From contig NC_057758.1 of the NCBI RefSeq assembly GCF_004010195.1, forward strand, positions 657,396 through 721,395: 64,000 nucleotides of DNA. Direction: 5' to 3'. This stretch comes from Chiloscyllium plagiosum (Eukaryota). A program made the position numbers and the translations under genes. Under the pieces are notes generated by a model. It did no database searches. It saw only the letters and a program-made list of their open reading frames with translations, and was not told where the DNA came from. Of the stretch, positions 1 to 64,000 are shown piece by piece (within the stretch, counting starts at the first letter, position 1; each line of letters begins with the position of its first letter).

Positions 1-330
1 CATAATTTCCTTGCCCCCATCTATAACTCTTGCCCTGTAGTGCACACTTATCCCTCTCCATCACTAGAGTAAAGGTCACCGAATTGTGGTCACTGTCCCC
101 AAAGTGCTCACCTACCTCTAATTCTAACACCTGGCCTGGTTCATTACCCAGAACCAAATCCAGTATGGCCTCACCTCTTGTTGGCCTATCTACATATTGT
201 GTCAGGAAACCCTCCTGCACACATTGGACAAACACTGACCCATCTAACGAACTTGAGCTATAGCTTTCCCAATCAATATCAGGAAAGTTAAAGTCCCCCA
301 TAACAACCACCCTATTACTTTCACTCTTCT
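1..330 (-). mobile_element. CR1 LINE ORF2 fragment, apurinic-like endonuclease domain
   Basis: Minus strand reads NRVVVMGDFNFPDIDW...QEGFLTQYVDRPTRGEAILDLVLGNEPGQV...GEHFGDSDHNSV, the CR1 EN motifs GDFN, LDL and SDH. Confidence 0.92.
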
Positions 331-334
331 CTTG

Positions 335-1860
335 AATTGCTCTCTCTCCCTATTCCTGACGTCGCCACCACATGGCACGTGTAAAAACATCTGCTTGTTC
401 TCGCCTTAAGCATCCAACCCGATTCCTTGAATTTCTGGCTTACTGCCCCACCCCTTTTCCGAACTAAATCGCCTATGTGGTCCAGCACTTCGGCCTGCTC
501 TCCCTCCTCCATACAGATCCCAAAAACATGATCCGAGACATCATGGTCTCTGGCATCTAGGAGACAAAACGCCAACATTGAGTCTCTCTCATTCCACAGC
601 ATATTTTCGATCTATTCCCCGAAGAATGAAGGCCCCAATGAATAATGATTTACTCTCTTCCCCCTTCTATTCTGAGGAACTGGGGCAGACTCTGTCCCAG
701 ATGCCTGCACCACATGGCTTATCACAATATGTCATCCCTCCCAATAGTATCCAAAATGGTATAATTATTATTGAGTGGTTTGGCCGCAGGGCTTCCCTGC
801 ACTGCCAGCCTGTTTTCCTTTCGTTTCCTGCCTATAACCTGAGGTGAGACTAGCTCACTGCAATTCTCCTCAATTACCCCCTTAGCCTCCCGAATTATAT
901 GAAGCTCATCCATCTCCAGCTCCAGCACCGAACGCGGTTTCTGGAGAGCTGGAGTTGGTGTAATTCCCGCAGATGAGACCAGCGGAGACACCAGTGGTGA
1001 CCCTTACTTCCCACATGCTTCAGGAGGTGAGTTCAACTGCCATAACATCCGTCAGCATTGTTCTTACTTCCTAAGGAAAACAACTAATAACATAACTAAT
1101 CGCTACAGGAGGAGGATGGGTGGGAGTCAATGCCTCAGTTCTGTTTCGGTTAAAGCAACCGCCCAAACCTCACTTTCTTAGCCGTCCCGTGCCCGCATGT
1201 GTTCAGCATATGTTTGGCTAATTCAGGCAATATGTTTTTAAAGGATTAATTTACCTTCCCGGCAGCTTGCGTTCCTCACTGTCGCTGCTATTGCTGCTCT
1301 TGCAAATCGAAGCCGCCGACTCTCGAGGTATGTCCTTTGAGAGGGATATTTACCTTCCTTGCAGCCTCTGGTCCTCCCTCTGACTGCTTCCGCTGTTTCT
1401 TCAAAAATGAACATTGCTCACTCTTGACGTATGCCATCTTAATAGAAAACTTTCCATCCTGGCAACCAACTGGTCCTCCCTCCCTCTGCTGGTGTAAATG
1501 AAAACTGCTGACTCTCGAGGTTTTCCCTTTTCGAGGAAATTTGCCTTCCCGGCAGCCCCTGGCACTCGCCTTCTTTGCTCTCGCTACTACTGCAAACACG
1601 GAGGCTGCTGACTCACGAGGCAAATCCTTTTAACAGGGTTTTTCTTCCCAGCAGCCACGTGTTCTTCACTCTCGCTGCTGCTCGAAATGGAGGCCGCTGA
1701 CTCTCGAGATAAGTCCTTTTAGAGGGAAACTTACTTTTCAACAGCTTAGTCCTCATTCTCACAGCTCCTGCAAAAGGAGGCCATTGACTCTCCAGGTAAG
1801 TCCTTTTAGAGATTAACCTACTTTCCCAAAAGACCCCTGGTCATTGCTCTCGCTGCTTTG
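335..1860 (-). mobile_element. Decayed CR1 5' portion: ORF1 (zinc finger/coiled coil/SGNH esterase remnant) plus probable 5'UTR with ~90-bp monomers
   Basis: ORF 722-991 reads ELEMDELHIIREAKGVIE...PLNNNYTILDT, like the CR1 ORF1 remnants at 39350 and 49087. Repeated gactc(t/a)cgagg-type units occur at 1318, 1510, 1610, 1699 and 1786. Confidence 0.7.
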
Positions 1861-1864
1861 GTAC

Positions 1865-2082
1865 ATATTAATAAATTGAAACCTACAACTCGTTATAAAA
1901 GATGAAAGACTTGACAGTGGTTTGCTCTATATATGGTTTCAGTTTTGACGTAACATTTTGCTATAAATTCTGTTTCTTAAGATCTTTCTCACAGCTACCT
2001 GGTAAAGGAGCAGAACTCTGTATGTTACTTCTTCCAAATAAACCAATTGGACTTTACCTAGTGTGGTGTGATTTTTAACTTA
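1865..2082 (+). mobile_element. Decayed Penelope-type terminal repeat (hammerhead core degenerate)
   Basis: acctggtaaaggagcagaactctg...cttccaaataaaccaattggactttacctagtgtggtgtgatttttaactt resembles the shark Penelope terminus ctgatgaaggagcagcgctccgaaagc...aataaacctgttggactataacctggtgttgtgtgatttttaactt (recalled consensus). Confidence 0.6.
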
Positions 2083-2109
2083 ATGAAATAAAGAGTACTA
2101 CTACATATC

Positions 2110-2470
2110 TGACTCACTGATACTATTTGAACGGACTATAAACAGACAAATTAGACGTAAAGCGGATGTTTCTTGATATGAAGCTATCTACAACTCGAGG
2201 TCAGAGTTTATGATAAGGAATATCGTTTTTAAGACAAAGGTGAGAAAAAGTGCTTATCTCAAAGTTAGTGAGTCTGTGATATTGACGATCCAGTTTGCGG
2301 TGGAAATGGGGCATTGATTAAATGTAAGGAAGAGGTAGAGCGATTTCTAATTAATAACCGATTGAAGGGAGCGGGCAGGTCAGTGAAGTTAAGGTTCACA
2401 TAAAAAAGCTACACTCATATTGAATGGCCAAGCAGTATCACGGCCGGAATGGGCTCCCTCTGCTCTTGGG
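2110..2470 (+). mobile_element. Old CR1 3' end
   Basis: Degenerate version of the TRGH.L.IRG..FKTE.R.NFF...VV.LW region and 3'UTR seen in other CR1 copies in this window. Confidence 0.55.
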
Positions 2471-3699
2471 TCGTCGCTTCTTCTGAACCTCAGTATGAAC
2501 AATTTACCGCATGGCCGGAATATGTGCAATAACAACTTCACGATCCTTTGATTCAGTCCCTCAATTTCTTTTTCCGTATGTGATTTCAGATACAAGAGCT
2601 AACAGTTGGAGGAATCGTAAAAACCTGGTGCCAAGTAAGGGGTGCCACAGATGATAATGAAGAATGGTTGATGGGTGAGCTGGGAGAAGTTACTGACCGG
2701 TGGCTGGAGGACCGACCAGAAGTGGCAGCAAGAGGGAAAACGTCAATGAAGAAATGACAAAACGCATTTGATCGAATAAGGAATCACTGATATTTACTTT
2801 TAAGGTGTAAAAGAGGTGATATGTATTACCGACAAAAGGAATGTTGGGTTTGTTTCGACGTTGATGCAATTTTGTGGGAGATCAGATTAAATGGGACGTA
2901 CTGGCCTTCTCAGTACCGTACCAATGGAATGATGAGAGGAATATATTCTTTTTAATATCGGGAGAATTGAATAATGCATCAGAAGCAATGAACTGCACAT
3001 GTATCAGGACATCGAAGGTCACGAATGATAACTTTCACATTGACTATTGAGTATCTCACAGGTCCGAAATACACTCAGTCCGCAGACTCTCTCTTTTGGC
3101 GTTCAAGAGGCATTTTCTCTTTCATAGTTGCGCACCCACGATAGTGATTGGCTGCATCTTAGTTGTGTGAATGGGACAGCTCGATAACCAAAGCCATCAG
3201 AGATGGAATGCATGCTTCACCCAGACTTATCATATTTAAATCAGGTAGAGAAAAGTCTGAAGCGGAGAGAATACCATGGATTTCTGCCTTTAAAGAAGCA
3301 AACAAACAGCTGAGCACATTCTCCAATCAAACCTGCTGTACCATCATTGAAAGATTTATTCAAAACTTTTCATTTCCTCCATTAATTTGTATTTTATCTT
3401 TATTTTACTTCTTATCTCAAACATTTAAATTCCTCTGTGCCAGGAAATTTCCAGCTCAAAGTTCAATGTCATTGACAAGAGTAGATTCTACATCACACAA
3501 AATGGCAACACCACGACTCCCTAATATTTCCCTCCATGACACTGGAATGTCCGCAAGGTAAATCATTCCGACTATCAAAATAAGGCGTTCCATTTCTAAA
3601 CAAAGTTTATTATTTGGCTGATTCTTTTCCTCCATTGCTTTCACGATGGGATATCAATGACAATTGTGAAACTGTTAGGGACGCTGATATTGTTTAGAA

Positions 3700-3852
3700 T
3701 ACTTAGAATCCGTCCAGCGTGGAAACACCATTTTGCCCAACAAGTCCACATGTATTCCCCTATTAATCGACATTTACCCTTAACTAATGCACCTACGTGA
3801 CACATCCCTGGACACTTTGAGCAATTTAACACAGTCAATTCACCGAAACGAC
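3700..3852 (-). mobile_element. Decayed HE1/V-SINE 3' half
   Basis: Reverse complement resembles the 3' half of the SINE at 19679-19975 (ggtgaattg...taaattgc...gtaaatgt...gtggacttgttgggc...gtttccac). Confidence 0.6.
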
Positions 3853-5113
3853 GTGAGTTTAGTCCGGCACCCTGCATTTGTAAGGCAGCAGAGCAAACAA
3901 CTAAGCTCCTGCGCCGCCCACATTTATTTAATTATTGTCCTGCATTTTATTCATTCTCCTGTATCACAGTTACAAGGACTCACAACTTCAAGACTGTCAG
4001 CAAGAGAGCTAGGAGTGAAATGAGGTTTATTTTCTTCACTTAGATTTGGAATGCACTTCCCGGGAGAACAGTGGTGTGGATTGCAATGCAAGTTTCAAAA
4101 GGGAGCTGACATAGAATTGAAAGTGAAGGAAACAGAAGGTTACAAGGGCAAGGTTGTAGAATGTGATCACCTTGGGCCCAGTAAGACACGATGGATGGAA
4201 CGACCTTCTCCTATAATTCTATAATTATATGATTCTAAAGTGGAAACGTTGCTGAAGAGCTCAAAACAGGAATGCGGTTTCGGGATCAGAAGTGGAAATG
4301 TATCAGAACAGGAACCTGGTTGAAAGGTTGCAACGTTTTTGGAATATGGTTCAGAGGCCAGAGTTGGCAACAAACTCAAGGGATGAAAACTGGAAAAAGT
4401 TTCAATGGTCAGAACTGGAAAGGTGTCAGGGTATCTGAAGTGGGAAGGAGTTCAGAGGTTGAGAACTAGAAACGGGTCATGAGTCGGAATATTGAAGTAA
4501 GGACGGGAGCAGAGGAACTTTCAGGTTCATGTATATGATTCTCTGAAAATGGCCAGGCAAGGTGAAAGCGTTGTTAAGAAGGCTTATGTGATATTTGTAA
4601 ATATGGGCATAGTNNNNNNNNNNNNNNNNNNNNNNNNNNNNNNNNNNNNNNNNNNNNNNNNNNNNNNNNNNNNNNNNNNNNNNNNNNNNNNNNNNNNNNN
4701 NNNNNNNNNNNNNNNNNNNNNNNNNNNNNNNNNNNNNNNNNNNNNNNNNNNNNNNNNNNNNNNNNNNNNNNNNNNNNNNNNNNNNNNNNNNNNNNNNNNN
4801 NNNNNNNNNNNNNNNNNNNNNNNNNNNNNNNNNNNNNNNNNNNNNNNNNNNNNNNNNNNNNNNNNNNNNNNNNNNNNNNNNNNNNNNNNNNNNNNNNNNN
4901 NNNNNNNNNNNNNNNNNNNNNNNNNNNNNNNNNNNNNNNNNNNNNNNNNNNNNNNNNNNNNNNNNNNNNNNNNNNNNNNNNNNNNNNNNNNNNNNNNNNN
5001 NNNNNNNNNNNNNNNNNNNNNNNNNNNNNNNNNNNNNNNNNNNNNNNNNNNNNNNNNNNNNNNNNNNNNNNNNNNNNNNNNNNNNNNNNNNNNNNNNNNN
5101 NNNNNNNNNNNNN

Positions 5114-5458
5114 AAGCACCAATCGGGGGTAAAAAATCCAGTCGTCGACTGGCTGAACGCCACTTTTGGGAGATGGGGGACTCTGCTAGGGCAGCTGGCA
5201 ATGGGGGTGTGCATCTCAGTAGTTATTCTTGTCACTTGCGGGTGTTGCTGCATTCCGTGTATCAGGACACTGGTAACACGCACTATTGATCGTGCCCTAT
5301 CAGGAATAGATGCCTCCTCGCCCGCATACCAGGCGGTGATGCTGGACCGGCCTCCAGCTGAAACTGCCCAGCGAGAGGGTACGCTCCAAAACCCGCACAT
5401 GTTACATGCGACATCACGGGTAATGAGTCGCAAGACTATCTACGATTTTCCACTGTAA
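5114..5458 (+). mobile_element. env: Endogenous retrovirus env C-terminus (TM membrane-proximal region, membrane anchor, cytoplasmic tail); class I, epsilon/gamma-like
   Basis: Open frame from the gap edge: KHQSGVKNPVVDWLNATFGRWGTLLGQLAMGVCISVVILVTCGCCCIPCIRTLVTRTIDRAL...DFPL*. The SG..NP...W....FG.W and CGCCCIPCIR.L motifs are typical of fish class I ERV Env. Confidence 0.88.
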
Positions 5459-6148
5459 CCCTAGTGCCCGATTCCCTCACTTTCACCCGGGTGTGGGTAC
5501 TGTATTCCACAGACCCCGGGCTGTGTCATCTGTCCGTTTAAATCGGGAACTCACCCGGCTTTAACCTCAAAGGGCCCTAGCTGTCTACACAGCCGACGGC
5601 CTGTGGTGAAATTGCAAGAGTTCTCGGTAATCACTTTTCAAGTGCCTTTAATATGTTTACACAGCTGGCGGGCTGCGGGGGAACTCCTGCTGATTCGAGT
5701 TCTTAAATCCTAGAAAGTTTACTCAGCTGTCAGCCGGATTGCCTCTGCGTGGGGGTAATTGCAAGTGACGGGATACTTGCGGTTTATAATGATTTTTTCT
5801 CAAGTGGGGGCGGGATACTTGCGGTTTATAATGTTTTTTTTCCTTTCTCTCATGGATAGAAACAGATGCTGTAGTTTGCGTGCATGTCCGTTCCCGGTAG
5901 ACGGGGGACTATCGTTAATGTACGGCAATTCACACTGCTCACGGTGACAGGTCTATTTTAGGTTCATCTATTTCCGTAGGGTACTGGGTTCCAATAGGTG
6001 TGTGCTTATGTTTTTTTTTCCCTACTACTACCCAATACTATCCCTTCTCCCTCAGTGTAACATCTGCTGTTCAAAAAAAATATGATAAACCCCTTCCATG
6101 TTAGTTTTGCCCACCTACATTGGCAGCACTTTGACTTTGAAAGATTGC

Positions 6149-7665
6149 AGCGACTAGGCTTGGTATACGCTTGAGTTTAGAAGGCTGAAAGGGGATCTGA
6201 TAGAGACTGTTGGGGAGATTTCACTGGGGTGTTTTGATCGGATTGCCACTGCCCGGCTCTGTCCTCAGCGGCAACTAGATGGAGGTTGCTGTCCGTTACT
6301 GACTGGAGGTTATCCAGTGGCAGAAGAGTCTCCTCGGCCACGGGTCAGCCTGGCACAGGTGCAATTGCGCTGTGCACTCGGAGGAGATTGCCTCCGACCA
6401 CATGGCCTGCAGTACATACATCAGACGCCTGGACGGGCCTGCAGGCCTGTGAACCATTCTGGCCGGCGGGAAGGCCGGGGCACAGTACACTGTTCCAATG
6501 GGTTTCCGATCGCTGGCGTGTACCTGACTGCGGGCAGTATGCCCTTACACCTTCTCGTTTGTTTTAAAAGGAAACACGAGACAAAACACACACCACCGTA
6601 GCGAATGGGCATTTACACTTGGGACTCCTTTTTTTTTGGACAGCAGACGTGGCACCCTATGTAATTTACTTTCCCCCTTCCAGCCCTCTTACGTTCGTTA
6701 CTGTTTACATGAGTTGGTGTGGCCTCAGTAGAGGCCAAGGGAGGGAATGTTGGGGAGATTTCACTGCGGTGTTTAATGTAGGGCTAGGGAGGGTGACACT
6801 TCCAGCCCTGAAATGGTTAACAACAGCCAAGCGAGCTGCTGCAGGCGANNNNNNNNNNNNNNNNNNNNNNNNNNNNNNNNNNNNNNNNNNNNNNNNNNNN
6901 NNNNNNNNNNNNNNNNNNNNNNNNNNNNNNNNNNNNNNNNNNNNNNNNNNNNNNNNNNNNNNNNNNNNNNNNNNNNNNNNNNNNNNNNNNNNNNNNNNNN
7001 NNNNNNNNNNNNNNNNNNNNNNNNNNNNNNNNNNNNNNNNNNNNNNNNNNNNNNNNNNNNNNNNNNNNNNNNNNNNNNNNNNNNNNNNNNNNNNNNNNNN
7101 NNNNNNNNNNNNNNNNNNNNNNNNNNNNGAAGGCAGAACGCCTTCTCCAACGAATGCATGCTTGTAGATTCGTTGTACCAGTTAAGATTCTGTGAATAAA
7201 CTGCTGTCTGCGTCTAACCATAGTTGCCAGTGTGAGTCTCTCCTTCCGAAAGAACACGCAAAGACGGGACCCCGCGGGTCCGTCTTAACAAGACATATAA
7301 GATTATTAAAAGATTGGACAATCTGGAGGCAATAAACGTATTTCCGCCGATGGGTGAGTCCCAAACCAGAGGACACAGTATAAAAATAAGGGGTAGGCCA
7401 CTTAGAACAGAGTTGCGGAGAAACTTCTTCACCCAGCGAGTGGTGGGTGTATGGAATACTCTGCCCCTGAAGGCTGTGGAGGCCCAGTCTCTCGATGCTT
7501 TCAAGAAAGAGTTGGATAGAGCTCTTAAGGATAGTGGAATCAAAGGTTATGGGGATAAGGCAGGAACAGGATACTGATTGAGGATGATCAGCCATGATCA
7601 TAATGAATAGTGGTGTTGGCTCGAAGGGCAGAATGACCTACTCCTGCTCCTATTGTCTACTGGCT
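6149..7665 (+). mobile_element. CR1 3' end (6149-6207 and 7291-7665), interrupted by the ERV
   Basis: Reads LEFRRLKGDLIET|YKIIK...GESQTRGHSIKIRGRPLRTELRRNFFTQRVVGVWNTLP, followed by the CR1 3'UTR. Confidence 0.9.
6208..7290 (+). mobile_element. ERV insertion: LTR start at 6208, internal 3' region, PPT 6737-6747, 3' LTR 6748-7290
   Basis: TG...CA ends (tgttggggag...cttaaca). 4-bp TSD AGAC at 6204-6207 and 7291-7294, splitting the CR1 sequence gatctgatagagac|atataagatt. PPT aagggagggaa. AATAAA at 7195-7200. U5 hairpin at 7261-7286. The LTR contains an N gap. Confidence 0.88.
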
Positions 7666-7779
7666 CTTGTCTACGTCTACCTCATGCACAATAGCAGTAG
7701 TCTCCCCGCAAATGCCCGCGTATTGCAGCAACAGACTTTTCAAATGCATTCTTTGGAACTGAGACAGATAGTCTACTAA

Positions 7780-10700
7780 ACTACCTCACTTTCCAACGAC
7801 TTCCTCATTGTTTAACGCATTTTGAGACACATAACATTTCACAATATCTGAATGTTATTCCTCACTCCGCAGGGCTGTAACTAATATCTGTTTCTCCAGC
7901 AATTCTTTCTCGGTCATTATAAGACGGTTTCAACATATTCACATGGCATATGCGATACAGTTTATTGTTTCCCTTTCTGACATCTTCACCAGATAGTTTA
8001 CCTTGCTCAACCTTTTTTTTCTTAATTTGATAAGCACCACTAAACTTGACTTTGAAGAGATCTCCTACTACATGTAACAATGCGATTGCATCATCTCCAC
8101 CGGAAAATTGTTCGAATTTCAGTGGTTTTTTATCTGAAACATGCTTCCTTCTATGCTGTAACCTACGCTGTGCTCTGTTTAGTTAACACAATCAGTCCCT
8201 CCCTCACATCTGGTATATAATCCAAGTGTGAGATCTCCGAGTTCTGTCCAGTCAATTTATCTTTAATTTCAAATTGACTCTCTTTTCATTTTCTAATATT
8301 AACGCAAAGGGAGTAAACTGAGCAGATTCGTTTGGGGCAACTTTAAGACAAACAGCACAGGTTTGATACATTTATTCCAATGATTCTGCTAATCCAGAGA
8401 GTGTGTTATTCCTGATACCATTGGGATTCAGGGAGACACGCACTTGATTTAAAGTGCTGTACAACGAAGCTATCTATGACTTTCTTTCTGATCCTAGCAA
8501 TAAAGTTGGATCCTTGGACTGATTGAACGTCTCTGAGTAGTCCACACCTCGTGAAGAAACCTAATAAGTCCTTTGTCATCCTTTTTGCCTCAATACTCCG
8601 TAATGGAAATGCCTCCGGACATATTTTCATCACATCCATTATGTTTAGCGAGTACTGGTTCCCACTTTGAGTTCTCGGGAGGGGACCTACAGAATCAATA
8701 AGAACTCACATGAAATATTCTTTAAATGCGGGAATTGGTAAGAAAGACGCCCGTGCCTTTCCTACCAGTTGGCATGTATATCATGTACAGCAAAAGTTAA
8801 CCACATCCGTGTGTATTCCAAGTCAATAGAAATGTTTTTTGTAAAATTGCCCGAATCTTCCAATCACCTTGCTGACCTCCTTCTGGTATGTTTTTTGTAA
8901 AATTGCCCGAATCTTCCAATCACCTTGCTGACCTCCTTCTGGTAGCTCATGTTCTACCGACAACACAGCGGGTGCACTTCTGCCCATTTCTCTTCTGCAG
9001 TAACCTCTCGTGGTCTCCATGTTCGCCTTAGGGTTCTATATTATAGATAACAATACTCAGGAATATTCTCTCCCTCAATTTCTGAGTATGCATCAACATA
9101 TATTTTATTTAATGTCTCGTCTTTCTGTTGTACCTCCATTTGCCTTCCAGGAGTAATCACTTCTGCCTGACCCTCTACCTGTTCAGGTTTTTCCTGCACC
9201 ATTTCGCCAAACAGGGTGTCCACTAACGGAATGTCAATTCCTTTGTCTTTCTCTTTAGGTTTGGAACTTTAGTTTCTGGAACTGGCACTGTCAATTATTC
9301 CACTGTTACTTCCTTAGTCTTGAGTTGGCACTCCAACCTGATCTTACATAGGGGAACGCTAAAGTTCTCTCCATCTACCCCTCAAATTAAAACTGTTTCC
9401 GGTAGCAGGTCAGCAAGAGTGTAAATACGGCCATCTCTTACTATTTGATGTTGGTTAAATCCTGCAGCCCTCGGTATTATAGCTTATTTCACTTCTTCAC
9501 CTTACTTTCTCAGTATATTTTACACACAGAAATGAATTCTTCAAAGAGATCAGGCACTTACTTCATACACAGCCCTTCCCACGGCTGTGCACTCTCGTGA
9601 AGCTCCTCGTCTTTTCTTGGGGTTTCCATTTCCACTTTCACTTTGCCACTGGCTTGACCTCTTTGACCACACCTTTTTGCAGTGTCCTTCCTTAACGACC
9701 ATCACTGTGACTTTACGTATCCAATTTTATCACCTGAGGCATTTTATCCTGAGGCATTACAATTCATTTTCACCCTATTGGGATTCCTTTTTAACCTGTG
9801 GCAAACAATTGCCAGTGCTCTCCACTCTTTGCTTGTAGTGTAGGATCTCCCATTCTCCCAATTTCTATCCGTCACAGGGTAAAATTCTTGCTGGAAGCTC
9901 AATTTTGTCTTTGCAAAAATATATGTATGTCTGCCACCTCTTTTGCTCTTCTTGTTTCTGGAACGTTCCCTTCATCCAACTGAATTCTTATCATCTCTGG
10001 AAGTGAGTTTTCAATCTCCTCAAGCAGAATATTCCCTCTTAGAGCCTAATAGATTGTCTGTAGTTTGAAGTCCGCACCCATCTGCCAAAATTCCGATATC
10101 CAAGTCTTTCATACTCAACATAACTCTGGACAGGTTCCTTCTTTATGTTTCTGAACCACGATATATACTCTTCTGCTACCTAAGTACTCAAAATAGCCTC
10201 TTAATAATATTTTGATCCCTCATCTGACAGCGCTCCAAATACCTCTCTGTCTCTGCCCACCAGTTTAGTCTGAACTACCCTTATCCACAAGTTCTCTGAC
10301 CACTCCAACTGCCAAGCTAATTTTTCAACTGAAATTAAGAAGCTTCGACATTTTTCTCATCAAAATATGGCACTATTTTAACACACTTGTACATGTCACT
10401 ACATTCTCTTGTCATCTCTATCCTGTGTATTTGACTTTGATGTCAAATTCACAATTTCTGACGTTCAAACTCTCTCTCCATCTCTCTTTCTTTTCTCTCT
10501 TTTTCACTCTTCCTTACTTTTCTCTCCCCAACCACCCCAAACCCCCACCCCTCACTCTCTCTTTGCTCTCTCTCTCGTTCTCTTTCTCTTTCCTTTTCTT
10601 TATCTTCAAACTCAATTTTCGTCAATTGCAATTTCGGTTTTTCAAACTCGACAGGACTTGTCTGTGTCTCTGACACACACAAGTGCTTGAGTAACTCCCT

Positions 10701-11196
10701 TACATTTTCAGATTTACTTTTCTCCTTTGTTGATCCCAATTCTAACCTCTTTGTTAATTCCAAAGGTATGAATTTTACTTTCCTTTCTCAATTTTCTTGG
10801 CAAATTCGTGAATCATCTTCAAACCCGAGAACCTCTTTAGCAATTCATAGAAGATTCTACATAGAACGTCACAGTGCAGTACAGGCCATTCGGCCCTCGA
10901 TGGTGCGCCGACCTGTGAAATTAATCTGATGCCCATCTAAACTACACCATTCCATTATTATCTATATGTATGTCTAATGTCCATTTCTATTCCTTTCAAT
11001 TTAACCAACTCCAAACCAACGAAGGTGAAAGAAATGTCTCCTCTACGTTTTTTTTTTCAAACCTTCTAGGGCACTAATTGGCAAGTGTTTAAATATGATG
11101 GAATTTTTCCTACCCCAAATCTGTTCAACTCAGTCCAAATCTTAGACTGTATTTGTTTAAAACTATACCAGTCACGGGCCGATCCCCAAAACTGTT
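7780..11196 (-). mobile_element. Decayed Gmr1-like Gypsy LTR retrotransposon (PBS, SCAN-type gag, protease, integrase; RT not recognisable)
   Basis: Integrase motifs CPEAFPLRSI...FFTRCGL...QGSNF, KFSGAYQI and RICHVNMLK. Gag coiled coil at 10449-10763 and SCAN-like LLEEIENSLP. LTR end taaca followed by a degenerate tRNA-Pro PBS (ttggggatcggcccg) at ~11175-11196. Integrase directly follows protease. 55-bp internal tandem duplication at 8836-8944. Confidence 0.82.
10845..10988 (-). mobile_element. Short CR1 3' tail inserted in the Gypsy leader
   Basis: catagaa...caggccattcggccctcgatggtgcgccgacc is the reverse complement of the CR1 3'UTR and tail. Confidence 0.8.
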
Positions 11197-11204
11197 ACTT
11201 TCTA

Positions 11205-11885
11205 AATTTAGAAACTACACCCTAATATCTATCACCCCTCAATTTAAAGCTATGCCCCTTTGTGTTAGCCTTCACCATCCGATGAAAAAGGCTCTCCCGT
11301 CCATCCTATCTAACCCTTTGATTATCTTATATGTCTCGATTTAGTCAGCTCTCAACCTTCTTCTCTCCAACGAAAACAGCCTCTGTGCTCTCAGCCTTTT
11401 CTCATAAGACATAGGCAATATCCTAGTAAATCTCCTCTGAGCTCTTTCAAACTTCCACATTCCTCCTATAATGCAGGCAGCACTCCAGGCAGCACTGCAG
11501 GCAGAACTGCAGGCAGCACTCCAAGTATGGCCTCACCAGTGTCTTGTACAACTGAAGCATGCCCTTGTGGCTCTGAAACTCAATCCCTACCAATAAACGC
11601 CAAACACACCATGTGCCTTCTTAACAACCCCTGTCAGCCTGGGTGGCAACTTTCAGGGATATATGCACCAGGACACCGAGATCTCTCTGTCCATCTACAC
11701 TGCCAAGAATTTTACCATGAGCCCAGTACTCTGAATTCTTGTCACTTATTCCGAAGTGAGCTACCTCATACATTAAACACCATTTGCCACTTCTCAGCCC
11801 ACCTCTGCATCTTATCTATGTCCCTTCGGAACACATGACATCCTTCAGCACTATCCACAACTCTGCCTACCTTAGTGTCATCTGT
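11205..11885 (-). mobile_element. CR1 ORF2 RT C-terminal fragment
   Basis: Matches other CR1 copies (DDTK, ERDLGV, RRLR..LIE). A 12-bp tandem expansion lies at 11472-11523. Confidence 0.85.
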
Positions 11886-11994
11886 GGACAGAAATCAGTG
11901 ATATCGTGTTGAGTCCAGTGACCTGTCCTCAGAACGCTTCAGATCTGCTGAGCTTTTCCAGCAATTTCTGTTTTTGTCACAAGGGGCTGCATCT

Positions 11995-12332
11995 TGGCGC
12001 AGTGGTTTACACGGCTGCCTCACAGCGCCAAGGGCCCAGTTTAAATTCCAGCCTCTGGTGTCTGTCTGGATGGAGTTCGCACTTTGTCACTGTGCGTGTG
12101 TGGCTTTCCTCGGGACGCTCCAGTTTCTTCCCACAGTCCAAAGATGTGTAAGCTAGTTGAATTGGCCATGGTAAATTGCCCATTCAGTTCAGGGATATAT
12201 CGGTTATGTGCATTCATTACAATTAAATGCAGAATAATCAGGTGGAGAATTGGTCTGGGTGGGTTACTCTTCCGAGGGTCGGTATGGGCTTGTCGGGCCA
12301 AATGGCCTGTTACCACACTGGAGGAATTCTGG
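11995..12332 (+). mobile_element. HE1/V-SINE (older copy)
   Basis: tRNA-like head ggcgcagtggttt...gctgcctcacagcgcc, V-domain tttcttcccacagtccaaagatgtg...aattggccatggtaaattgccc, and a CR1-like tail ggccaaatggcctgtt. Confidence 0.85.
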
Positions 12333-14281
12333 GGATCTCTGATTTTCAGACCCAGGTTGGCAGGAAGCACTAACCTGATTTCTGTACTCAATGAAACAAA
12401 ATCACTGTTTATTATGGCTTGCTTAAATTGTACCAATTGGAAAACAATTAAACAGAATTTCTTGCCTCCCTTCCCACACTATTGACTCCCCTCGCCATGC
12501 CCTCACCGCCCCTCTCCACACACCTCAACTCCACCTCCCCCATTCCTACTACCCGCCCTCTGCCCCATATCTCCATCCTCNNNNNNNNNNNNNNNNNNNN
12601 NNNNNNNNNNNNNNNNNNNNNNNNNNNNNNNNNNNNNNNNNNNNNNNNNNNNNNNNNNNNNNNNNNNNNNNNNNNNNNNNNNNNNNNNNNNNNNNNNNNN
12701 NNNNNNNNNNNNNNNNNNNNNNNNNNNNNNNNNNNNNNNNNNNNNNNNNNNNNNNNNNNNNNNNNNNNNNNNNNNNNNNNNNNNNNNNNNNNNNNNNNNN
12801 NNNNNNNNNNNNNNNNNNNNNNNNNNNNNNNNNNNNNNNNNNNNNNNNNNNNNNNNNNNNNNNNNNNNNNNNNNNNNNNNNNNNNNNNNNNNNNNNNNNN
12901 NNNNNNNNNNNNNNNNNNNNNNNNNNNNNNNNNNNNNNNNNNNNNNNNNNNNNNNNNNNNNNNNNNNNNNNNNNNNNNNNNNNNNNNNNNNNNNNNNNNN
13001 NNNNNNNNNNNNNNNNNNNNNNNNNNNNNNNNNNNNNNNNNNNNNNNNNNNNNNNNNNNNNNNNNNNNNNNNNNNNNNNNNNNNNNNNNNNNNNNNNNNN
13101 NNNNNNNNNNNNTCACCCACTCCCCACTCCCTCTTCTTTCCCCCAACCCCCTCACCCACCTGCCTCTCCTAATTTGGTTATGTTTACTTTTGCAATGGAA
13201 AGGGATATATATATTCTACAGAGGAAGAGTTATTGCTGTGGCAAAGACCATTATGATTCGAATAGGCAACATTTAAGTTGCAAAGGATGGGGAAGGAAGC
13301 TGCACGGAGTCGGCACGATTGAAATTTGGAGCTTAATTAAGGGACAGCTATTGTGTTTTCTGTGAGGATGAGTCGTGAAGGCTCAGTTAGGGAGGCTTGA
13401 GAGTTACAAGTTAGCCAGTAAAGACCTAAATAGAGAACAAAGAACGTTACGGCACAAGGATAGGCCCTTATGTCCTTCAGGCCTGAGCCAATCCGGATCC
13501 TCTATCTAAACCTGCTGCTTCTTTTCAAAGGATTTGTATCCCTTTGCCCTCTACCCATTCATGTATTTGTCCAGGTACATCTTAAATGACATGATTGTTC
13601 CCGCCCCTACCACCTCCGCGCTTAAAGCATTTCAGGAACCCACTACCCTCTGCACGACCTTACATATCTCCCCTAAACGTTTTCCCTCTCACTTTGAACT
13701 CATGACCCCTAGTAATTCACTCAGGGGGTAAAGTTTTTTGTTGTTCACCCTGTCGGCACCTCTCATGAATTTTGTCAGCCTCAATGAAGTCCCCCCTCAA
13801 CCTCTACCTTTCTAATGAAAATGTTCCTAATCTTATCAATCTTCATCGTAGCTAGCACCCTCCATGCAAGGCAACATCCTGGTGAACCTCGTCTGCACCC
13901 TGACCAAAGCATCCACATCCTTTTCGTACTGTGGTGACCAGAACTGTACGCAGTATTCCAAATGTGGCCGAACCGAAGTCTTATACAACTGTAACATGAC
14001 CTGCCAACACTTGTACTCAGTACCCTGTCTGATGAAGGAAAGCAGGCATTTGTCTTGACATCTCTCCTGACCTGCATTGCCATCTTCAGGGAACAATGGA
14101 CCTGAAAACCCAAATCTCTCTGCAAATCAATAATCCCTAGTACCTTTCCATTTACTCTTAAATTGGATCTTCCAAATTGCATCACCTCGCATTTGTCTGG
14201 ATTGAATTCCACCTGCCACTTTTCTGCCCATGCCTCAATCTGTATATAAACGCTGCTGCATTCTCTGACAGTTCCTTTCAA

Positions 14282-15845
14282 TAGAACATAGAACATAGAA
14301 AAATACAGCACAGAACAGGCCCTTCGGCCCTCGATGTTGTGCTGAACATTTGTCTTAGCTTAAGCACCCATCCATGTACCTATCCAATTCCCACTTAAAG
14401 TTCGCCAATGATTCTGACTCTGCCACTCCCACAGGCAGCGAATTCCATGCCCCCACCACTATCTGGGTAAAGAACCTACCCCTGACATCTCCCCTATACC
14501 TTCCACCCTTCACCTTAAATTTATGTCCCCTTGTAACACTCTGTTAAAATCCGGGGAAAAAGTTTCTGATTGTCTACTCTATCTATTCCCCTGATCATCT
14601 TATACACCTCTATCAAGTCACCCCTCATGCTTCGCCGTTCCAATGAGAAAAGGCCTAGCACGCTCAACCAACCCATACGACCTATTCTCCATTCCAGGCA
14701 ACATTCTGGTAAATCTTCTCTGCACCCTCTCCAAAGCTTCCACATCTTTCCTAAAGTGAGGCGACCAGAACTGCACACAGTACTCCAAATGTGGCCTAAC
14801 CAAAGTCCTGTACAGCTGTAACATCACTTAACGACTCTTGAATTCAATCCCTCTGCTAATGAACGCTAATACACCATAGGCCTTCTTACAAGCTTTATCC
14901 ACCTGAGTGGCAACTTTCAAAGATCTATGAATATAGACCCCAAGATCCCTCTGCTCCTCCACCTTACTAAGAACCTACCGTTAACCGTGTAGTCTGCATT
15001 CTTATTTGTCCTTCGAAATGGACAACCTCACACTTGGCAGGGTTGAACTCCATCTGCCACTTCTTAGCCCAGCTCTGCATCATATCTAAGACCCTTTGCA
15101 GTCTCCTCACTATCCACAATTCCACCAATCTTCGTATCATCTGCAAATTTACTGACCCTCTTCGACTCCCTCTTCCAAGTCATTAATAAAAATTACAAAC
15201 AGCAGAGGACCCAGAACTGATCCCTGCGGAACTCGACTTGTAACTGGGCTCAAGGCTGAATATTTACCATCTCCCACCACTCTCTGACTTCGACCGGTTA
15301 GCCAGTTTTCTATCCAATTGGCCAAATTTCCCACTATCCCATGCCTCCTGACTTTCCTACCATGGGGAACCTTATCAAATGCCTTACTAAAATCCATGTA
15401 TACTACATCCACTGCTCTACCCTCATCCACATGCTTGGTCACCTCCTCCAATAATTCAATAAGACTTGTAAGGCAAGACATACCCTTCACAAATCCGTGC
15501 TGGCTGTCCCTAATCAAGCAGTATCTTTCCAGATACTCATAAATCCAATCCCTCAGTACCCTTTCCATTACTTTGCCTACCACCGAAGTAAGACTAACTG
15601 GCCTGTAATTCCCGGGGTTATCTCTATTCCCTTTTTTGAACAGGGGCACAACATTCCAGTTCACTGGTACCACCCTGTTGACAGTGAAGACGAAAAGATC
15701 ATTGCCAATGGCTCTGCAATTTCCTCTCTTGCTTCCCACATAATCCTAGGATATATCCCGTCAGGCCCGGGGGACTTGTCTATCCTCAAGTTATTCAAAA
15801 TGTCCAACACATCTTCCTTCCTAACAAGTATCTCCTCTAGCTTAC
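14282..15845 (-). mobile_element. Younger 5'-truncated CR1 (RT domain to tail)
   Basis: ORFs 15149-15739 ([13 protein letters not shown]...[17 protein letters not shown]...[10 protein letters not shown]) and 14618-14827. (atagaac)n tail at 14281-14298. Confidence 0.93.
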
Positions 15846-16224
15846 CAGTCCATTTAGCTGCCACTCTGTTCAATCAAAGTGCCATCTGCAAACCTGGTAT
15901 TCTGATCGCCTATACCTTCCTCCAAATCATTTATGTTTAACACAAATAACAGCGGTCCCATCACGGATCCCTATGGAACACCAGTGTTCACAGGTCTCCA
16001 TTTTGAGAAGCACCCTTCCACCACAACTCTGTCTCCTGTTGCCCTACCAGTTCTCCATCCATCTAGCTAAAACACCCTGGATCCCATGCGACGTCCCATT
16101 TGTTATCAGCCTACCATGGGGAACTTTATCAAACACCTTACTAAAGTCCATGTATATGAAATCGACATCCCTTCCCTCATCAATCAACTTTGTCACCTCT
16201 TCAAAGAATTCTATGACATCAGCT

Positions 16225-18060
16225 GCTCACAGGCGAGGTTCCAGAGAACTGGAGATTAGCCAAGAAGGAAGGAAGCAGGGATAATCCAGGAAATTATAGG
16301 CCGGTGAGCCTGATGTCTGTGGAGGGGAAGCTCTTGAAGAAGGGTTTAGTGATAAGATATATGCACGTTTGGAAGAAAATGGACTAGTTAGTGACAGGCA
16401 ATATGGGTTTGTAAGGGGAAGTTCACGTCTCACCAACCTGATTGTCTCCTCTTCCAAAGAAATGCAATGATAATTGATGAGGGATAGGCTGTGGATGTAA
16501 TTTATGCAGACTTTCGTATGGCATTTGATAAAGTCCCACATGGCAGATTGGTACAAAAGCTAAAGTAATCATATGGGGTTCATGGTGGCTTGGCTAGATG
16601 GACACAGAACTGGCTTGACCATAGAAGAGGGAGGTTAGTATTGGGAGGGTGTTTTTCAGAACGGAGACTGGTAACTAGTGGTGTTCAGCGAGGATTGGTA
16701 TTAGGTCCTGTGTTGTTTGTAGTATATATAAATGAGCTGAAGGAAGATGTAGGTGGTCTGATTAGTACGTTTGCAGATGACACAAAAATTGGTGGAGTTG
16801 CTGATAGTGCCAACGATTGTGAAAGGATATAACAGGATATAGATAGGTGACTTGGACAGAAATGGCATATGGAGTTTAATGCAAGGTGATGCATTTTGGA
16901 TGATCAAATTTAAGCGTGAATCGTAATGTAAGTGAATGTTTTCTATCTAGACTTTCAAAAGGCCTTTGATCAGGTGCCTCACGGGGGCTGCCGAGTAAGG
17001 CGAGGGCCCATGGTGTTCGAGGTGAGCTACTGGCATGGATTGAGGATTCACTTTCTGATAGATAAAATGTTCTGTTTCGGAATGGCAGCTGGTGACAAAG
17101 TGGGGTCCAGTGTTGGGGCCGCAGCTGATCACTTTATATATTAAAGATCTGGATGAAGGGATTGGCGAAGTTCGCCGGTGAAACAAAGTTAGGCAGACAG
17201 GCAGGTCGTATTGAGAAGGTGGGGAGGCTGCAGAAAGGTTAAGACAGTTTCGGGGAGTGGTCCATGAAATGGCTGATAAAATTCAACGTGAGCAAATGCG
17301 AGGTCTTGCACTTTGGAAAAAAGAATGCAAAATGGACTATTTTGTTAAACGGTGAAAAAATTCATAAAGCGAAAGTACAAAGGGATCTGGGAGTGCTAGT
17401 CCAGGATTCCCGAAAGGTTGATTTACAGGTTGAGTCCGTGATTAAAAAGCAATTGTCATGTTGTCATTTATCTCAAGAACTTTGGAATATAAAAGCAGTG
17501 ACGTGCTTCTGAGATTTTATAAAGCGACAGTAAAGCCCTATTTAGAATACTGAGTCCCAGTTTGGGCTCTACACCTCAGGAAGGACATGCTGGCACTGGA
17601 GCGTGTCCAGCGGAAAATCACACGGATGATCCATGGAATGGTTGGTCTAATTTATGATGATCGTCTGAGGATCCTGGGATTATATTCATTAGAATTTAGA
17701 AGGTTGAGGGAAGCTCAAATAGAAACTTACAAGGTAATGCATGTAAGGCTAGATGATGGGACGTTGTTTCCGTTAGGTGGGGAGATTAGGATTAGTGGGC
17801 ACAACCTTAAAATTAGAGGGGATCAATTTAGAACGGAAATGAGGAGACATTTCTTCAGCCAGAGAGTGATGGGTCTGTGGAATTCATGGCCACGGATCGC
17901 AGTGGAGGCCGGGATGTTAGGTGTCTTCAAGGCAGAGATAGATAAATTCTTAATCTTGCAAGGAATTAAGGACAACGGGCAGAGTGCGGGTAAGTGGAAT
18001 TGAAACGCCTCTCAGCCGTGAATCGCCTTGCTTCCACTCCTATGTCCTATGGTCTTATGG
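16225..18060 (+). mobile_element. Two plus-strand CR1 RT fragments (16225-16930 and 16935-18060)
   Basis: NYRPVSL, FADDTKIGG, YLDFQKAFD and RRHFFSQRV.GLWNS motifs. Tail cctatgtcctatggtcttatgg at ~18040-18060. Confidence 0.88.
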
Positions 18061-18969
18061 TCAATTAGGTTTGTAAGATATGACCTTCCCTGCACGAAAC
18101 CTTGCTGCCTATTACTGGTAAGCCCATTTTCTTCCAAATTGGTAGATATGTTATCCCTTAGTATCTTCTCCGGGACTTCCCTACCACTGACATCCGGCTC
18201 ACAGGTCTGTAATTACCTGGATTATCCTTGCTACCCTTCTTATATAAGGGGACAACATTAACAATTCTCCAGTACTGTGGGACTTCCCCTGTGTTCAAGA
18301 ATGCTGCAAAGATATCTGTTTAAGCCCCAGCTACTTCCCTCTCACTTCTCTCAGTAATCTGGGATAGATCCCAGTTGGACTTGGGGGCTTGTCCACCTTA
18401 ATGCATTTTAGAATACCCAACACTTGCTCTCTCCTTGTGTCGAGTTGACCTAGATCTCAAAAATCTATCCCTAACCTCATCACCCGCCATATCCCTCTCT
18501 TCGGTGAATACCGAAACAAAGTACTCATTAAAAATCTTGCCCATTTCTTCTGACTCCACCCATATCTTTTCCTTTGTCCTTGAGTAGGCCGACCCTTTAA
18601 CGAGTTACCCTTTTGCTCCGTATTTATGAAGAAAACGCTTTGAGGTTTTCCTTAACCCTGGTTGCAAATAATATCTCATGACCCCTTTTATCTCTCTTAA
18701 TTCCTTGTTTCAGATTGGCATGACATTTTTGCTATTCTTCCAAAGCTTCGTCTGTCTTCAGTCGCCTGGACCTTATGTATGCAACCTTTTTCCTCTTACG
18801 TAGTCTCACAATTTCACATGGTTCCCTAATCTTGTCATTTCTATCCCTCATTTTCACAGGAACGTATCTCCCCTGCACTCTAATCAATCTCTCTTTAATA
18901 GCCTCCCACATATCGGATGTGGGTTTACCTTCAAACAGCTGCTCCCAAACTATATATCCCAACTTCTAG

Positions 18970-20635
18970 CTCTAGAGCTAACGAGAGCCAGGAGAGGACA
19001 TGAGAAGCCATTGGCAGATAGGATCAAGGAAAACCCAAATGCTTTCCGTAGATATATCAGGAATAAAGGAATGACGAAAGAAAAGTTAGGGCCAATCAAG
19101 AATAGTAATGGGAAGTTGTGCTAGGAGCCGGAGGTAGGGGAAACGCTAAGTGAACATTTTATCGTCAGTATTCACACTGGAAAAAACAAGGATAGTACTG
19201 AGATACAGGCTACTGTACAAGATGTGATTGACGTTCGCAAGGAGGCGGTGTTAGCAATTCTGGAAAGTGTGAAAATAGCTAGGTCCCCTGGGCTGGATGG
19301 GATTTATCCTCGGATTCTCTGTGAAGCCAGGGAGGAGATTGCAGAGCCTTTGGCTTTGATCTTTATGTGATCATTGCTTGAAGGATTAGTGCCAGAAACC
19401 TGGAGGATAACAAATTTTGTTCCTCTCTTCAAGAAGGGGAGTAAAGACAACCCTGGCAATTATCGACCAATGAGCCTTTCTTCGGTTGTGGGGAAAGTGT
19501 TGGAAAAGGTCAACAGAGATAGTGTTTATCATCATCGACAGAGGAATAAGTTTATTAGGGATAGTCAACGCGGTTTTGTGAAGGGTAGGTGGTGTCTCAG
19601 AAACCTTATAGAGTTTTTTCAGAGGGTGACCAAGCAGGTGGATGAGGATAAATCGGTTGATGCGGTGTACATGGATTTGGCACAGTGGTTAGCACTGCTG
19701 CCTCGCAGCGCCAGAGACCCGGGTTCAATTCCCGACTCAGGCGACTGACTGTGTGGAGTTTGCACGTTCTCCCCGTGTCTGCGTGGGTTTCCTCCGGGGG
19801 TTCCGGTTTCCTCCCACAGTCCAAAGATGTGCAAGTCAGGTGAATTGGCCATGCTAAATTGCCCGTAGTGTTAGGTAAAGGGGTAAATGTAGGGGTATGG
19901 GTGGGTTACGCTTCGGCGGGTCGGTGTGGACTTGTTGGACCGAAGGGCCGTTTCCACACTGTAAGTAATCTAATCAGTAAGGCGTTTGATAAAATACCCA
20001 TGGCAGGCTATTGCACAAAACACAGAGGCATGGGATTGAGAGTGATTTAGCGGTTTGAATTGGACGTTGGCTAGCAGAAAGAATGAAGAGGGTAGTGGTT
20101 GATGCGAAATATTTACCCTGAAGTTCAGATACTAATGGTGTACCGCAAAAATCTGTTTTGGGGGCAATGCTGTTTATCATTTTTGCAACGATCTAAATGT
20201 GCACATGTCACTAAGGTCGGTAGAGTTGTGGATAGTGTTGAAGGATGTTGGAGGTTACAGAGGGAAATAGATAAACTGCAGAACTGGACTGAGAGGTGAC
20301 AAATAGAATTTGCTTGGACATTGCCTCGTATGGAGGGACGGTCTTACAAGGAGAAGCTGAGGGACTTGAGACTGTTTTTGTTAGAGAAAAGGAAGTTGAG
20401 AGGTGACTTAATTGATGCATGTAAGATAATTAGAAGGTTAGGTCGATGGACAGTGAGAGCCTTTTTCCTCAGATGGAAATGACGAGCACGAGGGCTTTGA
20501 ATTGAAGCGCGGTAGATATATGACAGATGTCAGACTAGTTTGTTTAATCAGAGTAGTAGGGGCATTGAATGCACTGACTGCAACAATAGTAGACTCGCCA
20601 ACTCGAAGGACATTTAAATGGTCATTAGATACGGA
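18970..20635 (+). mobile_element. CR1 ORF2 fragment carrying a SINE insertion
   Basis: ORF 19374 reads [23 protein letters not shown]...VYMD|, then resumes as SKAFDK after 19975. Confidence 0.9.
19679..19975 (+). mobile_element. HE1-family V-SINE, young near-complete copy
   Basis: Pol III A-box ggcacagtggttagc, B-box gggttcaattccc, V-domain ggtttcctcccacagtccaaagatgtgc, and CR1-derived tail ending aagtaatctaatc. Confidence 0.93.
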
Positions 20636-20639
20636 TATC

Positions 20640-20940
20640 CCCCGTCCGCCCTCTCCTCACCTCGGTAAACCCCGCCCTGCATTCCCCTTCTCTGTTAATC
20701 CTCCGTCTCTATTACTCCCCCACATTCTCATCGCCCCCCTCTGTTCCTGGCCCATTCCATTGTCCTCCCGCCTGTTCTGTCGTCCTCCTCCCATCCACCT
20801 CTTGCCCTTTCCCCCACTCACGTCCCCTCCCCGCATCATGCCTCCCCATTTCTTGTCCGACCCTCATCTTCACCCTTTTCTGTTACTCTTCCCCTGGTCC
20901 CCTCTTTCGTCCTCCCCGCCCCAGAGCCTCTCTTCCGCCC
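20640..20940. repeat. C/T-rich low-complexity tract
   Basis: Polypyrimidine composition with no fixed unit. Confidence 0.8.
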
Positions 20941-20944
20941 CCAG

Positions 20945-23900
20945 CGCCGGGGAACCAGCAGGCAGTGCCCAGAACCCTGTGGCCGTTCCCCTCAAGAACA
21001 AGTATACCTTTTTGGGTACTGTTGGTGGCGGGTGGGGGTAATCTTAGCAGGGGTAAGCCATTGGGTGCAGGTCTCTGGCACGGAGTCTGTCCCTGTTGCT
21101 CAGAAGGGAAGGGGGAGATGAACAGGGCAGTAGTCATTGGGAACTCCATAGTTAGGGAGACAGGATGTACTGAGGCAACACGAGAGTCATAGCGATGTAC
21201 AGCATGGAAACAAACCCTTCAGTCCAACCCGTCCATGCCGACCAGATATCCCAACCCAATCTATTCCCTCCTGCCAGCACCCGGCCCATATCACTCCAAA
21301 CTCTTCCGATTCATATACCCATCCAAATGTCTCTTAAATGTTGCAATTGTAACAGACTCCTCCACATACTCTGGCACTCACTCCATACAGGTACCACCCT
21401 CTGCGTGAAAAGGTTGCCCCTTTTGTATCTTTCCCATCTCACCCTAAACCTATGCCTTCTAGTTCTGGACTCCCCGACCTCAGGGAAAAGACGTTGTCTA
21501 TTTATCCTATCCATGCCCCACCACCGAGGTCAGGTTCACCGGTCTATAGTTCCCTAGCTTGTCTTTACCGCCCTTCTTAAACAGTGGCACTATGTTTGCC
21601 AACCTCCAGTCTTCCAGCACCTCACCTGTGACTATCAATGATCCAAATATTTCAGCAAGAGGCCCAGCAATCACTCCTCTAGCTTCCCGCAGAGTTTTCG
21701 GGTACACCTGATCAGGTTCTGGGCATTTATCCACTTTTAACCGTTTCAAGACATCCAGCACTTCCTCCTCTGTAATCTGGACATTTTGCAAGATGTCACC
21801 ATCTATTTCCCTACAGTCTGTATCTTACATATCCTTTTCCACAGCAAATACTGATACAAAATAGTCATTTAGTATCTTCCCCATTTTCTGTGGCTCCACA
21901 CAAAGGCCGCCTTGCTGATCTTTGAGGGGCCCTATTCTCTCTCTAGTTACCCTTTTGTCCTTAATATATTTGTAAAAACCCTTGAGATTCTCCTTAATTC
22001 TACTTGCCAAAGCTATCTCATGTCTCCTTTTTTGCCCCCCTGATTTCCCTCTTAAGCATATTCCTACTTCCTTTATATTCTTTTAAGGACTCACTCGATC
22101 TATCCTGTCTATACCTGACATATGCTTCCTCCTTTTTCTTAACCAAACCCTCAATTTCTTTCGTCATCCAGCATTCCATAAACCTACCAGCCTTCCCTTT
22201 CACCCTGACAGGAATATACTTTCTCTGGATTCTTGTTATCTAATTTCTGAAGGCTTTCCATTTTCCACCTGTCCCAACACCTGAAAACATCTGCCTCCCA
22301 TCAGCTTTCTAAAGTCCTTGCCTAATACAGTCAATATTAGCTTTTCACCAATTTAGAACTTCTACTTTTAGATTTGGTCTATTCTTTTCCATCACTATTT
22401 TAAAACGAATAGAATTATGGTCTCTGGCCCCAAAGTGCTCCGCAATGACACCTCAGTCACTTGCCCTGCCTTACTTCCCAAGAGTAGGTCAAGTTTTGCA
22501 TCTTCTCTAGCACCTTCTTTGCACCATCCACATACTGAATCTTGATTGATGTGTTGCCTCCTAGTTGCCAGGGTGTCTCAGATCGTGTTTTCGGGATGCT
22601 TGAGGAAGAGGGGAAATAGCCCCAAGTTGTGGTCTGCATAGGTACTAACGAAGCAGTTAGGAAAAGAAATGGGGATTTAAGGCAGAAATTCAGGGAGCTT
22701 GGGTGCACGTTTAGTGCTAGAATAACAGTTGTTATCTCTGGTTTGTTGAGAGGAGTTGAAGACATGGGTACAGGAATGGTGCAGGAGGGAGGGTTTTGGA
22801 TGCTCATTCTGGGGCTCATTCTGGTGTCGGTGGGACATCTACAAACAAGATGGTCTCCACCTGAAACAGAAAGTTTCCAATATCTTGGGGGGGGGGGGTG
22901 GATGTTTGCTAATGCTCCTCAGGAGGGTTTAAACTCATTTAGCAGGGGGATGAAAGCCTAAATTGTTGTTCCAGTGTACAAAAAGTTGAGAATACTGAGG
23001 TCAGCAATGTGGTTTCAAGGTCGCAAGAGTAGACCGGCAAGCAAAAAGGTGGTTGGAAATGTGTGCATTTCAACATCAGGAGCATCTGGAATAAGGTGGG
23101 AGTACATGCAGCGTGTGTTGATACCTGGGACTTAGATGTTGTCGCCATTTCGGAGACATGGATGGAGCAGGAATACGAATGGTTGTTGCAGGTTTTGGGT
23201 TGAGAGGATTCAGTACGAACAGAAGAATGGTAAGAGAGGAGATTTGGCGTGAGCAGAAAGGACATTTGAGAACTCGTCTACTGAGGTAGTATGGGCTGTG
23301 GTTAGAAGCAGGAAAGGAGCGGTTACCCTGTTTGAGAAGTTTCTATAGCCTCCGAATAGTTCCAGAGATATAGAGGAAAGGATAATTCTGGACAGGCGCG
23401 AGAATAACTGACTGCTTGTAATAGGGGGTTTTCAAATTTCCAAATATTGACTGGAAATACGATAGTTTGAGTACTTCAGATGGGTCCATTTGTTTCCAAT
23501 GTCTGAAGGAGGGTTATCTGACACAGTATGTAGACAGGCCAACAAGGAGTGGAGCCACATTGGATTTGGTATTGGGTAATGAACCTAGCCAGATGTTATA
23601 TTTGGAGGTAGGTGAGCACTTTGGTGATAGTGACCACAATTCAGTTATGTTTACCTGACCGTTGGAAAGTATGTTTCCAGGGCAAGAGTTATTGCTGAGG
23701 GAAAGGCAATTATGATGCGATTAGGCAAGATGCATTGGAGAGGGAAGGAAATTGCAGGGGATCGGCACAATTGAAATGTGGAGCTTAGTCAGGGAACAGC
23801 TACTGTGTGTCCTTGTTAGGTATGGAGAGAAGATCTTATGTGGATAGGCTGAGGGACTTGAGGCTGTTTTTGTCAGACAGATGGTGGCTGAGAGGTGACT

Positions 23901-24200
23901 TAATTGAGTCATATAAGATAATCAGAGGAGCAACTAGGGAAGACAGTGAGAGCTTTTTTCCTTGGATGGAGATGGCTAATAAGAGTAGACAAGGCTGCAA
24001 AAGGAGGGGTGATAGATGAAAGTCATATGTGAGAGCTCGTTTCTTTACTGTGAGTAGTAGGGGTAATTTAAATGGTCATCAGTTAATCATATGGATGAAA
24101 ATGGAATTGTCAGGGATCGATAGCTTCAGACTGATTCCACAGGTCAGCACAACATCGATGACCGAAGGTCATGTAAGGCGCTGTAATGTTCCATGTTCTA
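20945..24200 (+). mobile_element. CR1 with ORF1 esterase, EN and 3' end (20945-21185 and 22550-24200); most of RT deleted at ~23823
   Basis: VPLKNKYTFL and VVIGNSIVR (GDS block), VCIGTNE (GTND block), EN motif GEHFGDSDHNSV, then an abrupt jump to the 3' end (LRDLRLF..RGDLIE). Confidence 0.78.
21187..22530 (-). mobile_element. Minus-strand CR1 pieces (3' tail 21187-21515; linker/RT start 21518-22530)
   Basis: ORFs 21311-21514 (LFPEVGESRTRRHRF), 21507-21791 (LKVDK.P.PD...NYRPVNLTS) and 21825-22203. Confidence 0.88.
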
Positions 24201-24329
24201 TCACATGGGATTTGGGGAGAGCTTGCCAATTGGATACAAAATTGTCTTGACGTTAGGAGACTGTGATGGTGGAGGGTTGTTTTTTTGGACTGGAGTCCTG
24301 TTACCAGTGGTATTCTGCAGGGATCAATG

Positions 24330-24499
24330 ATGAGTTGGAAAATGTAGTGCTGGAAAAACAGCAGGCCAGGCAGATCCGAGGGCTTATGCGCGAAAAGTCG
24401 ATTCTCCTGCTCCTCGGATGTTGCCTGGCCTGCTGTGTTTTTCCAGCACCATATTTTTCAACTGTGGTACTCCAGCATCTGCAGTCCTCACTTTCTTCT
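24330..24499. mobile_element. Penelope-derived inverted-repeat mini-element with 11-bp TSD
   Basis: TSD agggatcaatg at 24319-24329 and 24500-24510. Inverted arms gtgctggaaaaacagcaggccaggca and tgcctggcctgctgtgtttttccagcac. Confidence 0.85.
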
Positions 24500-24839
24500 A
24501 GGGATCAATGCTGAGTCTGTTTTTATTTGTAATTTGTATAAATAATTTATGTGAGAATATTGAAGGCATAATTAGTAAATTTGCAGAGGTATAGTGGACA
24601 GTGAAGAAGGTTATTTAGGATTACAAAGAGATTTTGATCAATTGGGGCAGTGAGCTGTGGAGTGACAGACGGAGTTTCAATTTGGCTGAGCATGAAGCAT
24701 TGCATTTTGGTAAAACAAACAAGGGCAGGGTATATGCAAGTAAAAGTAGGTGTCGTGGGTCGTGATTTTGAATAGAGCTTTTCAGGGATTTAATTTTTTG
24801 AAATTTAGTTTGCGTGTAGACAGGGTGGTGAAGATGCTT

Positions 24840-25042
24840 AGAGATTTAAAAAACTGCAGATGCTGGACTCCAAAATACAAGCAGGAGGCTGGAAGGACAC
24901 AGCAAGCCAGGCAGCATCAGGAGGTTCAGAAAGTCACATTTCATGTGTAACCTGAAGAAGGGTTTCACCCGAAACTTCGACTTCTCCACCTCCTCATGCT
25001 GCCTGGCTTGCTATGTTCTTTCAGCCTCCTGTCTTTCCAATT
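24840..25042. mobile_element. Penelope-derived inverted-repeat mini-element with hammerhead-like core
   Basis: Arms caggaggctggaaggacacagcaagccaggcagcat and atgctgcctggcttgctatgttctttcagcctcctg. CTGAAGA-AGGGT-TTC-ACCC-GAAAC at 24952-24975. Decayed TSD (11/14 match) at 24826-24839 and 25043-25056. Confidence 0.8.
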
Positions 25043-26029
25043 TGGTTAAGGTGTTTAACATGATTTCTTTCATTAATGAGACCTTTGAGTATAGGACGTT
25101 GATGAGGCCTCTTCTGTATCCAATCCTCACGCTGTTTTAAGAATGCTATTATCAAGCTGGAGAGGGTTTGGAAATGATTTACCAAGATGTTGCTGGGAAT
25201 GGAAGTTTCGAATTCTAAGGAGAGGCCGTATAGGCTTGGACATCTTTTCACTGGAGCGTAGGAGGTAGAGAGGTGATCTAATTGCGGTTTATAAAATCAT
25301 GAGGGGTGTAGATAAGGCGAATGGTAGATCTCTTTTCCCTGTGCTGGGCGATGTCACGACTAGGGGGTACGTTTTTAAGGTGACTCGTGAAAGATTTGGA
25401 AAGGAGATGCTGTACATCTCTATGACTCTACGACATGACGGGAACTTTTTTTGCACAAAATGGCTCATTTGTTGAGTGAACTTCCAGAGTGAAATCACAA
25501 CGTATAAAAGGCATTTTGGATAACTCCAATGAACCAGAAAGGTTGGGGAAGTAGGGATTAGTTTAGTTTGGGAACATGGTCGGCGTGGATTAGTTTGACC
25601 AAAGGGTCTTCTTTCATGCCGCGTAATTCTATGGCTTGGCTCCCTTCATGCTTGGTGGTGGCGGGAGAGGTGGTGGGATGGCGGATTTGGGAAACAGCCG
25701 AAACGCATCCATAAGGGGGAGGGAACAGCATATATGGCACCGCACCCTGTTCAGACATCAAACAGATCCAGCAGCGCCAAACGCAGCATCCCCTACTTGC
25801 CTCGGACAATCGGGGACTGGTGAGTGTGTATGTACACGTACGCAGGTTTGCACTGACCTCCCAACAGCCTCTCGCACAGGAACAGTCCCCTTGTGCAGGG
25901 GGACAAACGCTGACCGAATGACAACACCTAAGGAAGTTCAGAGGGTCTGAGGGCCCTTGTGGTGCTCGCTCCCAGATCCCTGAACAGATTAAAAGGGGAA
26001 TTGCAGTGCCTATATTCGTCATTGTACAG

Positions 26030-27008
26030 ATTATAGAACAAAAAATAAAGGAACACGCCCTTCGGCCCTCCAAGCCTGGGCAGATCCAAATGTACTGTCT
26101 AAACCTGTCATTCAATTCCTAAGCATCTGTATCCCTCTACTCCCCACCTACTTATGCATTTTTCCAGATGCATCTTAAATGAAACTACCGTGCCTGCCTC
26201 AAACACCTCTGCTGGCAACGCGTTCCAAACGTCCACCACCCTCTGTCTGAAGTACTTGCCGCGTGTATCCCCCTTAAACTTTCCACCTCTCACCTTGAAA
26301 GCGTGACCTCTCGTTATTGAATCTTTTACCCTGGGAAAACGCTTGTGTCTATCCACCCTGTCTATACCCTTCATGATTTTATAAACCTCAATCCGGACCC
26401 CCCAGTCTCCTTTTTTCCAATGAAAATAAACCTGACCTACTCAACCTTTCTTCATAGCTAGCACCTTTCATGCCAGGCAACATGTTCTATGCGCCCTCTC
26501 CGGAGTGTCCACATCCTTTTGGTAATGTGGCGACCAGAACTGTACACAGTATTCTAAATGTGGCCGAACCAATGTCTTGTACAATGTTAACATGACTTGC
26601 CAGGTCTTATACTCAATATTCTGGATCAGTGGTGCTGGAAGAGCACAGTGTTCCGCGGCGGAAGATGAGGCGTTCTTCCTCCAGGCGTCTGGTGGTGAGG
26701 GAGCGGGGGTGGAGGAGGCCCAGCACCTCCATATCCTCGGCAGAGTGGGAGGGGGAGTTGAAATGTTGAGCCACGGGGCGGTTTGGTTGATTGGTGCGGA
26801 TGTTTACCTCTTATACTCAATACCCCGTCCAATGAAGGCAAGCCTTCTTGACCACTCTATCCATCTGTGCTGCAACCTTCTGGGTAAAATGGACTTGCAC
26901 TACCAGATCTCTCTGCCCATCAACTTTTCCCAATGAACTCTTCCGTTCATTGTATAATTCGCTTTAGAAATAGTCTTGCCTAAATTCATCACCTCGCATT
27001 TGTCTGGA
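26030..27008 (-). mobile_element. CR1 3' fragment
   Basis: ORF 26108-26374 reads TRGHAFKVRGGKFKGD.RGKYF.QRVV..WNALP, with tail at ~26030. Confidence 0.9.
26619..26808 (-). mobile_element. Penelope fragment (GIY-YIG C-terminus fused to terminal-repeat end) with 14-bp TSD
   Basis: TSD tcttatactcaata at 26605-26618 and 26809-26822. Minus strand encodes TNQPNRPVAQHFNSPSHSAEDMEVLGLL...RRLEEERLIFR. Confidence 0.88.
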
Positions 27009-27084
27009 GCAAGGAGATTTGTTGGAGCTGCTCAGGATTTCAGTTCAACCATCGCTGGGGTACTGTGGGCAGTTTGGATAACTC

Positions 27085-27455
27085 AGGATGCAGTCTGGGC
27101 TGGAGAGGTTCAGCTATGAAGAGATGCGGAATAAGATTGCATCATTCTCTCTGGAACAGAGAACGTCGAGGAGGACCAAACAAAGGGGGCATAATTTTGA
27201 AATGCTTGGAAGGAGGTTTCGACAGCATTTGAGGAAAAACGTCTTCATCCAGAGGCAGACAGGGATCCAGAATGCAATGCTTGAGAGGGTGGTTGACGCG
27301 GGAAACCTCAACCATTAAAAAGTATTTGGATTTGCCACATGTAGTGTCACAACATTGGAGACAGTTAACCCAGTGTGGGAATGTGGTGCAAGCGTAGATA
27401 GTGGTGTATTTTTGCAGATACAAACTTGATGGGTCAAATGGCCTCCTCTGTATTG
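27085..27455 (+). mobile_element. Old CR1 3' end
   Basis: Reads GLERFSYEE...FSLEQR...RGHNF...RKNVF.QR. Confidence 0.75.
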
Positions 27456-28299
27456 TGTGTTTTGCACGAGGTCAGTCACGTGTCTGCTGTGTTCACGTAT
27501 TTGTGCATGCAAACACAGGCACACTCCTCATACAGGGACAGTCGTGTGCCCATAGCCAGCCATGCAAACAGACACACGTGTGTAGGACTCCCTCTCTGCC
27601 CCCGTTTGGAATTGAACTGGAACTAATTCTGCGTTCTGTTTTCAGGTTGCCATGTGAATTTTGAGTATCCTGCGCAGGACAAGATATATGGTGGAGTCGA
27701 GAGAGCCTGGTGATCTTCATCAAAAAGGTGAGCCCAGAGGGAGAGGCAGGGCTCGCGAAGCAGGGGAATACTGCACCGTATAGGCAAAGGCCCTAACAGC
27801 ACGGGAACACCATCATTTACATTTTCTGTCTGACAGCCACTTGAAAAGAGTGATCATAACGTTGCATTATTTGTTTCTGAGGAATGGATGGCTCACATCT
27901 GGAAGAAAAATGTTATACTAGTTGAAGGCCAATTGTCAAATATGAAGCTGTCCATCAGATTTCAATTTTGAACTCGACTCCTCAGCATGTACTATTTTGC
28001 AGAAATCGCCTCCGAGCCTCTAAGTTACAGTACAGTCAGTAACAGGCTCCCCAGTAAATGTTATTTTGTACATACAACTGTACCTCACAAGAACAGACCC
28101 ATCTGTCGTATCTCTGCCCATATCCTGTCGTGTCCTTTGATAACCGTCCTCTCTATCCACCAACATTGCAAACTTACTAATCAGACTCCTTGCACTTCAT
28201 CCACAGAGCCCCCAGCACTGAGTCTCACGGGAACACCACTGGTCACAAACCTCCCGTCAGAAGAGTGCTCTTGATTAACTGCCCTCTCTTGCACATCAG

Positions 28300-28448
28300 C
28301 GTTCCTCTCGCTTTGTCTCTCTCTCTCGCTTTGTCTCTCTCTCTCGCTTTCTCTCTCTCTCTCTCGCTTTCTCTCTCTCTCGTTTTGTCTCTCGCTCGTT
28401 TTGTCCCTTTCTCGTTTTCTCTCTCTCTCTCTCTAGTTTTGTCACTCT
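28300..28448. repeat. (CT)n-rich microsatellite running into an assembly gap
   Basis: Repeated ctctctctctcgctttgt units. Confidence 0.9.
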
Positions 28449-28828
28449 NNNNNNNNNNNNNNNNNNNNNNNNNNNNNNNNNNNNNNNNNNNNNNNNNNNN
28501 NNNNNNNNNNNNNNNNNNNNNNNNNNNNNNNNNNNNNNNNNNNNNNNNNNNNNNNNNNNNNNNNNNNNNNNNNNNNNNNNNNNNNNNNNNNNNNNNNNNN
28601 NNNNNNNNNNNNNNNNNNNNNNNNNNNNNNNNNNNNNNNNNNNNNNNNNNNNNNNNNNNNNNNNNNNNNNNNNNNNNNNNNNNNNNNNNNNNNNNNNNNN
28701 NNNNNNNNNNNNNNNNNNNNNNNNNNNNNNNNNNNNNNNNNNNNNNNNNNNNNNNNNNNNNNNNNNNNNNNNNNNNNNNNNNNNNNNNNNNNNNNNNNNN
28801 NNNNNNNNNNNNNNNNNNNNNNNNNNNN

Positions 28829-29160
28829 ATGAGGAAGCTGGAGAAATCTATATTCATCCCGTGTGATTGGAGGGTTCCTAGGCGGAAGATGAGGCGCTCT
28901 TCCTCCAGGCATCGTGTGGTCAGGGTCTGGCGCTGGAGGAGGCCAAGGAACTGCATGTCCTTGGCGGAGTGGGAGGGGGAGTTAAAGTGTTCAGCCACAC
29001 GGCGGTTGGGTTGGTTGGTGCGGGTGTCCCAGAGGTGTTCCCTGAAACGTTCCGCAAATAGGCGGCCTGTAGAGGAGACCACATCGGGTGCAACGGATAC
29101 AGTAAATGATGTGTGTGGACGTGCAGGTGAATTTGCAACGGACTTCTGTGATGTTTATCG
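28829..29160 (-). mobile_element. Penelope-like element, GIY-YIG endonuclease remnant
   Basis: Reads FTCTSTHIIYCIRCTRCGLLY / TGRLFAERFREHL..RTNQPNRRVAEHFNSPSHS...EEERLIFRLGTLQSHGMN, with a frameshift at the YIG motif. Confidence 0.9.
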
Positions 29161-29444
29161 CATTGTACACCTTTTCCACTAATCCAGGCTGTTCTACTCC
29201 TTACATTAGAAGAAATGTACTCCAAAATGCTTGTCCTGCGGTGTTCATTAATCTGGTTCTCTCTGTTCTTCCTGTTAGACTTGTTTTGACTTAACATCAA
29301 CATTCTCGATCACTCCAAATATTCACAGACTGCTCTGTTTCCCAGCCTGCTTGTATTAGTTCTATGTGCCCTCTAAGATATCCCAATGATGCAGATATCT
29401 GAGGAACTTCCTCCTACACCAACCGTGGTTTCAACAACATTGCC

Positions 29445-32360
29445 TTCCTATTCCTAGCCCCTCTAGCACTTCACACAGGGAGTAATCGCAAGATGTCAAT
29501 CCCAGAGGTCATGCGTTTTTAACTTCCTATCTACTTCCCTAACTTTCCTTTGTAGGACTTTGTCTCTTCGAATGGAATGAGGAGAACAGGTAAGGCAGAT
29601 GACCTGACAGCTTGGATTTGTACATGTTTCTACAAAGTACTAATCCAATGTACACCGTCACAAAAACTTGGTTGAGAGAAAGGCAAGATTGACACCTTAA
29701 TATGCCAAAGTTTAGATGCTTCAGGCGAGAGAAGTGTGAGGGATATAGAAAGGTGCAGTCACTGTAATGGGATTATACTAAAGATCTCCAAATAGCCAGA
29801 GGAACACATATGTAAGAAGCTGATGGAAAGATGTAAAAACAACAGAGTTGTTGTAGAGGGCGATTTAATTTCCCCAATATTGCCTGAGACACCCGTTGTA
29901 CCAGTGGCTGAGATGGGGCAGCTTTTGTACCAATGCCACGGTACAAATCTTTCAACCTTGGCACCAAGGTGGCAACACATCATCCTGGAAGCTTGGAAGC
30001 TCCTTTGTGACCACAGCAACGCCTGTCTGTGCTCCTAGCTACACAGTCTCCTGTCATGACTGCTCACCGACACATTGACACCCCTCCCACAGTACAGCAG
30101 TGCCACTGACCTCCTGCTTTCCCCTGAAAGGTTATTCTGCCCCCACAACACATTGCAAAACGGTATACCTGTTCGAGAGGGGAATGGCTACAGGGGACTC
30201 CCGCACTGCCTGCCCACACTTTCTCATCTTGCTATTGGTCACTCAATTCTTTTCTGTCATCTGTCCTGATGATGTTACCAGCTCATTAAACATGGTGTCC
30301 ACACCATTCCCAGCCTCATGGGTGCTCCGTCGTGAGTCCACTCACAACTCCAGGCACTCTGCGCAGCACGTCAGGAGCTGTAGCTGGAACACACTTCCTC
30401 CCTCACTCCCTCACCTTAGAAACTGGGAGTGTCCCGAATTAATGTACTAGAGGGACGGGTTTTCCTGTTATTTTAAACCTCGGCGACTGCATACAATAAA
30501 CTAGGAACCCACTACACAACCTTTCCCACTTCTCACGAAATTCCTGTCGCTGGTTCTCTATTCCTAGCAAACTACAAACCATAGGTATAAGTACTTTATG
30601 TGCCATCTCCCTCTCTCCCTCCCTCCCTAGGTCCCTCGAGCTGCTTCCGAAGCAGCCAATCCCTCTGTTATATTTTGAGTTGTAATGGAACCTCCAGAGG
30701 TTGGTCTTTGGATTCAGTTTAGCTTTGCTGTGCTTGATCCACAGCTCTGACTGACCTTGATCCAGGCGCCATTCCTCAGGTGTTTATCAGGAAGAGCCTG
30801 TCACTGTTTATGCCCAGCGATCAGTCTGTAGGCTGGAACTCACTGCCCAGTGCGTGCTGCTTTATGTATAAACCGCTCAGCGTACAGCCTGTCACACACT
30901 CCACAGCAATTTCCTGTTTCATGTGTAATCCCCTCGATCAGAGTACATGTTTTTCTGTATCTCATCCCTTTGATCAGAGTGTGGGCTGTTATCCACTCCC
31001 TGTCTATTCTATTTTATACGTAAAACAGTCAGAGTACTGTATCTGACTCACTCCTGAGTATGTGTTGTGTTGTACCTAAAAACCTTCCCTAGGGGTAGGG
31101 AGATCAGGTTGTGACTGTACAGGACCTTGGTTCGGCCACTGTGGGAATGCTGCGTGCAGTTCTGGTCTCCCTGCTAGAGGAGGGATATTATGAAGTCTGG
31201 AAGTATCCAGGAAATATTTGAAAGGATGTTACCAGGGTTCGAGTGTTTGGGTTATAAGGAGAGACTGTACACACTGGGGTATTTTCCCTGGAGCGTCGGA
31301 CGGTTAGGGCAGATCTTCTAAGGTTTATAAAATCACGAGGGGCATAAATAGGGTAAATAGGCAAGGTTTTTTCCCAGCTGTGGGAGAGTCCAAAGCCAGA
31401 GGACGTAGGTTTAGGTGAGAGATGAAAGATTTAAAGGGGATCTAAGGGGCAGCTTTTTCACACAGAGAGTGGTGCATGTATGGAATGAACTGCCAGAGGA
31501 AGTGGTAGAAGCTGGTACAATTACAGCATTGAAAAGGCATCTGCATGGGTGTCTGAGTTTAGACGGATGTTGGCACAGCTGAGCTGGAATGAACAGTCTG
31601 TTTCAATGCTGTGTATCTCGGTGATGCTTTGATTCGATGAGAGTGCCATCTGTAACTTGCCAGCTAGTATACATTGTTTTATACAGAACTCTCTTGCTAA
31701 GGGCGGTCTATAGCAGACTTCCCAGCATAAGTGGTTTTAGATGTAAATTCCTTGATCACAACAGAGTCTAGCTCTTGCCACTCTGTTGTTTATGACATCA
31801 ATCCGTCAATTAAAGTATTGCTCCGCCTTCTCTGTTGCCTGAAGGATACATTCTTCAATCGGATTTAAATAAGCAGGAATTGTTCTACCTATTTAATCCC
31901 CCGATCAACTTACTGTCTGTATCGCACACTCCAGTATATGTTTGAAAAGCAGAAGTTGCTGGAAATCTCAACAAGTCTGGCAGCATCTGTGAAGAGGAAG
32001 CAGAGTCGACATTTCGGATCCAGTGACTCGCCGACAGAACTGGACTCAAAACGTGAAGTCTGTCCTCTTTGCACAGGTCTGTTGAGCTTTTCCAGCAATT
32101 CTTATTTTTGTTCCTGTTTTTCAGTATCTACCTTTCTTTTGCTTTTATATATAACTGCATCCATCAGTGTACAGTATATTATTCTCGCTCGTCTATTTTG
32201 TCTTTATGTACAAACCCTTTGAATAGAGTACTGTTTGCAACTCAATTTCTGGAATGCTTTGTTTTTGATTGCAGTGCAGTGCGTAACTCACTCTCCCGTC
32301 TCCTACATGTAAACCCCTCGATCAGAGTTCAATGTGCAACTCACTCCTAAGTCTGTTGTT
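29445..32360 (+). repeat. Segmental duplicate, copy A (CR1 EN/ORF1/3' fragments, Penelope inverted repeat at ~31945-32120, old ~50-bp minisatellite)
   Basis: Near-identical to 35289-37941. Offsets are 5844, then 5571, then 5581, due to two indels. The ORF track gives identical translations in both copies. Confidence 0.95.
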
Positions 32361-34043
32361 ACAGACCATCACACAGTCAGGGAGTTACAGATGGTCAGAC
32401 ACAGAGAGGTGCAGATGGTGACAGACAGTCAGAGAGTTACAGACCGTCACAAACAGGGAGTTACAGACAGTCACACGCAAGTTGTTACAGACCATCACAC
32501 AGTCAGGGAGTTACAGATGGTCAGACACAGAGAGGTGCAGATGGTGACAGACAGTCAGAGAGTTACAGACCGTCACAAACAGGGAGTTACAGACAGTCAC
32601 ACGCAAGTTGTTACAGACCATCACACAGTCAGGGAGTTACAGATGGTCAGACACAGAGAGGTGCAGATGGTGACAGACAGTCAGAGAGTTACAGACCGTC
32701 ACAAACAGGGAGTTACAGACAGTCACACGCAAGTTGTTACAGACCATCACACAGTCAGGGAGTTACAGATGGTCAGACACAGTCAGAGAGGTACAGATGG
32801 TGACACACAGTCAGGGAGTTACAGACCGTCACACAGTCAGGGAATTACAGACAGGCACACACAGGGAGTTACAGATGGTCAGACACAGAGTTACAGACCG
32901 TCACATAGTCAGGGTGTTACAGACAGTCGCACAGTCAGGGGGTTACAGACAGTCACACACAGGGAGTTACAAATGGTCAGATACAGGAAGTTACAGATGG
33001 TCAGACACTGTCAGAGCGGTACAGACTGTCACACATGGTCAGGGAGTTACAGATGGTCTGACACAGTCAGAAAGGTACAGATGGTGACACATGGTCAGGG
33101 AATTACAGACAGTCACACACCGGGAGTTACAAATAGTCAGACACGGAGTTACAGACAGTCACACACACAGGGAGTTACAGACAGTTACACACAGAGAGTT
33201 ACAGACAGTTACACACAGAGAGTTACAGATGGTCAGCCACAGAGAGTTACATATGGTGACACAGGTCAGGGCATTACAGACAGAAACACACAGTCAGGGA
33301 GTTACAGACCATCACACAGTCAGGAAGTTACAGACCATCACACAGTCAGGAAGTTACAGATGGTCAGACACAGTCAGAGAGGTACAGACGGTGACACAGT
33401 CAGGGAATTACAGACAGTAACACACAAGGAGTTACAGACCGTCACACAGTCAGGGAATTACAGACAGGCACACACAGGGAGTTACAGATGGTCAGACACA
33501 GAGTTACAGACCGTCACATAGTCAGGGTGTTACAGACAGTCACACAGTCAGGGAATTACAGACAGGCACACACAGGGAGTTACAGATGGTCAGACACAGT
33601 CAGAGAGGTACAGACAGTGACACACAGTCAGGGAGTTACAGACAGTCACACAGTCAGGGAGTTACAGATGGTCAGACACAGTCAGAGAGGTACAGACGGT
33701 GACACACAGTCAGGGAGTTACAGACCGTCACACAGCCAGGAAGTTACAGATGGTCAGACACAGTCAGGGAGGTACAGATGGTGACACACAGTCAGGGAGT
33801 TACAGACAGTCACACACAGGGACTTACAGATGGTCAGACACAGTCAGAGAGGTACAGACGGTGACACACAGTCAGAGAGTTACAGACCATCACACAGTCA
33901 GGGAGTTACAGACCATCACACAGTCAGGGAGTTACAGACAGTCACACGCAAGTTGTTACAGACCATCACACAGTCAGGGACTTACAGATGGTCAGACACA
34001 GTCAGAGAGGTACAGATGGTGACACACAGTCAGGGAGTTACAG
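32361..34043 (+). repeat. Minisatellite of 22/26-bp variant units (acacagtcagggagttacagatggtc) with three perfect 126-bp higher-order repeats at the start
   Basis: Visible directly, and as the 42-aa triple repeat in ORF 32334-33521. Confidence 0.95.
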
Positions 34044-34283
34044 TTGAGACCTGTTCGAGAGGTGTCAGACCGCTGCCTGGACTCGGAGCTGTTTCCTGTC
34101 AGTCTGACAGATGGTTAAACTCCTGGGGTGGGGGGTGTGGGGTGTGGGGGGAGGTGGGGGGGCTGCCTGGCGTGAGTTGAAGGGATTGCGGGATCTGGCG
34201 TAAGCGTTCCCTCTCCCTCCCACTCTCCCTCCTTCCCCACCCTCTCGACCGCTCCCAGTCTCCCCAACCTCTCCATCACTTAC

Positions 34284-34296
34284 CCAAATCATCCAT
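34284..34296 (-). CDS. Candidate first coding exon of a paxillin-family gene (PXN/TGFB1I1/LPXN), MDDL + G, phase-1 donor; apparently orphaned
   Basis: Minus strand reads gaagg ATG GAT GAT TTG G|gtaagt: strong Kozak (A at -3, G at +4) and a consensus donor. Paxillin-family proteins start M(D/E)(D/E)LDALL, and as recalled they have an intron after coding base 13. Only 13 coding nt support this call. Confidence 0.6.
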
Positions 34297-34306
34297 CCTT
34301 CAGGTC

Positions 34307-34350
<44 letters not shown>

Positions 34351-35010
34351 GTCTGTGCCCCTCTCGGACACAGGGGGCTACTCCGTGTCCCTGCTCCCTC
34401 TCATCTTGGAGAGACCAGAGAGTCGAGGGAAGGAGTGGGAAGGAGGGGAGGGGCAGGATCTGACAAGGGAAAAAAATCTGACAAGTGAGGCAGCTGGGAG
34501 ATTTGTCCATGTAAGGTCTGACTGTTGAGGGTTATACAGACATGGAACAGGCAAGGAAGAGAGAGAGAGAGAGAGAGACACACACAGGATAGGGCAGGAG
34601 TGTTAGCTCTGCAGGAATTAGTTTGGAGCCAGCGACAGAGACAGAGAGAGAGAGAGAGAGGAGGCAGCTGGGAGATTTGTCCATGTAAGGTCTGACTGTT
34701 GAGGGTTATACAGACATGGAACAGGCAAGGAAGAGAGAGAGAGAGAGACACACACACACACACACAGGATAGGGCAGGAGTGTTAGCTCTGTAGGAATTA
34801 GTTTGGAGCCAGCGACAGAGACAGAGAGAGAAAGTTTTAAGTCTCTCTCCTCTCTCCTCTCTCTCTCGCACACACACACGTCGTTCCAACAGGAAATACC
34901 AACACACAACTATTTAAACCATCCAGGAGCCTGGCAAACGCACTGGGAAAAGATGGAGAGATCTGTCTCCCTGCTCACAACCCAACCCCGTTCCCAGATT
35001 ATCCCAGCCC
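34297..35010 (-). promoter_or_regulatory. Putative 5'UTR/promoter of the MDDL exon, with GA/CA microsatellites and a ~175-bp tandem duplication
   Basis: Non-TE sequence, GC-richer than its surroundings. TATA-like tttaaata at ~34911-34918 (minus strand). Duplicated block at ~34487-34660 and 34661-34830. Confidence 0.4.
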
Positions 35011-35019
35011 CCCGCACGC

Positions 35020-35288
35020 TGAGGGAGCTTTACTCAGCACCTATCCCCGTGCTGTCCCTGTCCCTGGAAGCGGGGACTGTGTAGAGAGAGCTTTACTCTG
35101 TATCTAATCCCGTGCTGTCCCTGTCTCTGGAAACGGGGACAGTGTAGAGGGAGCTTTACTCTGTATCTAACCCCGTGCTGTCCCTGTCCCTGGGAGTGTT
35201 TGATGGGGGACAGTGTAGAGGGAGCTTTACTCTGTATCTAACACCATGCTGTTCCTGTCCCTGGGAGTGTTTGATGGGGGGGATAGTG
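35020..35288 (+). repeat. ~55-67-bp minisatellite (gagggagctttactctgtatctaaccccgtgctgtccctgtccctgggagtgtttgatggggacagtgta)
   Basis: About four tandem variant copies. Confidence 0.92.
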
Positions 35289-37941
35289 TTCCTATTCCTA
35301 GCCCCTCTAGCACTTCACACAGGGAGTAATCGCAAGATGTCAATCCCAGAGGTCATGCGTTTTTAACTTCCTATCTACTTCCCTAACTTTCCTTTGTAGG
35401 ACTTTGTCTCTTCTAATGGAATGAGTAGAACAGGTAAGGCAGATGACCTGACAGCTTGGATTTGTACATGTTTCTACAAAGTACTAATCCAATGTACACC
35501 GTCACAAAAACTTGGTTGAGAGAAAGGCAAGATTGACACCTTAATATGCCAAAGTTTAGATGCTTCAGGCGAGAGAAGTGTGAGGGATATAGAAAGGTGC
35601 AGTCACTGTAATGGGATTATACTAAAGATCTCCAAATAGCCAGAGGAACACATATGTAAGAAGCTGATGGAAAGATGTAAAAACAACAGAGTTGTTGTAG
35701 AGGGCGATTTAATTTCCCCAATATTGCCTGAGACACCCGTTGTACCAGTGGCTGAGATGGGGCAGCTTTTGTACCAATGCCACGGTACAAATCTTTCAAC
35801 CTTGGCACCAAGGTGGCAACACATCATCCTGGAAGCTTGGAAGCTCCTTTGTGACCACAGCAACGCCTGTCTGTGCTCCTAGCTACACAGTCTCCTGTCA
35901 TGACTGCTCACCGACACATTGACACCCCTCCCACAGTACAGCAGTGCCACTGACCTCCTGCTTTCCCCTGAAAGGTTATTCTGCCCCCACAACACATTGC
36001 AAAACGGTATACCTGTTCGAGAGGGGAATGGCTACAGGGGACTCCCGCACTGCCTGCCCACACTTTCTCATCTTGCTATTGGTCACTCAATTCTTTTCTG
36101 TCATCTGTCCTGATGATGTTACCAGCTCATTAAACATGGTGTCCACACCATTCCCAGCCTCATGGGTGCTCCGTCGTGAGTCCACTCACAACTCCAGGCA
36201 CTCTGCGCAGCACGTCAGGAGCTGTAGCTGGAACACACTTCCTCCCTCACTCCCTCACCTTAGAAACTGGGAGTGTCCCGAATTAATGTACTAGAGGGAC
36301 GGGTTTTCCTGTTATTTTAAACCTCGGCGACTGCATACAATAAACTAGGAACCCACTACACAACCTTTCCCACTTCTCACGAAATTCCTGTCGCTGGTTC
36401 TCTATTCCTAGCAAACTACAAACCATAGGTATAAGTACTTTATGTGCCATCTCCCTCTCTCCCTCCCTCCCTAGGTCCCTCGAGCTGCTTCCGAAGCAGC
36501 CAATCCCTCTGTTATATTTTGAGTTGTAATGGAACCTCCAGAGGTTGGTCTTTGGATTCAGTTTAGCTTTGCTGTGCTTGATCCACAGCTCTGACTGACC
36601 TTGATCCAGGCGCCATTCCTCAGGTATTTATCAGGAACCGCCTGTCACTGTTTATGCCCAGCGATCAGTCTGTAGGCTGGAACTCACTGCCCAGTGCGTG
36701 CTGCTTTATGTATAAACCGCTCAGCGTACAGCCTGTCACACACTCCACAGCAATTTCCTGTTTCATGTGTAATCCCCTCGATCAGAGTACATGTTTTTCT
36801 GTATCTCATCCCTTTGATCAGAGTGTGGGCTGTTATCCACTCCCTGTATATTCTATTTTATACGTAAAACAGTCAGAGTACTGTATCTGACTCACTCCTG
36901 AGTATGTGTTGTGTTGTACCTAAAAACCTTCCCTAGGGTAGGGAGATCAGGTTGTGACTGTCCAGGACCTTGGTTCGGCCACTGTGGGAATGCTGCGTGC
37001 AGTTCTGGTCTCCCTGCTAGAGGAGGGATATTATGAAGTCTGGAAGTATCCAGGAAATATTTGAAAGGATGTTACCAGGGTTCGAGTGTTTGGGTTATAA
37101 GGAGAGACTGTACACACTGGGGTATTTTCCCTGGAGCGTCGGACGGCAGCTGAGCTGGAATGAACAGTCTGTTTCAATGCTGTGTATCTCGGTGATGCTT
37201 TGATTCGATGAGAGTGCCATCTGTAACTTGCCAGCTAGTATACATTGTTTTATACAGAACTCTCTTGCTAAGGGCGGTCTATAGCAGACTTCCCAGCATA
37301 AGTGGTTTTAGATGTAAATTCCTTGATCACAACAGAGTCTAGCTCTTGCCACTCTGTTGTTTATGACATCAATCCGTCAATTAAAGTATTGCTCCGCCTT
37401 CTCTGTTGCCTGAAGGATACATTCTTCAATCGGATTTAAATAAGCAGGAATTGTTCTACCTATTTAATCCCCCGATCAACTTACTGTCTGTATCGCACAG
37501 TCCAGTATATGTTTGAAAAGCAGAAGTTGCTGGAAATCTCAACAAGTCTGGCAGCATCTGTGAAGAGGAAGCAGAGTCGACATTTCGGATCCAGTGACTC
37601 GCCGACAGAACTGGACTCAAAACGTGAAGTCTGTCCTCTTTGCACAGGTGATGCCAGGCCTGTTGAGCTTTTCCAGCAATTCTTATTTTTGTTCCTGTTT
37701 TTCAGTATCTACCTTTCTTTTGCTTTTATATATAACTGCATCCATCAGTGTACAGTATATTATTCTCGCTCGTCTATTTTGTCTTTATGTACAAACCCTT
37801 TGAATAGAGTACTGTTTGCAACTCAATTTCTGGAATGCTTTGTTTTTGATTGCAGTGCAGTGCGTAACTCACTCTCCGGTCTCCTACATGTAAACCCCTC
37901 GATCAGAGTTCAATGTGCAACTCACTCCTAAGTCTGTTGTT
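35289..37941 (+). repeat. Segmental duplicate, copy B (with a ~273-bp deletion in the CR1 3' piece)
   Basis: Matches 29445-32360. The junction ggacgg|cagctgag is at ~37146. Confidence 0.95.
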
Positions 37942-38065
37942 TTATGTATAAACCCCTCGATTAGTGTGCAGTCTGTAATTCTCTTCCCAGTTTGTGATGT
38001 TTTGTATGTAAACCCGTCAATCAGATATCTGTTTGTGAGTCTGTTTTCTCACTGTTCCGACACAG

Positions 38066-38312
38066 ACAGAGTCAATGTACACTCTGATGGAGGCTTACAA
38101 GGGGAGGTTGGTTCCACAACAACATTGAACTGTTCGAGAGCAGCACACCTCAGGACAGTGAGATGGAGAGCAGCGATATGATCAATATCCAGTTATGCTC
38201 CTTCTAATGACATCAAGAAAGAGTGCTCTGCCAATAGAAGTGGGGACGGGGGCGAACATTGTACATATAGACATCTAACCCTCATAATGTCCCAGTTCTG
38301 ATGGTTCCTGCA
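38066..38312 (+). pseudogene. Possible decayed Ig-superfamily V-type domain exon
   Basis: Acceptor ttttctcactgttccgacacag| with phase-1 start. Reads DRVNVHSDGGLQGEVGSTTTLNCSRAAHLRTVRWR (G..vTL.C plus C-strand W), then a stop at 38179. A frameshifted LTL/HNV/SDGSC remnant lies near 38275-38310. Confidence 0.4.
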
Positions 38313-39024
38313 GTCAAATAGCAACCATGCTTTGGCTCCCCGTGTTGCGTTCAGTCAGAATTCTTCTGCTTGTAGTTAATTCCAAAGAGCTTTGATCAAC
38401 ACAACGTATTGTTCATTCATATAGAGGAATGTTGTCTTGGTTTGTACCTGCTGGAAAATGAACCCCTCTACTTTTTAAACTCAAGGTAAAGCTCCTGCTT
38501 CAGTGTCCACTCCCAACGCAGTTACAGCACAAGTTCAGAGACAGGTAAATCTCCCGCTCAACAGTGCGAGACTCGCCGTCTTAAAATCCATTGGATTGGT
38601 CAATATGAGGAAACGTTAGTAATGCTGCAGTCCGTGTCCTAGGTAGACCCCAATGCCATTAGAATGACAATAACTTTCGAGGTCAGGATGGTGTGTGGCG
38701 GGAGGGGAGCTTGTTGAGGTAGTATTCCTATGTATGAGCTACCGTCATTCTTCTAGGTGGAAGTGGGCACGGGTTTGTAGTGTTCCGATTTACAATCAGT
38801 GATCTGATTTTTTTTAGGTGGCTCGATTTGCCCCGAGATCCCTGGTTCTAGACACTGGAATTATAGAATGTGAATTGAAGAAGGCAGTAGGCAGGTGTTT
38901 CTCGGCAAAAGAATCTGAGCGTTTATTTAGATAACTACAAAAACTATCACAAGAAATCCAGTAAAACACTAAACAGTGAAATTAGCATGAACAGTTATAC
39001 AGACGATAGAAATTAAATTTTCTG

Positions 39025-42000
39025 TTTTTCAGCGGCAGCAGCAACTCAAAGGGCGGGAGCTTGGATCAGGGGCCTGCCGGAAGCGTTGAGTCACTGATTT
39101 GAACCTTTAAAAACTTACGTCAGCGGCTGCAGCAACTCGACGGGCGGGAGCGGTGAGTCATTGATTTGAGCTTTTTTATTTGAAGTCAGAGAGCAGAGGT
39201 TTCTGGGAAAGGAGGGACTTCTTATTTTTATTTCCGTCCAGCTATATAAGTCAGTGTTTTCTCAACCAGAGACCCTCCCACCCAATCACCACCTCCAACC
39301 TCAAAGACCAGTGGCATATCAGGTAAGCGTCTCTTCTTTTCTTTCTAATTTTGAGATCAGGGGACTAGCAAGGATAGCAGTACAGGGAGAGCAATGTTCC
39401 TCCTGCATGACGTTTGAGGTGAGGGACGCCAATAGTGTCCCGTCCAAGTACACCTGCAGGAAGCGCACCCAACTCTAGCTCCTCCAAGACCGTGTTTCGG
39501 AACTGGAGCGGGAGCTAGATGAACTTCAGATCATTCGAGAGGCAGAGGCTGTGAGGAGGGTTTCAGGTACTTGGATAATTGGGACTCATTCTGGGGAAGG
39601 TTGGACCTGTAATAACAGGACGGTTTTCACTTGAACCAGAAGTGTACTAATATCCTGAGTAGGAAATTTCTTGGTGCTATTCGGTTGGGTTGAAACTAGC
39701 TCAGCAGGGGCATGGGAACCTGAGGTGTAGTTGCAGTGCACAGGAGGATGAGAGTAGGGAGGACGGACAGGATGTCAGGGTCACAGGAATGTGCTGGCAG
39801 ACAGCAAACTGGTTTGTAGTGTGTCTACTTCAACGCCAGAAGTATCCGAAATAATGTAGGTGAGCTTGCAGCATGGATAGGTACTTGGGAATTCGATGTT
39901 GTGGCCATTTCGGAGACAGGGATAGAGCAGAGTGAGGAATAGCTATTGCATTTTCCAGGGTTTAGATCTTTCATTAAGAACAGGCGAGGTGGTAAAAGAG
40001 GGCGAGGCGTGGCCTTGTTAGTCAAGCTGGCTTAGATAACTTTTGATGAGGACTCGTCTACTGAGGTGGTGTGGGCTGAGGTTAGAAACAGGAGAGGAGA
40101 GGTCACACTGCTTGGATTTTTTTATAGCCCTTCACAGAGTTCCAGGGAGGTGGAAGAGAGTATTGCCAAAACTATCCTGGGTAGGAGCGAAAGGAACAGG
40201 GTGGTCATTATGGGGGACTTTAACTTCTCCAACATTGACTGGGAAGGCTATAACTCTAGTATGTCGGATAGATCAGTTTTTGTCCCATGTGTACAGGAGG
40301 ATTTCCTGACACAGTATATCGAAGGGCCGACAAGAGGGGAGGCTACACTGGATCTGGTGCTTGGTAATGAACCTGGCTAGGCGTTTGATTTCGTTGTAGG
40401 TTAGCACTTTAGAGACAGTGACTATAATTAATTTATGTTTAGTTTAGGGATGGAAAGGGATAGGTACATGCCACAAGTCAAGATTTGTCGATGGGCAAGG
40501 GCAATTATGCGATTAGGCAAGAATTAGGATGCATGGAATGGATTAGCGAAATTCAGGGGATGCAGACAATGGAAATGTGGAGCTGGTTTAAGGAACAGAT
40601 ATTGCGTATCCTTGTTAGGTATGTTCCTGTCAGACAGGGAAGAAGCAATAAGGTAAGGGAACCGGAGATAACTGCAGAAATCTCTTGTTGAGCAGAAGAA
40701 GGAGGCTTATGTGTTGGAGGTGATGGAGAGTCACAGATCAGCTCGTAAGGATTTAAAGAGAAAGTTAAGAGCCAATAGAGGACTCGAGCAGACTTTAGCA
40801 AATAGAATAAAGGAGATCCATAAAGCTTTCTATAGGTATGCGAGGAATAAAAGGATGATTAGTGTAGGAATTGGGCCAGTCAAAGACAGAAGTGAGAAGT
40901 TGAGTGTGGACCCTGTGGAGATTGGCGAGGTGCCAAACAAACATTTCTCATCGGTTTTCACTCAGGAAAAGGAGAATATTGTAGAGGAGAAGAATGAGGT
41001 ACGAAATATTAGACGAGAAAGGATCAAGGTTAATTACGAACAGGTGTTATTAATTCTGGAAGAAGTGAAAGTAGACAAGTCCCCTGGGGCGGATGGGATT
41101 TATCTGAGGATTCTCTGCGAAGCTAGGGAGGAGATAACAGATCCTTTTGCTTTGATATTTGAGTCGGCATTGTCAACAGATTGAGTACCAGAGGACTGGA
41201 GGATTTCAAATATTGTGCACTTGTTCAAGAAGGGCAGTAGAGATGACCCGGTAATTCTAGACCAGTGAGCCTACTTCTGTTGTGGGAAAGGGTTTGGAAA
41301 GGATTATAAGAGATAAGATTTACAATTATCTAGCGAGCAACAATTTGATTTTAGGTGGTCAACATGGTTTCGTCAAGGGCAGATCGTGTCTCACAAACCT
41401 CATTGTGTTTTTTGGGAAGGTGACCAAGCATGTAGATGAGGGTAGGGCAGTTGACGTGATATACATGGACTTCAGTAAAGCCTTTGATAAGGTTTCACGT
41501 GGTAGGCTGTTGGAGAAAATGCAGAGGCATGGAATTGAGGGTGATTTAGCAGATTGGATTAGAAACTGGCTTTCTGAAAGAAGGCAAGCGAGTAATGTTT
41601 GATGGAAAATATTCAGCCTAGAATCTGGTTATTAGTGATGTGCCACACTGATCTGTTTTGGGGCCATTGCTGTTTGTCATTTTAATAAATGACTAAGATG
41701 CAGGCACAGGTGGATGAATTAGTAAATTTGTAGACGACACTAAAGTCGGTGGAATGGTGGACAGTTTGGAAGAATGTTACAAGTCGTAGAGGGACTTGGA
41801 TAAACTGCAGAATTGGGCTGAGAGATGACAAATAGAGTTGAATGAAGCTAACTGTGAGGTGATGCACTTTGGGAAGCATAACATGAAAGCAAAGTACTAG
41901 GTCAATGGAAAGATTCTTGGTAGTGTGGATGTGGAGAGGGATCTTAGAGTGCATGTACATAGATCCCTGAAAGTTGCCACCCTGGTGGATAGGGCTGTTA

Positions 42001-42627
42001 AGAAGGCATATGGTGTGTTAGGTTTCATTCGTAGAGGGATTGAGTTCCGGAGTCACAATATCATGCTGCAGCTATACAAAACACTAGTGCGGTCACACTT
42101 GGAATATTGTGTTTGGTTTTGGTAGCCATATTTCGGGATAGATGTGGAAGCATTAGAAAAGGTGCAGAGGAGATTTACCAGGACGTTGCCTGGTCTGGAA
42201 GGAAGGTCTAATGAGGAAAGGCAGAGAGACGTGGGTCTGTTCTCATTGGAAAGAAGAAGGCTAAGAGGGGATTTGATAGAGACCTACAAGATGATCAGAG
42301 GATTAGATTGGGTAGATTGTGAAAGTCTTTCTTTCCGAGGATGATGACGTCTGCTTATATGAGGGGGCATAACTGCAAATTGAGGGGTGATAGATTTAAG
42401 ACTGATGTGAGAGGCAGGTTCTTTATGCAAAGAGTGGTAAGGTCGCGGAATGCCCTACCTGCTAATGTAGTGAACTAAACTACATTAGGGAGATTTAAGC
42501 AATCCTTAGAAAAGCATATGGATGATGATGCGAAAGTGTAGGGGCGGGAGCTGAGAATAGTTCCAGGGCAGCGCAACATCGAGGGCCAAAGGGCCTGTTC
42601 TGCGCTATATTGTTCTATGCTCTATGT
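39025..42627 (+). mobile_element. Near full-length but inactivated CR1 LINE (5'UTR, internally deleted ORF1, ORF2 EN+RT, tail)
   Basis: ORF1 QCSSCMTFEV...YTCRK. EN motifs VYFNARSI and GDFNF. RT motifs DFSKAFDKV and RGDLIETYKMIRG. Tail gttctatgctctatg. Many stops and frameshifts. Confidence 0.93.
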
Positions 42628-43017
42628 TGTACATGCATTTTCAAGTTAAACACAGACTAAAATCTATCAGTTAAGCAGTAGGTTTTAACCATGATGCTAT
42701 CACCAGTCTTCTTACCCTTGGGATCCCATGCACTGTTACCACCCGCCTTCCCCTCCCTGCAAGCTCGGTCAGAAACTTTGGGCTCTAGTGAGTTTAATCT
42801 CACCACTGAGGAAAATGCGATTTTGAAGTTCAACTGGTATTTGGTTGAGGTCTGCAATTATTCTAATTGTGGGCCCCTAATCTTGGCGCCAAATCTGTGC
42901 TTGCCCTGTAGTCTGGTATTCCCTTTGATATCGATTGGTTTCCTGATAGTTAAGAATATGTGTGTGAATGTATTTCGATTGAAGTTGAATGCCACGGATC
43001 TCTGAATGGGTTTTGAA

Positions 43018-43275
43018 TGAACAAAGAACAAAAAAACAAAGAAAATTTACAGCACAAGAACAGACGCTTCGGCCCTCCAAGACTGAGCCGATCCAAATCC
43101 ACTGTCTAAACCTATCACCCAATTCCTAAGCATCTGTACCTCTCGCTCCCCACCTACTCGTGCATCTGCCCAAACACACCTTAAATGAATCTGCCGTGCC
43201 TGCCGTTACTACCGCCGATGCTGGCAGCGCGTTCCAGGCACCTACCACCCTCTGTGTAAAGTACTTGCCGTGTAC
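43018..43275 (-). mobile_element. CR1 3' tail fragment
   Basis: (gaacaaa)n tail and GKYFTQRVVGAWNALPA. Confidence 0.88.
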
Positions 43276-43298
43276 ATAATTCAGTGAAGTTGAATGTT

Positions 43299-43552
43299 GT
43301 GGTTCTGTTCGCCGAGCTGGGAATTTGTGTTGCAGACGTTTTGTCCCCTGTCTAGGTGACATCCTCAGTGCTTGGGAGCCTCCTTTGAAGCGCTTCTGTG
43401 TTGTTTCCTCCGGCGTTTATAGTGGTTTGTCTCTGCCGCTTCCGGTTGTCAGTTCCAAATGCCGGGGACGAAACGTCTGCAACACAAATTTCCAGTTCGA
43501 CGAACAGAACCACAACAACGAGCACCCGAGGTACAAATCTTCTCACAAATAT
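43299..43552. mobile_element. Penelope-derived inverted-repeat mini-element with 14-bp TSD
   Basis: Direct repeat tgaagttgaatgtt at 43285-43298 and 43553-43566. Inverted arms of ~54 bp at 43295-43348 and 43464-43517. Confidence 0.88.
43332..43371 (-). ncRNA. Minimal type I hammerhead ribozyme motif (Penelope-associated), G12 mutated
   Basis: Reads GCA CUGAGGA U GUCACC UAGACA GGGGAC AAAAC GUC UGC. Stem I is GCA/UGC. The opposite arm keeps the intact GGGGAC GAAAC GUC UGC at 43464-43480. Confidence 0.72.
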
Positions 43553-43629
43553 TGAAGTTGAATGTTCCGTACCTATGTTACATATTCTGTGTGCTGCTGA
43601 GCCCGCGGTGTAAAGTTCAATTTAGGTCT

Positions 43630-44710
43630 GGAGTGTTAAGTTTGTTTAATCGTTCCCCCAGAATGGATGTGTGAATTAGAATTCCAGGCCGCACAATGGT
43701 TTCTGGCAGCCATCTCTGTACTTGTATATTTTTCCCAGCTCTCAGCCCGGCTGTCCCCTTTACTTTTAAAGGTTTAGAAATGTTCAGGGTTTTGTCTAGA
43801 ATTTTAGGTGATGGTGATTTTTGCTCAATCCAACATATTTCCTCTTTAATACTCAATGCCCTGGAGTATCACCTTGGGTGAACAAAAATCGGCGAGACCT
43901 TAACGCCAACTCCCCAAATTACCAAACGTCAGCACATCTCGTGGATTGTCTCCTGAAAGGGAAAAACAAGGCAGGATTAGGGCAATTCGAAACATACAGG
44001 TATACAGTGCACAGCGTACAGGCACAACACGAGATTCAAACAGTTCCGACCCTTCCAATACAGACCCTGTGCACCCATCTACCTGCTACCAGACCAAGCC
44101 TGTTCTCAGTGTTTCGGTTACTGTTTGAACGTCCACCTGCTGTCACACCCCGCGTCACAGACGACCGAGCGATCCTGACTGTCCTGTCATTTGCTCCTGC
44201 CTCACCCCTTTGCTCTTCCCTGTCTGCTTGGGCCACAGCCAGTCTTATTAGGCAAAACAATTCCCTGACCTGGGACAGAGAAAGGCTGAGTTTCTGGAAC
44301 AGTTCCTGGCAGGGACCGTGCTGTCACTTCTGTTACCCTTCGCTGCAGGCTACATTGTGTGCTTCCTGAATGTCCCTTTGCATCTTTTCTTGCATTTAGC
44401 TTGTTTCTCCAGATGGTTTATCTTCTCCTACAATGGCATGTTCAATGTCCTTGGCGTTTGTGACTTGACACTGCAGATATTCGAGATGTTTTCTGTACCT
44501 TTCCTCTTTTTACCACCCCTCTTGTCTCTCTCTTGCTGCAGGTTTGAGTAAAGCATTTCTCCTGCGCTGGTCTCATGCTGGAGCTCTCTTCTGACTCCCT
44601 TAACTGTGCCTTAGGTTCCTTGGCTTTCTTGTCCAGGATCCACAGCCATCCCTGAATGCAGGGGAGCCAGATTATGCTCCTTCTATTTGCTGTCACTCTA
44701 CTGGGTTGCT
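43630..44710 (-). mobile_element. Possible decayed LTR-element gag-like region
   Basis: Broken charged, coiled-coil-like frames (SIIWL...KEPKAQLRESEE...AQEKCF). Not CR1-like, and no diagnostic motif seen. Confidence 0.3.
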
Positions 44711-44714
44711 TGAA

Positions 44715-46132
44715 TGTTCAGCTTGCAAGAGATCTCGCAACTATTTTTGCTTGTGTCTTTACGAAAGAAACGAACTTTGTAGTGAATAAAACCTTTGAAG
44801 AGCAGGTGTACATGCTGGAATAGGTAGAGATAGAGGAAGCTGATGTGCTGAAAGATTTGTCAAACATTAAGATTGACAAGTCGCCAGGCTCGGACCAGAT
44901 TTGTCCTCGGCTGCTTTGGGAAACGAGAAATGCAATTGCTTCGCCACTTGCGAAGATCTTTGCATCCTCTCTCTCCACTACAGTCGTACTTGAAGACTGG
45001 AGCGAGGCAAATGTAATTCTTCTTCAAGAAAGGAAATAGGGAAATCCCCGGCAATTACAGACCAGTAAATTTCACGTCTGTCGTCTGCAAGGTGTTAGAA
45101 AGGACCATCTGGAAGAGATTGATTAAATATCTGGAAAAGCATGGCTTGATTAAATACAGTCAGCACGGCTTTGTGAGGGGCAGGTCACGCCTCACAAACC
45201 TTATTGAGTTCTTTGAGGATGTGACTAGAAAAGTTGATGAGGGTCGAGCTGTGGATGTGGTGTATATGGACTTCAGCAAGGCATTTGATAAGGTTCCCCA
45301 TGGTAGGCTCATTCAGAAGGTCAGGAGGAATGGGATACAGGGGAACTTAGCTGCCTGGATGCAGAATTGGCTGGCCAACAGAAGACAGCGAGTGGTAGTA
45401 GAAGGAAAATATTCTGCCTAGAAGTCTGTGGTGAGTGGTGTTCCTTGGGCCTCAACTGTTTGTAATTTTTATTAATGACTTGGATGAGGGGATTGAAGGA
45501 GGGGTCAGCAAGTTTGCAGACNNNNNNNNNNNNNNNNNNNNNNNNNNNNNNNNNNNNNNNNNNNNNNNNNNNNNNNNNNNNNNNNNNNNNNNNNNNNNNN
45601 NNNNNNNNNNNNNNNNNNNNNNNNNNNNNNNNNNNNNNNNNNNNNNNNNNNNNNNNNNNNNNNNNNNNNNNNNNNNNNNNNNNNNNNNNNNNNNNNNNNN
45701 NNNNNNNNNNNNNNNNNNNNNNNNNNNNNNNNNNNNNNNNNNNNNNNNNNNNNNNNNNNNNNNNNNNNNNNNNNNNNNNNNNNNNNNNNNNNNNNNNNNN
45801 NNNNNNNNNNNNNNNNNNNNNNNNNGATAGCCAGAGATTATTTCCCAGGGCAGAAATGACTAACACGAGGGGTCATAGTTTTAAGCTGGTTGGAGGAAAG
45901 TATAGAGGGGATGTCAGAGACAGGTTCTTTACACAGAGAGTTGTGAGAGCATGGAATGGGTTGCCAGCAGCAGTTGTGGAAGCAAGGTCATTGGGGACAT
46001 TTAAGAGACTACTGGACATGCATATGGTCACAGAAATTTGAGGCTGCATACATAAGGATCAATGGTCGGCACAACTTCGTGGGCTGAAGGGCCTGTTCTG
46101 TGCTGTACTGTTCTGTGTTCTATGTTCTATGT
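44715..46132 (+). mobile_element. CR1 RT-to-tail fragment (with N gap)
   Basis: SQHGFVRGRS.LTNLIEFFEDVT...[17 protein letters not shown] and TRGHSFKL. Tail gttctatgttctatg. Confidence 0.93.
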
Positions 46133-46139
46133 TTTTGAG

Positions 46140-48135
46140 TCTCTGATCAAGAATAAGAAGGATATATATATATATTGTATTTACACAATTAAGAACAAGA
46201 GAATGTTTTGAAGTGTCAAGGGTGTTATAGGTGTTCTTATCTGGAAAATCGGGAGATTTGCGAGCCTTGGGAGGTAAAGTAAATCATAATTCAAAGAGAT
46301 TGTAGAAGTAAGAAGAACAAAAGACCAACAAGCGACCGAATAGTACCTTTTAAAGGTCAACCAAGGAACCACCAGAGTTGGAGAGATACTAAATGAATAT
46401 TTCCCGTCAGTTTTTACTGTGGAGTAGGAAAAAGACTTGGGGACGTTGGGGAAAATAAATATTGATGTTTTGAAAACAGTCCACATTATGTAAGAGGGAT
46501 TGCTGGAGGTCTGAAGACACTTGATCACGTGTATCCCAGGATGTTGCAGGAAGTTAGGGATGAAATTGTGGAGCACCTAGCAGCAATATATGTCTTATTT
46601 CCAGCACCAGTGAGGTGTAAGAAGATTGGAGCAGCGTTGTTGGGGTAGGAGTGCGGGTGCAAATGTTGTTCCTTTCTCGAAGAAATGCTGTCACCAAAAG
46701 CCTGAGAACGAAAGACCTGAGTGTGACATCGGGTGGATAACGTGTTGGAGGGGATTCTGAGAGGTCGTATTCACGTCCATTTGCAGAATCAAAGACTGGT
46801 TAAGGATAGCCTGCAGGGTTTTTATATGGGAAACCTCGCTTGTCAAACTTGACAGCTTTTTTTTGAGAACGTAACCAAAATGATTGATGAGGGCAGAGCA
46901 GTAGGTATTTGCCTACTTGGACCTCAGTAAATCATTTGACAGGGTTCTGTAGGGTAGACTAATTAATACAGTTAGATTGCATGGGATTAAGTGAGAACTG
47001 GCCAATTGTATAAAAATTGTGTTGATCGTCGGAGACAGAGAGAGAGGTGGTGGATGATTTTGTTTTGGACTGGAGGCCTGTGACCTCAACAGTGTTCTGC
47101 AATGATCGATGATCTGTCCAATTTTGTTTGGCATTTATATACAATGGGATTTTGATAAATTGAGTCAGCAGGCTGTGTAACAGTCACAGAGATGTACCGA
47201 ACAGAAACAGACCTTCGGTCCAACTGGTTCATGCCGACCAGATATCCTAACCTAATCCTGTCCAATTTTCCAGCACTTGGCCCATATCCCTCTAAACTCT
47301 TCCTATTCATATACCCATCCAGATGCCTTTTAAATGCTGTAATTGCGCCCACCTCTACCTCGGTGGGCCTATTATGTGCACGCACCAGCCTCTGTGTGAA
47401 AAGTTGCCCCCGAAGTCTTAACTGAGTTTTATTCATCAGTAACTGTGTATTTAAAAGATGTACTGAACTTTCCAATTCTTGGAGTAAACTAACACCTTCA
47501 CTTCCATTGGAGCATACGCCAAATCTGTCCCACCAAAAAATACACACATTGTACACAAGCCCTGCTTTCCAGGAATAGGCCCACAGTCCTAAATGTTATA
47601 ATATCTTAAGCGCTTGTCAATGTACTTTCCAAAACGATTGTGAGGTTACCTGCCTCAACTACCCTGCCAGGCACTGCATCTTAGACACCCACCACCCTCT
47701 ATGTGAAAACAGTTTTCTTCCAATCCCCTCTAAATATGCTACCTTTCACCTTAAAAAAATTGTCCTTTTGTTAATGACCTTTCAACTAAGATCAGCTGCT
47801 TTCTACCCACCCTGCGCGATGCTAAATCCTTGGCAATATCATGGTGAATGCCTTCACCCCTTCCTGTTCAAATGCATCCTTCCGATACTACAGTTTACAG
47901 ATCTGCACACAGTACTCCTGCTATGGTCTGCCCAAAGTCTTGTGTAGCTCCATCATAATCTCCTGACTCTTTTTTTACGTATGCCGTGACTGATAAAGGC
48001 ATGTGTCCCATATGGCTTAACAATCCCATTAACTTGTCCTGCCTCCAACAGGATTCTGTGTACAAAAGCCCCCAAGACATATCTTCCTTCAAGAGAGAGT
48101 TTCTAGGTGACCTGCCATTCACTGTGCACTTCCCT
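46140..48135. mobile_element. Cluster of old CR1 fragments (+ 46140-47170; - 47180-47410; - 47540-48135)
   Basis: Degenerate ILNEYF.SVFT, YLDLSKSFD and FTQRLV motifs, plus tail-like sequences. Confidence 0.75.
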
Positions 48136-48999
48136 CAGGATAGACGTTCCACTACCCTTGACATAAGTCTGTTTGAACTGTGCAATTTTCAGATTACAGA
48201 ATTTGACAGATTTTTCAAATTACTATATTTTCAGTTGTATCATTTATAAACCAACTGGCATAAAGTCCAGATAAAGCTGACCATTATTCAAATTTCTGGC
48301 ATGTGCAGAACTTGTAATATAAAAAAAGCTCGACTTAAATTGTTCAAGTTCTAAAAAAAAGCCTTCAAATAAACCGTCGTAGAAAATATAAATGCTACTT
48401 TCCAGGTATGAGAGACGAGCTGTTTGATATTACTGACTTCCCCACTGCAAAGAAAAACAAGCTGTCTGCCACAGTTTAACATTCTGTTATTTTACTAACA
48501 TTGAATGAGAGGTTCTGTTGACATTGACATATCACAAGACACATATAACAGCTGTCGTGGATCCAATGGACATTTCACAATAGAACAATAAATATTTATT
48601 ACAGGGTACTAATCTTGCCTCAAGATTAAATTGCATCTAAAAACCTATTCTTGCATGCATGTAGAAAAACTTTGAAGGAAACAAAAGATTTCAATTCACC
48701 ATTATGTATGATTAATTCTTGTGCAATGACTGTTGGTTCTTAAGCTAATAAGAGCTCTCAAGCTACTGTGGGCTACTTCACAAATAACATTTGATGTTCC
48801 ATCAATAGGTTTAAATGCTTGAGGAAAAAAATTCTAACACAAGTCTCTTACTTGCATTACACACTACGTTCCAGTCTTCAGTAACCCGGTCCTACATGGA
48901 ATTCTGCCAAGCACCAGTTCCATTATTTTGACAGATGGAGATTTAATTTGGATGAAGGCGGGTATTGCATTTTGGTAACTCGAACCAAACAAAAAAGGT

Positions 49000-50675
49000 T
49001 CTGATCGCTCGATTGGTAAGGTGACTCTATTTTTAAAAAATATTTATTTTCTACATTCTCTTCTGAATTTTAGAAGAGAGTGAATAGTGGTTAGGGCATT
49101 TCAATGTTCCTCCTGTGGAATTTGGGTGGTAAGGGTCACGACGAGTGTCCCTGCTGACATCCTCTGTGGGAAGGGCACCCAATTTCAGCTCTTTGAAAAC
49201 CGCTTTATGGAACAAGAGCTGGAGCTGAATGAACTTTGGATCATTCGGGAGGTGGGGGGAATTATTGAGAGGATTTGCAGGGATGTAGTCACACCTCAGG
49301 TCGAAGAAAAAGACAAGTTACAGTCAGGGCACAGAAAGGGAACTGGCATGCAGTGCAAGAAATCCCTGGACCGGTTCTCTGGAATAACAAGTATACCATT
49401 TTGGATGCTGTTGGGGGATGAACGAATTACCAGGATAGGCTATTGGGTACAGGTCTCAGGTGCAGAGTTTGCCCCTGTTGCTCAGAAGGAAGAGGGGAGA
49501 TGAGTAGGACATCAGTCATAAGGGACTCCATGGAGAGAAAGACAGACAGGACGTTCTAGGGCAACGAGATAGACTCTCAGTTGCTGTTGCTTCCCAGGTG
49601 ACAGGGTTTGTGATTACTCGGATCGTGCTTCTGGAATCCTTGAGAGGGAGGGTGAGCAACCCCAAGTCGTGGTCCAAATATGCACTAATGACATAGGTAG
49701 GAAAAGACATGGGGATTTAAGGCAGAAATTCAGGGAGCTAGGGTACAAGTTTAGAGCTAGAGCAAACAGAGTTGTTACTCTTTTTTGTTACCCGTGTCAT
49801 GAGCGAGCAAGGTGAAGAATAGGGAGAGAGAGGACTTGAGCACATGGCTACAGGGATGGTGCAGGAGGGAGGGTTTCAGATACCTGAATAATTGGGACTT
49901 GTTCTGCGATAGGTGGGACCTCCATAAACAGGATCGTCCGCACCTGAACCGGAGGGGTACCAATATCATGGGGGGGTGGGGACATTGGGAATTTGCTAAT
50001 GCTCTTTGGGAGGATTTAATCTAATTCAACAAGGGGAATGGGAACCCAAGTTGTAGTTCCAGTGTCCAAGTGGTTCAGAATAGTGAGGTCAGAAATGAGG
50101 TTTCAAGGTCGCAAGAGTTCACCAGTAAGCAGTAAGGTAATATGAAGTGTGTCTACTTTAACACCAGGTGCATCCAGAATAAGATGGATAAACTTGCAGC
50201 ATGGGTTGCCACCTGGGACTTGGGTGTTGTAGCCATTTTGGAGACAGTGATAGAGCAGAGACAGAATGGTTGTTGCAGGTTTCAGATATTTAAGTACGAA
50301 CACAGAAGTCGTAAAAGCGGTGAGGTATGGCAATTTTAGTCAAGGACAGTATTATGGTGGCAGAAATGACGTCTAAACAATCATTTATTGAGGTATTATG
50401 GGCTGAGGTTTGAGAAAGGATAGGAGAGGTTACCCTGCTGGGAGTTTTCTATAGGTTCCTGAATAGTTCCAGAGACGTAGAGAAAAGGATACCAAAGATA
50501 ATTCTGGATAGGAGCGAGACTAACAGCACAGTTATTGTTGGGGACTTTAACTTTTCAAATATTAACAGGCAAAACTAAAGTTTGAGGACTTTAGATGGGT
50601 CAGTTTTTGTCTGATGTGTGCAGGATGGTTTCCTGGCACAGTTTCGAGACAAGCCAAGAAGAGGCAGGGTCACAA
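49000..50675 (+). mobile_element. CR1 5' portion (ORF1 zinc finger/esterase and ORF2 EN), cut off by a Gypsy LTR
   Basis: Reads QCSSCGIWVV...VPADILCGK...ELELNELWIIRE, QGWCRREGFRYL, CVYFNTRCI and VGDFNF. Confidence 0.88.
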
Positions 50676-50689
50676 CTTGTAAATGACAA

Positions 50690-53600
50690 GTTGTAAATGA
50701 CAAATTCCAAAAAATCTAAGATTAAAAAATAAAGTTGTGCAATGAAATGGGAGTGGCCCTCAGCTTTTCTCTGTTTTGTTTTGTTACCAGCAGTGTGAAG
50801 AAAGGCTGCTGGACCCAGAATTGGTCCATGCTGACCTGCCTCTGACTTTGATCATTTAAGAAGTTGTTTAATTTTATCTTTTGTGTGCCAAGGAGTGTTT
50901 ATGTGGATTGTTGCAAGTATCTGGAACAACATCATTAAGTTGAGATAGTCTGTTGAGTTTTCGGATAGGATAATCTATTCGGTATTCTGTTTTCTGTTCT
51001 GTGTCTTTCATTCGGTAATCATGTAAATACATTGTGTTTTATTTAAAACTAAATGGTTTGGCCAGCTGATTCTCTCCTGGAATATCTATTTTACACCTGT
51101 TTAAAATAACCCGGTTGGGGGTTTGGCAAAAGGTAATTAAGACCAAGCTGCTGGAAAAAGCAGACAAGCTGGAGTTGCACCTGCCTCATTATGAAAGGAA
51201 AGGATTGATAATTACAACTATAGCTCAGATTTTACATTTCCTGGAAACACCATCAGAACCTTTAGAGATGGCTACAATTCAATTCAAAATTAAGCAGCTT
51301 TAGTTGGAGGCAAAAGGCAAGGAATTGCAATGAAAGCAGAGTAACGAGGAAGAGAGAGAGAGAAGATAGAAGGGAGAGAGAAAGAGAGAGAATTTGAACT
51401 TTGGAAACTGCCACTTTGACAGGAGTTCAAAAGTAGTGAGAACGCATGCAGAAGAGCAGGGGGTTAAAACAAGATTATCAGCTGAAATGGCTGATGTTAT
51501 AAGTTGGTCCTCAAAGCTGTGTTTGGCTTCCAGAATCAATTTCAATCCATAAAAGATAGAAATTGGGGAAAACAGAAATCCTCACGTTGAAAGGGAAAGG
51601 TAGATCTGGGTGAAGATCATAAAGATAACCTACCACAGGGTAAAAAGGGAATCATTGAAGGGGACAGAGAAGTGAAAAAGTTAAATAAGCTAAATGTTTT
51701 CACTGAAATGAAGGAGCCTGCATGAAATAACAGTTTTGCTGTGTTATAGAAGTACTGGGCAGTCAGATACAGGAAAACAGAAAAAGCCAGTGGTAGCAGA
51801 AAGCACAGTTGAGAATAGAGAGCTGCTGCAGAGTATACAAGCTGGTCGGAGGTTGGTTAAGGAGGGAGTGTCAGGTCTTCTTCAACCATATACGTGCGAA
51901 GGTAAAGTTTATTCACATAGAACAGGAGCAATAGGTAAAGAGGTTACAGTACTAAGACACACAGCATCTTCTCAGTCTTTAATGCTGAAAGATGATACTT
52001 CTGAAGGACTATTTCCAGAAAAGTAAATAGCAACGTGAATTTACGATGAGACAAAAAGTGGTTAATTATGTGACGTGAGGTTAGAGTGTTCAGAGAAGAG
52101 TGGATAATTCGTGATAGGAGCACTGGACAAACTCTAAGATCCAGAATAAAATTTGTCCTTGATCATGATAGAGCTGATTCACCAGGAGGAGTGTTGCCTA
52201 CTGTGGTTGAAAAGCGAATGAAAACTCAGGCAACTGAACTATTGCAGAATACATATCCTAGAAATTTTCCTGACAGTGTGGCAATAAAGTCTCAAAGTCG
52301 CCAATTCAAACAGGAGAGCTCAAAGAATACAGATAAGAAAGTTAAAGTGGAATTAACAGATTGATCAGATAGTTAAGACAAAGCAAGAACAGATGTATGA
52401 CAATGCAGACATCTTTGGCTCAGCCAAAGTAATTGATTTAAAGCAGAAAGATGAAAACTCGAAGCAATTGAATCCAAAGGAACACTAAAAAGTAACCTGA
52501 ATGACTCCATAAATATTATTACCTTAAAAATTATGTCTTAATGAGGAAATGAAGACAATCACATATTCAGGCAGATGAAAATGCGCAGAAATTCATCAAA
52601 TCATATTGCCAGTGGGGACAAGAAGGAAGTGCTGCAAGTGATGCATGAGCTACGATTTAAGGGTCATTTAGAAGTGTGGAAAACACAAGATAATTTGCAA
52701 AAATATTTTTCCTTCCCTGGTGTGTACAAGGATGTAGTTGAATTTTGCCAGGTGTGCCCTACATGTCAGGTAATTGGAAAACCACAGATGTTAATAAAAC
52801 CCGCACCTTTAATACATATTGCTGTTTTGAGGAACCTTTTACAAGTGTCATATTTGATTGTATAGGTCCCCTATCTCAAATAAAAAGTTGGAATCAGTAT
52901 TTGTTCACAATGATGGATGTAGAGACTAGAATAGAGAGGCTGTTCCATGACAGTGTCACAGCAGCAAGATATGCAGAGGAATTACTCAAATATTTCACTA
53001 GATATGGAACGTCGACAGAGATACCATCAGTTTACGGGTCAAAGTTCACACCAAAAGTATTGATGGAAGCTCTGGACAGCTTAGGAATAAAACAACTCAA
53101 ACGTTCGATAATATTTCTCCATAGTAGGTTAGTGTGCAAAATGCGCAGGAATGGGATTGCGGGAGATATAGCAGTTTGGATCAGTAATTGACTTGCTAAA
53201 AGAAAACAGAGAGTGGTGGATGATGGGAAATTTCATACTGGAGTTCAGTTGCTCGTGGTGTACCGCAAGGATCGGTGTTGGGTCCACTGCTGTTCGTCAT
53301 TTTTATAAACGACCTGGATGAGGGGGTAGAAGGGTGGGTTAATAAATTTGCAGACGACACAAATGTCGGGGGAGTTGTGGATAGTGACGAAGGATGTTGT
53401 AGGTTACAGAGAGACATAGATAAGCTGCAGAGCTGGGCTGAGAGGTGGCTAATGGAGTTTAATGCGGACAAGTGTGAAGTGATTCACTTTGGTCGGAGTA
53501 ACCGGAATGCAAAGTACTGGGCTAATGGTAAGATTCTTGGTAGTGTAGATGAGCAGAGAGATCTCAGTGTCCAGGTACACAGATCCAGGTTGATAGGGTT

Positions 53601-56600
53601 GTTAAGAAGGCATACAGTGTTTTAGCTTTTATTAATAGAGGGATCGAGTTCCGGAACCATGAGGCTATTCTACAGCTGTACAAAACTCTGGTGCTGCCGC
53701 ACTTGGAGTTTTGTGTATAGTTCTGGTCACAGCATTATAAGAAGGACGTGGAAGCTTTGGAAAAGGTGCAGAGGAGATTTACTAGGATGTTGCCTGGTGT
53801 GCAGGGAATGTCTTACGAGGAAAGGCTGAGGGACTTGAGGCTGTTTTTGTTAGAGATAAGAAGGTTGAGAGGTGACTGAATAGAGACAAATAATATAATC
53901 GGAGGGTTAGATATGGTGGACAGGGAGAGCCTTTTTCCAAGTATGGTGACGGCGAGCACTAGGGGGCATAGCTTTAAATTGAGGGGTGATACATATAGGA
54001 CAGATGTCAGATGTAGTTTCTTTACTCACTGAGTAGAAACTATATGGAATGCTTTGCCTGCAACAGCAGTAGATTCGCCAACTTTAAGTACATTTATGTT
54101 GTCATTGGACAAACATATGGACGCACATGGAATAGTGTAGGTTAGATGGGCTTCAGATTGGTATGACAGGTCGGCGCAACATCGAGGGCCGAAGGGTCCC
54201 GTGGTCCATGTTCTACTGCATACCACCAGCATTGCAGTGATCGCTGGAAAGTTGGCATCAGACATTGAAGACCATATTGAGAGCTTATACTGAAGACTAT
54301 CCAGATGATAAGGAGAAGGGAAAACTGTTTGTCCTTTTTGCGATCAGAGGTGCACCAAATGAATTGTCCAAGTCCAGTCCATTTGAATTTGTTGAAGTGA
54401 GAGGACCGTTAAGATTGTTTAAAGAGAAATCGGAAATTTGAATCCACATATCTGGACTATGTATCAAATTTTAGGGAGCGATTAAATGGAGGTAAGAAGT
54501 TGGTTAGATAGCATTTAAACTTCGCACAGAGTACAATGAAAGAATAAGCAGACAAGAAATGAAAAATTCACGATTTTGCTGTCCGACATAATGTATTACT
54601 GTTACTTCCAATTATAGATGAACCTTTAAAAGCAAGGTTTAATGGACCTTTTCAAGTCAAAAGGAAATTAAGTGAGGTGAACTACTTGATATGGACTCGA
54701 GACAGAAATAGAAATCTCAGAGTGTGTCATGTGAAAAGGGTCAGAAGATATTTTGACAGGAAGGAAAGCAAGAGGCGAATTTGTTATTCATTACAACCAA
54801 GACGGTTGAACCAAGTTCAGGGGATTCTGAATTGGGCATTCTTCAAATTAAATTGGACAAATAGGAAGTTGTCAAAAATAGAATTATTTATTGTGTTACC
54901 TTCCAAATAAAAGTGAAAATGACCTGAAGAAGGGACTCCTATCACATGGGGAGATAGGCGGAAATAAGTTGGGTTGTACTAACCTAATTATGCACGTTAT
55001 AGATATTGGAGATGATGTTCTGATTAAGCAGTATCCTTATAGGTGTACCCCTCTAAAGTAGTCACAGGTGCAAAAGGACTTTGAACGCATACTGCAAGAT
55101 GACATATTTGAAGTGAATTAAAGTGACTGGAGCTCACCCATAGTAATTCTGCTAAAACCAGTTGATACCCAGCGGTTATATGTGAATTGTGCACAGTCAA
55201 CGGAGTGACAAAAACTGCTGCATATCCGATTCCGCGTTTGGAAGTCTGTATTGAGAAGGCGGGACAAGCAGCATATATTTCTCAGTTAGACTTTCTTAGA
55301 GGAGGCACCTTTGTCAGAAAGAGCAAAGGAAACTTCCGCTTTTGTCATGCCCAATGGATTGCATCAGTTTAAAGTCATGCCATTTCGCAGTAAAAATATA
55401 CCAGCCAGATTTCAGAGACTAACCAAAATGGTAATTTCTGGATTACTTAACTGTGTCATTTAATCTCAAATGGAAGGAATATTAACAACATTTATCAGAC
55501 CTATTTGTTTGACACGGGAAGGCAAGCTTGGTGAAAAGCCTGGTTAAAAGCGAATTTGCCAAAACCCAAGTGACTTTCCTGAGTCATGTATTGGATTCGG
55601 ACAAATTACCCCACGGTACGCAACAATGAAGATAATTGAGCAGGTTCCCATACCATCAACAAAAAGAGCAGTGTTTATGTTGCTCGTGTCGCATCTGGGA
55701 CAATCATACGCACTGATTTTAACCAACTGAAGTTTGCAGAGACTGTTTCAATCGAGCTTGTTGGTACAGACATTCCATTTGAAAATCGTACATGAGGCAG
55801 GACGAGAACATGTGATTGTCTACACATAGCCGACACTCGAATGAGAAATGAAGGCATTTGGTTGCAGGAGTGCAACAGACTGAAACGGAATGTAGCTGTG
55901 CATGTCTGCATGTTTACACTCAATGTAATCTATATGTGTATTTTGGAGATCTAACAATTTTATGGGTGTTTAAAATGCTGTAATCCTTGAATATTGATGG
56001 TTCATTTTTTAAGAGGGGAGGTGTGACAAAGCTGTTCCTTTAACAAGGTGTGCTGTCCTTGACATTTTTTTCAGAGGGCTCTTAAATGACAGACTCTGAA
56101 AAATCTGAAGAGTGAAAGATTTTAGAGCCAATTTGTTTGTAGCTAACAGGTACTGCATCAGGCAGAAGGTTTTCAAGTTTAAAAAAACTTGTAGAATGAA
56201 AGGGGAGTGGCCAGTTCTCAGAGCTCACCATATTCTCGTGTGATTTTTCTTTTCAGCACGAGTGTGAAGAAAGGCTGCTAGACCCAGAATGAAGGTCCAT
56301 GCTGATCACTCTCTGACTTCTATTCTGTAAGAACGTGTTTGATTTTACCTTTTGTGCCAAGGGGAAATTTATGTGGATTGTTGCAAGTATCTGGAACAGC
56401 ATCATTAGGTTGGCATAGTCTGTTGGGTTTTCGAATAGACCAAATTATTCGGTATTCCTTTTATTGTTCTTTGTGTTTTATTCAGTAACCTTGTAAATAA
56501 ATTCTGTGTTTTTAAAGCCTAAATGGTTTGAGCAGCTGATAAATGGAAGACCCATTTTACACCTGCTTAAAACAACTAGCAAAACTATGTTCTCGGCTAC

Positions 56601-56638
56601 CTTGAAATGTTTTTAGCAGTCTAGCGTGGTCCATAACA
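50690..56638 (+). mobile_element. Decayed Gmr1-like Gypsy LTR retrotransposon: partial 5' LTR, gag, protease, integrase, RT, RNase H, PPT, 3' LTR
   Basis: 5' LTR remnant ~50740-51110 matches 56195-56575. Protease VLRHTASSQSL. IN zinc finger HE...GHL...FCQVCPTCQVIGK and core IFDCIGPL. RT (AYPIPRLE.CIE..G.A.YISQLD) lies downstream of IN. PPT aagaggggagg at 56011-56021. 3' LTR tgtgaca...ataaca at 56022-56638. Confidence 0.9.
53101..54214 (+). mobile_element. 5'-truncated CR1 inserted in the Gypsy integrase
   Basis: Integrase LGIKQLK| resumes as TAYH after 54214. The insert encodes [18 protein letters not shown]...FADDT and a CR1 tail. Confidence 0.92.
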
Positions 56639-58520
56639 ACGCCAAGGATAGAACGAGTGAAATGAGGAGTATAAACTGTTAATCTCGGGAAAGGACAACT
56701 GGGAAGACAGATAGCATTGTTAATTGCAAAACATTCCTGAGTCATTTTGACCTCGATAAAATAAGCAACCTCAGCTTCACAAATAACACTCGCTCGGTAT
56801 GATGCAGCTGGTAAGTGTCTGCAGAGGTGAATAACATTGAGAGGGGAGTTGGTAAGTAACGAATGCAAAGCTGCATAGACTCATTGTAACGTGAAGTGTG
56901 TGAATGTCCAGTACATCATGGGAAGGGCGGCGACTTGGAGTCTGTCAGTATTAACATTTCTGAGTCTGCATGGGTAAGGAGCTCAGAATAAAGATGATTT
57001 ATGCTGTTGAACACAGGACTCAAGATGCTGCTGCAGAATTTCTCTCCAACAGAGTCAAACAGAACAGGAGCACGATGAAGTGGGAATACTGTCCAAAATA
57101 ACAGAGAATATACGGAAATACAAATACTGCATAAACGGTTTGGGAACATATGGAAATGGTAATACTGTAATAAATTGCAGAGATGTATCAACGATGGAAT
57201 ACTGCCTGTGGACGTGGGAAAACTATCCAAAATAACAGGTAATATATGGAAGTGGAAATGTTAATCAAAATGAAAGGAATGTGTGGAAGTGTGTATATTG
57301 TCTAAAATAACTGAGACACATTAAAGCTCGAATTGCACAGATAAATATGCTAATATATGGAATGGGGAATACTATATTCAAACAAGGGAAAATATGGATG
57401 TTTGAACACCATATGTAATGAAAAGAACATAAGAAGTTTGGAATGCTGCCAAAAACAACAGGAAGAATACATTCCAAATATGTGGGAATACGTTCTAATA
57501 TATCAGGAACACATGGAAGAGGAAATACCTTAAAATATACCTGCTTAAAACAACTAGCAAAACTATGTTCTCGGCTACCTTGAAATGTTTTTAGCAGTCT
57601 AGCGTGGTCCATAACAACGCCAAGGATAGAACGAGTGAAATGAGGAGTATAAACTGTTAATCTCGGGAAAGGACAACTGGGAAGACAGATAGCATTGTTA
57701 ATTGCAAAACATTCCGGAGTCATTTTGACCTCGATAAAATAAGCAACCTCAGCTTCACAAATAACACTCGCTCGGTATGATGCAGCTGGTAAGTGTCTGC
57801 AGAGGTGAATAACATTGAGAGGGGAGTTGGTAAGTAACGAATGCAAAGCTGCATAGACTCATTGTAACGTGAAGTGTGTGAATGTCCAGTACATCATGGG
57901 AAGGGCGGCGACTTGGAGTCTGTCAGTATTAACATTTCTGAGTCTGCATGGGTAAGGAGCTTAGAATAAACATGATTTATGCTGTTGAACACAGGACTCA
58001 AGATGCTGCTGTAGAATTTCTCTCCAACAGAGTCAAACAGAACAGGAGCACGATGAAGTGGGAATACTGTCCAAAATAACAGAGAATATACGGAAATACA
58101 AATACTGCATAAACGGTTTGGGAACATATGGAAATGGTAATACTGTAACAAATTGCAGAGATGTATCAACGATGGAATACTGCCTGTGGACGTGGGAAAA
58201 CTATCCAAAATAATATATTTTGGTAATATATGGAAGTGGAAATGTTAATCAAAATGAAAGGAATGTGTGGAAGTGAGTACAATGTCTAAAATAACTGAGA
58301 CATATTAAAGCTCGAATTACACAGATAAATATGCTAATATATGGAATGGGGAATACTATATTCAAAAAAGGGAAAATATGGATGTTTGAACACCATATGT
58401 AATGAAAAGAACATAAGAAGTTTGGAATGCTGCCAAAAACAACAGGAAGAATACATTCCAAATATGTGGGAATACGTTCTAATATATCAGGAACACATGG
58501 AAGAGGAAATACCTTAAAAT
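56560..58520 (+). repeat. ~978-bp tandem duplication covering the LTR 3' end and flanking A-rich degenerate repeat
   Basis: acctgcttaaaacaactagc starts at ~56561 and ~57539. Paired ORFs 56916/57894 are offset by 978. The copies differ by scattered SNPs. Confidence 0.93.
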
Positions 58521-59716
58521 ATTAAAAAATAAAATTTGAAAGCTTCAATCCTCCAAAACAACACAAACATGTAGAAGTTGCAATTCTGCGCAAAATATCA
58601 ATGAACACATGGGAGTGCAAAGCAATAGCGGTCATGCAGAGGTGTGAATACTGTTTAAAATAGCACGACCATGTGGATGTTAAAATATAGTCTAAAATGA
58701 AAGAAACATTAGGAATTGGAAAACTCTTGGAAATTCAATGAAGATTTTGAGGTGGGAATACTGTCTAAAATAACAGGGAACAATTGGAAGAGGGAATGCC
58801 ATCTCAAATTACATGACCATGTGGACTTATGTTTGGGCATTCAACAGTGTGCAGCTGTCTACTGTCTACAGCAATACAATATACAAAGTGAGGGACAACT
58901 GATATTTGGACTCAGAATTATGCAGCACGTGTATTGTCTACAATAATATCATATTTATAGTAATGCAACATCTACAATGTGAAGTAAGTGACAGTTGGAC
59001 AAGGGATAAGTGGACACTGCACAGTAAGCAGCCTACGTACCGGCTTTAGTCATGCACTATCTGCAGTATGAGAAACTCTTTATTTGGCCACTCAGCTGTT
59101 GTAACCCTACATATTGAATTCCCGATCACACAATGAGATGCTGGTTTATGTTCCAGTCTTTAACGTTGGACAGTGCTTCGTTTTTTTAGAAATCTGAGAC
59201 ACTGAGTGATGCCTCGTACCAGTTGAGGCCTGTGTTTGAGCCAAATATTCAACGTACCAAGCGATTCTCCTCACATTCCTGAAGTCGGAGTATTTATGAC
59301 AGTTATGTTCACTTCCAGGTTTTTGTTCTGTTCTTATATCCATGAGGGTTGATTCTCACCAACTTGGTTATTACCAAAGGCATAACAATAACAAGTCAGC
59401 TAATGAGTGGTATTGACGTGCAATGGCAGTGTCCCTATCCTTGAGTCAGGAGGTCTTTGTTCATGTACCCCATCGCCTCATCAGACCTTTAACAATTAAT
59501 ACTACCTTAAAATGACGGCAGTGTTTGTTCAGAATGTCGAATGTCTTGCTGTACTTAGAGGCCATGATTGGCATAAGTGAAAGCAGCAATTATCAGTTTT
59601 TAAACTCGCTACAATTCTGCAGAGAATTGTGCATTTGGATCTTTGAAACAGGCTGGGAGATTATGGCTGCATTATTGCTTCTGATTTTCCGCTGGGTCAG
59701 CATTAATTTTCCCTTT

Positions 59717-60868
59717 CATAGAACATAGAACATTACAACGCAGTACAGGCCCTTCGGCCCTCGATGTTGCGCCGACCTGTCATACCAATCTGAAGCCCAT
59801 TAATACTACACTATTCCATGTGCGTCCATATGCCTATCAAATGATGGCTTAAATGTACTTAAAGTTGGCTAATCTGCTACCCGTGCAGACAAGGCATTCC
59901 ATACCATTACTATTCGCTTATTAAAGAAACTACCTCTGACATCTGTCCGATATCTATCACCCCTCAATTTAAAGCGATGCCCCCTCGTGCTCGCCGTCAC
60001 CATTCTTGGAAAAAGGCTCTCCCTTTCCACCCTATCTAACCCTCTGATTATCTTATGTCTCTCGATTAAGTCACCTCTCAACCTTCTTCTCTCTCACGAA
60101 AACAGCCTCAAGTCCTTCAGCCTTTCTTCGTAAGACCTTCGTAAGACCTTCCCTCCATACCTTACCTTCGTAAGACCTTCCCTCCATACCAGGCAACATC
60201 CTAGTAAGTCTCCTCTGCACCCTTTCCAGAGCTTCCGCATCCTTTTTATAATGTGGTGACCAGAACAGTACACCATACTCCAAGTGCGACCGCACCAGAG
60301 TTTTATACAGCTGTAGCATAACCTCATGGTTCCGGAACTCGATCCCTCTATTAATAAAAGCTAAAACACTGTATGCCTTCTTAACAACCATATCAACCTG
60401 GGTGGCAACTTTCAAGGATCTGTGCACCTGGTCATCGAGAACTCTCTGCTCATCTACACTACCAAGAATCTTACCATTAGCCCAGTACTTTGCATTCCGA
60501 TTACTCCAACCAAAGGAAATCACTTCACACTTGTCCGCATTAAACTCCATTAGCCACCTCTCACATCAGCTCTGCAGCTTATCTATGTCTCTCTGTAACC
60601 TACAACATCATTGATCACTATCCACAACTCCACCGACCTTAGTGTTGTCTACAACTTTACTAACCCGACCTTCTCCGCCCTCTTCCAGGTCATTTATAAA
60701 AATGGCGAACAACAGTGGACCCAACACCGACCCTTGAGGTAGACCACTAGTAACTGGACTCCAGGGTGAATATTTCTCATCAACCACCACCCTTTGTCTT
60801 CTTTTGGCAAGCCAATTACTGACCCAAACTGCTATATCTCCCACAATCCCATTCTTCCACATTTTGCA
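59717..60868 (-). mobile_element. CR1 RT-to-tail fragment
   Basis: ORFs 60071-60550, 59869-60081 and 60608-61009. (catagaa)n tail. Local slippage duplications at 60125-60190. Confidence 0.93.
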
Positions 60869-60870
60869 CT

Positions 60871-60961
60871 GAAAATGTGTTGCTGGAAAAGCGCAGCAAG
60901 TCAGGCAGCATCCAAGGAACAGGAGAATCGACGTTTCAGGCATAAGCCCTTCTTCAGGACT
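60871..60961 (-). ncRNA. Penelope terminal-repeat fragment with minimal hammerhead ribozyme motif (60926-60961)
   Basis: Minus strand reads AGUC CUGAAGA A GGGC UUAU GCCU GAAAC GUC GAUU: core intact, stem I AGUC/GAUU, palindromic ACGU in place of stem III. Confidence 0.7.
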
Positions 60962-61329
60962 TATCCTTTGCACTGTCAACTGCACAGTTAAATTTTGTTT
61001 TATCTGCAATACTTATTCTTGCCCGCTACACTTAGATTCAAATCATTAATATATGCCACCAAAAGGACTTGTATGAAGCCTACTAGACTCAACCTTCCAG
61101 TTGTAAAAATCACCTGTTGTCCATTACTCTTGGTGTTCTGCCGCTGAGCCAGTTTGTATCCAGCTTGCTATGATACCCAGGATATTGTTTTTATTGTTAT
61201 AACCAGTCTAATCTGGAAACTTGTCAAAAGCCTTGCTAAAGTTCATGTAGACTGTATCAACTGCACTATTGTCATTCAATCCTCCATGCTACATCCTCAA
61301 AAAATTAAATCTGATCAAGGTCTTCCCTT

Positions 61330-64000
61330 AACTTTCCAAAGCTTCCACATCCTTCTTATAGTGCGGTGACCAGAACTGTACACAATACTCCAAGTGCGGC
61401 CACACTAGAGTTTTGTACAGCTGTAGCATAACTTCATGCTTCCTGAACTTGATCCCTCTATTAATAAAAGCTAAAACACTGTATACCTTCTTAACAACCC
61501 TGTCAACCTGGGTGGCAACGTTCAAGCATATGTGCGCCTGGACACCGAGATCTCTCTGCTCATCTACACTACCAAGGATCTTACCATTAGCCCAGTACTT
61601 TGCATTCCGTTTATTCCGACCAAGGTGAATCACCACACACTTGTCCACAATAAACTCCATTTACCACCTTTCAGCCCAGCTCTGCAGTTTATCTATGTCT
61701 CTCTGTAACCTATAACATCCTACGTCACTATCCACAACTCCACCGACTTTAGTGTCATCTGCAAATTTACTAACCCATCCTTCTACACACATCCAGCTCG
61801 CTTATGAAAATGACGAACAGCAGTGGACCCAACACCGACCCACTACTAACTTGACTCCAGGATAAACATTTCTCATCAACCACGACCCTCTGTCTTCTTT
61901 CAGCAAGCTAATTACTGATCCGAACTGCTATATCTCCCACAATCCCATTACTCCGCATTTTGTACAATAACCCACTGTGGGGAACCTTATCGAACGCTTT
62001 GCTGAAATCCATATACACCACATCACCCCTTTTACTCTCATCTACCTGTTTGGTCACCTTACAAAGAACTCAATAAGGTTCGTGAGGCACTACCTACCCT
62101 TCACAAAACCGTGCTGACTATCCCTAATCAATTTATTCTTTGCTAGATGATTATAAATCCTATCTCTTATAATCTTTTCCAACACTTTATCAACAACTAA
62201 AGTAAGGCTCACTGGCCTATAATTACCAAGGTTGTCTCTACTCCCCTTCCTGAACAGGGGAACCACATTTGCTATCCTCCAGTCTTCTGGCACTATTCCT
62301 GTAGACAATGACGATTTAAAGATCAATGCCAAAGACTCGGCAATCTCCTCCCTGGCTTCCCAGAGGATCCTCGGATAAATCCCATCCGGCCCAGGGGACT
62401 TACGGACTATCACACTCTGCAGAATTTCTAATACCTCCTCCTTGTGAACCTCAATCCCAACTAGTCGAATAGCCTGTATCTCAGTAATCTCCTCGACAAC
62501 ATTGTCATTTTCCAGAAAATGTTGAAAATATTGTTGAAAAACATTCATTTAGTGCTTCCCCTATCCACTCTGACTCCACACACAACTTTCCACGAATATC
62601 CTTGATTGGCCCTAATCTTACTTTCGTCATTCATTTATTCCTTAAATACCTACAGAAAGCCTTAGGGTGTATCCTGATTCTATCCGCCAACAACTTCTCA
62701 TATCTTCTCCTGGCTCTTCTGAGCTCTCCCTTTAGGTCTTTCCTGACTACCTTGTAACCCTCAAGCGCCCTAACTGAGCCTACACATCTCATCCTAAAAA
62801 AAAAACATTCTTCTTCTCTTGACCAGAGATTCCATTTCATTTGTAAACTATGGCTCCCGCACTCTACAGCTACCTCCCTGCCTGACAGGTACATACCTAT
62901 CTAGGACACACGGTAGCTTTTCCTTGAATAAACTCCACATTTCTTATGTGCCTATCCCCTTCAGTTTCCTTCTCCCTTCTATGCTTCCTAAATCGTGGCT
63001 AATCACATTGTAATTGCCTTTCCCCCAGCTGTAACTCTTGCCTAGTGGTATACACCTATCCCTTGATATCACTAAAGTAAACATAACAGCATTGTGATCG
63101 CTATCACCAAAATGCTCACCTGCTTCCAAGTTTAACACCTCTCAAGAGAAGAGTAAGGGAACTCGGGAATCAGTATTCCCTCTGGTACCCAACGATTCTC
63201 CGNNNNNNNNNNNNNNNNNNNNNNNNNAACATAACAGAATTGTGATCGCTATCACCAAAGTGCTCACCTCCTTCCAAGTCTAACACCTGACCAGGCTCAT
63301 TACCCAGTATCAAATCTAATGTGGTTTCGCCCCTTGTTGGCCTGTCTACATACTTTGTCATGAAGCCCTCCTGCACACACTGGACAAAAACTGACCCATC
63401 TATAGGACTCGTACTATCGTGTTCCCAGTTAACATTTGGAAAGTTGAAGTCCCCCATGACAACGACCTTGTCTCTCTCACTCCTATCGAGAATCATCTTT
63501 GCTATCCTTTCCTCTACATCTCTGGAACTATTCAGAGGCCTATTGAAAACTCCCAGCAGGGTGACCTCTCCTTTCCTGTTTCTAACTTCCGCCAATACTG
63601 CCTCAGTGACGAGTCCCCAAACATTCTTTCTGCAACTGTAATATTGTCCTTGACCAACAATGCCACACCTCCTCCTCTTTTACCTTCTTCTGTGTTCTTA
63701 CTGAAACATCCAAATCCTGGAACCTGCAACAGCTATTCCTGACCCTGCTCTAACCATGTCTCGAAATGGCCACAACATCGAAGTCCCAGGTACCAACCCA
63801 TGCTGCAAGTTCACACACCTTATTCCGGATGCTCCTGGCGTTGAAGTAGACAAACTTCAAACGAACTTCTTGCTTGCTGTTGCCATCTTGCGTCCCTGAA
63901 ACTTGATGTTGGACCTCCCTACTCTCAACCTTTTCTATAATTAAACTACAATTTTGGTTCCCAACTCCTTGCTGGATTAGTTTAAACCCACCCCAATAGC
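61330..64000 (-). mobile_element. CR1 ORF2 (EN, linker, RT), lacking the 3' end, runs off the window
   Basis: ORFs 63170-63595 (GDFNF, SDHNSV), 62090-62548 ([15 protein letters not shown]...SQHGFVKGR) and 61328-61660. Confidence 0.93.

Follow-up and report, generated by a model that had tools for sequence, protein, structure and literature searches.

The window analysed here, the whole stretch of 64,000 nucleotides from the shark Chiloscyllium plagiosum (NC_057758.1, positions 657,396 to 721,395), raises the question of how a short exon resembling the beginning of a paxillin-family gene came to lie in a field of repeats, and to which gene it belongs. In the parts that were read, the remainder of the window consists of decayed repeats of the CR1-like and Gypsy-like types, and Pfam matches to RVT_1 and Integrase_H2C2 were obtained in two of six pieces. 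The coordinates of the features are collected in the table below.

On the minus strand, positions 34301-34278 read gaagg ATGGATGATTTGG and then gtaagt, the ATG beginning at 34296 and the last exon base being 34284. The ATG has an A at -3 and a G at +4 (Kozak context). Its frame reads ART*RMDDLGK*, and because a TGA stands in frame at -6, no upstream extension of this start is possible. These observations bear out the first-pass annotation, which had described MDDL plus a phase-1 G followed by gtaagt with a strong Kozak context. The "perfect donor" of the same annotation holds for the intron side (GTAAGT) and not for the exon side, where the exon ends in TGG. The level of chance was estimated with two patterns, both composed after the site had been seen. 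The pattern RNNATGG-N8-G followed by GTAAGT has one match in the window and was reached in none of 100 shuffles; the pattern M-[DE]-[DE]-L-G followed by GTRAG also has a single match in the window, and none in 100 shuffles. Open mini-exons of at most 60 bases running from a Kozak ATG to GTAAGT occur twice in the window when both strands are considered, the second one at +19897.

Features of the exon region, the insert and the doubled host block (window positions)
Feature	Positions	Strand	Basis or remarks
First coding exon, 13 bases: Met-Asp-Asp-Leu and one G, phase-1 intron next	34284..34296	-	Sequence, shuffles, paxillin N-terminus
Splice donor GTAAGT	34278..34283	-	Predicted donor (sequence)
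TGA in frame, -6 from ATG	34300..34302	-	Translation
Start of intron 1	34044..34283	-	G+C 0.62, CpG o/e 0.39, no CpG island
(AG)19 microsatellite in presumed 5' UTR	34311..34348	-	Contigs end there
Presumed 5' UTR / proximal promoter	34361..34545	-	Identical in runs under two organism labels
CArG-like box CCTTACATGG	34507..34516	-	210 bases above ATG; 9/10 vs mouse Tgfb1i1 CCATACATGG
174-bp tandem double	34487..34834	.	Second CArG-like copy (34681-34690); three contigs continue past 34487
Minisatellite, 1.7 kb, unit ~26 bp	32361..34043	.	Three perfect 126-bp units at junction
Satellite-like repeat, 63/71 bp	35021..35288	.	Very abundant in four runs; ends at upstream junction
Host block B1	29445..32360	.	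Has 272 CR1 bases (31304-31575) absent from B2; lacks 10 bases of B2
Host block B2	35289..37941	.	2.65 kb, 99.7% identical to B1
Old CR1-type repeat	29342..29547	-	Unbroken through 29445 (B1 left end), cut at B2 left end

In mammals, the genes PXN, TGFB1I1 and LPXN carry a phase-1 intron after coding base 13, which splits the motif LD1. An intron of this phase at this position is present in the window sequence, as read from the predicted donor; no paper stating it for the paxillin family was found in our literature search. The N-terminus of solved paxillin (PDB 2vzd_C, 4edn_K) reads MDDLDALLADLE / MDDLDALLADLESTT, so that MDDL of the window matches residues 1-4 and the trailing G can begin Asp5. 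In bioRxiv 10.1101/278903, LD1 is given as DLDXLLXDLE for paxillin and as ELDXLLXELE for leupaxin. Tested with the consensus LDXLLXXL, the window carries MDDL and the G alone, which fits the start of this paxillin form. Judged from these features, the exon in all likelihood belongs to the paxillin family.

The identity has four codons only, and the exon could represent another gene beginning with MDDL, or an ATG and a donor paired by chance within promoter-like DNA. A 28-base pattern from the window gave no matching stretch in the metagenomes. The LD1-type pattern detected three metagenome loci and no viral locus; the three frames look bacterial and unrelated to paxillin, so that they supply no shark paxillin-family protein for comparison. 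We nevertheless hold this explanation to be very unlikely in view of the shuffles (0/100), of the TGA in frame upstream, of 185 identical bases found under two organism labels and of an independent upstream CArG box of the Tgfb1i1 type, as listed for the mouse in PMC5289827. As a separate observation, the bacterial-looking acidic repeat frames L001:1401-1499 (minus strand) and L003:2758 onward (plus strand) share the first 11 residues of paxillin, a chance mimic of LD1.

Contrary to mammalian PXN, which has a CpG island, the shark exon shows none (o/e 0.33-0.39). It differs from mammalian TGFB1I1 by residue 2, which is Asp as in paxillin, by the lack of the rest of the gene in the window and by its position in foreign DNA. 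In the elephant shark, Table 1 of PMC5091871 contains one pxn, one tgfb1i1 and no lpxn. Since four codons cannot separate these paralogues in a shark, the upstream region was examined.

Mammalian Tgfb1i1 is a target of SRF. In the mouse, the S3 table of PMC5289827 gives CCATACATGG as an SRF-bound site located at the promoter/exon 1 of Tgfb1i1 in C2C12 cells and conserved in human. The shark box CCTTACATGG shares with this tabulated site a non-consensus C and differs from it by one base, an A to T change that remains within the CArG consensus. For a site with at most one mismatch from the tabulated mouse box, the background of the window gives an expectation of 0.007 per 300 sense bases, and such a site was obtained in 0.8% of 20,000 shuffles. 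This comparison assumes the orientation of the mouse box with respect to Tgfb1i1. Generic CArG sites with one mismatch are common (74 in the window vs 94 by chance), and weight is therefore given only to the specific match with the mouse box of that table. Pxn is absent from the nine-gene CArG table of PMC5289827, which was no test of Pxn. On this evidence, the CArG-like box favours tgfb1i1 over pxn or lpxn, and if the exon belongs to the paxillin family the gene is probably tgfb1i1 (Hic-5). The assignment to the paxillin/Hic-5/leupaxin family in the first-pass annotation is supported by both elements, MDDL agreeing with solved paxillin and the box with the tabulated site of mouse Tgfb1i1. The same match suggests that SRF control of Hic-5 may be common to sharks and mammals; in literature searches judged mostly by titles, no title on a shark Hic-5 promoter was found. 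The region thus appears to be the true 5' end of a shark gene of the paxillin family, in the first place tgfb1i1, and to comprise its promoter, its 5' UTR, the first coding exon of 13 bases and the beginning of the intron.

Several smaller elements surround the box. A CAGAC element adjoins it (34521-34507, minus strand) and TTGTCAGA occurs twice just downstream; we take both to be possible Smad-type sites. On the minus strand, an upstream ATG at 34510, inside the CArG box, opens a frame of 72 codons, which runs across the main ATG in a different reading frame, and another at 34404 opens a frame of eight codons; both matter only if transcription begins above them. The 174-bp tandem double may be a feature of the assembly or of the individual.

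The exon region is included in a foreign piece of 2.93 kb (32361-35288), composed of the minisatellite, the exon region and the satellite, and this piece is located between the host blocks B1 and B2. The junction on the minisatellite side displays a 6-bp microhomology with the host block (GTTGTT), the upstream junction a homology of about one base. From the alignment of B1 with B2, we observe 9 mismatches in 2,643 aligned bases (0.34%) and gaps of 272, 10 and 1 base. Transversions account for eight of the nine substitutions (P 0.004-0.02 if transitions are taken to make up 50-60%) and five of the nine fall in two clusters of at most 13 bases. Only one substitution could be clearly polarised, at position 31119, where B1 agrees with all eight other copies, the rest being weak or mixed; the 272-bp gap polarises as a loss in B2. 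With the same reference copy, the local score of the CR1 repeat is 93 across 29445 vs 52 across 35289, and on the opposite side a host repeat passes unbroken over the right boundary of B2 (37941). The CR1 repeat running through 29445 and the host repeat running through 37941 indicate that the ancestral order was left flank, B, right flank. The G+C content of the insert (0.49-0.55) exceeds that of B and the flanks (0.45-0.48), and the insert is also richer in tandem repeats; in PMC10620051, short shark chromosomes are described as tending to higher G+C and to tandem repeats. No N is present between 28829 and 45521, and hence no gap lies between the copies of B or at the junctions of the insert.

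The exon could also be an ordinary native first exon, followed by an intron 1 of more than 34 kb, in which case exon 2 would lie beyond the window or be hidden in one of its four gaps on that side. Below the donor (34283), 1,692 of 34,283 bases are indeed N, distributed in these four gaps. The CR1 repeat, however, breaks off at 35289 and is resumed at 29445, and at 37941 B passes natively into its right flank, which implies that a conserved promoter was moved into younger host DNA; the higher G+C of the insert also speaks against this explanation, which we consider highly improbable. The exon piece is very probably not native to the locus.

Exon 2 was searched in the readable part of the window. 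Minus-strand acceptors of the form AG followed by AY-GC/GA-N-YTN-YTN are absent from the window, the single match (48413) being on the plus strand. Neither an LD pattern on the minus strand nor a full LIM pattern was found in the window; the four C-terminal LIM domains and the further LD motifs that mark the family would be located at the parent locus. With looser acceptors on the minus strand, the candidates 27094, 14028 and 10057 read DCIL, DRVL and DNLL, none of them an LD motif, and were rejected as exon 2. The foreign piece ends 1,923 bases below the donor, so that the lack of an exon 2 is what one would expect and does not count as evidence of its own; likewise, host repeats run natively through both outer ends of the blocks and exon 2 is therefore not expected downstream. 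Two statements of the first-pass annotation are in agreement with these results: the absence of an exon 2 downstream, no fitting minus-strand acceptor being present in the readable window, and the description of the piece as a captured insert, which the doubling of B and the continuity of the CR1 and host repeats confirm. The further statement that exon 1 had been copied away from its parent gene is supported as regards displacement, the junction anatomy showing a non-native piece; a copy whose parent retains an exon 1 is not demonstrated by the covered parts, which show one version in four of four runs.

For these runs, the listing comprises 32 pieces (beside 16,001 unlisted), 24 loose ends (beside 404) and 15 joints (beside 28). 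Among the 24 runs listed, 20 contain part of 34050-35020 and none contains half of it; no run recorded as RNA is found among those listed as containing part of this interval. Contigs of four runs (X1, X2, X8 and X12) were compared; they come from three studies and carry two organism labels, X8 and X12 having no recorded RNA/DNA type. The comparison leaves out the simple repeats beside the exon, and as the contigs end in (AG)19 the exon joint lies outside the coverage. The contigs of X1, X8 and X12 cover 34361-34545 with no difference and no gap, and those of X2 cover 34361-34460, 34050-34174 and 34884-34963 with no difference. On the intron side and above the microsatellites, X8 is absent and X12 is present only at ~34099-34150, these holes being uninformative. 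Within the covered parts of 34050-35020, no differing letter was detected in any of the four runs, among the matches listed. One X1 contig of 466 bases begins with 338 letters unlike the window and joins it precisely at 35289; this contig is the sole source of the depth of 14 in the bin 35324-35372. The depths of the X1 contigs, 25.3 for the upstream piece, 14 at the block junction and 29.9 in one block bin, fit one or two copies, contig depth being no measure of copy number. No contig bridges the upstream junction 35288/35289 among the 32 pieces listed for the four runs. The promoter-side DNA thus exists in other samples, with one visible version among the matches listed.

One sequence version in four of four runs, and no listed contig over 35288/35289, make an assembly misplacement at least as likely as a copy whose parent keeps exon 1. 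We give about even chances to a false duplication in which the gene's own exon 1 was misplaced inside. Two haplotypes of block B, differing by the 272-bp deletion, would have been laid end to end and left unmerged; a small repeat-bounded contig with exon 1 would have been placed between them, and the gaps closed by extension. The parent gene would then lack its 5' end in this assembly, and the animal would have no orphan promoter. At its proper place, the CArG box of the parent gene would be bound by SRF, and splicing from the donor would lead to an exon 2 completing LD1.

B1 and B2 differ, as two alleles might, by 0.34% and by reciprocal gaps of 272 and 10 bases; the 272-bp gap falls inside the doubled block, and such an allelic difference would be a natural cause of unmerged haplotypes. 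The window also contains six N gaps and near-perfect doubles (56 bases x2 at 8832, 126 x3 at 32361, 174 x2 and 980 x2 at 56558). No second version of the insert was detected in the four runs among the matches listed, and the 466-base X1 contig passes from other sequence into B precisely at 35289. The run data would be accounted for just as well, however, by a copy that only the assembled animal carries. Under either model, the native left junction (29445) would yield the X1 contig too, and contigs can drop a junction beside an abundant repeat. The junction homologies of 6 and ~1 base are short, since assemblers normally need a longer overlap than this, and eight transversions among the nine substitutions are odd for alleles. 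The two junctions of the insert are free of N, whereas PMC9516828 lists gaps between the two copies among the signs of false duplications. Heterotype false duplications are described there as the commonest class of false duplication (PMC9516828). The locus resembles those reported by the Vertebrate Genomes Project in having two near-identical copies on one scaffold of a gapped assembly, and in the insertion of exons in wrong places; it differs from them by the lack of a gap between B1 and B2 (PMC9516828). Should misplacement be the right explanation, the tgfb1i1-like gene of the shark would be modelled in this assembly with neither its promoter nor the beginning of LD1, and the doubling of 2.65 kb would not be real.

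The main alternative, possible but in our view clearly less probable, is a real and recent rearrangement of the replication type, a single cycle of templated insertion. The fork would leave at the end of B, copy the 2.9 kb of a tgfb1i1-like 5' end and return to the start of B, doubling B; the parent would keep its exon 1, and the copy would be a true orphan, perhaps polymorphic. In the assembly, the foreign segment is flanked by a doubled host segment, as such a cycle requires. The layout, with the insert between two copies of B and these between the left and the right flank, corresponds to the cycle architecture with rereplication of the host segment, and microhomologies of 6 and ~1 base lie in or near the 2-7 bp class, both as described in PMC7025897. 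A distant template, a rereplicated host segment and short microhomology are thus common to the shark locus and to these cycles, which are known in human tumours with 2-7 templates; one template is involved here, in a reference assembly (PMC7025897). The absence of N at the junctions is also in favour of a templated insertion. So are the five of nine substitutions that fall in two clusters of at most 13 bases and the eight of nine that are transversions. Error-prone synthesis could yield clustered and transversion-rich substitutions. Clustered G/T and A/C differences, five of the nine, also fit read errors; the substitution spectrum of B1 and B2, compatible with read errors and with error-prone synthesis alike, is not decisive. 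Against the templated insertion, neither a second version of the insert nor a contig over 35288/35289 was observed in the four runs among the matches listed, and deletions of 272 and 10 bp beside only nine substitutions are many for a young duplicate. If the insertion is true, it would be a small germline example of a class of rearrangement described in tumours, with no sign yet of a function.

Transport of the piece by the machinery of Penelope-like or CR1 retrotransposition seems barely plausible to us. A Penelope-like endonuclease remnant is recognised by eye at ~28833-29170; this remnant has no Pfam match. None of the six matches to a hammerhead core in the window (5.8 are expected by chance) falls in 29445-37941. 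There is no tail at the 3' end of the insert (32361), the insert keeps upstream and intron DNA, and B is native host sequence at both ends and not the terminal repeat of an element.

Concerning transcription, the first-pass annotation had proposed chimeric or antisense transcripts running through the repeats and against plus-strand exons. This proposal is unsupported: the promoter faces lower coordinates, no host exon was found in its path, and the plus-strand exon-like piece at ~38056-38430 lies behind it. We consider quite unlikely the more far-reaching possibility that a recent germline templated insertion moved an intact SRF-responsive tgfb1i1 promoter and its LD1-splitting exon into a CR1/Gypsy field, doubling 2.65 kb, and that the orphan would be active in smooth muscle and splice to cryptic acceptors in repeats. 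Such a case would represent a natural promoter capture near its birth, and the CArG box would trace the control of Hic-5 by SRF back to the first jawed vertebrates.

Other features were noticed in the surroundings. The plus-strand piece at 38056-38430 resembles by eye a decayed immunoglobulin-domain exon, with an acceptor, GEVGSTTTLNCS, VRW, later RVAFSQNSSACS, and stops; the interval 38056-38435 has no Pfam match in three frames and no PDB match in one frame. At 5114-5460 (plus strand), beside a gap, an open piece looks by eye like the membrane anchor and tail of a retroviral env and gave only weak, unrelated Pfam matches. Two frameshifted pieces, at ~28833-29170 (minus strand) and 26647-26803, have by eye the appearance of the C-terminus of a Penelope-type endonuclease; they are 82% alike over 157 bases and have no Pfam match. 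Short cores of the form CTGANGA...GAAA are present at 24952-24974 (plus strand) and 60934-60957 (minus strand), their count in the window being at the level of chance. The region 56558-58522 is a 980-bp tandem double with 98% identity (8 transitions, 5 transversions and one gap), either a real duplicate or unmerged contig ends, and perfect short tandem doubles occur at 8832-8944 (56 bp x2) and 60135-60190 (29 bp x1.9). Finally, two decayed Gypsy-like elements broken by CR1 pieces extend over ~7860-10790 (minus strand) and 51100-55700 (plus strand), the latter containing an integrase zinc-binding domain at 52545-52862.
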